This document shows positions 1 to 64,000 of a stretch of 64,000 nt of DNA, one piece after another. The notes under the pieces are model-generated. The model did not search any database and had not been told where the DNA came from. It worked only from the letters and a program-made list of their open reading frames with translations. A program made the position numbers and the translations under genes. The stretch is from Podarcis cretensis (Eukaryota), in NCBI GenBank assembly GCA_951804945.1, contig OX638161.1, forward strand, positions 49,414,001-49,478,000, written 5' to 3'. Position 1 is the first letter of the stretch; each line of letters begins with the position of its first letter.

Positions 1-452
1 ATAGAATGGGACTTGGAGCAGCAATGGAAATGATGCACCAAGACAGATAGATCATTTTAAACAAATATTAGTTCTTCTTCTGAAGAAGCTGTTGTTTGAA
101 GCACACATCATTATAACATATTGATTTTCCTCCCTCTCTAAGAAGCTTCTCTTATTGGGAAGAATTGCCATGGTATCAAAGGTTGTACAGCAGGTGGCTT
201 GTAGGTACTCCTCAGGAAATAATAGGCATGATCTCCCTTTTATTCACTGTTCAAATCTACCATTTATGTCAGTCTCTACAGGCAGCAGACCAAGTTTCAT
301 CTGGTTCACGCAGCACTATTTTTCTAGGAAAACAGGTGCCTAAACTCACCATGACCACCTCCCCCATTCTCTTAGAAAGTCAATTTTTACATTTTTTAAA
401 TGTATTGCATTATTTTGTGTATTTCTCTTATTTTTCATTGAAAATAGTATTA

Positions 453-678
453 CAGTGGTACCTCAGGTTACATACGCTTCACGTTACAGACTCCACTAAC
501 CCAGAAATAGTACCTCGGGTTAAGAACTTTGTTTCAGGATGAGAATAGAAATTGTGCGGCGGTGGCGTGGCTGCAGCGGGAGGCCCCATTAGCTAAAGTG
601 GTGCTTCAGGCTAAGAACAGTTTCAGGTTAAGAACGGACCTCCAGAACGAATTAAGTTCTTAACCCGAGGTACCATTG
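453..678. mobile_element. Tc1/mariner-type MITE (non-autonomous DNA transposon)
   Basis: Terminal inverted repeats CAGTGGTACCTCAGGTTA...TAACCCGAGGTACCATTG, flanked by TA on both sides (451-452, 679-680). A second family member is at 18210-18450. Confidence 0.8.
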
Positions 679-1027
679 TATATTTATTGAGAGTGAAATT
701 CTGTTTAGCTATTATTTACTGATATTTTGAAAGTTTATTTTATTCTATACTACTATATTCTAATGGATAACTGAACTTTATTTGATAGTGATCTTTTCTA
801 TTATCACTAAATTGTGTTACATCAGATTTTTATAAGATGTGTGATCTTTCTTGTATATTTTGTTGTTCTTCCAGCATGTAAACCACCTTGTGTATAGCAA
901 TGTAAAAATATGGTATCTAAAAGTAAAAGTAAAATGAAAATGAAATTATATCCTATTATTTGTATGAGCAACTGGTTGAGTGTGTGATCTGGCTAAGATC
1001 AGATGAAGGGGGAAGGTGAATGCTTAC

Positions 1028-1272
1028 TTTGGAACCTCAAACAACTCATGATTAGGGAGTGTACTGAAGAGTAGTTCATGGAAATGGTAGGAGATGTGAG
1101 AAGTTATCCCACCAATGATGAGGCTCCCGGGCTGGTACCACTCTTGTGGAACAGGCAGGGGATCATTCATGTGGCACTTCCTCGTATCTGCTTTACATTG
1201 TTTGGGAAGCTGAAGCAGCAGCAACAACACATGTAGACCCACCATCTTCATAGCAAACTTCCTCTCTAGCAT
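1028..1272 (-). CDS. V2R gene A, exon 1 only (signal peptide and N-terminus); the rest of the gene lies left of the window
   Basis: MLERKF..LLLLLQL..C...[13 protein letters not shown] is a typical V2R exon 1. 245 nt, phase-2 GTAAG donor at 1027. Protein identical to gene B exon 1. Confidence 0.85.
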
Positions 1273-1448
1273 TCTCTTGCTCCAGCATCCAGCCTTACAT
1301 TAATGCCTTACTTTGGGTGGTGCCTGACTCTGCCAATAAAGGAAAACAACACACTTATCTTCAGCGTCAGCAGAATTCGAGTGCCTCAGCAAGCTAGTAG
1401 AGACAACCAATACAGACTATACAGACTCCAAAGTCTTTTCTACAAAAT

Positions 1449-2816
1449 GGCAACACACATCACAGCTCAAACTGGCAGAACCTTACCTGCATCTTGTCAC
1501 TCATCAGTGACAGGAGGGTTATTTGTTTCCCATACCTAATTATGGAGATATTGCATTTACTAAATGTTGTTATTTTTTGAAACACCACTGGAGCTTTGGG
1601 CAGGTGAACTAATGACAGTAATTTGGACACCTGCAGGGGGAGATAACTTACCTCTGCAAAGTCACTCTGCCAGAAGCACTTCAGGTAGCAAACATATTTG
1701 TTCTCTACTTGAACCTGGCCACGAGAATGTTATGCTCCTCAAGGAGACAACAAATAGCTGATGCATCCCAGACTTCCAGGGAGGGAGAGCAAATTCATAC
1801 CCTAAAGTGTATCCAGACATTTCCATAATTGTGAAGGAAGCTCAGAGTATCAATGCTGAAATAATGACCACTGTCCAATCCCAGTTTTTTGACCCACACT
1901 AGATACAGCACTTGCCATGTAGTTTGGAATTGTTTTTTGTATTCTTGCTGTTAAACAAATAACTGTTAACTAGCTTATGAGAAAGCTGAAACAAGACTGT
2001 GGAGGCTTGAAAGTGTCAGGAGCTCGTCCTACACTCGATTAGGACCCTAGCAGAGACACATGCCCCACTGGCATGATCTCTCACTGGCAACACACATTGC
2101 AGCTCAAACTGGCAGAACCTTACCTGCATCTTGTCACTCATCAGTGACAGGAGACTTGCTTGTTTTCTGTATCTACTTATGGAGACAGAGTTTTTACTAA
2201 ATGTTGTTATTTTTTGTAACACCACTGGAGCTTTGGGCAGGTGAACAAATGACAGTAATTTGGACACCTGCAGGGGGAGATAGGTAACTTTTACTAAATG
2301 TTGTTCTTTTCTGAAAAACCACTGGAGCTTTGGGCAGGTGAACTAATGACAGTAATTTGGATAGCTGCAGGGGGAGCTAGGTAACTTACCTCTGCAATGT
2401 CACTGTGCCAGAAGCACTTTAGGTAGCAAACATATTTGCTCTCTACTTGAATCTGGCCATGAGAATGTTATGCAACACAAGGAGACCACAAATGAGTGAT
2501 GCATCCCAGACTTACAGGAAGGGCAAATTCATAGCCTAAAGTGAATCCACACATTTCCATAATTGTGAAGGAAGCTCAGAGTATCAATGCTGAAATAATG
2601 ACCACTGTCCAATCCCAGTTTTTTGACCCACACTAGATACAGCACTTGCCATGTAGTTTGGAATTGTTTTTTGTATTCTTGCTGTTAAACAAATAACTGT
2701 TAACTAGCTTATGAGAAAGCTGAAACAAGACTGTGGAGGCTTGAAAGTGTCAGGAGCTCGTCCTACACTCGATTAGGACCCTAGCAGAGACACATGTCCC
2801 ACTGGCATGATCTCTC
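1449..2816. repeat. Local tandem duplication upstream of gene A (unit 1 about 1449-2084, unit 2 about 2085-2816, with an internal ~95 bp repeat)
   Basis: About 1841-2082 is identical to 2575-2816 (offset 734). The block TTTACTAAATGTTG...GCAGGGGGAG occurs three times (~1556, ~2193, ~2290). Confidence 0.85.
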
Positions 2817-3202
2817 CCTCCTGGTCAATTGTTTGGGAGCTTCAAAAGCTTTCATCAGCCCTCTTCAGCCCAAACATCACAGCAACCAATGCCACCAGAT
2901 ATCGGCACACTTAGTGATCCACAGAGTCTTCGCAGCTTGCGTAACAGACTTCAGCAACTCAGCATTTTGGTTAATCTACTTTATTTACATATAAACACAC
3001 ATGGAGCACTGCAACAAGGCTCCCTCTCTCTCTGGCATCAGACAGCAAAGAGAAAGAACAAAGGACAATAGTCCCACTTCACAGAACACAGTAACACAAA
3101 CATCCTGTCTCCATCACTTCCCATTCTGTGGAGTCAAAACATAAACCGTCATGTGATAGACAAAAATCCCATGACTGCAATCATGGAGCAGGAATTCTAA
3201 CA
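2748..3202. mobile_element. Solo LTR-like element (455 bp); a truncated copy of its left end is at 2014-2082
   Basis: TG...CA ends (TGTCAGGA...TTCTAACA), 5-bp TSD GAAAG (2743-2747, 3203-3207). Absent from the paralogous site near 15720. Confidence 0.7.
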
Positions 3203-3564
3203 GAAAGCCCCCTTCCCCCCATATATCCTTCTTATTGAATATTGTTCCTGATTCACCTGCACCAAGTTTGCAGGGAGGTTAGATTGTATCTGGTCTTCAC
3301 TGAGCATTCATTCTGATTTGTTTGTGTGGAAATTATACAATAATTTGCATTCATTCTGATTTGGAATGGATGAGAAATTTGACACAGCTTTTATTTGAGC
3401 ACAAATATATGAAATCCCCTCTTTCTGAAGCAATAGGAGAACCAAAGTTCATGGAATTATCCTAATTTTGATGCAGTTCTCCAACAAATGACCCTAAAAT
3501 ATACATATTAGCAGAAATGGGTATAAAAATGAAAACAGTATTTGAAAACAACCCACACAAATTC

Positions 3565-4390
3565 AGCTGGATGGCTCAGTTGGTTAGAGTGTGGTGTTGA
3601 TTGATAATGCTAAGGTTGCAGGTTCAATCCCCACATGAGACAGCTGCATATTCCTGTATTACAGGGAGTGAGACTAAATGATTCTCGTTTGTTTGTTTTT
3701 TAAAAAATGATATATATTAGAAGTTTCAAAAATTACAAAAAAAAACAAAGCAAAAGAGAGAACAACAAAAAATTAGCAAAACATACATAACAGTACATCA
3801 AAAAAGAAAAAAAAAGAAAAAACACATAAAAACCAATACACCAATAACAATAAAAAAACACACACATCCAATATTCCATATCTCCATCCTTCATTTACTT
3901 GTTTCATCGACCTCCTCACACCTCCCTTTTTGTATTCTAGTTTAGTTATTTGTTTCAGCAAATTCTTTCCATCTTCCTCAATTTTTATTGAATAATTTGT
4001 CTTAACATTCTAACCTATTAGTTAACTCAGCAAATCCTTTCCATCTTTCACTATATTCTGTCATTCAATTTACCTTAATTTATTTTAACCTTATCTTTCT
4101 ATAAAATACCTTAAAGCTTAAAACTTAATATTTATTTGTACATAATTCCTTATATCATTTCTACTAAAGCCAAATATTTTCATTCCAACATTTTCCTAAT
4201 GCTCATTAATTTTACACTAATTCCCAATATAAGTAAAAAAAAAAAGTTCTTCCAATCTTCCTCCAGCGTCTCTTCTTCCTGGTCTCAGCTTATGTCAGTC
4301 CTTCCTGTCCGTTCCATCTAGTCCATCAACCTGGTGAGACTAAATGATTCTCAGGGTACCTTCCAACTCTTCAATTTTATCATTCTTTGA
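3565..4390 (+). mobile_element. tRNA-derived SINE with CR1-like tail, split by a nested insertion; uninterrupted paralog at about 16098-16255
   Basis: A box TGGCTCAGTTGG and B box GGTTCAATCC; tail CCTTCCAACTCT resumes after 4352. Confidence 0.65.
3687..4333 (-). mobile_element. 5'-truncated retroposon 3' end (L1-like), antisense
   Basis: 19-bp TSD GTGAGACTAAATGATTCTC (3668-3686, 4334-4352), T-rich start on the + strand, empty site in the paralog near 16200. The family call is inference. Confidence 0.65.
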
Positions 4391-5260
4391 ATGCATTATA
4401 TCATGGGAAATTGATGGCCAAAATATGTACATTATTCAAAACTGCACAAAAATATTTGCTTATTAGGAGAAATTTGCACTAAAATGCTGATGAATCTTCT
4501 GAAGGATTTAAGTGGGGAATCCAATTACTACAGAAATGTGAAGATCTGAATTTAAGGTTGGGAAATGATCATTCCGTTCCTAACCCTGATTTGACTGCAA
4601 GGTGCATATACATCTACCCATTAAAAATAGTTCATCCCATACTTTTTAGTCCCGCCCCCATTACTTTCCTATTAGAAGACAGTCCACTTTTTGTGGAATG
4701 GTTGCAATAGGGCAGCAGAACACTTTAATCCACTTGAAACGCAATACCTGAAGCTCTGCTATATGATGGAATAAATCCCAGATAATACTGACAGTACCCT
4801 GTACCCCCACGACAGTCTTGATAAACCCCTGGTATTCACTGTTGGAGGAAAGTCCTCATTGTTATTAACACATGCAGAACAGATAGTATATGTTGTATAA
4901 AACAGGCCTGCCATATGTCTGGAATTTCCCAGACGGCAACCCATGTTGATGTGAGTGTCGATTTTTGCGAATCTTTTTGTTTTCTTTCCTTTCCTTTTTG
5001 AGAATCAAAACAACTTTGAACTCAACAACTTTGGGTGACAATTTTACCCTCCGGAAACAAAGTGTCCAAATTTTCAGTTTTTGAAATATGGCAATTCTTT
5101 ATAATACCACAAGTGAGTTTGAATTGTTACTACAATAATGAAATTGATAAAAGATGAAGTGCTGTTTCATTTAATCTTAAGTGGCAACAACTATGAAATA
5201 ATGTTGAACAAATATCTCCAATACTCACATACCAACAATGAGAGTGTGGGGGAGAAAAAG

Positions 5261-8200
5261 TCACCAATCCTTTTTCCTTATTAGTTGCTTCCTGTTGTTC
5301 AAATGAGGTCTCAGGACAATGATGAAGCATTTAGGGGCAAAGATGCAGCCTAATAACCCAGCAGTGGAGGCCAAGATGGAGAAGATCTCCACAGCCACCA
5401 TGTATTTCCCCTTGGTGCTCAGGTAGGTTGGAACAAATGACAACCAAACACTGCAAAAAATCAACATGCTGAAGGTGATGAATTTGGCTTCATTGAAACT
5501 GTCTGGCAACTTCCTTGCCAGGAATGCCACAGTGAAGCTGATGATAGCCAGAACTCCAAGGTAGCCCAGAACAAGATAAAACATGATGACAGACCCTTCA
5601 TTACATTCCAATATGGTCTGCGTAGGTACTGACTGCATGTCCAAATTGGGGAGTGGGGGAGAAATTGCTAGCCACACTATACAGATGCCTGCTTGAATCC
5701 AAGAGCAGAAAAGGACAATGGAGTTGGCCAATGTTTTCCCCACCCACTTCCTCATGCTGGACCCTGGTTTGGTGGCCATGAAAGCTACAACCACAGTGAT
5801 TGTTTTTGCCAATACACATGAAACTGCTACAGAGAAGATGATTCCAAAGGAAGTTTGTCGGAGGCAGCAAGTCAACTTCTGAGGTCTTCCAATAAAAAGT
5901 AAAGATGAGAGGAAGCAGAGCAGGAGGGAGACCAGGAGAGTGTAGGTGATGTCCCGGTTGTTGGCTTTGACTATGGGAGTATCTTTGTGCTTAATAAAAG
6001 TTCCTAACACCACGGCTGTGATGAAGGAAAAAGAAATAGCAACCAAGGCTAAACTGATTCCTAGGGGTTCTTCATAAGACATAAAGACTGTCAGTTTTGG
6101 TATGCACCGATCTCTGGCCTTGCTTGCATACTGATCTTCTGGGCATTTGGCACAGTCATCCATGTCTGAAGCAAGAAAAAATGATTGTCACAGTGCTAAA
6201 AGTGCATATGAAATTTGCAAACAACTTAATGCCTCAAATGTTTTACAAATAATACTATAAAACAGCATTCATTTTTAAAATAAATACTAAAAAGGCCTTC
6301 AACAAACATGAAGAACAAGTCAACATAAAATAATAATCCAAATTATCTTATATCTGAACTGTGAAAAGCCAGGCAAATCTCTCTTGCCCAGCATTCAGAC
6401 ACTGTACTTGGAGCTACTCCCTCTATTGTCCCTACATTAAGTTATTTTTCAGAATGATTCTCCCCATATCAAGGTCCATGGGGAGGGTTGTGTGTGGTCA
6501 CACTGAGCAGCATGTAGGAAATAACCAGGCTATAATTTGTTTAATTTGATTAGGTTCTAGTTCGTGGTTTTTTTGTTGTTGTTTTTTTGGTAATAATTTT
6601 ATTGATGGAAACCTTTTTGAGGACATTAAAAAGATAGAAGAATAACAGACAGTGCAATAAAAAAATTGTCTAAACTTAAAAAAAATTGTTCCCCTGTCCC
6701 CTGAAAAAAGTTCATTCCCACTCATAATCAAACATATGGACTGAAAGCATCTAGAGGATTGGTAGGCAAACTAAGGCCTGGGGGCCGCATACGGCCCAAT
6801 CGCCTTCTAAATTTGGCCTGTGGACCGAATTTTTACATGAGTATAATGTGTTCTTTTATTTAAAATGCATCTCTGGGTTATTTGTGGGGCATAGGAATTC
6901 GCCCCCCCCCCAAAAAAAAATGTCCAGCCCACCACAAGGTCTGAGGGACAGTGGACAGGCCCCCTGCTGAAAAAGTTTGCTGACCCCTAATCTAGAGAGA
7001 CCTACCATTCTGGATGGAAATCTTTCCATCTGGACACAGGGTGCAACTGTAGCAGCAAAACTTCATTCCTTCCTTCTTTTTCTTCTGATAACCAGGACGG
7101 CAGGAGTCACTGCACACAGAGACAGGCATCACCTGCCCATTAAGGGGAAGGAAAGATTAGTAGAATGGGAGAAACTGACAATCTCTCTGTTTACTCTGTA
7201 AGCACATAATGAGCATGGAAGAATTCAGAACAGAGTACATTCAATATAAGCATGCCACAATGTGCCAAAACAGTCCTGAGCATCTAATGCATTATTTTTG
7301 CAGTCTTTTGTTTAGAACCACATTTCTCAGAATGGTTTAATAACCAATCATTCTTTCAAGGTAACTCTGGGAATTGTAACTCAGTAGGGAAAATAAGGCT
7401 CTCCTAACAACTCCCAGCATCCTTAACAAACTTCAGTACTTAAGATTTTGAGGGGGAAGCCATTTTGATTAAAGTGGTCTAATTGTGTTTTAAATATAAG
7501 GTGTAAATGTGGCTTGGTTACCAAATGGTGAAAACCTCCCAACAACAACAACAGCAAAGATTATTTTTTTCCTCAGAAGAAGCTGTTAATTTAGACATTT
7601 TCTTAAGAATGTTTCCCATCCAAGGGATGTTTCAGTACATATTGACATTAATCTTCCATCTGATCTATGTTACGAACACCGTTCCTTTGGGAGACAACAA
7701 TCATTTTGTATGTCTAACCAACATGGCAGAAGGCATAAATGGGACGCTTATCAAGAATCCAAACCTGGTTAAATCTCCTGTGCCACACAATTATATTTGT
7801 ATTAATGATGAACTCTTTTCCTTCCTGAAACTTGGCATCCACCCTTCCAACTTTGACTATCAGGAAGGATTTGTTTGGGAAAGTGACCATGTTCATTATG
7901 TCAAATCCACCTCTCCTCTCCCTGTTAACTTGAAAAAAGATTTCTTCTCCAGCTGAGTTATTAAACAAAATGCCTTCAAGAAATGGGTTCAGCTAGTTGA
8001 AGAAAAACAAGGGTGGTTAGAAATGGGATCAAAACCTATTGGAGTAAATATGATGTAAAATTTTGTTGACAAAATTGCTTATGTAGTTTCATCCTACGAA
8101 AAACCTGTCTAAAATATTGTTTATATTTAAGGCAAGAGAACCAGTATGCCATGGTTGTTATAGTTTAATTTGAATAATAGTATTGATGATGATGATGATT

Positions 8201-11200
8201 GAATAAAGTTGGAATATGCATTATTTTTCATATGCTCTTTATGTAAATGAGATTATTTCATTATGAATACACTACCTTCCAGGGCTGGAGATCTTGAAGA
8301 CTTTTGCCACTCATCATTGGACTGTGTTTGTATCTAGATGACTCTATAGCATGTAAAGCATGTGCCACAGCATAGACAGCATTATAGATACTGTAGCTGT
8401 GACCAGTCATGTGCATTTCAAATACAGATGAAGGAAGATTTTCCAACCTCTCCTCTCCAGTACAAGTTTCACCAACCTCTATCAGCTCCTGGGAGTCTGG
8501 AAATAAACAGTTAAATGCTTGCTCCCAGAAGTCCTTGAGAAAGCCATCTTCTTGATTCCAGCCAGGTTTTATGATCTGAAGAAATTCCTTGAATCCTTGA
8601 ATCTCAGCAGAGTGAATTGTGAAGGACAGGGCCCCTTCAAACAATTGAAAATCCCATCCATTCTGAAGGCCTGTTAATGTAAAATCCAGCTGGGCTGTCA
8701 TAACCCACACCTTTCCAAGTGATGTTCTTTCACTGTAGCTAGGAACAGCTATGAGCACATATGTATTCACCCATAGAATGGTCATAGAATCTCCATAGAT
8801 GACAAAGATACTGACTTTGCTCTCTGAGAATGCTAGATAATTAATAGAAGCTAATATGTAAAATGCATTGAAATTGGTTAAATCTTGTTGGTTGGTGATC
8901 CTTTGTGTGAAAGCTGAACAGATTCCATTCTGAGAAAGCAATGGCTCCAGGGTCTGTATGAATTGTTCTCCACTGTTATCATCCACAGCAAAGAGCCCAA
9001 TCCAGGTCCATCCAAAATGCTTCAGCAAGTTAATGATCCCAATGTACTGGTTTGCTTCACTTGGGACCATCCGGTAAAAGGAAGGCAATTGTCTGGTGTC
9101 ACTGTGCTCAGAGGTGAATGAACCATAAGTGAGCTGAAAGGTAAAATGCAAATATTTTAAGAGGAGTATCTGAGTCTGTTGACATCAAATGAGGAATGTT
9201 TATCAGGGCAGTGGAAAAGCTCCTTAACAAGACTATTGAAGATGATAAGAGAAATTTTGGGAGCAGGCCAATACTCTCTGAAACGTTGCTGAAATGTAGC
9301 CTGTGGGGATGTATTATTTAATGACTGGTATATGAGATATGCTGTGGCGAAGGGGCTTGAATAACTCAGAGAAGCTATGAACTATGCTGAGCAGGGCACC
9401 CAAGATGAACAGGTCATAGTGGAGAGTTTTGACCAAACGTGATCCACCTGAAGGAGGAACCAGCAAGCCACTCCAGTATCCCTGCCTAGAAAACTCCATC
9501 GACAAAGACAACAGGCATATAAAAGTTATGACGCTGGAAGATGAGCCCCTCAGGTCAGAAGGCATCCAACATGCTACTGAGGAAGAGTGGAGGACAAGTA
9601 CAAGTAGATTCAGAGCTGATGAAGCGGCTCGGCCAAAGCCGAAAGGACGCTCAGTTGCAGATATGCCTGGAAGCAAAAGGAAAGTCCAATGCTGTAAAGA
9701 AAAATATTGCATAGGAACCTGGAATGTAAGAACCATGAACCTTGGTAAGTTGGATGTGGTCAAAAATGAGATGGCAAGAATAAATATTGACATCCTAGGC
9801 ATCAGTGAACTAAAATGGATGGGAATGGGTGAATTCAGTTTGGATGACCATCATATCTACTACTTGCTTGCTCCCAGAAGTCCTTGAGAAAGCCATCTTC
9901 TTGATTACTGTGGGCAAGAAACCCGTAGAAGAAATGGGGTGGCCCTCATAGTCAACAAAAGAGTGGCAAAAGCTGTACTGGGATGCAATTTCAAAAATGA
10001 TAGAATGATCTCAATACAAATCCAAGGCAGACCTTTTAACATCACAGTAATCCAAGTTTATGCACCAACTACTGGTGCTGAAGAAACTGAAATTGACCAA
10101 TTCTATGAAGACTTACAACACCTTATAGAAGTGACACCAAAGAAGGATGTTCTTCTCATTATAGGGGATTGGAATGCTAAAGTAGGGAGTCAAGAGATAA
10201 AAGGAACAACTGGCAAGTTTGGCCTTGGAGATCAAAACGAAGCAGGGCAAAGGCTAATAGAGTTCTGTCAAGAGAACAAGCTGGTTATCACAAATACGCT
10301 TTTCCTACAACACAAGAGACGACCCTACACATGGACATCACCAGATGGGCAGCATCGAAATCAGATTGATTATATTCTCTGCAGCCAAAGATGGAGAAGC
10401 TCTATACAGTCAGCAACAACAAGACCTGGAGCTGACTGTGGCTCAGATCACCAGCTTCATATAGCAAAATTCAAGCTTAAACTGAAGAAAGTAGGAAAAG
10501 CCACTCGGCCAGTAAGATACAATCTAAATCAAATCCCTTATGAATACACAGTGGAAGTGAGGAACAGGTTTAAGGATTTAGATTTGGTGGACAGAGTGCC
10601 TGAAGAACTATGGATGGAGGCTCGCAACATTATACAGGAGGCAGCAACGAAAACCATCCCAATGAAAAGGAAATACAAGAAAGCAAAGTGGCTGTCCAAT
10701 GAGGCCTTACAAATAGTGGGGGAGAGAAGGCAAGCAAAATGCGAGGGAGATAGTGAAAGATACAGGAAATTGAATGCAGATTTCCCAAAAATAGCAAGGA
10801 GAGACAAGAAGGCCTTCTTAAACAAGCAATGCAAAGAAATAGAGAAAAACAACAGTATGGGAAGAACCAGAGATCTGTTCAAGAAAATTGGAGATATGAA
10901 AGGAACATTTCGTACAAAGATTACCATAATAAAGGACAAAAGTGGAAAGGACCTAACAGAAGCAGAGGACATCAAAAAGAGGTGGCAAGAATACACAGAG
11001 GAATTATACCAGAAAGATATGGACGGTAGTGTGGTTGCTGACCTTGAGCCAGACATCCTGGAGAGTGAAGTCAAATGGGCCTTAGAAAGCACTGCAAATA
11101 ACAAGGCCAGTGAAAGTGATGGTATTCCAGCTGAACTATTTATAATTTTAAAAGATGATGCTGTTAAGGTGCTACACTCAATATGCCAGCAAGTTTGGAA

Positions 11201-14200
11201 AACTCAGCAGTGGCCAGAGGATTGGAGAAGATCAGTCCCAAAGAAGGGCAATGCCAAATAATGCTCCAACTACCGCACAATTGCACTCATTTCACATGCT
11301 AGCAAGGTTATATTTAAAATTCTACAAGAAAGACTCAAGCAGCATGTAGACTGAGAACTCCCAGAAGTGCAAGCTGGATTTAGAAGAGGCAGAGGAACCA
11401 GAGACCAAATTGCAAACATGCGCTGGATTATGGAGAAAGCTAGAGAGTTCCAGAAAGACATCTACTTCTGCTTCATTGACAATGCAAAAGCCTTCGACTG
11501 TGTTGACCACAGCAAACTATGGCAAGTTCTTAAAGAAATGGGAGTGCCTGATCACCTCATCTGTCTCCTGAGAAATCTATATGTGGGACAAGAAGCTACA
11601 GTTAGAACTGGATATGGAACAACTGATTGGTTCAAAATTGGGAAAGGAGTACGACAAGGCTGTATATTGTCTCCCTGCTTATTAAACTTATATGCAGAAT
11701 TCATCATGCGAAAGGCTGGGCTGGATGAATCCCTAGCTGGAATTAAGATTGCAGGAATAACTATCAACAACCTCAGATATGCAGATGACACAAGCCTGAT
11801 GGCAGAAAGTGAGGAGCAATTAAAGTACCTATTATTGAGGGTGAGAGAGCACAAAATATGGTCTTAAGCTCAACATCAAAAAAAACCCCCAAGATCATGG
11901 CCACTGGTCCCATTACCTCCTGGCAAAGAGAAGGGGAAGAAATGGAGGCAGTGAGAGATTTTACTTTCTTGGGCTCCATGATCACTGCAAGGGTGACAGC
12001 AGCCACAAAATCAAAAGACTCCTGCTTCTTGGGAGAAAAGCAATGACATACCTAGAGAGCATCTTAAAAAGCAGAGACATCACCTTGCCAACAAAGGTCC
12101 ATATAGTAAAAGCTATTGTTTTCCCAGTAGTGATGTATGGAAGTGAAAGCTGGACCATAAAGAAGGCTGATCGCCGAAGAATTGATGCTTTTGAATTATG
12201 GTGTTGGAGAAGACTCTTGAGAGTCCCATGGACTGCAAGAAGACCAAACCTATCAATTCTGAAGGAAATCAGCCCTGAGTGCTCACTGGAAGGACAGATC
12301 CTGAAGCTGAGACGCCAATACTTTGGCCACCTCATGAGAAGAGAAAACTCCCTGGAAAAGATCCTGATGTTGGGAAAGATGGAGGGCACAAGGAGAAGGG
12401 GACGACAGAGGACGAGATGGTTGGATAGTGTTCTCGAAGCTACCAGCATGAGTTTAACCAAACTGCAGGAGGCAGTGGAAGACAGAAGTGCCTGGCGCGC
12501 TCTGGTCCATGGGGTCATGAGGAGTCGGACACGACTAAATGACTAAACAACAACAAACAACAATATGAGATGGTCTAAGGACTAGCATCCTTTAAAATAA
12601 TGTCACAGTTCATTTCCATTTCTTTTTAAAAGAAAGGATATTGCAACTTCTTCACACTTGGGAAATGGCACCCCTAAACTTCAGGGGAACTTCAGCATTA
12701 GGGAAGATTTTGGATTTCTCACATCCATTCCTCTGCTTATTCTGACCCTCAAAATTACTCTCAGAATTCCAGGAGAAGAATGAACTTAGTGACTATCCCC
12801 CCTTCATCCATGGATAAATCCTACCTGAGGATACTTGTATAGGCTTAAGAGTTCTGCCATGTGGAAGGAGACATCAGAACCAAGTCCCCCAATGACAGCT
12901 ATGAGGTTTTTTTGGTTGTTGCATTTGTAACTAGGGACAAATCTTGTGAATCTGAAGAGCAGATCCATAGTGGTCCGATAAGTCATCCTTGTGTCGTAGT
13001 AGCTGTCATAGATGTGGAACCCAAGAGTGACATTGGGCAAGATGCTGGGATTCTCGTTGATCTCATTTATGGCAAACACCAAGGCCAGGATGTGCTGGTA
13101 AAATTTTAGCACCACACTGCAGAGAAAGATTGGGTGCTCTTTCAGCAAAGAAGCACTTAAGGCAGCCAAACTCTTTAGAACAATTTTGCTCCATCCTGTC
13201 TATAACCAAATTGCATGCCATTGGGACATCAATCATGGTGATTATGATGATACCGCATTTGTACTGAAAGTACCCTATTACTGCTGTTCCTGAGATAGTA
13301 AAACTTTTCCTTTATAGACAAAACAACACGTGTAAATAATTATAATAAACGTGTAAATAATCATAAGTTTTTTCTGCCTTGAATCAGCAAGAAGATTTTG
13401 TGAGTCCCAATCTTGCAATTTCCCCAAAAATTTAATCCTGGGGACATTAGACAGAATACTTTATGAAACAGTAGCAACCACCTCTTCCATCACCAATTGG
13501 CAGGGGATCTAAAACATCCATTGACTGGAGATTTCAAATACTTTAATCTGGTTCACTCAGTACTATTTTTCTAGAAAAAAGGAGCCTGAACTCACCTTGA
13601 TCAATTCCCTCATTCTCTTAGAATGGCAATGGCACCCACCTGAGAGGTGCTGGAACTATTTTCCCATGAGTTCACTCATGTAGATGGATGTAAATTTGAT
13701 GCCATTAACAGTGCAATCCAGTGCAGTGCATAGGAATATTCCTAAAAAGAAGAAACTGAATGCCTTCGCCTGAATCCAACTGAGCAATAGCTTCTTGTTT
13801 CCTGCTTGGCAGGGGGGTTGGACTCGATGGCCCTTGTGGTCTCTTCCAACTCTATGATTCTATGATTCTTCAAGGCTGTGACATTGAGAACAGCACACAT
13901 AACTGTGATATGTTTGTGTGCATGTATTGACCTTATATCTCAAGTCGATCTTTTTTACATTTTTAAAATGTATTGCATTACTATTATTTACTGATATTTT
14001 GAAATAATATGGATAACTAAACTTTATTTGATAGTGATCTTTTCTATTATCACTAATTTGCATTGGATCAGATTTTTTGTGAGATGTGTGATCTTTCTTG
14101 TATATTTTGTTTGTTGTGAAAACCCAGTCAAATGGGTGGGATATAAATAATAAATTATTGTTACTATTATTATTATTATTACTGTTCTTATTTTTTAAAC

Positions 14201-14990
14201 CGCCGTTCTTATTTTTTAAACCGCCTAGTGTATAACAAAGTGGGACGCAGGTGGCGTTGTGGGTTAAAGCCTCAGCGCCTAGGGCTTGCCGATCGAAAGG
14301 TCGGCGGTTCGAATCCCTGCGGCGGGGTGCGCTCCCGCTGCTCGGTCCCAGCGCCTGCCAACCTAGCAGTTCGAAAGCACCTCTGGGTGCAAGTAGATAA
14401 ATAGGGACCGCTTACCAGCGGGAAGGTAAACGGCGTTTCCATGTGCGGCTCTGGCTCTGGCTCTGGCCAGAGCAGCGATGTCATGCTGGCCACATGACCC
14501 GGAAGTGTCTCCGGACAGCGCTGGCCTCTGGCCTCTTAAGTGAGATGGGCGCACAACCCCAGAGTCTGTCAAGACTGGCCCGTACGGGCAGGGGTACCTT
14601 TACCTTTACTTTAGTGTATAACAATAAAAAACGATGTTATATAAAAGTAAAAGGAACATGAAATCAAATCCTATTGCTCGTATGAGCAACTGGTTGAGTG
14701 TGTGATCTGGCTAAGATCAGATGAAGGGGGAAGGTGAATGCTTACTTTGGAACCTCAAACAACTCATGATTAGGGAGTGTACTGAAGAGTAGTTCATGGA
14801 AATGGTAGGAGATGTGAGAAGTTATCCCACCAATGATGAGGCTCCCGGGCTGGTACCACTCTTGTGGAACAGGCAGGGGATCATTCATGTGGCACTTCCT
14901 CGTATCTGCTTTACATTGTTTGGGAAGCTGAAGCAGCAGCAACAACACATGTAGACCCACCATCTTCATAGCAAACTTCCTCTCTAGCAT
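5261..14990 (-). CDS. V2R gene B, intact vomeronasal type-2 receptor (884 aa). Exons 14990-14746, 13116-12825, 9133-8276, 7992-7765, 7132-7006, 6165-5261
   Basis: Six exons of 245/292/858/228/127/905 nt = 2655 nt with GT-AG sites and compatible phases. Venus-flytrap motifs ([22 protein letters not shown]; [15 protein letters not shown]), Cys-rich domain (SVCSDSC.PG..CCYSC..CP) and 7TM ([23 protein letters not shown]). Confidence 0.93.
6757..6989. mobile_element. hAT-type MITE in gene B intron 5
   Basis: 8-bp TSD ATCTAGAG (6749-6756, 6990-6997), degenerate TIRs (GGTAGGCAAACT...AGTTTGCTGACCCCT). Absent from the matching intron of gene D. Confidence 0.75.
9339..12562 (+). mobile_element. Bov-B (RTE clade) LINE, near full length, inactivated; antisense within gene B intron 2
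   Basis: AP endonuclease motifs ([32 protein letters not shown]) and RT motifs ([30 protein letters not shown]). 3' end CGGACACGACT + (CAA)n tail. 9-bp TSD ATATGAGAT (9330-9338, 12563-12571). Stops at 9885, 11259 and ~11352; frameshifts near 11850 and 11990. Confidence 0.95.
13785..13870 (+). mobile_element. CR1 LINE 3' end
   Basis: GGGTTGGACTCGATGGCC...CTTCCAACTCTATGATTCTATGATTCT, the CR1-type (ATTCTATG)n terminus. Confidence 0.7.
14239..14611 (+). mobile_element. Sauria SINE (CpG-rich, young) in gene B intron 1
   Basis: GGGACGCAGGTGGCG head, B box GGTTCGAATCC, (ACCTTT)n tail, 13-bp TSD TAGTGTATAACAA (14226-14238, 14612-14624). Empty site in gene A intron near 890. Confidence 0.9.
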
Positions 14991-17954
14991 TCTCTTGCTC
15001 CAGCATCCAGCCTTACATTAATGCCTTACTTTGGGTGGTGCCTGACTCTGCCAATAAAGGAAAACAACACACTTATCTTCAGCGTCAGCAGAATTCGAGT
15101 GCCTCAGCAAGCTAGTAGAGACAACCAATACAGACTATACAGACTCCAAAGTCTTTTCTACAAAATGGCAACACACATCACAGCTCAAACTGGCAGAACC
15201 TTACCTGCATCTTGTCACTCATCAGTGACAGGAGGGTTATTTGTTTCCCATACCTAATTATGGAGATATTGCATTTACTAAATGTTGTTATTTTTTGAAA
15301 CACCACTGGAGCTTTGGGCAGGTGAACTAATGACAGTAATTTGGACACCTGCAGGGGGAGATAACTTACCTCTGCAAAGTCACTCTGCCAGAAGCACTTC
15401 AGGTAGCAAACATATTTGTTCTCTACTTGAACCTGGCCACGAGAATGTTATGCTCCTCAAGGAGACAACAAATAGCTGATGCATCCCAGACTTCCAGGGA
15501 GAGCAAATTCATACCCTAAAGTGTATCCAGACATTTCCATAATTGTGAAGGATGCTCAGAGTATCAGTGCTGAAATAATGACCACTGCCCAGTCCCAGTT
15601 TTTTGACCCACACTAGATACAGCTCTTGCCATGTAGTTTGGAATTGTTTTTGTATTCTTGATGTTAAACAAACAACTGTTACTAGTTTATGAGAAAGCTG
15701 TAACAAGACTGTGGAGGCTTGAATGCCCCTCCCCCCCCCCCCATATATCCTTCTTATTGAATATTGTTCCTGATTCACCTGCACCAAAGTTGCAGGGAGG
15801 TTAGATTGTCTCTGGTCTTCACTGAACATTCATTCTGATTAGTTTATGTGGAAATTATACAATAATGAGCATTCATTCTGATTTGGAATGGATATGACAC
15901 AGTTCTTATTTGAACACAAATATATGAAATCCACTCTTTCTGAAGCAATAGGAGAACCAAAACACAGACTTCCCTCAAAGTTGATGGAATTATCCTCATT
16001 TTGATGCAGTTCTCCAACAAAAGCCCCTAAAATATACATATTAGCAGAAACGTGTCTAAAAATGAAAACAGTATTGAAAATAAGCCCCAGAAATTCAATG
16101 GGATGGCTCAGTTGGTTAGAGTGCGGTGCTGATTGATAATGCTAAGTTTGCAGGTTCAATCCCTACATGAGACAGATGCATGTTCCTGTATTACATGGGG
16201 TGAGGCTAAATGAACCTCAGGGTACCTTCCAACTCTTCAATTTTATTATTCTATGAATGCATTATATCATGGGAAATTGCTGACCAAAATGTGTACATTA
16301 TTCAAAACTGCACAAACATATTTGTTTATTAGGAGAAATTTCCACTAAAATGCTGGTGAATCTGTGAAGATCTGAATTTAAGGTTGGGAAATGATCATTC
16401 CATTCCTATCTCTGATTTGCTTGCAGGGTGCATTTACATCTACCCGTTAAGAAAGAGTTCATTCCATACTTCTCAGTCCCCCCCCCCCCATTTCTTTCCT
16501 AATAGAAAACAGTCCGCTTTTTGTGGATTGGTTGCACTAGGACAGCTTTAATCCATTTGAACACTTTAATCCACTTGAAATGCAAACCTGAAGTTCTGCT
16601 GTGTGATGGAATAAATCCCAGATAATACTGACAGTACCCTGTACCCCCACCACAGTCTTGATAGAACCCCTGATATTTACAGTTGGAGGAAAGTCCTCAT
16701 TGTTTTAACACATGCAGAACAAATAGTATATGTTATATAAAACAGGGCTGCCATACGTCCAGGAGACATAGCTGGAATTTGGCCCACATAAAAGTTTCCT
16801 GATGGAAATCGCTGAAATCCAGATGTATGGCAACCCATGTTGATGTTGTGAGTGTAGATTTTGGCGAATTTCCTTTTTCCTTTCCTTTTATTTTTGAGAA
16901 TCAAAACAACTTTGAACTCAACAACTTTGGGCGACAATTTTGCCCCCCCCCAAAAGAGCAAAGTTTCCAGATTTTCACTTTTTTGAAATATGGCAATTCT
17001 TTATAATACCACAAGAGAGTTTGAATTGTTACTCCTGTAATGGAACTGATAAAAGATGAAGTGCTGATTCGTTTAATCTCAAGTGGAAACAACTTTGAAA
17101 ATACTATCAGTATCTCAAAAAGTAGACAGGCTGGGGAGAGATAAATGATTCTCAAAGAATCATTTCAGAGATGTTTGCTCTGGGGTGATCATATTAGGAT
17201 GCAGATGATCTCTATATCTATATATGTATTACATAACTAGCTCATATTTAGCTTGTGCTTATTATGGGCTCTGTGCAAGAAATTAGCAGGGAAGGGAAAT
17301 TGACCAAGGATTATATGGGAATGTCATTAAGCTTTCATTGCTTTGCATCAAGAAACATATTTCCTATTCTCACTAGTAGGGGAAGCAAATACAAACTTTT
17401 CTGTATTACATATATAGAGAGGTAGGTAGGTAGGTAGGTAGATAAAATAAACTTTATTTCTCTTTTTGAATGAGGAAAACAAGTACACATATGAACAAAG
17501 ACCATACTATTTCCACTACAGATAACTATACCTTAATATTATGGAGCCAGGATGCTTGCTGTCCTGCAATTATGTGCTTTGAATATATAGTCCTGGCTCC
17601 ATATAAGGCTTGTACACAGTTGGAGCCATTAGATTTCTGAAAACCAGGAGGGGAGAGTATTCTTGTGCTTTGAATCCTGCTTGTGGACTTCCCACAAGCA
17701 TCTGGTCAGTTATTTAAGAACAGGCTGTTGGATTAGATGACCATGTGTTCTTACATTCTTAAGGTCTTGAGTTGTGTGATTACTATGTTATTTGTTTTGT
17801 TGAAAAATATCCTGTGGTCTTTGGGTGAAGGGCTGTATAAATAAAATGAATAAAAATATTTGGGCACACCAAGTAATTTCTGTAGCTGTTATTAGGTTTG
17901 AGGGTGATCTTTATTTTGAGAATTATTTTGTAAGTATCAGCCTTGGTCAGCTAA

Positions 17955-18150
17955 ATTATGCCTTGATCAGACCACACCTGGAGTACTGTGTCCAGCTTTG
18001 GGCACCACAGTTTCAGAAATATATTGACAAGCTGGGGAGTGGACAGAGGTGGGTGGCCATGATGATAAGGGTCTGGAAACCACCCTTTTAAGAAATGGTT
18101 GAGGGAGTTTGGTATGTTTATCCTGGTGAAAAGAAAACTAAGAGAAGAAA
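17955..18150 (+). mobile_element. CR1 LINE RT C-terminal fragment
   Basis: Translates as YALIRPHLEYCVQLWAPQF, the conserved CR1 ORF2 motif. Confidence 0.7.
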
Positions 18151-18209
18151 AGAGAAGGCCACCTCCTGTCAATCTCTAAAGCCATAAATCTGAAATCCAA
18201 TTATATATA

Positions 18210-18448
18210 CAGTGGTACCCCTAGTTACAAATGCCTCGGGTTACAAACGCTTCAGATTACAAACTCCGCTAACCTGGAAGAGTTACTTTGAGTTGAGAAC
18301 TTTACCCCAGGATGAGAACTGAAATCGTGTGCCAGCAGCGCAGCACCAGCAAGAGGTCCCATTAGCGAAAGCACGCCTCTAGTTAAGAACAGTTTTAGGT
18401 TAAGAACGGACCTCCAGAATGAATTAAGTTTGTAACTAGAAGTACCAC

Positions 18449-18450
<2 letters not shown>
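18210..18450. mobile_element. Tc1/mariner-type MITE, same family as 453-678
   Basis: TA-CAGTGGTAC...GTACCACTG TIRs and shared internal sequence (GGTTAAGAACGGACCTCCAGAA). Confidence 0.75.
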
Positions 18451-18484
<34 letters not shown>

Positions 18485-18490
18485 CGCGCG

Positions 18491-18525
<35 letters not shown>
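18449..18525. repeat. Compound microsatellite (TG)n(CG)n(CA)n
   Basis: Read directly from the sequence. Confidence 0.95.
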
Positions 18526-18527
<2 letters not shown>

Positions 18528-18816
18528 GAAAAATAGAGTGAATAAGGTATTAAACTCTGATGATCTGAAAAAGCCACTTTGTATGCTGGGAGACATTCCT
18601 GGCAACCTGACCAGGGGGTGAGTGACTTAAAGTGAAGAAATCTTCATGATTCCCCCCAAAAATCTCAGAGCATAAGGTCACCAAATCCCCTCTTTCTCTA
18701 ATTAACTTTGAGACTGCTATAAATTATTACCGAGAGGATCTCAGGTTCTCTAACCCCTTTTCTCCTAAAGCACTAACCCTGTCAAAATAATGGGGATGTT
18801 GGGAGAGATATATTCT

Positions 18817-20112
18817 TTAATTATTTCTCTTTCTTAGTTGCTCCCTGTTGTTCAGCTCAGGTCTCAGTACAATGATGTAGCATTTAGGAGAAAAAATGCA
18901 AACCAATAACCCACCACTGGAGGCCAAGATGGAGAAAATCTCCACAGCCACCATGTCCTTTCCTCTTGAACTCAGGTAGGTTGGAACAAAGGACAACCAA
19001 ACACTACAAAATGCCATCATGCTGAAGGTAATGAACTTGGCTTCATTAAAGCTATCTGGTAACTTGCGAGCTAGGAATGCCACAGTGAAGCTGGCAATGG
19101 CCAAGAGGCCCATGTAACCCAAGACAGTATAAAACATGGCAACTGACCCTTCATTACATTGCAGAATGATCTCTTCTGTTACCGAGTGCATGTCTAAATC
19201 AGGGTATGGGGGAGAGGTTGCCAACCACACAGCACAAATACCTGCTTGAATAAGAGAGCAGGAAAGGACAATGGAGTTGGTCAGTCTTTTCGTCACCCAT
19301 TTCTTCATCCTAGATCCAGGCTTTGTAGCTAGAAATGCCAGAGAAACAATGGTGGTCTTTGCCAACACGCAAGAAACAGCCACTGAGAAGATGATTCCAA
19401 AAGTTGTTTGTCGAAGAAAGCAGGTCACTTTCCCAGGTTGTCCGAGGAATAAGAATGAAGAGAGGAAGCAGAGCAGGAGGGAGACAAGGAGAGTGTAGGT
19501 GAGGTCCCTGTTGTTGGCTTTGACAATGGGGGTATCTTTGTGCTTAACAAAGATTCCTAACACCAAGGCTGTGATCAGGAAAAAGGAAACAGCAACCGAG
19601 GCTAAACTGATCCCTAATGGCTCGTCGTAAGAGAGAAAGCTTGTAGTTTTGGAGATGCATCCATTTTTCCCTTCATTTGGAAATTGTTCTTCTGCACATT
19701 TGAAACAGTCACCCATGTCTGAAAAATAGAAGAAATGCAAGTGTCACAAACTGTTCCCCACTCCATATGCAAGTTGTAGTTCATGCTGATTTCTGCCTGC
19801 ATGTGTCAAGTGTGTAGATATATGAATGTGAAAATGAATGCTCTGAACATTCAAAGAAAGCTGCTATAAAAGGAAGGCCTCTCCAGGAATAGACAAGTCA
19901 TCTTACATAACTCACGTAACTCTCTTTTGATGGAAAAACTGGAGTACTATAGAAGCATACCTGTCTTGTTGGAAATCTTCCCTTCTGGGCATGGAACACA
20001 ATCGTAACAGCAAAATTTTTCCCCTTCCTTCCTTTTCTTCTGATTGCCAGTGCTCATTACACAAAGAAATGGGGAGTACCTAGCCATAATAATGAATGGA
20101 GTTACAATGAGA

Positions 20113-20147
<35 letters not shown>

Positions 20148-22595
20148 ATATTAAAAAAATTCAGTTATTGATATACAGAAAAAGAGCTGGCCCACAAAGA
20201 AAACTTATCTCAATCACCCAGAATTTATTTTATATTAAAACAAGATGCAGCTTATATTATTATCTTCATTTCACCCGTGTGGACTTGTAATATTACTTTT
20301 AGAATTGCAGTTTTGGGCTTTGCTGTTACAACTAGTGTTTTTATTTTATTTTTATAGTTGTGCAACACTGACTTTATTTTGGAGTTTAGATAATGCTAGG
20401 CAGCAAAGGAAAGGAGAAATTCAAAGGACCTCTGTGGTTACCTGGTTAAATCCTCTGTGCCACACAACCATACTTTCATTTATAGTGAATTGTTTCCCTT
20501 CGGAATCACTGGGGCCCACCCTTCCAATTTTTAATCTCTGGAATGACCAGGTTCATGATGTCAAATCCGCCAGCCACTTCCCTTTTGTCATTAAAGGACA
20601 CAGTTTCTCCAGCTGAGTTGTTAAATGAAATTCTTTGAAGAAATGGATGGAGCTGTTTGAAAGAGAAGTAGAAATAAATAAAGTAAAAAGAGAGGGAAGG
20701 AACAGGAGATAAAATTGTATAGGATATTTCATGTGGCTTTACTAATATCATTTAGCTCAGGGATGAGAAACCTCAGGTGCAGATTCCAAATGCAGCCCTC
20801 TCTATGGTCTTCAGCATTCTCCCAAGACTACACTCTCATGATCATTCCTTATTGGCCCTGTACTTTGACTTCATTAGAGATGTCAGAATTCCAACAACAA
20901 CAAAAAGAAAACAGAAGCGGAAATTGCCCTCTTATTCATCCCCTTTCTGGAATGGAAATCAATCCAGTTAATATTAATTGGTATTCTTGCTTTCAGTCAG
21001 CAAGTGATATACAATGGATAATGTTCCTCCCAAATTACATTCCATTTATTTTGCACTGAAATGAATAGTGGGGGGAGGGGTAAATGCACCATTCTTTTAC
21101 TTAAATTCTAAACTAATGCAAATTGCATAAGTGATTTTCTAAATTACATCAAATAACAGGGAATGAGAAAAATAACAGTATTTGTTGGAAACTAAACTGC
21201 AGCAGAATGGAAACAACACTGAATGAAGACAGTTCAGGATGAAAACTGCTGCCTTATCAGCCTTCCTTAGGTGCTGTTTCTTGGCCAGAACATGTCTTGG
21301 AACTGGGATAATGCCTCTTGCTTGTCAGAATGGAGAGAGATTGTTTGCATATGCAAGTACACCTTTGACAGTTGCATGGTCGAAACATTGTCTACTGCAC
21401 AATAATTAGAATCATAGCCATTGCTCTGTAAACATTTGCCTCAGAAACTTATCGGAAAGTGAGAATTTGTGCTGCATTGTAGAAAACAAATTGCTTCCAG
21501 ACTCCAGTTATATGAAAAATTGTCAAGGCACAAAATCTCACCTATACTTTTTATTGAAGTAAGAAGATTTGTAGTGGAAACTTTACCTGCCAAGGCTGTA
21601 TATGATGAAGATCAACAACTGCACTCCCCAACATTGCTTTCTGGCTGGATCTAGATGAATAAATGGCATGCAAAGCATGAGCCACCGCATAAACACCATT
21701 ATAGATACTGTAGCTATGGCCTGTCATTCGTGTTTCAAAAATAGGTCTAATAAGATATTCAACCTTCTCCTCCCCAGTACACATTCCATCAAATGGCACT
21801 GACCCTCTCAGATTTGGGTATATACAGTCAAATGCTTGTTCCCAGAATTCTTTAAGAAAGCCATCTCCATCAGTCCAATAAGGTTTTACAACCTCAAGAA
21901 ATTCCCTGAACTGTAAAATATCATTTGAGTGAACTGTAAAGGAAATGGCGCCTTGGAACAGTTCAAAATCCCACCCCCTTTGATGTCCTGGAGATAGTAA
22001 ATCCAATTGGGTTGTCATAATCCACACCTTTCTAAAAGATTTATTTTCCTTGTTTCCAGGATCTCGTAAAAATATTACAGTTCTCAGCCATGCAATTGTC
22101 AAAGATTCTCCATAGATGATAAACACACTGACTTTTTTGTCACTGAAAGGTACATATATACTTGAGGCTATATCGTTAATTTCATCCAAGTCATCCAAAT
22201 AGGGTTGCTGTGGGATTCTTTTCGTGAAGGCTGAACAGATTCCATTTTGTGAAAGCATAAGTTCCAGGGTCTGCAAGAAATGTTCTCCATTGGTGTTATC
22301 AAAAGCAAAGAGACCAACCCACATCCAACCAAAATACTTAAGTAACTGGATGATCCCCACATATTGCTGGGTTTCATTAGGGACCATGCAGTAGAAGGAA
22401 GTGATCTGAGTGCTATGAATCTCCTGAGGGGAAAATGAGCCATATGTGAGCTAAAAAGAAAAAGAAAAAAAGGACAGATATTGGACGGAACAATTCGGCA
22501 GACTCTTACAAAGAAACAACTACATGAAGGAATTTGTAGGATTTGGGGGGATATTTGGGCAAGGTGTTATGAAATTTATGGGAGGGTTTCTATTA

Positions 22596-22653
<58 letters not shown>

Positions 22654-24950
22654 ATTTTGAAGTGAATTACTCACAGAATGATAAAATGAAACATGTCTGC
22701 TTCCCAGTGCAATAGTCCTACCTGTGGAATCTTGTATAATCCTAAAATGTTTGCTATATGGAAGGAGGTATCAGAGCCAAGTCCACCAATGATGGCTATG
22801 AGATTTTTCTGGGAGCCACATTTGTAGTTGGGAACAAATCTATGTGATTTGAAGAGAAGTTCCAGAGTAGTATGATAGGTCATCCTCGCATCATAGTAGC
22901 TGTCATAGATATGGAACCCGAAAGTGACATTGGGCAAGATCTTGGGGGTTTTGTTGACCTCATTCACAGCAAATGCCAAGGCAAGAATGTGCTGGTAAAA
23001 TTTTGTTACCATTCTATAAATACAAACAATTTATTATCATTATTTCAAGAAAGAGTTCTACAATGCATTAAATTGTTGAAGCGGTAACTTCTGTCTCTAA
23101 CCGGTCCTTCTATTTCTCTGCACAAAAGAATTAACGTACACCATTCTGACATCACAAATGACAACCTCCAAAACTAGCTGAGGGACAGGACATTAGCCCC
23201 CAATGTTGTTCTATAACTGACATTCATGCAGTTGTTCTGGAATATCAAAGGTGAACTGCAACAAGAAACTGTGCAATTCCATTTCATTACATAGCTGAAT
23301 GCTTTCACTTGCAGACTGAATTTTGCAGACTGGAGAAAAATATAGAAAACACATATGCTAATGCCAGCGTGTGTTTTATCAACAAGTTCACTGTTGGTAA
23401 CCTTATCATCAGCCTCTGTAGTTTTCTGTTTCTCATATCCTTCTACCCTCATGTTCCCCTCATCATGTGTACATACACAGTACCTGCAACCAAAATAACA
23501 CTTCATACATCTGATGAAGTTCATTATGTCATAATAAACATGTTAGTCTTTAAGGGTGCTACAAAACTCCTTGTGTTAAGTTCAGTGCAGAATAGACCCA
23601 CTGAATAAATTTATCTAAGTGATGCCCATTATTTTCAATGGGCCAACTCTCTGTAGGGTTAAACTATTATTTTTGCTGCAACAGACTCATTTGGCTTCCT
23701 TCTGGAAATCCTTTTATTTCTAACCGGTGTTTCTGTGCTAATAAATACTTCCTCTTCAGCCCAAATATAATTAATGAAGCACTGGAATAGCAGCATGTAA
23801 AATGAGATCTACACACATACCCACTGATATTGCTTGCCACAACTCCATGTATAAAACTAGGTGCATTCTGCCCCGTGAAACTTAAGCCAGCAATCCTATG
23901 GCAAGATCCACAGGCATGAGCAACTTAGGATGCAGTAGGTATTGGTCTCAGCCAGCTGATTCCCAGCTTAGTCCCAGCTCAGCTGAATACACATTTGAAT
24001 AACTATCTGGTCCTGCTCAGCCAGCTGAGTAGAAGCCAGTATAAATCTCCAAAGGCGAGCATTCCAGAGGCTGGGTGAAAAATGAGAGGCCTATGCTGGA
24101 TCCTAATATCATTTCTGGAGCAGAATACTATTTTTAAGTCTTGTTTTCCTTCTGTCAGGCTTAGACAGAGCAGCAGCCCAGCCACTGAATGGGGTTTGGA
24201 TATAACATAACTTTATGCCAGCTTAATTTACATCATTTTGCTTTACACGAGCCTCTTGTGCATAGGATTGCTCCGTAAATAGTTGGAGCTCTATTCTGAA
24301 TCTGGCCAAATTAAATGTACGTCCATTTTCAACTTGTTTTCCAGCTAGCCCACAAAAATGGGACTTGTATTAATTTAATTAGCGCTAACATATATATTTT
24401 TTAATTTAAAAAATCCCTGTGAATGCACTACAGTGAATTTGCATATGTGTACCTACAGATACATTTGATCCAATTAAAGAAAATGTCTTCTTTCTCCCCA
24501 ACCTGATGTTATACTCTAAAACAAAAGGAGTTCTTATTATGTGAGAATAAACCCGATATTTACTGTGGGGTTAATAATACACACAATTCTCAGAAAGTAA
24601 TTCGGGTAGGATAAGCCTGCATGAACTTTCTTTGAGCATGCCATCACTCATACAAAAAATTATTTGTCTTTCCTCTTGCAAAGTTCAGAATATGCATGGG
24701 GAGAGGGAATGGTTTCTTACTCTGGTACATCAAATAGCCTCCCAGAAGGATGTTCTGTGAAGGAAGCTTCACTGGCAGGGTAAGTGATCTGAGAAGCCAT
24801 CCCACCAATGAGAAAGTCCCCTGGCTGGTACCACTCATGAGGAACAGGGAGGGGATTACTAACGGGGCACTTCATAGTATTGACTTTGCACACCTTGACA
24901 GATAGCAGAAAGAAGAACATCAGCAGCAGCATCCTAGCAGCAAACCTCAT
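18817..24950 (-). pseudogene. V2R gene C pseudogene. Exons 24950-24721, 23013-22722, 22450-21587, 20652-20442, 20079-19961, 19718-18817
   Basis: All six exons and splice sites are present. Exon 4 is 211 nt (228-17, frameshift, stop at 20506-20508) and exon 5 is 119 nt (127-8, loses C-x-P-G). Exons 1-3 and 6 are open. Confidence 0.88.
22597..22650. repeat. (CT)n microsatellite; others are (GATT)n ~20113-20146, (ATA)n ~26001-26040 and (TTTA)n ~35277-35317
   Basis: Read directly from the sequence. Confidence 0.9.
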
Positions 24951-25997
24951 CTCTAGACATATTCTCTACCCTGCCCATTCATACTGGCTGACTTAAAACA
25001 GTAAAACAGGATGGTGCTTGACTTTGCCAATACACCTCTTAAAAGAAATGTATCAGTCTTGCTTTTAGTGTCAACAAATGCATGCTATGAGTATTAATGG
25101 AAGTTGTCAATGCTCTCAATTTTAAGTTTGGCAGATAACATAGAAAATGAGGACAATGTCAGAAATGGAATTGACAGAGCCCTGTCTGCTTCTTGCCCCT
25201 ACTCCCAGCTGTCCATGGCAAATGGGTTTATTTATGTTCACTTTCGGACTTCTGTATTGATAGTTTTCTATTGCTTTCTAGAAAGCCTTTGGCGTTTGGG
25301 TTATGTGAACAAATTATAGTGATTTTGACAATTTCAGTGGGGAATAATTAGTTCATCAGGTTTTCCCCCACCACACCACCACCCTGTTTAGGGTGTTTTG
25401 CTCCCAGCTCCCACTCTTCTCTGCTGCTTGCGGTGAAGTAAGTCGAAGATGGTTAACAGCTGCCCCTGGAGGGAACAAATGTCAGCAAGGAAGTTTGGTT
25501 GAAACATGACTTATGATGGTGTGGGACTTGATGTTAATGGGGGGAAACTGATTAAGTTTGAGACTGAAGAAACAACAGACAGAAAAACCAGACAAGTTTT
25601 ACATAACATTGCTTAGTTCATGTCCTATGCAACTACATTGAACATGGCTATAGACCACCAGCAATTTTCAGGAACAAATGGAAATGGGAAGGGATGCGTA
25701 AAGGGTTTATTGTTTTTCTGTTTTTGTTCTTACTTTTATTTTGTATTTTATGTTGGTAACTGCCCTGAGATCTACAGATGAAGAGTGGTGTGCAAATTTA
25801 ATAAATAAAACAAAAGATCTGAAGGATATTTGTATTTCAATGGGATTGCAACTGTGCTTGGGTTGGGGGTGAGAAGGAGTTTCCTTTTTATTACTATGTT
25901 TATTAAGAAAATGATAAACTTTAAAAAAGAAAAAATTGGCTCTGCTTCAGTGGTGACAGATCTGGCTCATTTGCATGAGTCCTTAGTAGTTTTTGCT

Positions 25998-26000
<3 letters not shown>

Positions 26001-26041
<41 letters not shown>

Positions 26042-26800
26042 TTATACCCCACCCATCTGGCTGGGTTTCCCCAGCCACTCTGGGTGGCTTCCAACAAAGA
26101 TTAAAAATACAAAAAAAAATCAGTCATAAAAAACTTCCCTAAACAGGGCTGCCGTCAGATGTCTTCTAAACGTCAGATAGTTGCTTATCTCTTTGAAATC
26201 TGATGGGAGGGCATTCCACAGGGTGGGCACCACTACCGAAATGGCCCTCTGCCTGGTTCCCTGTAACTTGGCTTCTCGCAGTGAGGGAACCACCAGAAGG
26301 CCCTTGGCCCTGGATCTCACTGTTTGGGCAGAGCGACGGGGGTGGAGACGCTCCTTCAGGTACACTGGACCAAGGCCATTTGGGACTTTAAATGGTGCTT
26401 GCAAACGTACTGGGAGCCTTTGTAGATCTTTCAAGACTGGTGTTGTGTGGTCTTGGCAACCACTACCAGTCTGGCTGCAACATTCTGGATTAGTTGTAGT
26501 TTCCAGGTTACCTTCAAAGGTAGCACCGTGTAGTAGTCCAAGTGGGAGATAACTAGAGCATGCACCACTCTGGTGAGACAGTCTGTGGGCAGGTAGAATT
26601 TCAGCCTGTGTACCAGAGGGAGCTGATAGACAGCTGCCCTGGACACAGAATTACCCTGTGCCTCCATGGACAGCTGTGAGTCCAAAATTACTTCCAGGCT
26701 GCGCACTTACTCCTTCAGGGGCACAGTTGCCCCACACCCACCCGCCCCCTGTTCCCCAAGAACAGTACTTCTGTCTTGTCAGGATTCAACCTCAATCCAT
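26001..26800 (-). mobile_element. L2-like LINE 3' fragment with (TTA)n tail
   Basis: Degenerate ORF2 C-terminus (LDSQLSM..ALVISHLDY..LQLIQNVAARL; NGLGPVYL..R.S...LL.VP..PTLWNALP). Confidence 0.75.
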
Positions 26801-27635
26801 TATTCTTTTCCATAGCTCCTCCTATCCCTAAAATACTTAAAATTAAGGCCTATATTAGGGATGGGTGGAGCTTTAAATTTGGCTGGTCTCTGTTTCTCAT
26901 TTTTACAATCTTAAAATCAGTTCATCACATTTCCCCAGCAATATGCAGATTTTTTAAATAAGGAAAAATCCTCATGAATATTCATCAGCATTTTAGTGCA
27001 AATTTCTCCTAATACATAAATTTTGATGTGCTGTTTTGACTTTTTTGCAAGCAATTTTCAGTAAGATAATGCATTTTTGCATATTATTTTTACTAATATA
27101 AACATACTATGCACACTTATCTCTTATTACAGCATTTCTTCTTGCAACTAAAATATCTCTTTCTCCTTCCGCGGCTTATATGCTAATCATTTCCCCAGTC
27201 ATTGAATATCCGTAGCAACTTCAAAAGTTGTTTCTTTACCATAATTCAATTTCATTTCTATCTCTTGCATTGTTAACATAGATCTGAAGGATCTTATTTT
27301 GCCAAGTAATATTTCTTAGCTGCAGATTGTTCCAATTCTTTTTTCTTTTGTCAAATCTCAATTTAATGTACTTTCCCCCCTATTTGAGTAAGTAATTATG
27401 CTGTATGAAATAACATCCCATGAAAGTATTAAAGGTTTATTTCTTCATTTTTATTCATGTGAATTTATCATATTCTGGTTCTATTTGTTAATGCAACACA
27501 TAAATACAAATAATTTAATAGGCGTATATTGAGAGCTGAGTCCCAGCCTGAGTAGGCCACGAACTCTGCTCACATAACATATACACAAAACAGGAATGTA
27601 ATATTCTTTAATTCTATGATATCAGATGGAGTTGA

Positions 27636-30600
27636 TTAAAAGCTGAGCTTTTTCCTTATTAGTTGCTTCCTGTTGTTCAAGTCAGGTCTCAGGACAATGA
27701 TGAAGCATTTAGGGGCAAAGATGCAGCCTAATAACCCGGCAGTGGAGGCCAAGATGGAGAAGATTTCCACAGCCACCATGTATTTCCCCTTGGTGCTCAG
27801 GTAGGTTGGAACAAATGACAACCAAACACTGCAAAACATCAACATGCTGAAGGTGATAAACTTGGTTTCATTGAAACTGTCTGGCAACTTCCTTGCCAGG
27901 AAAGCCACAGTGAAGCTGGTGATGGCCAGAAGGCCCATGTAGCCCAGAACAAGATAAAACATGGTGACAGACCCTTCATTACATTCCAATATGATCTGTG
28001 TAGGTACTGACTGCATGTCCAAATTGGGGAGTGGCGGAGAAGTTGCTAGCCACACTACACAGATGCCTGCTTGAATCCAAGAGCAGAAAAGGACAATGGA
28101 GTTGGCCAATGTTTTCCCCACCCACTTCCTCATGCTGGACCCTGGTTTGGTGGCCATGAAAGCTACAACCACAGTGATGGTTTTTGCCAATACACATGAA
28201 ACTGCTACAGAGAAGATGATTCCAAAGGAAGTTTGTCGGAGGCAGCAAGTCAACTTCTGAGGTCTTCCAATAAAAAGTAAAGATGAGAGGAAGCAGAGAA
28301 GGAGGGAGACCAGGAGAGTGTAGGTGATGTCCCGGTTGTTGGCTTTGACTATGGGAGTATCTTTGTGCTTAATAAAAGTTCCTAACACTACGACCGTGGT
28401 GAGGGAAAAAGAAATAGCAACCAAGGCTAAACTGATCCCTAGAGGTTCTTCATAAGACATAAAGACTGTCAGTTTCGGGATGCACTGATCTCTGTCCTCG
28501 CTTGCATACTGATCTTCTGGGCATTTGGAACAGTCATCCATGTCTGAAGCAATAAAGAGCAATTCTCACAATGCTAATTTTGCATATGAAATGTGTAGTC
28601 CACGTAATTTTTTAAAAGAAATTCCAAATGATTTACATTAAATACATGCAGCAACCATTTCACACCATTTCCATTCACCACCCCTGCACACGTTGGCAGA
28701 GTGTACATAAGCAAGCCCTGCCCCCTTCCACCCCACAGTCTGCTCCCGTTCTGCCCTTTCAGCCTGTACTATAACACAATCTTTATTTTTTTACATAAAG
28801 AACTTGTCAACAAAATAAAATAATACAAAAAATTCACCACTATTTGTCATATTATTTTATGATTTTGTACAGTGTGTGATATTGGCATAACACCTAATCA
28901 GTTATTGTGTATGTTACTACTATGGGAATTCCAATTTTGTGGTGACATAAGAGACTGTGACAGGTATATGCAGAGATATATCCTGTGCAACTGGGGGCGG
29001 GGGACATCTTTCAGCATGCAGACACTGCTTGGAACCATTTCTGCCTTGTCCCTACAGTAAGCAATTTCTTTTCAGAACAGTTTTCCCCATATCAACCAGC
29101 CTGACCTCAGAGATCAGTGGGGAGGGCTGTGTGAGGTCAAACTGAGTAGTATGTGTGAGATCCTTGCACAGGACTTTGTTAGTGGTGATACCCCAGTTTT
29201 GGTGCTCTCTCCCCTCGGAGCCACACATCATCACACTGTTGAAGGCTTTCATTTGTTTTATTTGATTGCAGCTTTTTCATCTGTTCTTTGTGAGTTTCTA
29301 TTCATAGGTTGTTTATTGAAACCTCTTTGAGAACATAAAATAAATGAAAAGAAGAATGAACGAAAGTGAAGTTAATAAATAAACAAATCCTCATTGGGTA
29401 AAATAGGTTAACAAGAGGGAGTAACTTGAACAGTACTGAGGTTTGTGGCCTACTCAAAATGGACTAAGCTGCCCTTACTCTCTGTGTAGAAACTGAACCT
29501 ATGATGCCACCATAACTTGATTAATTCCCTCTCATAACCAAACATATTAACTGAAAGCATCCAGAAGACAAAGACATTGAGACCTACCCTTCTGGGTGGA
29601 AATCTTTCCTTCTGGACACAGGGTGCAACTGTAGCAGCAAAATTTCATTCCTTCCTTCTTTTTCTTCTGATAACCAGGATGGCAAGAGTCACTGCACACA
29701 GAGACAGGCAGCACCTGCTCATAAAGGGGATGAAATGATTAGTAGAATGGGAGAAATTGGCAATCTCTCTGTTTACTCCAAAAGCACATGATAAACATGG
29801 AAGAATTCATAACAGGGTAAATGCAATATAAGCATGCCACAATGTGCCAAAACAGTACTGAGCATATAATGCATTATTTTTGCAGTCTATTGTTTAGAAC
29901 CACACTTCTCAGAATAGTGTAATAGGGTTCTCCTAACAACTCTCAGCATCCTTAACAAACTTCGGTTCTTAAGAATTTGAGTAGGTGGGCATTTTTATTA
30001 AAGTGGTCTAATTGTGGTCATAATGTATAACTGTGGCTTGGTTACCAAAGGCTGACAACCTCCCAACTACAAGAATAGCAAAGATGAAAGCTGTAAATTT
30101 AGACAACATTTTCCTAAGGGACATTCCAGTACATATTGACATTCATTATTCTATGTTACGAACACCAATCCTTTTGGAGATAAGAATCATTTTGTATCTC
30201 CAACCAACATGGCAGAAGGCATAAACTGGAAGCTTATCAAGAATCCAAACCTGGTTAAAACTCCTGTGCCACACAATTATATCTGTATTAATGATGAACT
30301 CTTTTCCTTCCTGAAACTTGGAATCCACCCTTCCAACTTTGACTCTCTGGAAAGATTTGTTTGGGAAAGTGATCATGTTCATTATGTCAAATCCACCTCT
30401 CCTCTCCCTGTTATTTTGAAAAAAGATTGCTTCTCCAACTGAGTTATTAAACAAAATGCTTTCAAGAAAAGGGTGCAGCTAGTGGGAAAAGAGCAAGGGT
30501 GGTTAGAAATGGGATCAAACCTATTGGAGAAAATATACTTTAAAAATTTGTTGGCAACATTGCTTATGTAGTTTAATCCTACAAAAAATCTGTCTAAAAT

Positions 30601-33515
30601 ATAGTTTATATTTAAGGCAAGAGAACCAGTATGCCATGGTCGTTATAATTTAATTTGAATAATAGTAATTATTATCATTATTATTACTATTATTATTATT
30701 GAATAAAGTTGGAAGATGCATTATTTTTTATATTCTCTTTATGTAAATGAGATTGTTTCATTATGAATACACTACCTTCCAAGGCTGGAGATCTTGAAGA
30801 CTTTTGCCACTCATTATTGGACTGTGTTTGGATCTAGATGACCCTATGGCATGCAAAGCATGTGCCACAGCATAGACGGCATTATAGATACTGTAGCTGT
30901 GGCCAGTCATGTGCATTTCAAATACAGATGCAGGAAGATTCTCCAAACTCTCCTCTCCAGTACAAGTTCCATCTGGAAATAAACAGTCAAATGCTTGCTC
31001 CCAGAAGTCCTTGAGAAAGCCATCTTCTTGATTCCAGCCAGGTTTTGCGATCTGAAGAAATTCCTTGAATCCTTGAATCTCGTCAGAGTGAATTGTGAAG
31101 GACAGGGCGCCTTCAAACAATTGAAAATCCCATCCATTCTGAAGGCCTGTTAATGTAAAATCCAGCTGGGCTGTCATAACCCACACCTTTCCAAGTGATG
31201 TTCTTTCATTGTAGCTAGGAACTCCTATGAGCACATATGTATTCACCCATAGAATGGTCGTAGAATCTCCATAGATGACAAAGGTAGTGGCTTTGCTCTC
31301 TGAGAAAGCTAGATAAATAAGAGAGGCTAATATGTTAACTGCATTGAGATTCAGTGCATTGTTTTGTTTTGGAATCATTTGTGTGAAGGCTGAACAGATT
31401 CCATTCTGAAAAAGCAATGGCTCCAGGACCTGTGTGAAATGTTCTCCACTGTCATTATCCACAGCAAAGAGCCCAATCCAGGTCCAACCAATATGCTTCA
31501 GCAAGCTAATGATCCCAATGTACTGCTTCACTTCACTTGGGACCATATGGTAAAAGGAAGGCAACTGTGTTGTATGACTCTGCTCAGAGGTGAATGAACC
31601 GTAAGTGAGCTGAAGGGGAAAAGACAAATATTTTAAGAGGAGCATCTGAGCCTGTCGCCCTGTGCAAAACAGGAATAGTTATCAGAGCTGTGGAAAAACT
31701 CCTTCACAATTCTGGGAGCAGGCCAAAATTGTATTAAAGGTCTCTGATATGTAGACTGGGGAAATGTAACATTTAGTAACTTGTAAAAGAGGTGTTCTGA
31801 TGACTAGCACCTCTCATTTAAAATGAAGTCACAGTTCATTTCCATTTCTTTCTTTTTCTTTTCTTTTTTAAGGATATTGCAGCTGCTGCACACTTGGGAA
31901 ATGGCACCACTAAGCTTCAGGGGAACTTCAGCATCGGGAAGATTTTGATTTTCTCTCATCCATTCCTCTGCTTATTCTGACCCTCAAAATTACTCTCAGC
32001 ATTCCAGGAGAAGAATGAACTTAGTGACTATCCCCCCTTCATCCATGGATAAATCCTACCTGAGGATACTTGTATAGGCTTAAGAGTTCTGCCATGTGGA
32101 AGGAGACATCAGAACCAAGTCCCCCAATGACAGCTATGAGGTTTTTTTGGTTGTTGCATTTGTAACTAGGGACAAATCTTGTGAATCTGAAGAGCAGATC
32201 CATAGTGGTCCGATAAGTCATCCTTGTGTTGTAGTAGCTGTCATAGATGTGGAACCCAAGAGTGACATTGGGCAAGATGCTGGGATTCTCGTTGATCTCA
32301 TTTATGGCAAACACCAAGGCGAGGATGTGCTGGTAGAATTTTAGCACCACACTGCAGAGAGAGATTGAGTGCTCTTTCAGCAAAGAAGCACTTAAGGCAG
32401 CCAAACTCTTTAGAACAATTCTGCTCCATCCTGTCTATAACCAAATTGTTTGCCACTGGGATATCAGTCATGGTGATTATGATAATACCACATTTCTACT
32501 GAAAGTACCCTATTACTGCTGTTCCTGATATAGTAAAACTCTTCCTTTACAGACAAAATAACATGTGTAAAGCATCACAACACTGACAAAGGTTTTCCTG
32601 CCTTGAACCAATAGTGAGTCCTAAACTTTCCGGTCCAGGAGTTTCCTTCAGAAATTTAATCCTGGGGACAGAACTCAGTTCCAGCACCTTTCAAGTAGGT
32701 GTTCAATGTGAGTTCTGGCACCTCTTTTACTAGGAAAAATAGCACTGGATATAGTTCTGAAGAAGCCGTTGTTTGAAGCACACATCATTGTAATACATTG
32801 CTTTTCCTCTCTCTCTAAGGAGCCTAAAAAGAAGAAATACATACATGCATGACCATGTACCTAAAGCTGATATGTTTATTGCAGTATTTTGTGTATTTCT
32901 TTTTTTAAAAAAAATGATAACAGTTTTTGTAATGATTTATCGTATTTATTGAGAGCAGATTTCTATGAAACTATTATTTACTGATATTTGGAAATTTCTT
33001 TTATTATATACTATCATATTCCGTATGGATCATTGAATATTACTTTATTTGATATAACTTTACTTTAAAGTGATCTTTTCTATTATCACTAATTTGTTTT
33101 GGATCAGATTGTTATGAGGTGTGCGATCTTCCGTCTATATTTTGTGTGTTTCCAGCTTGTACCATAGGAAGATGGTATATAAAAGTAAAAGCAAAATCAA
33201 ATCAAATCCTATCACTTGTATGAGCAACAAGCTCAGATGAAGCAGATTGAGGGGGGAGGTGAATGCTTACTTTGGAACCTCAAACAACTCATGATTAGGG
33301 AGTATACTGAAGAGTAGTTCATGGAAATGGTAAGAGATGTGAGAAGTTATCCCACCAATGATGAGGCTCCCGGGCTGGTACCACTCATGTGGAACAGGCA
33401 GGGGATCATTCATGTGGCACTTCCTGGTATCTGCTTTACATTGTTTGAGAGGCTGAAGCAGCAGCAACAACACATGTAGACCCACCATCTTTACAGCAAA
33501 CTTCCTCTCTAGCAT
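27636..33515 (-). CDS. V2R gene D, intact (877 aa), close paralog of B. Exons 33515-33271, 32351-32060, 31609-30776, 30478-30251, 29714-29588, 28543-27636
   Basis: Exon sizes 245/292/834/228/127/908 = 2634 nt, GT-AG sites, open frame, same domain motifs as gene B. Confidence 0.92.
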
Positions 33516-35276
33516 TCTCTTGCTCCAGCATCCAGCCTTACATTAATGCCTTACTTTGGGTGGTGCCTGACTCTGCCAATAAAGGAAAACAACACACTTA
33601 TCTTTAGTATCAGCAGAATTTGAGTGCATGCCTCAGCAGGCTAGTAGAGACAACCAATACAGACTCTGAAGTCTGCTATACAAAATGGCAACACACATCA
33701 CAGCTCAAACTGGCAGAACCTTACCTGCATCTTGTCACTCATCAGTGACAGGAGGCTTGTTTGTTTTCTATATCTACTTATAGAGATAGTGCTTTTACTA
33801 AATGTTGTTATTTTCTGAAACACCACTGGAGTTTTGGGCAGGTGATTTGGACAGTAATTTGGATAGGTGCAGGGGGAGATAAGTTACCTCTGAAAAGTCA
33901 CTGTGCCAGAATCCTTTTAGATAGAAAACATGTTTGTCTCTATTTGAATCTGGCCACAAGATTAATATGCTCCTCAAAGGGACTACAAGTAGGTGACAGG
34001 TCCCAGATTTCCAAGGCAAGCAAACGCCAACAGGAAAATAATACCCTAAAGTGAAGCCATTGGCTTGACAGGGGGACAGGATGAAGTGCTATGTTCGATC
34101 ATTTTCTGAAACACATTTCCATAATTATGAAAATTATGAGAAGATTATGAGCACTGCCCGGTTCCAGTTTTATGACTCACACTAGATACAAGGTTTGCTG
34201 TGTAGTTTGGAATTGCCAGTGCAAGTTGCAACAAGACACTGGTGAGGAGGACTGTGGAAGTTTGAAAGGCCCCTCCAGATTTTATTCTTATTGAGCTTTA
34301 TTCCTGATTCACTTGCCCCAAACCAAGCTTCCATGGAGGTTAGATTGTAACTGGTCTTCACTGAGCATTCATTCTGATTAGTTTGTGCAGAAATTATAAA
34401 ATCATGAGAATTCATTCTGTTTTGGGATGGATAAGAAGTTTGATTCAGTTCCCATTTAAATGCAAATATAGCAAATCCACACTTTCCAAAGCAATGTGAG
34501 AACTAAAACACAGACATCCCCTAAATTCAGAAATTTATCCTACTTTTGATGCAGTTCTCCAACGAATGTCCAGAAAAATGCATCGGTTTGCAGAAATGTG
34601 TATAAAAATGGAAAGACCACTGAAAAAGACCACACAAAATTACTTACCAAAATGTGTACACACAAATTTATTAGCAGAAAATTTTATTAGGAGAATTTTG
34701 CACTAAAATTCTGGTGAACTTTCAAGAGTTTTTAAGAAAAAAAGATATTTACAAATTACTGCAGAAATGTAAATAACTGAATTTAAGATTGGGAAAATTA
34801 ACAGATCATTCCATTCCCAACCCTGGCTTGCTTGCATGGTGCTTATATATCTACACATTAAAAATTAGTTGATCCCACACTTTTCAATTCATTTCCTTAT
34901 CACTTTCCTAACAGCCAACAGTACAGGTTTATTTTGGTGGATATGTTGCACTAGGTCAGCAGAACACTTTGATCTATTTTAAATGCACAAACCTGTAGTT
35001 CTGCAATGTGATGGAATCAGTACTGACAGTACCTCACTCCCGTGCCCCCACCACAATTCTGAAACCACCTATCAGCTCCCCAGTTGCCGCCAGCGGCCAC
35101 CAATCATTCTCCCGTGTTGTTTGGTATAATCCTGTTTCTGGGTTTCCCACAGGGATCTGATCGAACAGGCTGCTGAATTAGATGGGCCATTGGCCTGATC
35201 TGGCAAGCCCTTCTTGTAAACCATACGGTGGCCTTTGGGTGAAGGACTATATATATAAAGAGAATGAAATAATAAT

Positions 35277-35278
35277 AT

Positions 35279-35317
<39 letters not shown>

Positions 35318-35745
35318 TACCCCGTCCATCTGCCTGGGTTTCCCCAGCCACTCTGGGTGGCTTCCAATAGAATATAAAAAACACAATAAAACATCAAACA
35401 TTTAAAAATTCTCTTAAAAGGGCTACCTTCAGATGTCATCCAAAAGTCAGATAGTCATTTATTTCCATTACATCTGATGGGTTAGCATTCCACAGGGCGG
35501 GCACCACTACTGAGAAGGCCTTCTGCCTGGTTCCCTGTAACCTCACTTCTCGCATGGAGGGAACCTCCAGAAGGCCCTCAGAGCTGGACCTCAGTGTCTG
35601 GGTTGGACGATGGTATACAGGTCCAAGGCCATTTAGGGCTTTAAAGGTCAGCACCAACACTTGGAATTGTGCTCAGAAACGTACTGGGGGCCAATGTAGG
35701 TCTTTCAGGACTGGGGTTATGTGGTCTCAGCAGCCACACCATGGA
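35277..35745 (-). mobile_element. L2-like LINE 3' fragment, same family as 26001-26800
   Basis: LVLTFKALNGLGPVY...AFSVVVPALWNA; shares the 3' end TTTATACCCC.CCATCTG..TGGGTTTCCCCAGCCACTCTGGG. Confidence 0.75.
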
Positions 35746-36309
35746 CACACCATGTAATCTTTATAGTTGTTATAAGGTTTGAGTATGATCTTTATTTTGA
35801 TAATTTTTTGTATCCAACTCTCCTTGTGAGAGATGCTTTATATTCCACTGACTACTGAAGGAAGGGCTTATGCAAACCCTTCCTGGAGATTGGATTCCTT
35901 CCATAAAAGTAAAACCCACACATTTCCCATCCTCACTTTCCCCCCAGTTGAACGGTCATATTCCCTTTCTATCTGGGCCATCTCTTCAATACCATGATGA
36001 AATTGCTGCTGATCTTGTTTTCCTTGGAGGTCATTCGGAAATGTAAGGATTCTCTCTCTGGGAAGATCAGAAATGCCAGTTTGGTCAATTAAATGGGTTG
36101 CATCTGACGGTACCCATTGAAATTTATAGAAGCAAGTTAATCACCCTTGTTAACATCACTGTGTCTATTCTGAGTATGCTTAACCTTAGGCACAATCCAG
36201 GCCAGATTTTCCCATCCTGGTGCCCTTCAGATATTTTGGATTACAGCTCCTGTCATCTCCAGATGGGCCAGTTGCACCCCTATCTGGACAGAGATAGCCT
36301 AATCACTGT

Positions 36310-36670
36310 GGGACGCGGGTGGCGCTGTGGGTAAAAGCCTCAGCGCCTAGGGCTTGCCGATCGAAAGGTCGGCGGTTCGAATCCCTGCGGCGGGGTGCGC
36401 TCCCGCTGCTCGGTCCCAGCGCCTGCCAACCTAGCAGTTCGAAAGCACCCTCGGGTGCAAGTAGATAAATAGGGACCGCTTACTGGCGGGAAGGTAAACG
36501 GCGTTCCGTGTGCTGCGCTGGCTCGCCAGATGCAGCTTTGTCAAGCTGGCCACGTGACCCGGAAGTGTCTCCGGACAGCGCTGGCCCCCGGCCTCTTGAG
36601 TGAGATGGGCGCACCAACCCCAGAGTCTGTCAAGACTGGCCCGTACGGGCAGGGGTACCTTTACCTTTAC
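36310..36670 (+). mobile_element. Sauria SINE, same subfamily as 14239-14611
   Basis: Near-identical head and body; (ACCTTT)n tail. Confidence 0.9.
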
Positions 36671-37057
36671 TATACAAGGGAAAAAGAATTGGGAAGGAGG
36701 AAGGAGGGAGAAGCTAATTTCAAGTTACAAGCCTGGAGCTAACACACTGTTAGATAGTTTTGTCTTTGCAGATTCTGCCTGTCTAGCAGAAGAGCAACTC
36801 CTCAGTCATGGTTCTGGTTGTCTTGCCCTTGATAAAGAGCAATGCCTCCCTGCAGCAATCTTTTCCCCTAGATCAGACTTAGAGGCCGAGCAGGTGACAA
36901 CACCCAGGCCAGGAGGACAGTTCCTACAGCTCTTTCTTCAGACAGCTGTAGGGGCAGTTAAAATACCAGGGGCAAGGCCAATACACAAAGACGTCTCCCT
37001 TTCCTCCATATCTGAATTTCTGAAGGGGGCTTATAAGCCTCTTTTATGCACAGACAT

Positions 37058-37065
37058 ATGAAAAT
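37058..37065 (+). promoter_or_regulatory. Degenerate Ig octamer (ATGAAAAT vs ATGCAAAT) in heavy-chain orientation
   Basis: 7/8 match, about 90 bp upstream of the VH leader ATG at 37148, the usual VH promoter position. Confidence 0.45.
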
Positions 37066-37147
37066 ACATAGACAACTTCTTTGTTAAGAAGCCCTACTTG
37101 CCTGTGATCACTTTCCAGACAATCTGTCAAAACTTACGGGAAGTGAA

Positions 37148-37685
37148 ATGACACCGTGGCTACAGTTTGTTAATAAGCATAATCATAATTTGTTTATACC
37201 CCACCCATCTGGCTGGGCTTCCCCAGCCACTCTGGGCATTCCAAAAAAGTATTAATGTTATCCTTGCAGCCATCTTCAAAGGTATTTTTTCCTCCTGATA
37301 TGGTGCAATAGCAAGTGCGGAGTAGTGTAGTGGTTAAGGTATTGATGGAGGACCCAGGGTTTGAGTCCAGGAGGGAGGGTAAAAAGTCCCAGAGAGACCC
37401 TTAACCTTTCCTTCCAGTGTTCTGGCTTCAGCTTCTACAGCTTCCCCATGCACTGGGTGAGGCAGGCTCCCAGGAAGGGACGGGGATGGATTGCCTTAAT
37501 ATACACTGGCGGGAGCAGACAGTTTTATGCCCCCTCAGTGAAAGGACACTTCACTGTCTCAAGGAACAAACCTTCAAGCAAGTTGGAACAGCAAATGAAG
37601 AACATGAAACCAGATGACACAGCTGTCTATTACTGTGTAAGATCCTTCCTGCATTATCACAGCAATATATCACCGATCAAAAACC
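37148..37685 (+). pseudogene. IGHV: Orphan immunoglobulin heavy-chain variable (IGHV) pseudogene with leader exon, V exon and RSS
   Basis: Leader MTPWLQFV/ILAAIFK-G is 46 nt once an insertion at 37173-37260 is removed; GT donor at 37282. V region ~37364-37642 reads ETLNLS.Q.SGFSF...MHWVRQAP.KG..WIA..Y..SVKG.FTVSR....QMKNMKPDDTAVYYCVR. First Cys is Phe, and the V-exon acceptor is replaced by a SINE head. Nonamer TCAAAAACC at 37677-37685. Confidence 0.88.
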
Positions 37686-37746
37686 TTAGTGTGGTAGAAA
37701 CTGACTTGAATAGGTAAAATGATGGCAGAGCGAACTTTTATATTTA

Positions 37747-38000
37747 CCGTATTTTTCCTTGTATGAAATGCCCCCGTGTATAAGACGACCCCTATTTTGG
37801 GGGACTCAAAATTAAGGAAATATAGGGAGATTGCCCAGAGTTATTCAACTTTCTGGGGGGGGGGTGTTTGCGCAGAGTTGTTGATCGATTTGGGGGGGGG
37901 GGGAGTTTGCCAAAAACCACTCATCCGCCTAACCAGCACTGCCAATCTCACAACTTGCCAAAGCCACCCATCATCTGCTTACCAGCCACAAGCAACCACT
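37747..38000. mobile_element. Probable mariner/pogo-type DNA transposon end
   Basis: TA-CCGTATTTTTC...GTATAAGACG terminus pattern; no matching opposite end found. Confidence 0.4.
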
Positions 38001-38134
38001 AATCACAGCTTGTTAAAGGTATTTAGTTGATCTGGACCTTGTTTAGGAATAAATGACCAAGAATAAGTTTCAATGCTTTACTACAGAACAGTCTTAAAAC
38101 TATCTACATATAAACATTGCTAAGAACAAGGTAA

Positions 38135-39366
38135 TGTGGAGTTTGGAACAGACAGGGTTAAAACTCAGGATGTCTGAGTGTGCAGGTGCCAGATCGCCCA
38201 TGGAGGCTGGTTTTGTAAAGGAGTGTCAGCAAGTAGAACGTGTGGTGTTCGAAAACACTGAGCTCTTTCAGTCAGCTCTGGGTAGTCTGTTATATCTGTC
38301 ACAGTGGAGCAGACCAGATATAGCGTTTGCTGTCAATCTGCTCAGTAGAGAGGCCTCAAGTCCTAGTGTGCAGGCCTGGAATGGTATAAAGCGGGTGCTG
38401 CATTACCTGCAAGATACCAAAGACTTTTGTCTTAAGTTGTCAGCTCAAGGAGATGTCAAGCTGACTGCTTGGGTGGACTCGGATTGGGCTAACCTTGAAG
38501 ATCGCAAATCAGTGTCAGGTCTAGTGGTGAAGTTTGGGGACTCAGTAGTAGGGTGGAGGTCCCGGAAGCAAAGTCTCATAGCGCTTTCGTCTACTGAAGC
38601 TGAGTTCAGTGCGCTATCAGATGCTTGCAGAGAGTTGGAGTTCTATGTGTGTTTGGTCGAGGAAATCTGTGGAGAAAATTGTCTGCCCGTTGTGGTGCAT
38701 GAAGACAATCAACCGTGCCTTAAATTAGCTGAGACGGGGCAATTCAAGGCGAGAACCAAACATTTGGACATACGTTTTCAGAATGTGTGTCAGAGCGTTC
38801 GTGAGGGGCTAGTTGCTCTGAAATACTGTCCCTCAACCAAGAACCTCGCTGATGGTTTCGCAAAACCATTAACCTTCCAGAAGCACGAGGAGTTCTGTGA
38901 GGGTTTGTGTATGGGGAAAGCATTGTTGGCTATTGTCCCCAGATGCAGGACAAGAGGGGGTGTGGAGTTTGGAACAGACAGGGTTAAAACTCCGTGGTGC
39001 CCTGCATCTGGGAGGGGCCGGAAGCAGGGCCGTACGTCACAGGCTTTGTCTGTGAGAGTTACTTTCAGTTCTACCGAGAGACGCTGAGAGACACAGCTAA
39101 ACAGACAGGCTGTGTCTGTGTGCTTTTGGAAGCACGGAGAATGCAGGAAAACTCCGATGGAGAGACTGATTTATGGCTTGTAAATAAACGCTTCTAGAGA
39201 TAAGAACCGATCTGTCTTTTGGACTTGATTTATCCCTTTCTCACATGGACTCTGGACCGCTGCATTATTCTGCTAGGCCAGCTCAGAGCTTCCAGGGATA
39301 CGGAGCTGAACTGGGAAGCTTGCTGGACCCAATATTCCGGACGGGGAATTTATTTTCATTCGCAAA
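38135..39366 (+). mobile_element. Internally deleted Ty1/copia LTR retrotransposon (32 bp of 5' LTR, RT C-terminus plus RNase H, PPT, 3' LTR)
   Basis: Copia motifs GSLLYL..SRPDIAFAV, DSDWA..RKSVSG, W.SRKQ..ALSSTEAE, EDNQ, RTKHLDIR, ADGF.KPL. PPT AAGAGGGGG then LTR at 38961, whose first 32 nt equal 38135-38166. TSD GGTAA (38130-38134, 39367-39371), extendable to AAGGTAA if the LTR ends at CA 39364. Confidence 0.9.
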
Positions 39367-39638
39367 GGTAACATATTGCAATCAAGTAGCAGGCAATGAG
39401 GTTCAGTCCTTTAATTACTTTTATACAGTTCAGGAACCTCTCTCTGATCCCAGAGAGAGACTGCAATATGTTGGGAGCTCCTCGCAACATGCTGGGCTGG
39501 CAATCTCTCTTCTGGCTTCCAACAACACAGAGAATCTGACTTCTCAGGTTTCAGCTGTCTGCTGACCATAGCTGCTTTACTGTATTCGCTATAATAAAAG
39601 CTCCTGCCTAATGTAAACTTCTCATTACAAGCATTTTA

Positions 39639-39829
39639 TTTTATTTTTTTAAATAAATTTTTTATTAATTTCCAAATTTTTTAACATAAATAAAAACAAC
39701 ATAAAAACAAACACAAAGAATCATATTTTCTTAACCTTATTTCCATAACCCTCTTTTCCCGGACTTCCCCATACCTTTCCCTTTTTGCATCCTTAATTTT
39801 AAACCATTATTCAGCAACCCTTCTTAACC
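39639..39829 (-). mobile_element. Short antisense retroposon 3' end (L1-like)
   Basis: 16-bp TSD CATTACAAGCATTTTA (39623-39638, 39830-39845); T-rich start with TTTATT. Confidence 0.65.
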
Positions 39830-40496
39830 CATTACAAGCATTTTAAATACAATGCATTCAAACACACATTTTATGTGCATTAAAATGTTGTGTCTTTAAC
39901 AAAGATGGTTTGGCCAATTGGGGGCAAAGGGATAAAGCTCCCTATCCCAACACACATACCCTAATGGTACATCAGTCAAGAGTGCACTGGCTATTGGTGA
40001 AAGATGGCTTGCACCAGTAGCAAACTACATGGTTAACATCACATTTAGTTTTTCGTCCTAACTCCCACATGGAGCAGTGATCAGGTGTGGAAAAGCTGTT
40101 TGTACTGAGGGTGATCCTCTGAGACGAAACCCTACAGAAGTAATTATCTTCCCCAGAAATTATCTGAAATGCACTCCCTGTTCAAAGGAGAAGCTTCTAG
40201 AAAAGCAACCAGGAAACAAGTCTGAAAGTTCTTTACTTATAACCCACCTCACTGTGTGCCATTCTGACCGGGGGTGAGAGGCACATGAGGTTTGGTCAGT
40301 TTGGGGTCTGATAATCTCCCCCTTTCCTTGCATATTTCTGGCTTGAAATCAGTGGACATTTACTGGCACATTCAAGGCATGTTTTGCTAGCCTTAAAGAT
40401 AAGGCTGATACACTTAGAAATATTTATATATTTAAATAAGGATCTTGGCTGACTGTAACTTTTTCAAACTTTCTGACGCCAACAATGGCACTGTAG

Positions 40497-43400
40497 ATGG
40501 GCAAAGAAGGACCTGCTCTGGTTTGCCATCAGATGGTGTGGTTAGTGCTTCTGCTTCTGCTACCTCCTCTAGTGTGCAAAGCAAATGCTATGAAGTGCCC
40601 TCCAACTGATCCCCTCCCTGTTCCCCATGAGTGGTACCAGCCAGGAGACCTCCTCATCGGTGGGATTTCCTCTCAGATCATTTACGTTTTCAACCCAGTT
40701 TCCTTCAAGGTACACCCTTCACAAGAGCTGAAATCTGATGTCCCACTGTAAGGATCCCCTCCATCCTGCATCACGTGAGCTTTGAAACCTAAGCATTTGT
40801 AATGCAAGGAAAGAAAATTTTGGTGTGGAGTGTCCACATCATCACATCTCTTTCTCATGCTGTGTGTGTGAAGAAGAAGCTAGTAGTTAACAGTTACATA
40901 GGAAGCTGTCTAAGTAAACCACTGGTCCATCTACCTCAGTATTGTCTACAAGGACCAGCAGTAGCTTTCCAGGGTTTCAGGCAATTCTGATTATGCACAC
41001 AGTAGGCCAAAATATGCATTAAAATACACATGCTAATGAAAACGGCATAAAAATGTATTGTGTTAGGGGAAACTGGTTTGTAAAATGTGTGCGTTCAGGG
41101 AAATTGCATAGAAAATTTTGTACATTTGGATAAATTTGCATCAAAATGCTGATGAATTGTCTTGATGGCTTAAAAAAAAAACCATTGCTGACAGATGTGA
41201 AAATGTGGAGAAATGTGTTAAAACTAAGAGGCAGAAACTGAGAGAAACCAAAATTGACAGCTTCATCCATCCTTATGAGTTGATTATCAACTAAACCATT
41301 GCAAAAGCCTACAGTCAGTAAGAGGGCAGGTGGACTGGATCTAAGGCAGGTGAGGTCAGGTTGATTGTGGAGGCAGACTGAAGCCATGGGATGGACTGTG
41401 AGGACTGTGCATAAGCCTTATTTTTATGCACATCTTATCCTAGTAAATGCATGTTTGTATATATTACATTAAGGGACGTGGGTGGCGCTGTGGGTTAAAC
41501 CACAGAGCCTGGGACTTGCCAATCAGAAGGTTGGCCGTTCGAATCCCTGTGACAGGGTAAGCTCCCATTGCTTGGTCCCTGCTCCTGCCTACCTAGCAGT
41601 TCAAAAGCACATCAAAGTGCAAGTAGATAAATAGGTACTGCTCCGGCAGGAAGGTAAATGACGTTTCCGTGCACTGCTCTGGTTCGCCAGAAGCGGCTTA
41701 GTCATGCTGGCCACATGACCCGGAAGCTGTATGCCAGCTTCCTCGGCCAATAAAGCGAGACCCCAGAGTGGGTCACGATTGGACCTAATGGTCAGGGGTC
41801 CCTTTACCTTTACCTATATATTACATTGCAAAATTCAGAGAGGTGTGGATTTTAAAGGATAGCAGCATTTTGGTTTGCATAGTGTTTCAGAAAGTGCAAA
41901 TAAAGCAAGTTTGCCCTACCCTAGTTGTGATGCTTGTAGGAGTTTGTTTCAAAAATAGATTGTCTTATTTAAAGCCAATGTTAGCCAAGCTTGCAACATT
42001 TGCTTCCAAATAAGCATGTCTCTCTGTTGGCAGTGTGATAACAAAATTCTACCAGCACGTCCTTGCCTTGGCATTTGCTGTGAAAGAAATTAATGAAAAT
42101 CCCAGAATCTTGCCCAATGCTACACTGGGGTTCCACATCAGTGACAGCTACTATGATGCGCAGAGGACTTACCGCACCACTCTGGACCTGCTCTTCAAAT
42201 CACAGAAATTTGTGCCCAACTACAAATGTGGCAGGCAGAAAAACCTCATGACCATCATAGGGGGGCTTGGCTCTGATATCTCATACCGCATGGCAGATAT
42301 CTTGGATAGCTATAAGATTCCACAGGTAAGCTCTGTGCATGGGGATGTACGGAAATTGCAATCACTTCATGCTATTCTGGAAGTGGTTTTTGTTGTTCAG
42401 AAAGGCAGGAGAGCTACACTTAATTTGCCTGATATTCCAAAGTGAAATGGGACTTAGCCTAAGGAAGAGAACAGGATGGGAAAATATATTTATTTATGTA
42501 ATGCAATTCGTATATTTATTTAATGCAGTTTGTATGCTTACTCATAAATATCTCAATGCAGTTTACATAAAATATACATTAGAATTAATGATTTAAAAAG
42601 TTAGTTGATAAAAAAACCAAAGTATGCATAAAATCAGTTATTATAAATATATTTACATATTAAAATACATATCTACAGTCAATAATTTCTACCAGATATC
42701 TTTCCAATGACTAGTTCAAAAATATTACATTTTCACAGGCTGAGAAAATTCAGACAAAATACGTCTTTAAAATTCAGGTTTTCTGAATTCATATCAGGTT
42801 TAGCTGGAAAAATATTCATTGCCCAGACTGAAAGCCCTCATATGCAGATTCATTCAGGCATTCCTCCTAAAAAATCTCTTAAATCGCTACATTTTATTTC
42901 AGCTCACTTATGGCTCATTTGCCCCAGAGGAGAGTTATGCAATGCAGTCCCACTCCTTCTACAATATGGTCCCCAACGAAGCCCGCCAGTACATTGGGAT
43001 TGTCCGCTTACTTCAGCATTTCAGATGGACATGGGTTGGGTTCTTCACAGTCAACGATGAGAGTGGAGAGCGTTTCTTGCAGACCCTGGAGCCATTGCTT
43101 TCCCAGCATGGAATCTGTTCAGCTTTCACAGAAAGGATTACACAACAAGCCCGGTTAAATGATATGTTTGAAATTAACTACCAGGTCCAGAGTATTTATA
43201 AACCTTTCACATTTAACAAAGTCAACACATTTGTTCTCTATGGAGAAACACTGTCCATTATGTGGCTGAGCTATTTTATTCTTCTGGGAAATCCTGAACG
43301 TAATAATGACACCTCTCACGAAAAGGTGTGGATTCTGACAGCCCAGATAGATTTTGCATTAACTAGCCTTCAAAGAGGCTCAGATCTGCAAGTGTTCCAA

Positions 43401-46400
43401 GGGGCTATTTCATTCACAATTCATTCTCATGAACCACCAGCATTCAAGACATTCCTTCAGACTATAGAGCCTTGCTGGGCAGAAGAAGATGGTTTTATCA
43501 AAGATATATGGGAGCAAGTCTTTGACTGCTCATTTCATTGTCCAAAAGAGGTTGATGAACCATGTACTGGAGAGGCAAGGCTGGAGAGACTTCCTGCGCC
43601 TCTTTTTGAAATGCACATGACTGGTCACAGCTACAGCATCTATAATGCTGTCTATGCTGCTGCACATGCACTGCATGCCATGGACTCATCTAAACCCAAA
43701 CACAGAGCAGCTGTGGAGGCTGAAAGAGTTGCACTCCACCCTTGGCAGGTAATGTCTACACTATATAATTGTGTTTTACACAAAAGGCTAATACAATATG
43801 CCTTTTTCCTAATGGTAAAATTATGTTAGACACACCAACACATTGATGGAAATATGTGGGTTCCCATTTTCTCCTTTTCTTGGGGCTTGGAGAAGGGAAG
43901 CCGTAACTTTTGAGCATCCCTCACTGAAAAAATAGCTTCATTTTCAGGCTAGATCTTGCTGCATGACAAGAGAAGGTGTTTGCCAAACTGAGTTATCCTG
44001 TTGGGTGACCTTTGCAGAAGAAAGGACAAGGGGTGTGTGACTTTGCTCCTGCTGCTTGATCTCTCTGCAGCTTTTGATACCATTGACCAGGGTATCCTCT
44101 TGGACCAGCTACATGGAATGAGAACTGGGGGCATTTGGTTACTGATCCTATCTAGAGAGTAGAATTGCATGAGTTTTTTGTGGGGCCCAGGCAGTTAAGC
44201 TGGGGGGGGGCATGGGGCACTGTTTTATCCTCAGTGGTATTGAGATTGGAGGCAAGATTCTATCAGTATGCTGATGACACTGAACTCTATTTCTCCATGA
44301 CATGGATAAGGAGAGGTCATGAGAGCCCTGTGGTGGGATGGGAAAATAACCTGAGATGGATGCAATGTGCATGAGTGGCTACAAGTTGCCATATTTCCAA
44401 AATTGAAAATCCAGACAGAAAAGTTGTTAAGGTGGTTATTTTGTTACGCTTTTTGAGTTTTTTTGCGGTGGGCAAAAGCTCCAAGAAAAATGAAGTTCTA
44501 GAATGATTTGCTATGAAAAACTTGATGCACAGAGTGAACATGAGAGGAGAGCCCCACACTGCCCGGCCCACGCCCAGCTCTTCCCCAATGTAGGCGTGGC
44601 TGGGAATGGCTCTCTTCCCTTCTCCAAGTGCACTGTCCTTTTAAGTGACGTCTGTGCTGGCATCTGGCAGCCCTAGGCTACCCTTATGGGAAATTGTTCA
44701 ATTGCCTGCCCTTGATGGGGTTACAATCCCCCCAAATGAGCAGGTATGCAGTCAGAGGCGATGAGTGTCTGGATCCAGCTTTGTCTCTGGAGACCCAGAT
44801 ACCTCAGTGGGTAGAAGCACCTTTTCCCAGCTGTAACTGGTGCATCAGCTAGGACTGTTCCTAGACCAGGAGAGCTTCACCACAATTGTTCAGGCATTGG
44901 TTACTTCAAGATTAGGTTACTTCAATGCACTGTATGTAGGGCTTCTCTTGCTTTTCACCAGGAAACTGCAGTTATTGCAGAATGCTGCAACATAATTGTA
45001 AAAGAAGTGAGACCCTATCAGGACATAACATAACATTGACATGTGGCAGGTACCATCACTTTGCTAGCTATGGCACCTGCTTAAAACAATTTTGCTAAGG
45101 CACGCCTATCAAGACCCATTCAAATCATTGGGAATTTTCATGAACTCATGAATTCAATGTCATGAATTTACAGAGATGCATGTCTAACACTGGATCCAGC
45201 CGATTATTTTGCTCTCCCCTTGTTTCTTTTTCTCTTTCAACTAGCTCCACCTGATTCTTCAAGACATAACATTTAACAACTCAGCTCAAGAAACAGTGTC
45301 CTTTAATGACAAAAGAGAAATGGAAGGTGGATTTGACATCATGAGCATAGTCACTTTCCCAAACAACTCCTTCCAGAGAGTGAAAGTCGGAAGTGTGGAG
45401 CTCAGAGCTCCTGAAGGAGAAGAACTAATCCTTGATGAGGATTTAATTGTGTGGCCCAGTGTATTTAACCAAGTATGGGTGCTAGGATATTGATTTAAGA
45501 CCTAGGAATTATCTCTTCTGTATCACTTGACGATGAATAATCCATCTCTATAATAAAGACAATACCACCTATTGCATTAAGAAAAACAAAGAGAGCTGTA
45601 ACCTTAAAGTGCCTAACAGTGGGAAATGTGCAATATTCTGTTCAAGTGAAATAAAAAATAATATCCTCTAAAACAATAAACTTTGATAGGGGATTTTGAA
45701 CCAGTTTTTGTTTTTGTTTTTACAAAAGAAAATGAGACACCAATAGACACCCCTCTTCCTATGGAATGAGACACTGGATTAAGTTATTAAAATAATTTCT
45801 CTGGTACCCACATTTTGGAGAAGGGCCCTCAGCTAGAGATGTAAGAGAATCCTGATGAAAATTAAAACAGAAGTGGAAATAACCAATCTGGACTAATTTA
45901 TCCTACATCCGAATGGAAAATAATCCAGGCTTTTATAATATTTGTTTTATTTTGTTTTGTTTTCTACTCGGAAGCAATATGTGATTGATTACTTCTGCCC
46001 CACTCCATTTAGATTGTGTGTGCCTTGCACTGAAATTAAAAGTGTTTACTTATGTTAAATTCGTAACTAGCGGCAATAATTTTGCGAATTACATTAAATA
46101 GTGGGCAGTGTGACAAATAACATGGTGTTTTGTGGAAACCAAACTGCAGGGGAATGGAAATAGAGCAGATTGTGAGATAGGATAGATAGGAATAGAAATG
46201 ACTGCCTTATTGCATCCCTAGTCATAGTGTGGTGACAGAGAATCTGCTTTGCATGCAGGTCCCAGGTTAAATTGCTAACAATTCCAGGTAGGGCCAGGAG
46301 ATGTCTCTGTCTGAAATCTTGGCGAGCTGTTGCCTGTCACTGTGAACAATACAAAGCTGGAGGAACCAAGGGATCGGCTCAGTATTTAGCAACTTCCTAT

Positions 46401-48741
46401 GCCCCTGTGTAAGGGACTCAGGTGGCGCTGTGGGTTAAACCACTGAGCCTAGGACTTGCCGATCAGAAGGTCAGCGGTTCGAATCCCCGCAACGGGTGAG
46501 CTCCTGTTGTTCGGTCCCTGCTCCTGCCAACCTAGCAGTTCGAAAGCACGTCAAAGTGCAAGTAGATAAATAGGTACTGCTCTGGCGGGAAGGTAAACGG
46601 TGTTTCTGTGTGCTGCTCTGGTTCGCCAGAAGCGGCTTAGTCATGCTGGCCACATGACCCGGAAGCTGTCTGCGGACAAATGCCAGCTCCCTCGGCCTAT
46701 AGAGCAAGATGGGCGCGCAACCCCAGAGCCGGTGACAACTTTCTATGCCCCTATGTTAGCCAAGCAATAGATGGCAAAAAACAATATCATATTCTGGGAA
46801 GCATTAGCAAGAGATGGGTGAATGTATGCATGAATGAATGAATGAATGAATGTGTAATGTTCCATTTAAGTTCATTATTCCATGTCAACAGTTTGTTTGC
46901 TTATTTACTTATTTTGTATGTCAGCTTATGAGCAACAAAATATTTCTTCTTTCTTCTACCCTAAATTCCACTGATGTGTACTGAAAGGTGCCACCCCTTT
47001 CTGTGTGTAGTAACTCTTGCCACCCTGGTTATCAGAAGAAAAAGAGGGAAAAGGAGAAATTTTGCTGCTATGATTGTGTTCCATGCCCAGAAGGGAAGAT
47101 TTCAAACCAGAAGGGTAGGTGATGTATTGCAATTATGCTCTCACTTAATTTTCGTTAAAGCAGCAAATAATAATTTGCCCCTGCAACAATAATGAAGAAA
47201 CGAGACATGGAGTAATGGGCAACTTAATTCACCGACAAGATCTGTAATAAGCACAGGAATGCTAGGCTCCAATCATTCCTGACCTTGGCTATTCTAGCCA
47301 GACTGATGGGAAGTGTAGACCAAAGGCTTCTGGAAGGCACTATCCATAATGTAAGCAGTCTTCTGCAGGAACCTTCAAAACATAAAGAAGGTGTTCAGCA
47401 GACAACATTGCACACAACCTTAATCGGAAAACCCGGACGTATGGCAAGTTGGGCTCTTTTTATTAAAAAATCAGAGTAAAGCCCCAAAATGAAAAAAGCT
47501 CAACAGCAATATAACAATCCTATATATACAGGCAGCAGTTAGATGATAATGTATGTGAGCAGCAGCTTCCATCTTGCTTCCACACATAAAGTTTATTTTA
47601 TTTATGTCTTAAATATTTTTATATTCCACCATTCCTCTCTTCTGGAACATAGGGTAGCTGACAACCCAGAATCAATAAAACAACCATGCAAAAGAAGAAA
47701 CTATTAAATCAGAACACTACAATAAAATACAGTAAAATAACAGTGATAATTATCTGTAGTAACAAACTCCGAAGCCAAAATGTACTCCTCATCAGATGTG
47801 AATTCCTATTGAAATGAACCTTTCTTCTTCTTTTTCCAGACAGGATTAACTGTGTGAACTGCCCAGATTATCAGTATCCAAGCAACAACCAAGATCATTG
47901 CATCCCCAAAACAATCAGCTATCTTTCTTATGAAGAACCTTTAGGGATCAGTTTAACGTCAGTCACTGTTTCTTTTTCCCTGATCACAGCTTTGGCACTA
48001 ATAACTTTTATTAAGCATAGAGATACCCCCATAGTCAAAGCCAACAATAGGGACCTCACCTATGCTCTCCTCATATCCCTTCTGCTCTGCTTCCTCTCTT
48101 CTTTGCTCTTCCTTGGCCAACCTGGGAAAGTGACCTGCCTTCTCCGACAACCCACTTTTGGCATCATTTTCTCGGTGGCTGTTTCTTGTGTCTTGGCCAA
48201 AACCATTACAGTGGTTGTTGCTTTCATGGCCACCAGGCCGGGGTCCAGCATGAGGAAGTGGGTAGGAAAAAGATTGACCAACTCCATTGTCCTTTTCTGC
48301 TCTTGGATTCAAGCAGGCATCTGTGCCATGTGGCTGTCAACCACTCCCTCCTTTCCAGATTTGGACATGCAGTCACTGACTCAAGAGATCATATCAAAAT
48401 GTAATGAAGGCTCTGTCACCATGTTTTATCTTGTCCTGGGCTACATGGGACTTCTAGCCATCATCAGCTTCACTGTGGCATTCCTGGCTAGGAAACTGCC
48501 AGACACTTTTAATGAAGCCAAGTTCATCACCTTCAGCATGTTGATGTTTTGCAGTGTTTGGTTGTCGTTTGTTCCCACCTACCTGAGCACGAAGGGGAAA
48601 TATATGGTGGCTGTGGAGATCTTCTCCATCTTGGCCTCTAGTGCTGGTTTGTTGGGTTGTATTTTTTATCCAAAATGTTACATTATTTTGCTGAGGCCTG
48701 AGCTGAACAGCAAAGAACAGCTAATGAGGAGACAAAGTTAA
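40497..48741 (+). CDS. V2R gene E, intact (881 aa; alternative ATG at 40533). Exons 40497-40747, 42034-42325, 42903-43748, 45245-45472, 46988-47114, 47840-48741
   Basis: Exon sizes 251/292/846/228/127/902 = 2646 nt, GT-AG sites, compatible phases; VFT, Cys-rich and 7TM motifs ([11 protein letters not shown]). Confidence 0.92.
41471..41814 (+). mobile_element. Sauria SINE
   Basis: Head and (ACCTTT)n tail; 13-bp TSD TATATATTACATT (41458-41470, 41815-41827). Confidence 0.88.
43950..45000 (+). mobile_element. Degraded L2-like LINE fragments in gene E intron 3
   Basis: Remnant RT motifs [14 protein letters not shown] (~44045) and YQYADDT (~44262); [20 protein letters not shown] (~44895). Confidence 0.6.
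46413..46735 (+). mobile_element. Sauria SINE, 3'-truncated
   Basis: Head and body match the other copies; flanked by an imperfect repeat CAACTT(C/T)CTATGCCCCT. Confidence 0.85.
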
Positions 48742-48844
48742 GAACTATGCTGCAGTTCCCTTCACAATTTCTTGGGGTAACTCTTCTGGAACACAACAAA
48801 GCTTTTTTTCTGAGTAGACATTTGACTGCACTTTAGCTGTCATG

Positions 48845-49440
48845 TTAGAATCCTAGAAGTGTAGAGTTGGAAGTCCACTCAAAGTCCATTCCTCTGCAAT
48901 ACAGGAATCTCAGCTAAAGCATCCATGACAGATGGCCATCCAACCTCTGCTTAAAAACCTCCAAAGAAGGAGATTCCGCAGCCTCCTGAGGGAGTCATTT
49001 CACAGTCAAACTGCTCTTACTGTCAGAAAATTCTTCCTAAGGTTTAATTGTAATCTCCTTTCTTATAACTTGACGCCATTGGCTCAAGTCCTACCCTCCA
49101 GAGCAAGAGAAAACACCCTCGCCCCATTTTATGCCCTTTTAAAATGTGGGGTTTGGGGAGGGTTGGGTTGTTTTTATTTTGATTATGTATTTTGTAGTTT
49201 TATGTTTTGATTTTATTCTGTGAACCACTTTGAGACCTCTGGGTATAGGGTGGTATACAAATCCAAGAAATAATAAAATAATCTTCCATATGGCAGCCCT
49301 TTATATAAGTGCAGATAGCTATAATATCTCCTCCTAGTCTGTTCTTTTCCAGGCTAAGCATACTCAGCTCCCTCAAACATTCCTCTTAAGGCTTGGTTTC
49401 CAGATCATCTTGGTCATTCCACTCCACACACGTTGCAGGC
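48845..49440 (-). mobile_element. CR1-like LINE 3' region, antisense, interrupted
   Basis: TAGAATCCTAGAAGTGTAGAGTTGGAAG is the reverse CR1 terminus, followed by typical antisense CR1 sequence. Confidence 0.6.
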
Positions 49441-49630
49441 AGCTTCTCAAATTTGTCTGCTCCATTCACATAATGCTTGAGTACATTATCCTGCAAGAGA
49501 GTCACACTGCTCACTTATCCCAGAATGAAGACATTAGAGAAATAGAATTATTATTATTATTACCTGTGTAATACCATGCAGGAACCATGAATGTATGAAG
49601 CAATTGCTTTCCTGAAATTAAGATAAATTA

Positions 49631-49953
49631 CCACAGAGCCTAGGGCTTGCTGATCAGAAGTTTGGCGGTTCAAATCCCCATGACGGGGTGAGCTCCTGTT
49701 GCTCGGTCCCAACTCCTGCCAACCTAGCAGTTTGAAAACATGAAGTGCAAGTAGATAATTAGGTACCACTCCAGCGGGAAGGTAAACGGCGTTTCCGTGC
49801 ACTGCTCTGGTTCGCCAGAAGCGGCTTAGTCAGGCTGGCCACATGACCCGGAAGCTATATGCCAGCTTCCTCGACCAGTAAAGTGAGATGAGCGTCGCAA
49901 CCCCAGAGTCGTCCATGACTGGACCTAACAGTCAGGGGTCCCTTTACCTTTAC
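49631..49953 (+). mobile_element. Sauria SINE, 5'-truncated
   Basis: Body matches the 41471 copy; (ACCTTT)n tail. Confidence 0.85.
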
Positions 49954-50657
49954 TTACTACAGCATTTTACAGCAATACATGCAGCTGAACTACACACAGT
50001 CTTTCCTATCCTAAGTAAATAAATGTTAAGCTAAGATTACAAGTTTCTGGGTCGTGTCCAATACTAATCCACTCAGAGCAGAGCTGTTGATATTAATAGA
50101 TATGACTAACTTAGGGTTATTGATTTCAGTGGGTCTACTCTGAGTAGAACTAACTTTAGATGCAAACATTGTTCATCTCTCTGGTAGTATCTATCTAGTT
50201 CTTAAAAAAAAAAAAAAACCCATAGACTCATGTGTTTTTGTATGGAGGTGTATCACTGTGGCTTCCAGAATAACAAAGAAAAAAGCATGTTCTGAAGAAC
50301 AGTGAAGACGGAGGCAGCAGCAGCATCCATGACTGGAGAAAACCCAGGGTGTTCTAAAGGTTCTTTTGTTAGTTCTTTGTGATATTCTTTGGAATGCTGC
50401 TCTAAACCACTGCTAACTGCCACTGCCTGGGGGATACATACCATCTCTTGGGTGCAAAGACTGCATTCAGGTCAGTTTCACAAAGATGGAGCTGATTTCC
50501 CTCATCAATCACTTTTCCCTTTTGGACTGCTACCTCAACTTGGACACTACTCTAGCCCTGGCTCTGTTCATCAGCCTCTTCCAAATGATCGAATGTAGCA
50601 CTTTTGCATAGTACAAGAGACTTGACCAAGCATAGAGAAGCATCTTGTCCTTTTCAG

Positions 50658-50740
50658 TCAAACCTGAAGTCACTGAGAATCCCCACTCCCTGGAGGAACA
50701 GCTGGGCAGTTGGTTCCCCTCTGAGACTGGCACACCGATG
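50658..50740 (+). CDS. Candidate small upstream exon of the SPATA31-like gene (coding, or 5' UTR ending in ATG)
   Basis: Acceptor TTGTCCTTTTCAG, donor ATG|GTGAGT, open frame KPEVTENPHSLEEQLGSWFPSETGTPM ending in phase 0. Confidence 0.4.
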
Positions 50741-51462
50741 GTGAGTTTCAGTATCCCCTTTGTTCATGTCTGGATTTGATTCAGGCCCCTCCCCACCACC
50801 ACCACATTTGGTTTTCTCAACTTACAACAGCAATATGTACTTACAAATTTATTTAAGAGATTTCCTACCTTTCCTTCAGCACAAAGATTCCCAGGGCAGG
50901 TTACAGCCATATAATCAAATAATAGCAAAATCCAAAATAAAACAATTATATGACAGTACAGATGATCTCACAGATATGGCGCACTTCTCAACTGTCAAAC
51001 ACAAGGCTCAGAAAATCAGCATTCATGGGGATGGTTTTCCATGCTTTAGGGAAGAAAGCACCAGTGTGGTGCCATGATCATAATGAGAATGGCATTTTAA
51101 CAGTCTTGAGTCTTGCATTTACACAAACTTCAATATTGAATGAACTTCTAAGTGAGATGGGAGGAGTCAAAAATGACCTGACAGTATTGCATGCTTTGGC
51201 CACCAGGAAACAGGAATGCAAGAAGTAGCCTTATACAGATCCAGACTGTTGGTCCATCCAGTTTAGTACTGTCAAAGCAGACCAGTGGCAGCTCTCCAGG
51301 GTTTCAGACTGGGATTTTTCTCAGTCCTATTTAGAGATATCAGGGATGGAACTTGGAACATGCCTCATTCTGCCTGATGGCATAGTACCCTGTTTGGTAA
51401 GGTGGTATTTCCAATTGGTTGTTCTTCCCGTTGAATAACTTCACTGCCTCCTCTCTTCCTAG

Positions 51463-51514
51463 AAGGATCATGTGGAACACAGAAGCCATCTCCAAGCAGC
51501 TGTTGCAAAAGAAG
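51463..51514 (+). CDS. Candidate 52-nt exon of the SPATA31-like gene
   Basis: Acceptor CTCCTCTCTTCCTAG, donor AAG|GTAAGC. Reads KDHVEHRSHLQAAVAKE-G, phase 0 to phase 1, matching the phase-1 acceptor at 53183. Confidence 0.5.
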
Positions 51515-51990
51515 GTAAGCCATTGAGATAGGAACCAGCTCATCCTGGTGATTTGAGAGAGAGAGACAGAGAGCATAAAAACTACTGCTGACATTTGATA
51601 ATTCAGATGGTCTTTTCTTAGCATCTATGAAAGTGTACATACACACCCTTGTCATTTGTTGCTTGGGTTTCTTTAATAAGATAACTGCAAGATAATAAAA
51701 CCCAAATTAAAAATCTTAAAAAAACAACCTTATTTAAAACTGAAATACACCCGGGGAACTCGTAGAGGATCATCTAACAAAAGTACTTAGAGTTGAGTTA
51801 GTAAATGCAATCTAGAAGTTGGCTTTCAGTGCCCATTACCCCTGACCATTGGACATGCTTGCTAGGGTTCATGGGCACTGGAGTCCAACAACATTTGGAA
51901 GGCCACTGCTGCTCTGAAATAAAATCAGTGCCTCTTGGGTCTCCAAATTGGTATATATGTATTCTAATACTTCTAATAAATATATAAATG

Positions 51991-53098
51991 TGTCACGAGT
52001 GCTGACAGGGAAGTATCAGGCCCCTGCAGGTCAAAAAGAGACAAGTCTTCCCTGCTTGATTCCTTCAGCTTGAGAAATTGCAGGAAACTAAGCTTCGGAT
52101 CTGCCTTTCCCCTCTACAGCTCTTCCCAACAGATGGGGACTGCAATGTGGCAGTGAGCTCCTCCTCTGCTTCTGCCAGACTCATTGCTCGACAACATGTA
52201 GGACACTCCAAGAGGGGGTGTGAGAGGAGGAGAACCAGCAAGACTGGAATTGTCCTGCTGTGGAATGGTCAGTGTACCCTCCATCCCTTCTCGCCTCCCC
52301 TCTTTCTCATTTTGCTTTGAATGTGCTTTATTTCTTTATTTCTAAATTTCATCTTCACATTTCACAAATATTTTCAACAGGAACAAAAACAAACCCTTTA
52401 CAAATCCAATGTACTTTCCCTTTGACTTCCTTCCCCTCCTTTCTAGTTTTATTTATTTTTATTACTGCATATCCAATTCATATCTATTTACTAATTTCCC
52501 CTTATGTTCTCCCTAGCTTTCTCTTACTGCACTTGCTTATGTCAGTCCTGATAATTTTTTGATTTCTTTACAATGTATCTTCAGATGGTCAATAATTCCC
52601 CCCAATCCATTTTAAAAAGTCTTTATTCTGGGTTTCTTGTTTTTCTGGTAAGTTTCACCATGTCTGTGTACTCCATTAGTTTTAATTGCCAACCTTCCTT
52701 TGTTAGAACTGTTTCTTCCTTCCATTTTTGGGCATAAATTATGGAAGGGCCTTCTTCCTCTGACCTGCTCCCTCCCTTGATTACTCCACCCTCCTGCTTC
52801 TAGCACCTCCCACCACCAGGACCCAGGGTCTAAGTCCTCGTCTTCTCTGTTTTCCCTGGGGAGCTCCTGGGTGGGAGGCTCCTGCCACCAGTGGCGGAAC
52901 TTCATGCTCTGGCACCGGTGGGTGGAGAGCAGGCAGGAGCAGGGGCAGGGCGGGTGCGTGTTCTGGGGGTGCCCAGCGCAGGCAGGGGGCAGCTGCAATG
53001 GCGCCCTACTGGGATTGCGCTGACAGGGGTGGTGCCCCCCGCACACCTCTTCCTCCGCCAGTGCCTGCCACTCCTCCTCATCCAGCCAGTTCCTGACA
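51991..53098. mobile_element. Possible LTR-like repeat (TGTCA...TGACA) with a GC-rich end and an AT-rich internal insertion
   Basis: Short inverted termini and an abrupt GC-rich block at ~52760-53098; no clean TSD found. Confidence 0.3.
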
Positions 53099-53182
53099 AA
53101 ATATAATTGTCTCTATACCAATTGGTTCCATATCATCCTGGAGGTGAAGGAAAGGTCACCAGTGCCTTCATTTGTCTTACAG

Positions 53183-56100
53183 GTACCAAACACCAGGAGA
53201 TAGACCCACAAAATGGAGGCAGTTGCCATTCCTCCATCCGCAGATTGCTATGTGACAACGTGACCTGTGCCATATGTGACAGGGCAGCCAAGGAGGCTGA
53301 GGAAGTGTTGCGTGTCTATGCATCAAAACCTGGGCTTCCTGCTTTGCAAATGCCATCACTTCCCGTTGCCTCTTATGTGGGGAGCTCCAGCCTACCAGCC
53401 ATTTCTGCTCAAAGAGATGACACAATTTTTCCATGGAGCAGCAGTAAACCTGCCACAAACTGTGGCCATCCAGAATTGGGCCCAGAAACAACACCTTCAT
53501 CCAGAAAGGAGCAACACATTCCCAAAGGCAAGAGGCAGAAGGAGAAGCCACTCCATTCTGCTCAGCAAGATGTTCCCATCTCCAGGGAGAATGACATAAG
53601 TCCCAGTTGTTCTGACAGCCATTCCATGTTTGGTATAAATGAATGTTATGACAGCTCTGAGGACAGCAGTGGGGAAATGAGTGATCCCTTTTGCTTCTCT
53701 TCTAGCACATCATCAGAGCTGTCTTTCAATAGTTGGGAAGATTACAGTCCCCTTTCTGACCTGTCCGAGTTATCAAATTTCAGCAAAAAGAGCCACATGC
53801 CTTTGAGGCAAAAGAAAAATGAAGGGTCCTCTCTGAATGAGAGGAAGAACCACCAGGGCATGAGATTCCACCATACAGGAACAAGGCATTTCCCCAGTTC
53901 TTTATCTGTGATCTCCCAAGCAAATATCAAGTCTCCTAGGATTGAATTTGCTACTGAGGACACTCCCTTTGTGGCTAAGGCTGTGAGAAAGACTTTGGAG
54001 TGGCATTTGGTTGTGAAAAGTATTCAACACAAATTGGGTCTTCCATCAGTCGTCCTCAGGTCATTCAGGGCATTTTTGCCTCTTGGTATGGATTTCACTT
54101 GCCCGTACCGTCCAAAGAGGGAGCTTACTGTGTTGATGAGGCCTCGGCTTCTTCCTTTCATGAGTGGGGCAAAGAGGAGGACACTAGAGAAACACATGAA
54201 AAAAATGATTCACATGCAATGTCGGGTGTTGCCAAAGCAAGTCCAAGAGGCCCTCAAGCACATGAAGCTAGATTATCCCCTCACCACAGATATAGCATCA
54301 TCTGCACACAGGAAAGGAGGCCGAGGAGGAGTCGTCAAGGGTGAGAGGGAAGGGAAACTTCATAGGCATGTTCTACATTTGGAATCCACAGCCAGGGAAA
54401 CAGCCCTCAAATCTCCCCCTCCTTCCAAAGCAAACCCCCAGACTACAACTGAGAAGAAGTCCTTTGAGGCCAGACATGAGATGCCACTTCGGTCGCAGTA
54501 CACTGTTGCGTTTGCCCAAGCAAGGACAAGTTTTCTTCCTGCTAATGAGGAGCAGTGTTTGGATTCTCATGTGCTTAAAAAGAAGGTGCAGCACCCATGG
54601 GACCAGCCCATACTGATACAAGAGATCCCATTCATTGAGCAGAGGACTTGGGAGGATCTGGAATGGCACGTGATAAAAAAGAGGTTGCAGCATGCTTGGG
54701 GGTTGCCGAGCCTTGTCCAGAGATCTCTCCATTCTGTTTTCCCAGTTGTCCCCCAATCACAGCAGCACCGGACATTGCAGCACATGGAGGTGAGTGTTCT
54801 TCTGGCTGAGCTCTCCTTCCTTAGTGATGCCATTATCCAAGAACTAGAGCAGAATCTGCTGAAAAGAATCATGCTTCACCGATGGCACTTACCCCCAAGG
54901 GTCCTTGAGTCCCTCAGGCTACTTTCCCCAGAGATGGTGACTGTTGCAGGGAAACAGGATGGAACTAGGATAGGGAGGAGGACAATGCCAAGTCAGCCTT
55001 TGGTGTACCCCACACTTCAGCCTGAAGCAACAGAGAATAAGATATTCCACTTGGATGAAAAATGGCTGGACGTTTCCTCAACCTTGGCCATGAGTGCAAT
55101 GAAGCCCAAACTGCTGCCTACGTTTCCTAGAGCTAGAGATGTTGCTGTTGAGTTCTTAGAAGTGAGGACAGAGTTTCTCTATGCTCAGGTCAGAGAGAAT
55201 CTGGAACTGCACATTAGAAAAAAGAAGCTACAACATGAATGGGGCTTGCCTAGTCTTATTCAGAAATCCTTGCATGGCTTCAAGTCACAGGCTCCCCCAC
55301 TGCCCAGTCTCCAAAGGACGAAAGCCCATGTCTACATTCTACTACAGAAACCATCATTCCTTCCCCAAAGCACCTACAGTCAGTTGGATTTTCACATTCA
55401 AAGGATGAAGCTACAACGACAATGGAAGTTGCCTAAGAGGGTTTTGGAATCTATCAAGCTTTTCCGCCCTGTGTTTGGGACAGGTTCCTTGGAACCACAA
55501 ATTGCAGAGTACCAAAATAAAAGCTGTGACTCTCTGGGCAGATTCTCCTCTCCCATCCCAGTAGCCAGAGAAGAGCTGGTAGAGGCAAGGCAGGCAACAT
55601 TTGTGGGTGAGAACATCTTCACACATGGACCCAAGGCTTACAGGGCACAGCAAATGGTCCGCCCACACCAGGATATGGAGGCAGGAGAAGTCCCTGAGGG
55701 AGCTTTTTCTGAATCATCAGCTGCCTCTACAGATCACCCTAGCCTCAGGAGAAAGTCCACAGAATCTGATCTTCAACCCATGGGAAGCTTCAAGATCCCA
55801 CTTGAAGACTCTTTCCAGAAGTTTGCCCCTTTTTATAGCCAAGTGAAGCCCAGAAGCACATTTCTGCCCTTTCTGGAGGGTGAAGCAGTGGGTAAGGGGG
55901 AGTTGAACATCAGGAACGAGTTTCCAGAGCACCAACCTAGTCAACAGAGTGAAATCTTGAATAGGAAAGATGCCATAGCCAGGGCAGCAGTGGAAGACCG
56001 CTACTTCTACTGCCCTTGCTATTGGATAACATACAAGCACCCAGGATTGAGTACTGTACACCAAGAAGTAAGTGACAGAAAAACATTTGGGTTGATGCCT

Positions 56101-59100
56101 GCCTCCCCACAGTCAACTCAAGTTCTTTCTATGCTGAGGCCCCATAGTTTGGACAAGATGAACCACCACTTGGCCAAGAAGCACAGGGAGATGCAGTTGA
56201 GAGATATTCCGAATGTTGCCACCTCATATTCAACAAGGGAACATTTCACTTTCTTGGGGGAGTTGCCCAGCATGCACTTGGAACCTTTGGCTACAGTGTT
56301 CCAGGAAAGATGCTCCCCATCCCAAATCAGCCAAGTGAAGATTAGGGTCCAGGAGCTGGAGCCCCCAATATTCCAGAATGAAGCAAGGGAGTTGCTTAGG
56401 ACTAGATCCCCACAGCCGATGTTTGCAGACACTGCACACAAACCCTCTTCAGAGACATCAGTGACCCCTGCTTCAAATATAAGACTTCCTAAATATTCAA
56501 ATATGAATCTTTTGGATGCCCATCTCAAGAAAAAAAATATGGAGGCTAAATTCCAATTGACGGAAGTATCCCAGGAGCCAGTGCCAACATTTCTCACAAA
56601 GGAAGCCTGCGATCTTCTGGAACTTCACATACAGCGCAAAAGACTCCAGCATGAGTGGGGGCTGCCATCTCTTGTGCAGAAATCTTTGCATGCCTTTGTC
56701 CCCCTTCCACCTGAGCTACAGAGGAGTAAAAAAGCAGGAGCGTCAACACATGTCACTGTTGAGAAACTGGGATATCAAGAAAAAGCGACTGCCCATGTAC
56801 CACAATCTGTGTTAGAGGCCATCCCCCCTCAAAAGGCCCTGTATGTTGTAAGTCCAGATGTCAAGAATGGCCTGGAAGCTCATGTGAGGAGCTGGGCCAT
56901 GGAGCACCAGTGGGGACTTCCCAAACTGATTCAGGATTCTCTGAGGGCAATTGCTCCCACTCAACTTGAGTCCCATTTCAAAGAAGAAAAGCATCATACA
57001 CAGCTCTCAGAAGATCATCGTAAGTCCTACGAGCAAGATGAAATCCCTACTTTTTCTGAGGGAAGAGATCCTTTGAAGCTGCTCACACCTGAAGCAGGAG
57101 CCAGAGGTCATCCAAAAGCTACTATCCACCAAGGAATGGCAACCACAGGCATAGGTGTGGAACTGACTGCATTTGTATCATCTGAGGTGAAGCCACCTTT
57201 GCTCACAGAGGAAGCTTGGAATCTTCTGGAATTCCACATTGGAAAGAAGAAAATCCAGCACATATGGGGTCTTCCCTCCACTGTCCAGAAGTCCTTATGT
57301 GCCTTTGCCCTATTTCCCCCTGATCCAGAGAACCATCGGGGAGAAAACATAACAAATATTCACCCCTGGGATTGGGTAGAAGTGAAAACGATAATCAATA
57401 AGCTTACGTTCATCAGCTCGGATATGAAGGAGAGACTAGAGGCTCACATGAGGAATATAACCACAAAGCACAAATGGGAAATACCAAAGCGGGTACAGGA
57501 ATCACTGAGGGCATTTAAACGGCCGAGATCACTTCCTCAATATGATCCGTTATCTTGTCAATACAAATCTTCCCAGGGGCATACTAATGGTTCCCAGACT
57601 GACGATGACAATGAACACTCATCAGAAGAAGCCAAGAGAAGGGTAAAAGGAAAGCAAGAGAGGACAGGAACTGTACCATCAAACTTTAAATTAACTTTCT
57701 TAAGCCCTGAGGTGAACCTAAATTTTCTCACAAGGGTCACCCAGGACCTGTTGGAATTCCACATCCAGCATAAGAAGATCCAGCATGCATGGGGCCTACC
57801 ATCCTCTGTGTTGAGGTCATTGAAGGCCTTTGGCCCATTCCCCCTTGAGATACAGAAACAGATGCAATACACAGGAAGGAACATGACAACGGCAACCCAG
57901 TGCAATGGGATGGAGGTACAAGTTATTATCCCAAGTCTCTCCTTCCTGAGTCCCAACACAAAAGAGCTCCTGGAAGCTCACATGAGGAAGAGGGTGGTAC
58001 AGCACAGGTGGGGCCTTCCAAAGCGGGTTCAGCAATCACTGGGAGGACTTCTCCGTCACAGACAACCTTTCGGATCTCGACAGGACAATGTGCGTCCTTA
58101 CCCGAGCAAATTCTTCCAAGTCCCTACAGCTGATTCCCAGACTGAAGATGACAATGAAGACTTGGTGAAGGAGGAAATGGGCAACAGAAGGACAGCAGGG
58201 AAGAGATGGGGCTTTCCTAAAGGAAAGCAGGAAGCAACCAGAGCTGTGAACTTTGAAGAAACAACTTTCTTATGCGCTGGGGCGAAGCTTGCCTTCCTCA
58301 CAGATGAAGTGCAAGATCTTCTGGAGTTCCATATCCGACAGAAGAAACTCCAGCACACATGGGGCCTACCCTCCTCTGTGCTGAAGTCCATGCATGCCTT
58401 TGCCCCATTTCTCCATGGGTCTCAGACGCATGTGCAAAGCTTAGACAAGAGAATGACTAAAGCAAACCAATGGGTTAAGGTAGAAGTGAAAGAGATTGTC
58501 TGGGATCTCTTCTTCCCAAGTCCAGACACAAAAGATCGCCTGGAAGCTCATGAGAGGAGGAGGGTGGTTAAGCACAGATGGGGCCTTCCAATGCGGGTTC
58601 AGCAATCACTGGGAGTATTTCTAAATCCCAGACATGCTTTAGGATTGGAATCGGAGAATGCACAGTATTTTTCTCCTCACTACAAATCCTCCCAGGTGGC
58701 TAGAGATTCCTCTGAAATAGAAGGTGACAATGAAGACATGAAAGAATTCAAAGTCAAGAGAAGGACAACAGGGAGAATGGAGGTCTTCAATCAATTGAAA
58801 CAGGGAGCAGACTCAACTATGAACATGAATGTAACTGCTGGAGTGAAACTTGGTTTCTTAACCAATGAGACCTGGGAATTTCTCGAATTTCACATCCTGC
58901 GCAAAAAACTCCACCATACTTGGGGCCTACCCTCCAATGTGCTGAAGTCCCTGCATGCCTTTGCTCCATTTCACCTTGAGACAGAGAAACACAAGCAAAG
59001 CATGACCATGAGATACCCATGGGAGATAGAAGAAGCCCATAGTATTTCAAGGAGTCTTACGTTCCTCAGCCAAGACTTACAGGAGAACCTGGATGCCCAT

Positions 59101-62100
59101 GTGAGGAGGATGACTACACACCATAGGTGGCACCTTCCAGAACATGTTTCACAATCATTGAGGGCATTTCGGCATCTCAGACCCTTTTCCAATTGTGAGT
59201 TGGGTGAAGCAAGGTCTCTAACACCTTTTCATGGCAAATTTCTCCAAGAGCATAATGTTGATTCCCAGACTGAAAATGAAAATGAAGTCTTGGTGGAGGA
59301 GGAAATGGGAAACAGAAGAACAGCAGGAAAGGGATGGGTTGTTCCCCAAGGGAAGGAGGGAGTAACAGTACAATCAAACCTTAAAGTAACTGCTTTATCA
59401 AGCCTTGAGGTGAACCTAAATTTTCTCACAAGGGTCACACAGGACCTGTTGGAATTCCACATCCAGCATAAGAAGATCCAGCATGCATGGGGCCTACCAT
59501 CCTCTGTGTTGAGGTCATTGAAGGCCTTTGGCCCATTCCCCCTTGAGATACAGAAGCAGATGCAACACAAAAGAAGGAACATGACAACGGCAACCCAATG
59601 CAATGGGATGCAGGTACAAGTAATTATCCCAAGTCTCTCCTTCCTGAGTCCCAACACAAAAGAGCTCCTGGAAGCTCACATGAGGAAGAGGGTGGTACAG
59701 CACAGGTGGGGCCTTCCAAAGCGGGTTCAGCAATCACTGGGAGTATTTCTGCTTCCCAGACAACCTTTCGGATCTCGACAGGATAAGGTGCAGCCTTTCC
59801 TGGGCAAATTCTTCCAAGTCCCTACAGCTGATTCCCAGACTGAAGATGACAATGAAGACATGGTGAAGGAGGAAATGGGCAACAGAATGACAGCAGGGAA
59901 AGGATGGGGCTTTCCTAAAGGAAAGCAGGAAGCAACCAGAGCTGTGAACTTTGAAGAAACTACTTTCTTATGGCCTGGGGCAAAGCTTGCCTTCCTCCCA
60001 GATGAAGCACAAGATCTTCTGGAATTCCATATCCGACAGAAGAAACTCCAGCACACATGGGGCCTACCCTCCTCTGTGCTGAAGTCCATGCATGCCTTTG
60101 CCCCATTTCTCCATGGGTCTCAGACGCATGTGCAAAGCTTAGACAAGAGAATGACTAAAGCAAACCAATGGGTTAAGGTAGAAGTGAAAGAGATTGTCTG
60201 GGATCTCTTCTTCCCAAGTCCAGACACAAAAGATCGCCTGGAAGCTCATGAGAGGAGGAGGGTGGTTAAGCACAGATGGGGCCTTCCAATGCGGGTTCAG
60301 CAATCACTGGGAGTATTTCTAAATCCCAGACATGCTTTAGGATTGGAATCGGAGAATGCACAGTATTTTTCTCCTCACTACAAATCCTCCCAGGTGGCTA
60401 GAGATTCCTCTGAAATAGAAGGTGACAATGAAGACATGAAAGAATTAAAAGTCAAGGGAAGGACAACAGGGAAAATGGAGGTCTTCAATCAATTGAAACA
60501 GGGAGCAGACTCAACTATGAACATGAATGTAACTGCTGGAGTGAAACTTGGTTTCTTAACCAATGAGACCTGGGAATTTCTCGAATTTCACATCCTGCGC
60601 AAAAAACTCCACCATACTTGGGGCCTACCCTCCAATGTGCTGAAGTCCCTGCATGCCTTTGCTCCATTTCACCTTGAGACAGAGAAACACAAGCAAAGCA
60701 TGACCATGAGATACCCATGGGAGATAGAAGAAGCCCATATTATTTCAAGGAGTCTCACATTCCTCAGTCAAGACTTACAGGAGAACCTGGATGCCCATGT
60801 GAGGAGAATAACTACACACCATAGGTGGCACCTTCCAGAACATGTTTCACAATCACTGAGGGCATTTCGGCATCTCAGACCCTTTTCCCAATGTGAGTTG
60901 GGTGAAGCAAGGTCTCTAACACCTTTTCATGGCAAATTTCTCCAAGAACCTGTAGTTGATTCCCATTCAGAAGATGACAAGGAAGACTTGGTGGAGGAGG
61001 AAATGGGAAACAGAAGGACAGCAGGGAAGGGAAAGCAGGGAGCAACCACAACTGTGAACTTTGAAGAAACCTATTTCTTATGGCCTGGAGTGAAGCTTGC
61101 CTTCCTCACAGATGAAGTGCAAGATCTTCTGGAATTCCATATCCGACAGAAGAAACTCCAGCACACATGGGGCCTACCCTCCTCTGTGCTGAAGTCCATG
61201 CATGCCTTTGCCCCATTTCTCCATGGGTCTCAGACGCATGTGCAAAGCTTAGACAAGAGAATGACTAAGGCACACCAATGGGATAAGGTAGAAGTGAAAG
61301 AGATCGTCTGGGATCGCTTCTTCCCAAGTCCAGACACAAAAGATCGCCTGGAAGCTCATGAGAGGAGGAGGGTGGTTAAGCACAGATGGGGCCTTCCAAT
61401 GCGGGTTCAGCAATCACTGGGAGTATTTCTAAATCCCAGACATGCTTTAGGATTGGAATTGGAGAATGCACAGTATTTTTCTCCTCACTACAAATCCTCC
61501 CAGGTGGCTAGAGATTCCTCTGAAACAGAAGGTGACAATGAAGACATGAAGAACTCCATGGTCAAAAGAAGGACAATAAGGAATATGGAGGTCTTCAACC
61601 AATTGAAACAGGGAGCAGACTCATCAATGAACTTGAATGTAACTGCTTTCTTGTGGCCTGGAGTGAAACTTGGTTTCTTAACCAATGAGACCTGGGAATT
61701 TCTCGAATTTCACATCCTGCGCAAAAAACTCCACCATACTTGGGGCCTACCCTCCAATGTGCTGAAGTCCTTGCATGCCTTTGCTCCATTTCATCTTGAG
61801 ACAGAGAAACACAAGCAAAGCATGACCATGAGATACCCATGGGAGACAGAAGAAGCCCATATTATTTCAAGGAGTCTTACGTTCCTCAGCCAAGAGTTAC
61901 AGGAGAACCTGGATGCCCATGTGAGGAGGATGACTACACACCATAGGTGGCACCTTCCAGAACATGTTTCACAATCACTGAGGGCATTTCGGAATCCCAG
62001 AGCATTTTCCCAATGTGAGTTGGGTGAAGCAAGGTCTCTAACACCTTTTCATCGCAAATTCTCCCAAGAGCCTGAAGCTGATTCCCATTCAGAAGATGAC

Positions 62101-64000
62101 AAGGAAGACTTGCTAGAAGATGCCAAGGTAAGAAAAAAGGCAGTAGAGAAACTGGAGAGGAGGCTCAATTATGTTCAAAAGGCAGCAGCTACACCTGTAT
62201 TGGCTCAAGCGACTACTTTCTTATTGCCTGAGGTGACTCTTCCTTTCCTCACGGATGAGGCCCAGAACCTTCTGGAATCACACATTCAGCACAAGAAACT
62301 CCATCATGCATGGGGCTTACCTTCCTCTGTGTTGAAGTCCCTGCATGCTTTTGCTCCATTTCTCATTGAATCAGAGAAGCACCCACCATACATGGAAGGA
62401 GAGAATATAGCCAACGGAGTTTCATGGGACAGAGGGGAAGTATACATTATTACTCCCACTCTCTCATTCCTCAGTCCAGACATAACAGAGTGTCTAGATG
62501 CTCATGTTACGAGTATGACTGCAAAGCATAGATGGGGGCTTCCAAAACATGCTCAAAATATGCTTAGAGCATTTCTACTTCCTGTGCCATCTTCTCAGTT
62601 TGGGGAAATCAGGCCTCAAACTCATCACCACAGCTCTACATTTTATCAAGACCCTTCTACCCAACTTCTGGGGGAGAGTGAGGAGGAGAGACTTCTGGCA
62701 AGAACCTCATCTATTACCCATTTTATAGACTGTGTGACAGAGTTGCCTTTCCTCACTAATGGTGCTCAAGATGTTCTGGAAGTCCACATCCAGCACAAGA
62801 AGATCCAGCATCAGTGGGGCTTGCCAGCCATTATTCAGAAATCAGTGCGTGCATTTGCTCCACCCCCCTTGGAGCCACAGGAGAGCCCCCAACCTTCAGT
62901 GGGAGTGAGCACTGATGGAAGGAGACAAAAGAACTTTATTGATGAATGGAGAGCTGATGCCAAGGAATGGCCTGGGGCAAAGGAGGTTCCTGCTTCTTCC
63001 CAGCACTCGCATTTCTTACACTCAAGATCAAACGAACACCAGGAAAAACACATCAAGAACCTCAACATAGAGCACCAGTGGCACCTCCCTAAACTGGCTC
63101 AGAAGTCAACGAGGGCCTTTATCCCAGAAGCTGATGAAATGGAGGAAGAGGAGGAGCCTTTGACTTATTCTGGCGCTCAGGCCCTCCAAGTGCCAAACAC
63201 TCCTTTTCAAACAGGAGCAGAAAAGGAAGCCAGCTCAGGGTCAGAAGATCAACCCACATACACCTCAGAGCTGTTTTGGAAAATACAGCATAGGATGGTT
63301 TCCTGGCCTGATACCGAAAAGGATACTGGATCTCTCTATCCTCTTACAAAAGTTCAGCATTTCACAGTAATCCAAGGGACAAGCAGCAGCTCAGAGGGTG
63401 AAAGAGAAGCACCGCAAGTGAGTGCACTGCAGATATTTACACTGAATCTACATCATGCTGCACAGTATCCACAAATTCCTGGCAAGACAGAGGAGTCTTG
63501 TGAGATATTCAACTGTCCCTGCTCATGCCATTCATCAACATCCACAAAAGGCTCAGCTTCATCGTTACAATTAGTTGCAGAGCAAAGGCAAGAGCAGCAA
63601 GAAAATTCCCAGGAAAATGGAAAGGAGACAGAGGCAGGGTCCTTTTCTCAGATATCAGATAATAATGGGCCCCAGGACTCTGATTCTTTCCCAGGAGAAA
63701 GTGGAAAAGATCCTTCCATTTCAAAGGAAGCCGAGGTGGATTTTTCTGTTCAGACATCAGCTAATATTGAATGTCAGGACTCTGATTCATCCTCAGGAGA
63801 CAGAGATAAGAATACTTCCCTCTCAAAGGAAGGCAAGGCTGACTCCTCTTGGATATCATTGAATAGTGAACTCCAGATTCATTCTTCATCCTCAGGAGAT
63901 AATAAAGATCCTTCCCTCTCACAAGAGGCAGAGGCAGATGCCACTCCACAGATATCACATAATATTGAATCCCAAATCTCTGGTTCATCCTTAGGTGAAA
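53183..64000 (+). CDS. Giant exon of a SPATA31/FAM205-like repeat protein (at least 3,605 codons; runs off the window)
   Basis: I read frame +1 codon by codon: TAA at 53104-53106, then no stop to 63999. Acceptor TTTGTCTTACAG at 53182. N-terminal IRRLLCDNVTCAICDRAAKEAEEVL resembles the SPATA31/FAM205 RxLLCxDxxCxxC motif. Repeated LExHIxxKxxQHxWGLPxxVxxSL resembles the FAM75-domain motif. Confidence 0.88.
57700..62110 (+). repeat. Coding higher-order tandem repeat A-B-C-A-B-C-B-C of ~550-575 bp modules
   Basis: LEFH anchors at 57751(A), 58321(B), 58882(C), 59449(A), 60019(B), 60580(C), 61129(B), 61702(C). Period 1698 bp, then 1110/1122 bp. Confidence 0.92.
63625..64000 (+). repeat. Second coding repeat, acidic Ser-rich units of ~32-34 aa
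   Basis: EAGSFSQISDNNGPQDSDSFPGESGKDPSISKE / AEVDFSVQTSANIECQDSDSSSGDRDKNTSLSKE / GKADSSWISLNSELQIHSSSSGDNKDPSLSQE / AEADATPQISHNIESQISGSSLGE. Confidence 0.8.

What the first reader, a model, noticed from the sequence alone, without database searches (positions are those of the whole stretch)
53107..64000. Hidden >10.8-kb single-exon ORF: a giant reptilian SPATA31/FAM205-like protein next to a V2R cluster
Seen: frame +1 is open from 53107 to the window end (~3,630 codons), and the ORF track omits it because no stop is reached. It starts after a plausible acceptor (53182) with RRLLCDNVTCAICDRAA. It then carries about 15 pairs of two alternating motifs: alpha FL-x5-6-LExHIxxKxxQHxWGLPSxVxxSLxAF and beta LxFLS-x5-LEAHxRxxxxxHRWxLPxxVQxSL. 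Alpha anchors are near 53995, 54658, 55201, 56617, 57226, 57751, 58321, 58882, 59449, 60019, 60580, 61129, 61702, 62272 and 62776. Established: mammalian SPATA31/FAM205 genes are testis-expressed, have small 5' exons plus one large last exon, and carry the RxLLCxxxxCxxC motif and only a few HxWGLP motifs. Inference: this is a squamate member with a massively amplified WGLP module, which suggests the paired motif is an autonomous repeat domain forming a large sperm or germline scaffold.
Basis: partly seen in the sequence, partly recalled or inferred. Interest (0 to 1): 0.85.

Follow-up and report, generated by a model that had tools for sequence, protein, structure and literature searches.

The report
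Giant lizard SPATA31-family repeat gene
This is the huge last exon of a real wall-lizard gene of the sperm-associated SPATA31/FAM205 family, built from about 30 copies of one 40-residue helical motif; such giant arrays occur in many non-mammalian vertebrates, not only in lizards.

Summary
Frame +1 is open from 53107 to the window end (3,631 codons, 0 stops against 186 and 192 in the other forward frames). It carries the RxLLCx4Cx2C motif and 15 alpha/beta module pairs at the coordinates given. The family call also holds: Pfam FAM75 E=1e-145 in 16 stretches, and every module passes the cutoff alone. The gene is already predicted in Podarcis raffonei (XP_053218866.1, 4,365 aa, "uncharacterized") and is collinear with this ORF. 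A three-exon model (ATG 50738-50740; 51463-51514; 53183 onward) reproduces that N-terminus.

Three corrections:
- Alpha and beta are homologous copies of one ~40-residue unit (hhalign E=2.7e-18).
- AlphaFold2 predicts helix, G-L-P break, helix, with no confident alpha-beta packing (pTM 0.30), so an autonomous paired domain is not supported.
- Long arrays are not squamate-specific: shark, skate, ray, coelacanth, sturgeon, amphibians and a pigeon have 11-56 matched stretches, and mammalian FAM205A has 2-4.

Motif cores are constrained and linkers drift. Distal units were amplified separately in each lineage, and unit number differs between Podarcis species. This paralog lacks the N-terminal membrane helix of its relatives. 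I call it a new variant of a known family, of moderate interest.

The parts
50738..50740 (+). Proposed start codon at the end of exon 1, followed directly by the donor GTGAGT (50741-50746)
   Evidence: This is the only ATG|GTRAG site in 48742-51462. Joining it to exon 2 and exon 3 gives MKDHVEHRSHLQAAVAKEGTKHQE..., which matches the N-terminus of both P. raffonei isoforms. Inferred; no RNA evidence.
51463..51514 (+). Exon 2, 52 nt, 17 codons plus 1 base. The acceptor is a polypyrimidine tract plus TAG ending at 51462, and the donor is G|GTAAGC at 51514/51515.
   Evidence: tblastn of ortholog residues 2-18 maps to 51463-51513 at 88% identity. Splice sites were read. A similar segment is coding in the Hemicordylus relative P0003.
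53183..64000 (+). Giant exon 3, open to the window end. The ortholog continues about 726 residues further.
   Evidence: It forms a single collinear alignment with P0001 residues 20-3639.
53239..53289 (+). RxLLC-x4-C-x2-C motif (RRLLCDNVTCAICDRAA), the only part that matches Pfam DUF4599 (profile positions 42-68)
   Evidence: 19 bits, below the cutoff of 34. The motif is conserved in squamate relatives and in other family members.
53923..56979 (+). Old proximal modules M1-M4 (53923-54288, 54589-54951, 55132-55491, 56548-56979). They include an extra degenerate alpha-like unit at about 54544-54621 and a 352-residue gap (55492-56547) with no Pfam match.
   Evidence: Module coordinates are. Each tested module passes the FAM75 cutoff. 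In the module tree m1-m4 group with the same-numbered modules of other squamates.
57157..62601 (+). Young distal array M5-M14, with a unit period of about 187-191 residues (alpha, about 73 residues, beta, about 114 residues)
   Evidence: In the module tree these units cluster with each other and with the Podarcis orthologs, not with the distal units of anole, gecko or snakes.
57650..59346 (+). Higher-order repeat copy 1 (units A-B-C = M6-M8)
   Evidence: On the 1,698-nt diagonal, 150-nt windows from 57700 to 59050 are 92-100% identical to copy 2.
59347..61026 (+). Higher-order repeat copy 2 (units A-B-C = M9-M11)
61027..62150 (+). Partial higher-order repeat copy 3 (units B-C = M12-M13)
   Evidence: Diagonals at offsets 1110/1122 and 2808/2820 are 90-99% identical.
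62707..63147 (+). Terminal module M15, positionally orthologous to the last module of paralogs (P. muralis SPATA31F1, P. lilfordi, gecko)
63148..64000 (+). Acidic, Ser/Thr-rich tail (net charge -10 per 100 residues) with short acidic repeats. It has no Pfam match and is cut by the window end.

Best explanation
WHAT IT IS. The stretch is the third and very large coding exon of a lacertid (Podarcis-type) gene of the SPATA31/FAM205 (Pfam FAM75) family. It is the ortholog of P. raffonei LOC128400584. The full protein is about 4,360 residues, of which the window holds about 3,606.

ARCHITECTURE.
- The protein starts with a short N-terminus carrying the family's RxLLC-x4-C-x2-C motif. It lacks the membrane helix that its paralogs have.
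- Then come about 30-32 copies of one ~40-residue unit: P-F-L-x7-L-E-x-H-x3-K-x3-H-x-W-G-L-P-x2-V-x2-S-L-x2-F-x-P.
- These units form 15 alpha/beta pairs separated by acidic, Ser/Thr-rich linkers. An acidic tail follows.
- Each unit is predicted to be a 20-residue helix, a break at G-L-P, and a 10-residue helix. The spacers look disordered.

HOW IT EVOLVES (shown).
- The first four pairs are old and positionally conserved among squamates.
- The distal ten were generated recently by tandem duplication of one-pair and three-pair blocks, presumably by unequal crossing-over.
- Some copies are homogenised within species, and unit number differs between Podarcis species.
- Selection keeps the frame open and protects the motif cores (omega about 0.35), while linkers drift (omega about 0.9).

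HOW IT WORKS (inferred, not shown). By analogy with mouse SPATA31 (binds beta-actin and syntaxin 1; knockout infertile) and FAM205A (acrosomal; knockout infertile), the protein is most likely a spermatid protein. Its helix-kink-helix units would be multivalent docking sites for one repeated partner, so unit number would set the valency. Because it has no membrane anchor, it would act as a soluble or peripheral scaffold rather than a membrane-tethered one.

My confidence is about 0.9 for identity and architecture, and about 0.35 for the spermatid multivalent-scaffold mechanism.
For: OPEN FRAME. 0 stops against 186 and 192 in the other forward frames; P about 1e-83.

FAMILY. FAM75 E=1e-145 in 16 stretches, and each module tested alone scores 30-68 bits against a cutoff of 24, always on profile positions about 140-240.

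ORTHOLOG. P0001 (XP_053218866.1) is collinear, 92.5% identical, and has the same 15 modules. All of the roughly 11 indels are in frame, P about 6e-6 under neutrality.

GENE MODEL. The splice sites and the only ATG|GTRAG site upstream reproduce the ortholog's N-terminus.

REPEAT UNIT. Alpha against beta gives hhalign probability 99%, E=2.7e-18; the reversed control gives 0.089. Across 1,445 instances the key residues are 80-97% conserved.

STRUCTURE. AlphaFold2 predicts helices 18-37/41-50 and 80-99/103-112 with block pLDDT of 82-93, but pTM of 0.30 (the shallower run is).

CONSTRAINT. Against the ortholog, cores diverge 4.6% and the rest of the array 10.1%, p=1.5e-8. In the young duplicates, non-synonymous changes hit 2.9% of core codons against 12.6% of other codons, p=2.6e-7, while synonymous changes are 2.4% against 3.9%, not significant. 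Pooled dN/dS is 0.57.

DYNAMICS. The module tree is. B1-B2 identity is 96-97% within a species and 90-92% between species at the same position, and P. muralis has two fewer units.

NO MEMBRANE HELIX. No hydrophobic segment is found here or in the ortholog, while paralogs, dog FAM205A, and the coelacanth and skate proteins have one.

FAMILY FUNCTION. PMC13423385 and PMC5338094.
Against:
- The start codon and exon 1 are inferred only, and the 3' end lies outside the window.
- The partner of the unit is unknown. Nothing maps the actin or syntaxin binding of mouse SPATA31 onto the FAM75 core, and no solved structure or named family outside FAM75 resembles the unit.
- Loss of the membrane helix and the Arg/Ser-rich end of the ortholog's tail could mean a different cellular location from the acrosomal relatives.
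- The ortholog is itself an automatic gene prediction, not an experimentally confirmed protein.
Confidence: 0.8

Rival explanations
1. The alpha/beta pair is an autonomous folded repeat domain. Alpha and beta hairpins would pack into a small helical bundle, and the protein would be a string of about 15 such domains.
For: Alpha and beta alternate strictly in the distal array, with constant spacing of about 69-74 residues. The Pfam FAM75 core (positions about 140-240) covers one alpha plus one beta. Four helices are predicted per pair.
Against: Alpha and beta are homologous copies of one unit. The alpha-beta spacer is poorly conserved, varies from 61 to 88 residues, and is predicted with low confidence. 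pTM is 0.28-0.30 in both runs, so no packing is predicted with confidence. Shark, skate, coelacanth and sturgeon arrays use triplets, and the proximal parts of squamate arrays contain 'abaab' groups. Foldseek finds no similar solved fold. A missing prediction is not proof that no fold exists.
Confidence: 0.15
2. The protein is not an acrosomal or spermatid scaffold. It would be a soluble nuclear or RNA-associated protein, or act in another tissue, having lost the family's membrane anchor and gained an Arg/Ser-rich C-terminal tail.
For: There is no hydrophobic segment in this gene or its ortholog, unlike the paralogs. The ortholog's last ~130 residues are rich in Arg/Ser repeats. Motif cores are basic and His-rich. 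Bekpen et al. report nuclear localisation signals in SPATA31 proteins and a broader expression pattern for the primate members.
Against: Every family member that has been studied functionally acts in spermatids and the acrosome. There are no expression data either way. The tail lies outside the window and is known only from an automatic gene model.
Confidence: 0.2
3. The ORF is a recently dead or non-functional gene, or the near-identical internal repeats are an assembly artefact that inflates its length.
For: Linkers evolve almost neutrally (omega about 0.9). Repeat copies are 94-100% identical, which is hard to assemble. The P. muralis model begins at an internal Met and has fewer units. A possible relic of a membrane-helix exon with two stops lies at 50486-50668.
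Against: 3,605 codons without a stop has P about 1e-83. An independent assembly of another species has the same 15 modules in the same order, with only in-frame indels. Non-synonymous changes avoid the motif cores in the youngest duplicates, while synonymous changes do not. Comparable giant open genes are predicted across vertebrates.
Confidence: 0.04

Closest known systems
Podarcis raffonei LOC128400584 (XP_053218866.1 / XP_053218865.1, 'uncharacterized protein', 4,365 / 4,376 aa)
   Same: Ortholog. It is collinear over residues 26-3631 of the frame and 92.5% identical, with the same 15 modules, the same N-terminus and the same acceptor.
   Different: It comes from another species. There are eleven small in-frame indels, and units B1/B2 are homogenised separately in each species. 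It is an automatic prediction without a name or a described function.
Mammalian FAM205A / SPATA31F1 (acrosomal protein; the mouse Fam205a1 knockout is infertile)
   Same: It shares the Pfam FAM75 core, the Cys motif region (DUF4599) and the WGLP units. These are the only mammalian proteins returned by the N-terminal 1,266-residue query (E about 5e-11).
   Different: It is 1,270-1,360 aa with 1-2 near-full modules (2-4 partial hits), against 15 here. It carries full DUF4599, and an N-terminal hydrophobic helix was seen in the dog protein. In the module-1 tree the lizard gene falls in a squamate paralog clade other than the one named SPATA31F1.
Mouse SPATA31 (VAD1.3/AEP1) and primate SPATA31A/C
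   Same: They share the FAM75 domain, a large last coding exon, and fast evolution with motif duplication.
   Different: PhyRepID reports 2-6 motif units in the human paralogs and 1 in mouse. The primate copies gained other predicted domains and broader expression. None of these proteins was compared directly here.
Giant FAM75 arrays of non-tetrapods: catshark LOC119977343 (5,132 aa), skate LOC129698430 (4,631 aa), coelacanth LOC106703202 (4,716 aa)
   Same: They contain the same ~40-residue unit in 29-37 copies. Pfam FAM75 gives 11-15 stretches, with E of 1e-128 to 1e-146 for skate and coelacanth. Their sizes are comparable.
   Different: Units are grouped in threes (spacing about 62, 64, 145-170 residues) rather than in pairs. 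My strict RxLLC pattern finds no match in them. The coelacanth and skate proteins have a hydrophobic N-terminal segment.
Rapidly evolving motif-repeat scaffolds such as KNL1 (an analogy for how it may work, not a relative)
   Same: It is an interspersed short-motif array in a long, largely disordered protein, with lineage-specific gain and loss of units, as the PhyRepID study describes for KNL1 and SPATA31.
   Different: There is no sequence relationship. The partner of the WGLP unit is unknown.

Membership tests
SPATA31/FAM205 family (Pfam PF14650 FAM75) | Match to the FAM75 profile above Pfam's gathering score | tested here: met
   The whole ORF scores 486.5 bits, E=1e-145, against a cutoff of 24, in 16 stretches. 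Nine separately tested modules each score 30-68 bits. Only profile positions about 137-261 of 382 are matched; the profile's first ~135 and last ~120 positions find nothing.
SPATA31/FAM205 family | N-terminal Cys motif region (Pfam PF15371 DUF4599; RxLLC-x4-C-x2-C) | tested here: inconclusive
   The motif itself is present at 53239-53289 and conserved among relatives. The DUF4599 profile reaches only 16.6-19 bits against a cutoff of 34, and only over positions 42-68 of 88.
SPATA31/FAM205 family | N-terminal hydrophobic (membrane) helix upstream of the Cys motif, as seen here in paralogs and in dog FAM205A | tested here: not met
   A Kyte-Doolittle scan (19-residue window, threshold 1.6) finds no segment in the ORF, in P0001 or in P0003, but finds one in P0004, P0006, P0007, P0008, P0010, P0011, P0045, P0053 and P0057. 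No such exon was found by tblastn. There is only an interrupted look-alike at 50513-50668. This feature is typical of the family rather than strictly defining.
SPATA31/FAM205 family | Gene structure: small 5' exons followed by one very large last coding exon | tested here: inconclusive
   Two small 5' exons and a giant exon of at least 10.8 kb are supported by the splice sites and the ortholog's model. Exon 4 is the last coding exon in mammals. The 3' end lies outside the window, and no RNA data were available.
SPATA31/FAM205 family | Testis or spermatid expression, acrosomal localisation | not testable with these tools
The family's role is known from mouse and human only.
SPATA31F (FAM205) subfamily specifically | Orthology to mammalian FAM205A/SPATA31F1 | tested here: inconclusive
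   The only mammalian proteins returned are FAM205A/SPATA31F1. In the module tree, module 1 of this gene groups with Hemicordylus P0003, Lerista P0011 and P. lilfordi P0013. The proteins named SPATA31F1/FAM205A in P. muralis and snakes form another group. No mammalian SPATA31A-E or H1 proteins were included.

The most novel reading that the evidence does not exclude
The ~40-residue P-F-L...L-E-x-H...W-G-L-P...S-L...F-x-P helix-kink-helix unit may be an ancient jawed-vertebrate repeat, and long arrays of 20 or more units may be the original state of the SPATA31/FAM205 family. The well-studied mammalian proteins would then be reduced remnants with 2-4 units. On this reading, unit number (valency) is a fast-evolving trait, changed by unequal crossing-over and gene conversion and possibly driven by sexual selection. 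The membrane-anchor-less Podarcis paralog would represent a soluble multivalent version of an acrosome-associated scaffold.
Probability: 0.35. Interest if true: 0.6.

Novelty: new variant of a known kind. Interest (0 to 1): 0.45.

Why it matters
SPATA31 and FAM205A are needed for male fertility in mice, and FAM205A is a proposed human infertility marker. The biochemical role of their shared FAM75 core is unknown.

This locus and its relatives show that the core is a short helix-kink-helix unit. It can be strung 30 to 50 times in one protein, it is conserved from sharks to lizards, and its copy number changes even between sister species.

That gives a concrete object to test: one unit against arrays of defined valency. 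It also gives a natural series of valencies for asking what the unit binds. It suggests that the mammalian proteins studied so far are the short end of the family.

For genome annotation, these giant exons are real. They are easily missed by ORF lists that require a stop codon, and easily truncated by gene predictors, as the P. muralis model appears to be.

Tried and rejected
TOOLS THAT WERE UNAVAILABLE
- The search of earlier findings returned nothing, by place or by words.

SEARCHES THAT FOUND NOTHING
- Tandem Repeats Finder found nothing because its period cap is 500. The repeat finder and diagonal scans found the repeats.
- tblastn of ten paralog N-termini against 48800-53300 found only the Cys motif, plus one interrupted hit to the Lerista N-terminus. 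No intact membrane-helix or DUF4599 exon was found.
- The PDB sequence search with the module profile gave 0 hits.
- Foldseek against PDB with the better model gave 0 hits. I did not run the wide structural search, because pTM of 0.30 makes the global geometry meaningless.
- The ESM Atlas search, leaving out FAM75 clusters, gave no usable hit.

RESULTS I SET ASIDE
- Minor Pfam hits (CoV_ExoN 27 bits, CEP152-bind, DUF5715, DUF1195, EPS8_2nd, DUF4727) lie inside repeat units and are treated as spurious.
- The GC-rich patch at 52800-53000 is not a CpG island (o/e 0.28).
- My first reading, that the window had lost the ortholog's start codon (TAG in place of ATG), was wrong. The TAG is the acceptor of exon 2, and the ATG sits at the end of exon 1.
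- A WH2-like or actin-binding reading of the unit, and a metal-binding reading of the conserved His residues, were considered. No tool result supports either.
- Searches failed on my own coordinate and size slips and were corrected.

NOT DONE
- The joined three-exon model was only translated in a local script for comparison with the ortholog.

Full report
OBSERVATION. Frame +1 is open from 53107 to the last base of the window: 10,893 nt, or 3,631 codons. The next longest forward open stretch in the 64 kb is 1,371 nt. Between 53183 and 63999 the frame has no stop codon, while the other two forward frames have 186 and 192 and the reverse frames 107-151. Base composition predicts about 190 stops, so the chance of none is about 1e-83. 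The ORF lister leaves it out because it runs off the window end. The translation shows RRLLCDNVTCAICDRAA at residues 45-61. The window has no N.

FAMILY. Pfam FAM75 (PF14650, the SPATA31/FAM205 family) matches at E=1e-145 and 486 bits, in 16 stretches. Nine modules tested on their own each pass the gathering score (30-68 bits against 24). They always match profile positions about 137-261 of 382. The 352-residue gap between modules 3 and 4 and the C-terminal 284 residues match nothing. DUF4599, the family's N-terminal domain, reaches only 17-19 bits (cutoff 34), and only over the Cys-motif part of the profile (positions 42-68). The family call is therefore right. What is repeated is the conserved core of the FAM75 domain.

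IT IS ALREADY PREDICTED ELSEWHERE. The best database hit is the P. raffonei 'uncharacterized protein LOC128400584' (P0001, XP_053218866.1, 4,365 aa). A P. muralis model is next (P0002, 3,668 aa). After that come 3,000-4,200 aa FAM75 proteins from cordylid, skink, gecko, anole and snakes, and 2,500-4,000 aa ones from a salamander. The ORF aligns with P0001 in one collinear block (ORF 26-3631 to P0001 20-3639). It is 92.5% identical, with about 11 small indels, all in frame. P0001 runs on for 726 more residues: an acidic stretch ending in an Arg/Ser-rich one. The window thus holds about five sixths of a protein of about 4,360 residues, from a lacertid close to, but not the same as, P. raffonei or P. 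muralis.

GENE MODEL.
- Residues 2-18 of both P. raffonei isoforms map to 51463-51513, and residue 20 onward maps to the big exon.
- In the window, 51463 is preceded by a polypyrimidine tract plus TAG, and 51514 is followed by GTAAGC.
- The big exon follows ...CTTACAG, with its AG at 53181-53182.
- The only ATG|GTRAG site in the 2.7 kb upstream is ATG 50738-50740 followed by GTGAGT.
- Joining ATG, 51463-51514 and 53183 onward gives MKDHVEHRSHLQAAVAKEGTKHQE..., which is the ortholog's N-terminus.

This is an inference from sequence. I translated the joined model only in a local script and sent it to no search tool; all searches were made by exon reference.

Neither this protein nor its ortholog has a hydrophobic segment. 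The paralogs named SPATA31F1/FAM205A, dog FAM205A, and the coelacanth and skate proteins do have an N-terminal one. An ATG-led hydrophobic ORF at 50486-50668 resembles the N-terminus of the Lerista relative (tblastn E=8e-5) but is cut by two stops. It may be a relic of a lost first exon.

THE REPEAT UNIT. Alpha and beta are homologous. Profile against profile gives probability 99% and E=2.7e-18 over all 40 columns, and a reversed control gives E=0.089. A combined profile finds 1,445 instances in the roughly 190 proteins collected. The consensus is P-F-L-x7-L-E-x-H-[VIL]-x2-K-x-[LI]-Q-H-x-W-G-L-P-x2-[VI]-Q-x-S-L-x2-F-x-P. F, L, E, H, W, G, L, P, S and the final P are each 80-97% conserved. The window ORF has 32 such units: 15 pairs plus two extras. 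Cores are basic (+6.5 per 100), His-rich (8%) and hydrophobic (35%). Linkers are acidic and Ser/Thr-rich.

STRUCTURE.
- With only the 15 window modules as alignment, AlphaFold2 gave mean pLDDT 57.5 and pTM 0.28.
- With module 2 and a more diverse alignment of 30 family sequences, it gave mean pLDDT 76.2, with the helix blocks at 82-93, but pTM 0.30.
- In both runs each unit is a 20-residue helix, a three-residue break at G-L-P, and a 10-residue helix. The alpha-beta spacer is predicted with low confidence, and the relative placement of alpha and beta is not predicted with confidence.
- There is no solved relative by sequence or by fold, and no named cluster outside FAM75 in the ESM Atlas.

The local helix-kink-helix is therefore well supported, and an autonomous alpha/beta domain is not.

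CONSTRAINT.
- Against the ortholog, unit cores differ at 4.6% of residues and the rest of the array at 10.1% (Fisher p=1.5e-8).
- Within the window, the young duplicates give dN/dS of 0.38-0.68, pooled 0.57 (p about 0.001, though the comparisons are not independent).
- Non-synonymous changes hit 2.9% of core codons against 12.6% of other codons (p=2.6e-7). Synonymous changes do not differ (2.4% against 3.9%, p=0.31).
- Roughly, omega is about 0.35 in the cores and about 0.9 in the linkers.
- Eleven of eleven indels between species are in frame (P about 6e-6).

The frame and the units are under selection, and the linkers are nearly free.

REPEAT DYNAMICS.
- DNA repeats show a unit period of about 560-570 nt, and a higher-order block A-B-C (about 57650-59346) repeated as A-B-C (59347-61026) and B-C (61027 to about 62150). 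Copies are 94-100% identical.
- In a tree of 153 modules, modules 1-4 group with the same-numbered modules of other squamates, and mammalian module 1 lies next to the squamate module-1 group.
- Distal modules cluster by lineage (anole, gecko, snakes, Podarcis), which means separate recent amplification in each.
- Units B1 and B2 are 96.3% identical in this species and 97.4% in P. raffonei, but only 90-92% identical between species at the same position. That indicates homogenisation or parallel duplication.
- The P. muralis model has two fewer units, in the order A-A-B-C-B-C.

HOW WIDE THE ARCHITECTURE IS. A profile of the 15 modules, run against 1.84 billion representative proteins, finds only 301 proteins at E<=0.001. 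Those with the most matched stretches are not squamate:

| Protein source | Length (aa) | Matched stretches |
|---|---|---|
| Sturgeon (record flagged as possible contamination) | 5,126 | 56 |
| Catshark | 5,132 | 32 |
| Coelacanth | 4,716 | 30 |
| Skate | 4,631 | 29 |
| Electric ray | 3,764 | 22 |
| Gecko | 3,563 | 22 |
| Pigeon | 4,132 | 20 |
| Elephant shark | 2,405 | 16 |
| Coelacanth 'FAM205A-like' | 1,308 | 16 |
| Axolotl | 2,445 | 12 |
| Caecilian | 2,373 | 11 |

The coelacanth and skate proteins are multi-FAM75 by Pfam (15 and 11 stretches, E=1e-146 and 1e-128). In these fishes the unit comes in threes (spacing about 62, 64 and 145-170 residues), while the distal squamate arrays use pairs. 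Unit count rises with protein length across the family (Spearman 0.75). The median is 3 units below 1,600 aa and about 20 above 2,500 aa. Named mammalian FAM205A proteins have 1-2 near-full modules. Amplification relative to mammals is real, but it is a general non-mammalian feature of the family.

FUNCTION. [quoted passage not shown] FAM205A is acrosomal, antibodies to it inhibit the acrosome reaction, and Fam205a1 knockout mice are infertile with defective acrosomes (PMC13423385). PhyRepID noted fast motif-repeat evolution in SPATA31, with 2-6 units in human and 1 in mouse. I found no paper on the non-mammalian giants or on the WGLP unit. The most likely role here is a spermatid scaffold whose units are repeated docking sites for one partner, with valency set by unit number. 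Since it lacks a membrane anchor, it would be soluble or peripheral. This is inference. A nuclear or other role cannot be excluded.

Expression, ortholog DNA, synteny and read-level support for the repeat copy number were therefore not tested. The exon's 3' end is outside the window.

VERDICT. It is a new variant of a known kind and is already present as unnamed gene predictions. Interest is moderate.

Noticed in passing
window 5264-48738: There is a cluster of at least four vomeronasal type-2 receptor genes. The 7tm_3 exons are at 5264-6163(-), 18820-19740(-), 27639-28562(-) and 47854-48738(+). The ANF_receptor exons are at 8264-9151(-), 21554-22387(-), 30764-31645(-) and 42819-43826(+). The nearest gene ends about 2 kb upstream of the proposed exon 1 of the SPATA31-like gene, on the same strand.
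   Followed up: partly
window 9939-11258 (+) and about 44000-44400 (+): These are retroelement fragments. One is an ORF with endonuclease/exonuclease/phosphatase and endonuclease-reverse transcriptase matches. The others are short ORFs with reverse-transcriptase-like motifs, including a YADD box, inside the V2R gene region.
   Followed up: partly
window 50486-50668 (+): An ATG-led hydrophobic ORF resembles the membrane-helix-like N-terminus of the Lerista relative P0011 (tblastn E=8e-5) but is interrupted by two stop codons. It may be a relic of a lost membrane-anchor exon of this paralog.
   Followed up: partly
window 52800-53000: A GC-rich patch (GC 0.67 against a window mean of 0.42) lies in intron 2, just upstream of the giant exon. 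Its CpG observed/expected ratio is only 0.28, so it is not a CpG island. Its nature is unexplained.
   Followed up: partly
window 58357-58557 (ORF residues 1751-1817, repeat unit B): Pfam CoV_ExoN (coronavirus exoribonuclease) nominally exceeds its cutoff (27 against 25 bits, E=2e-6, 2 stretches) inside a repeat unit. I take it as a false positive inflated by the repeated copies.
   Followed up: no
window about 63700-64000 (ORF residues about 3540-3631): A second, unrelated repeat of acidic Ser-rich segments of about 33 residues (…SSSGD..KDPS.S.EAE.D…) is cut by the window end. The ortholog's tail continues with acidic stretches and ends in Arg/Ser-rich repeats.
   Followed up: no
window 55492-56547 (ORF residues 796-1147): The long gap between modules 3 and 4 has no Pfam match. 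It contains degenerate unit-like remnants near residues about 1015-1040 and about 1135-1150, which suggests decayed modules.
   Followed up: no
P0002 (P. muralis XP_077773940.1) and P0046 (Acipenser sinensis MGH0183739.1): The P. muralis model starts at an internal Met that corresponds to residue about 363 of the window's open frame, so it is probably truncated at the 5' end. The sturgeon protein is a perfectly periodic 56-unit array in a record flagged UNVERIFIED_CONTAM on a 73-kb contig, so its length should be treated with caution.
   Followed up: no
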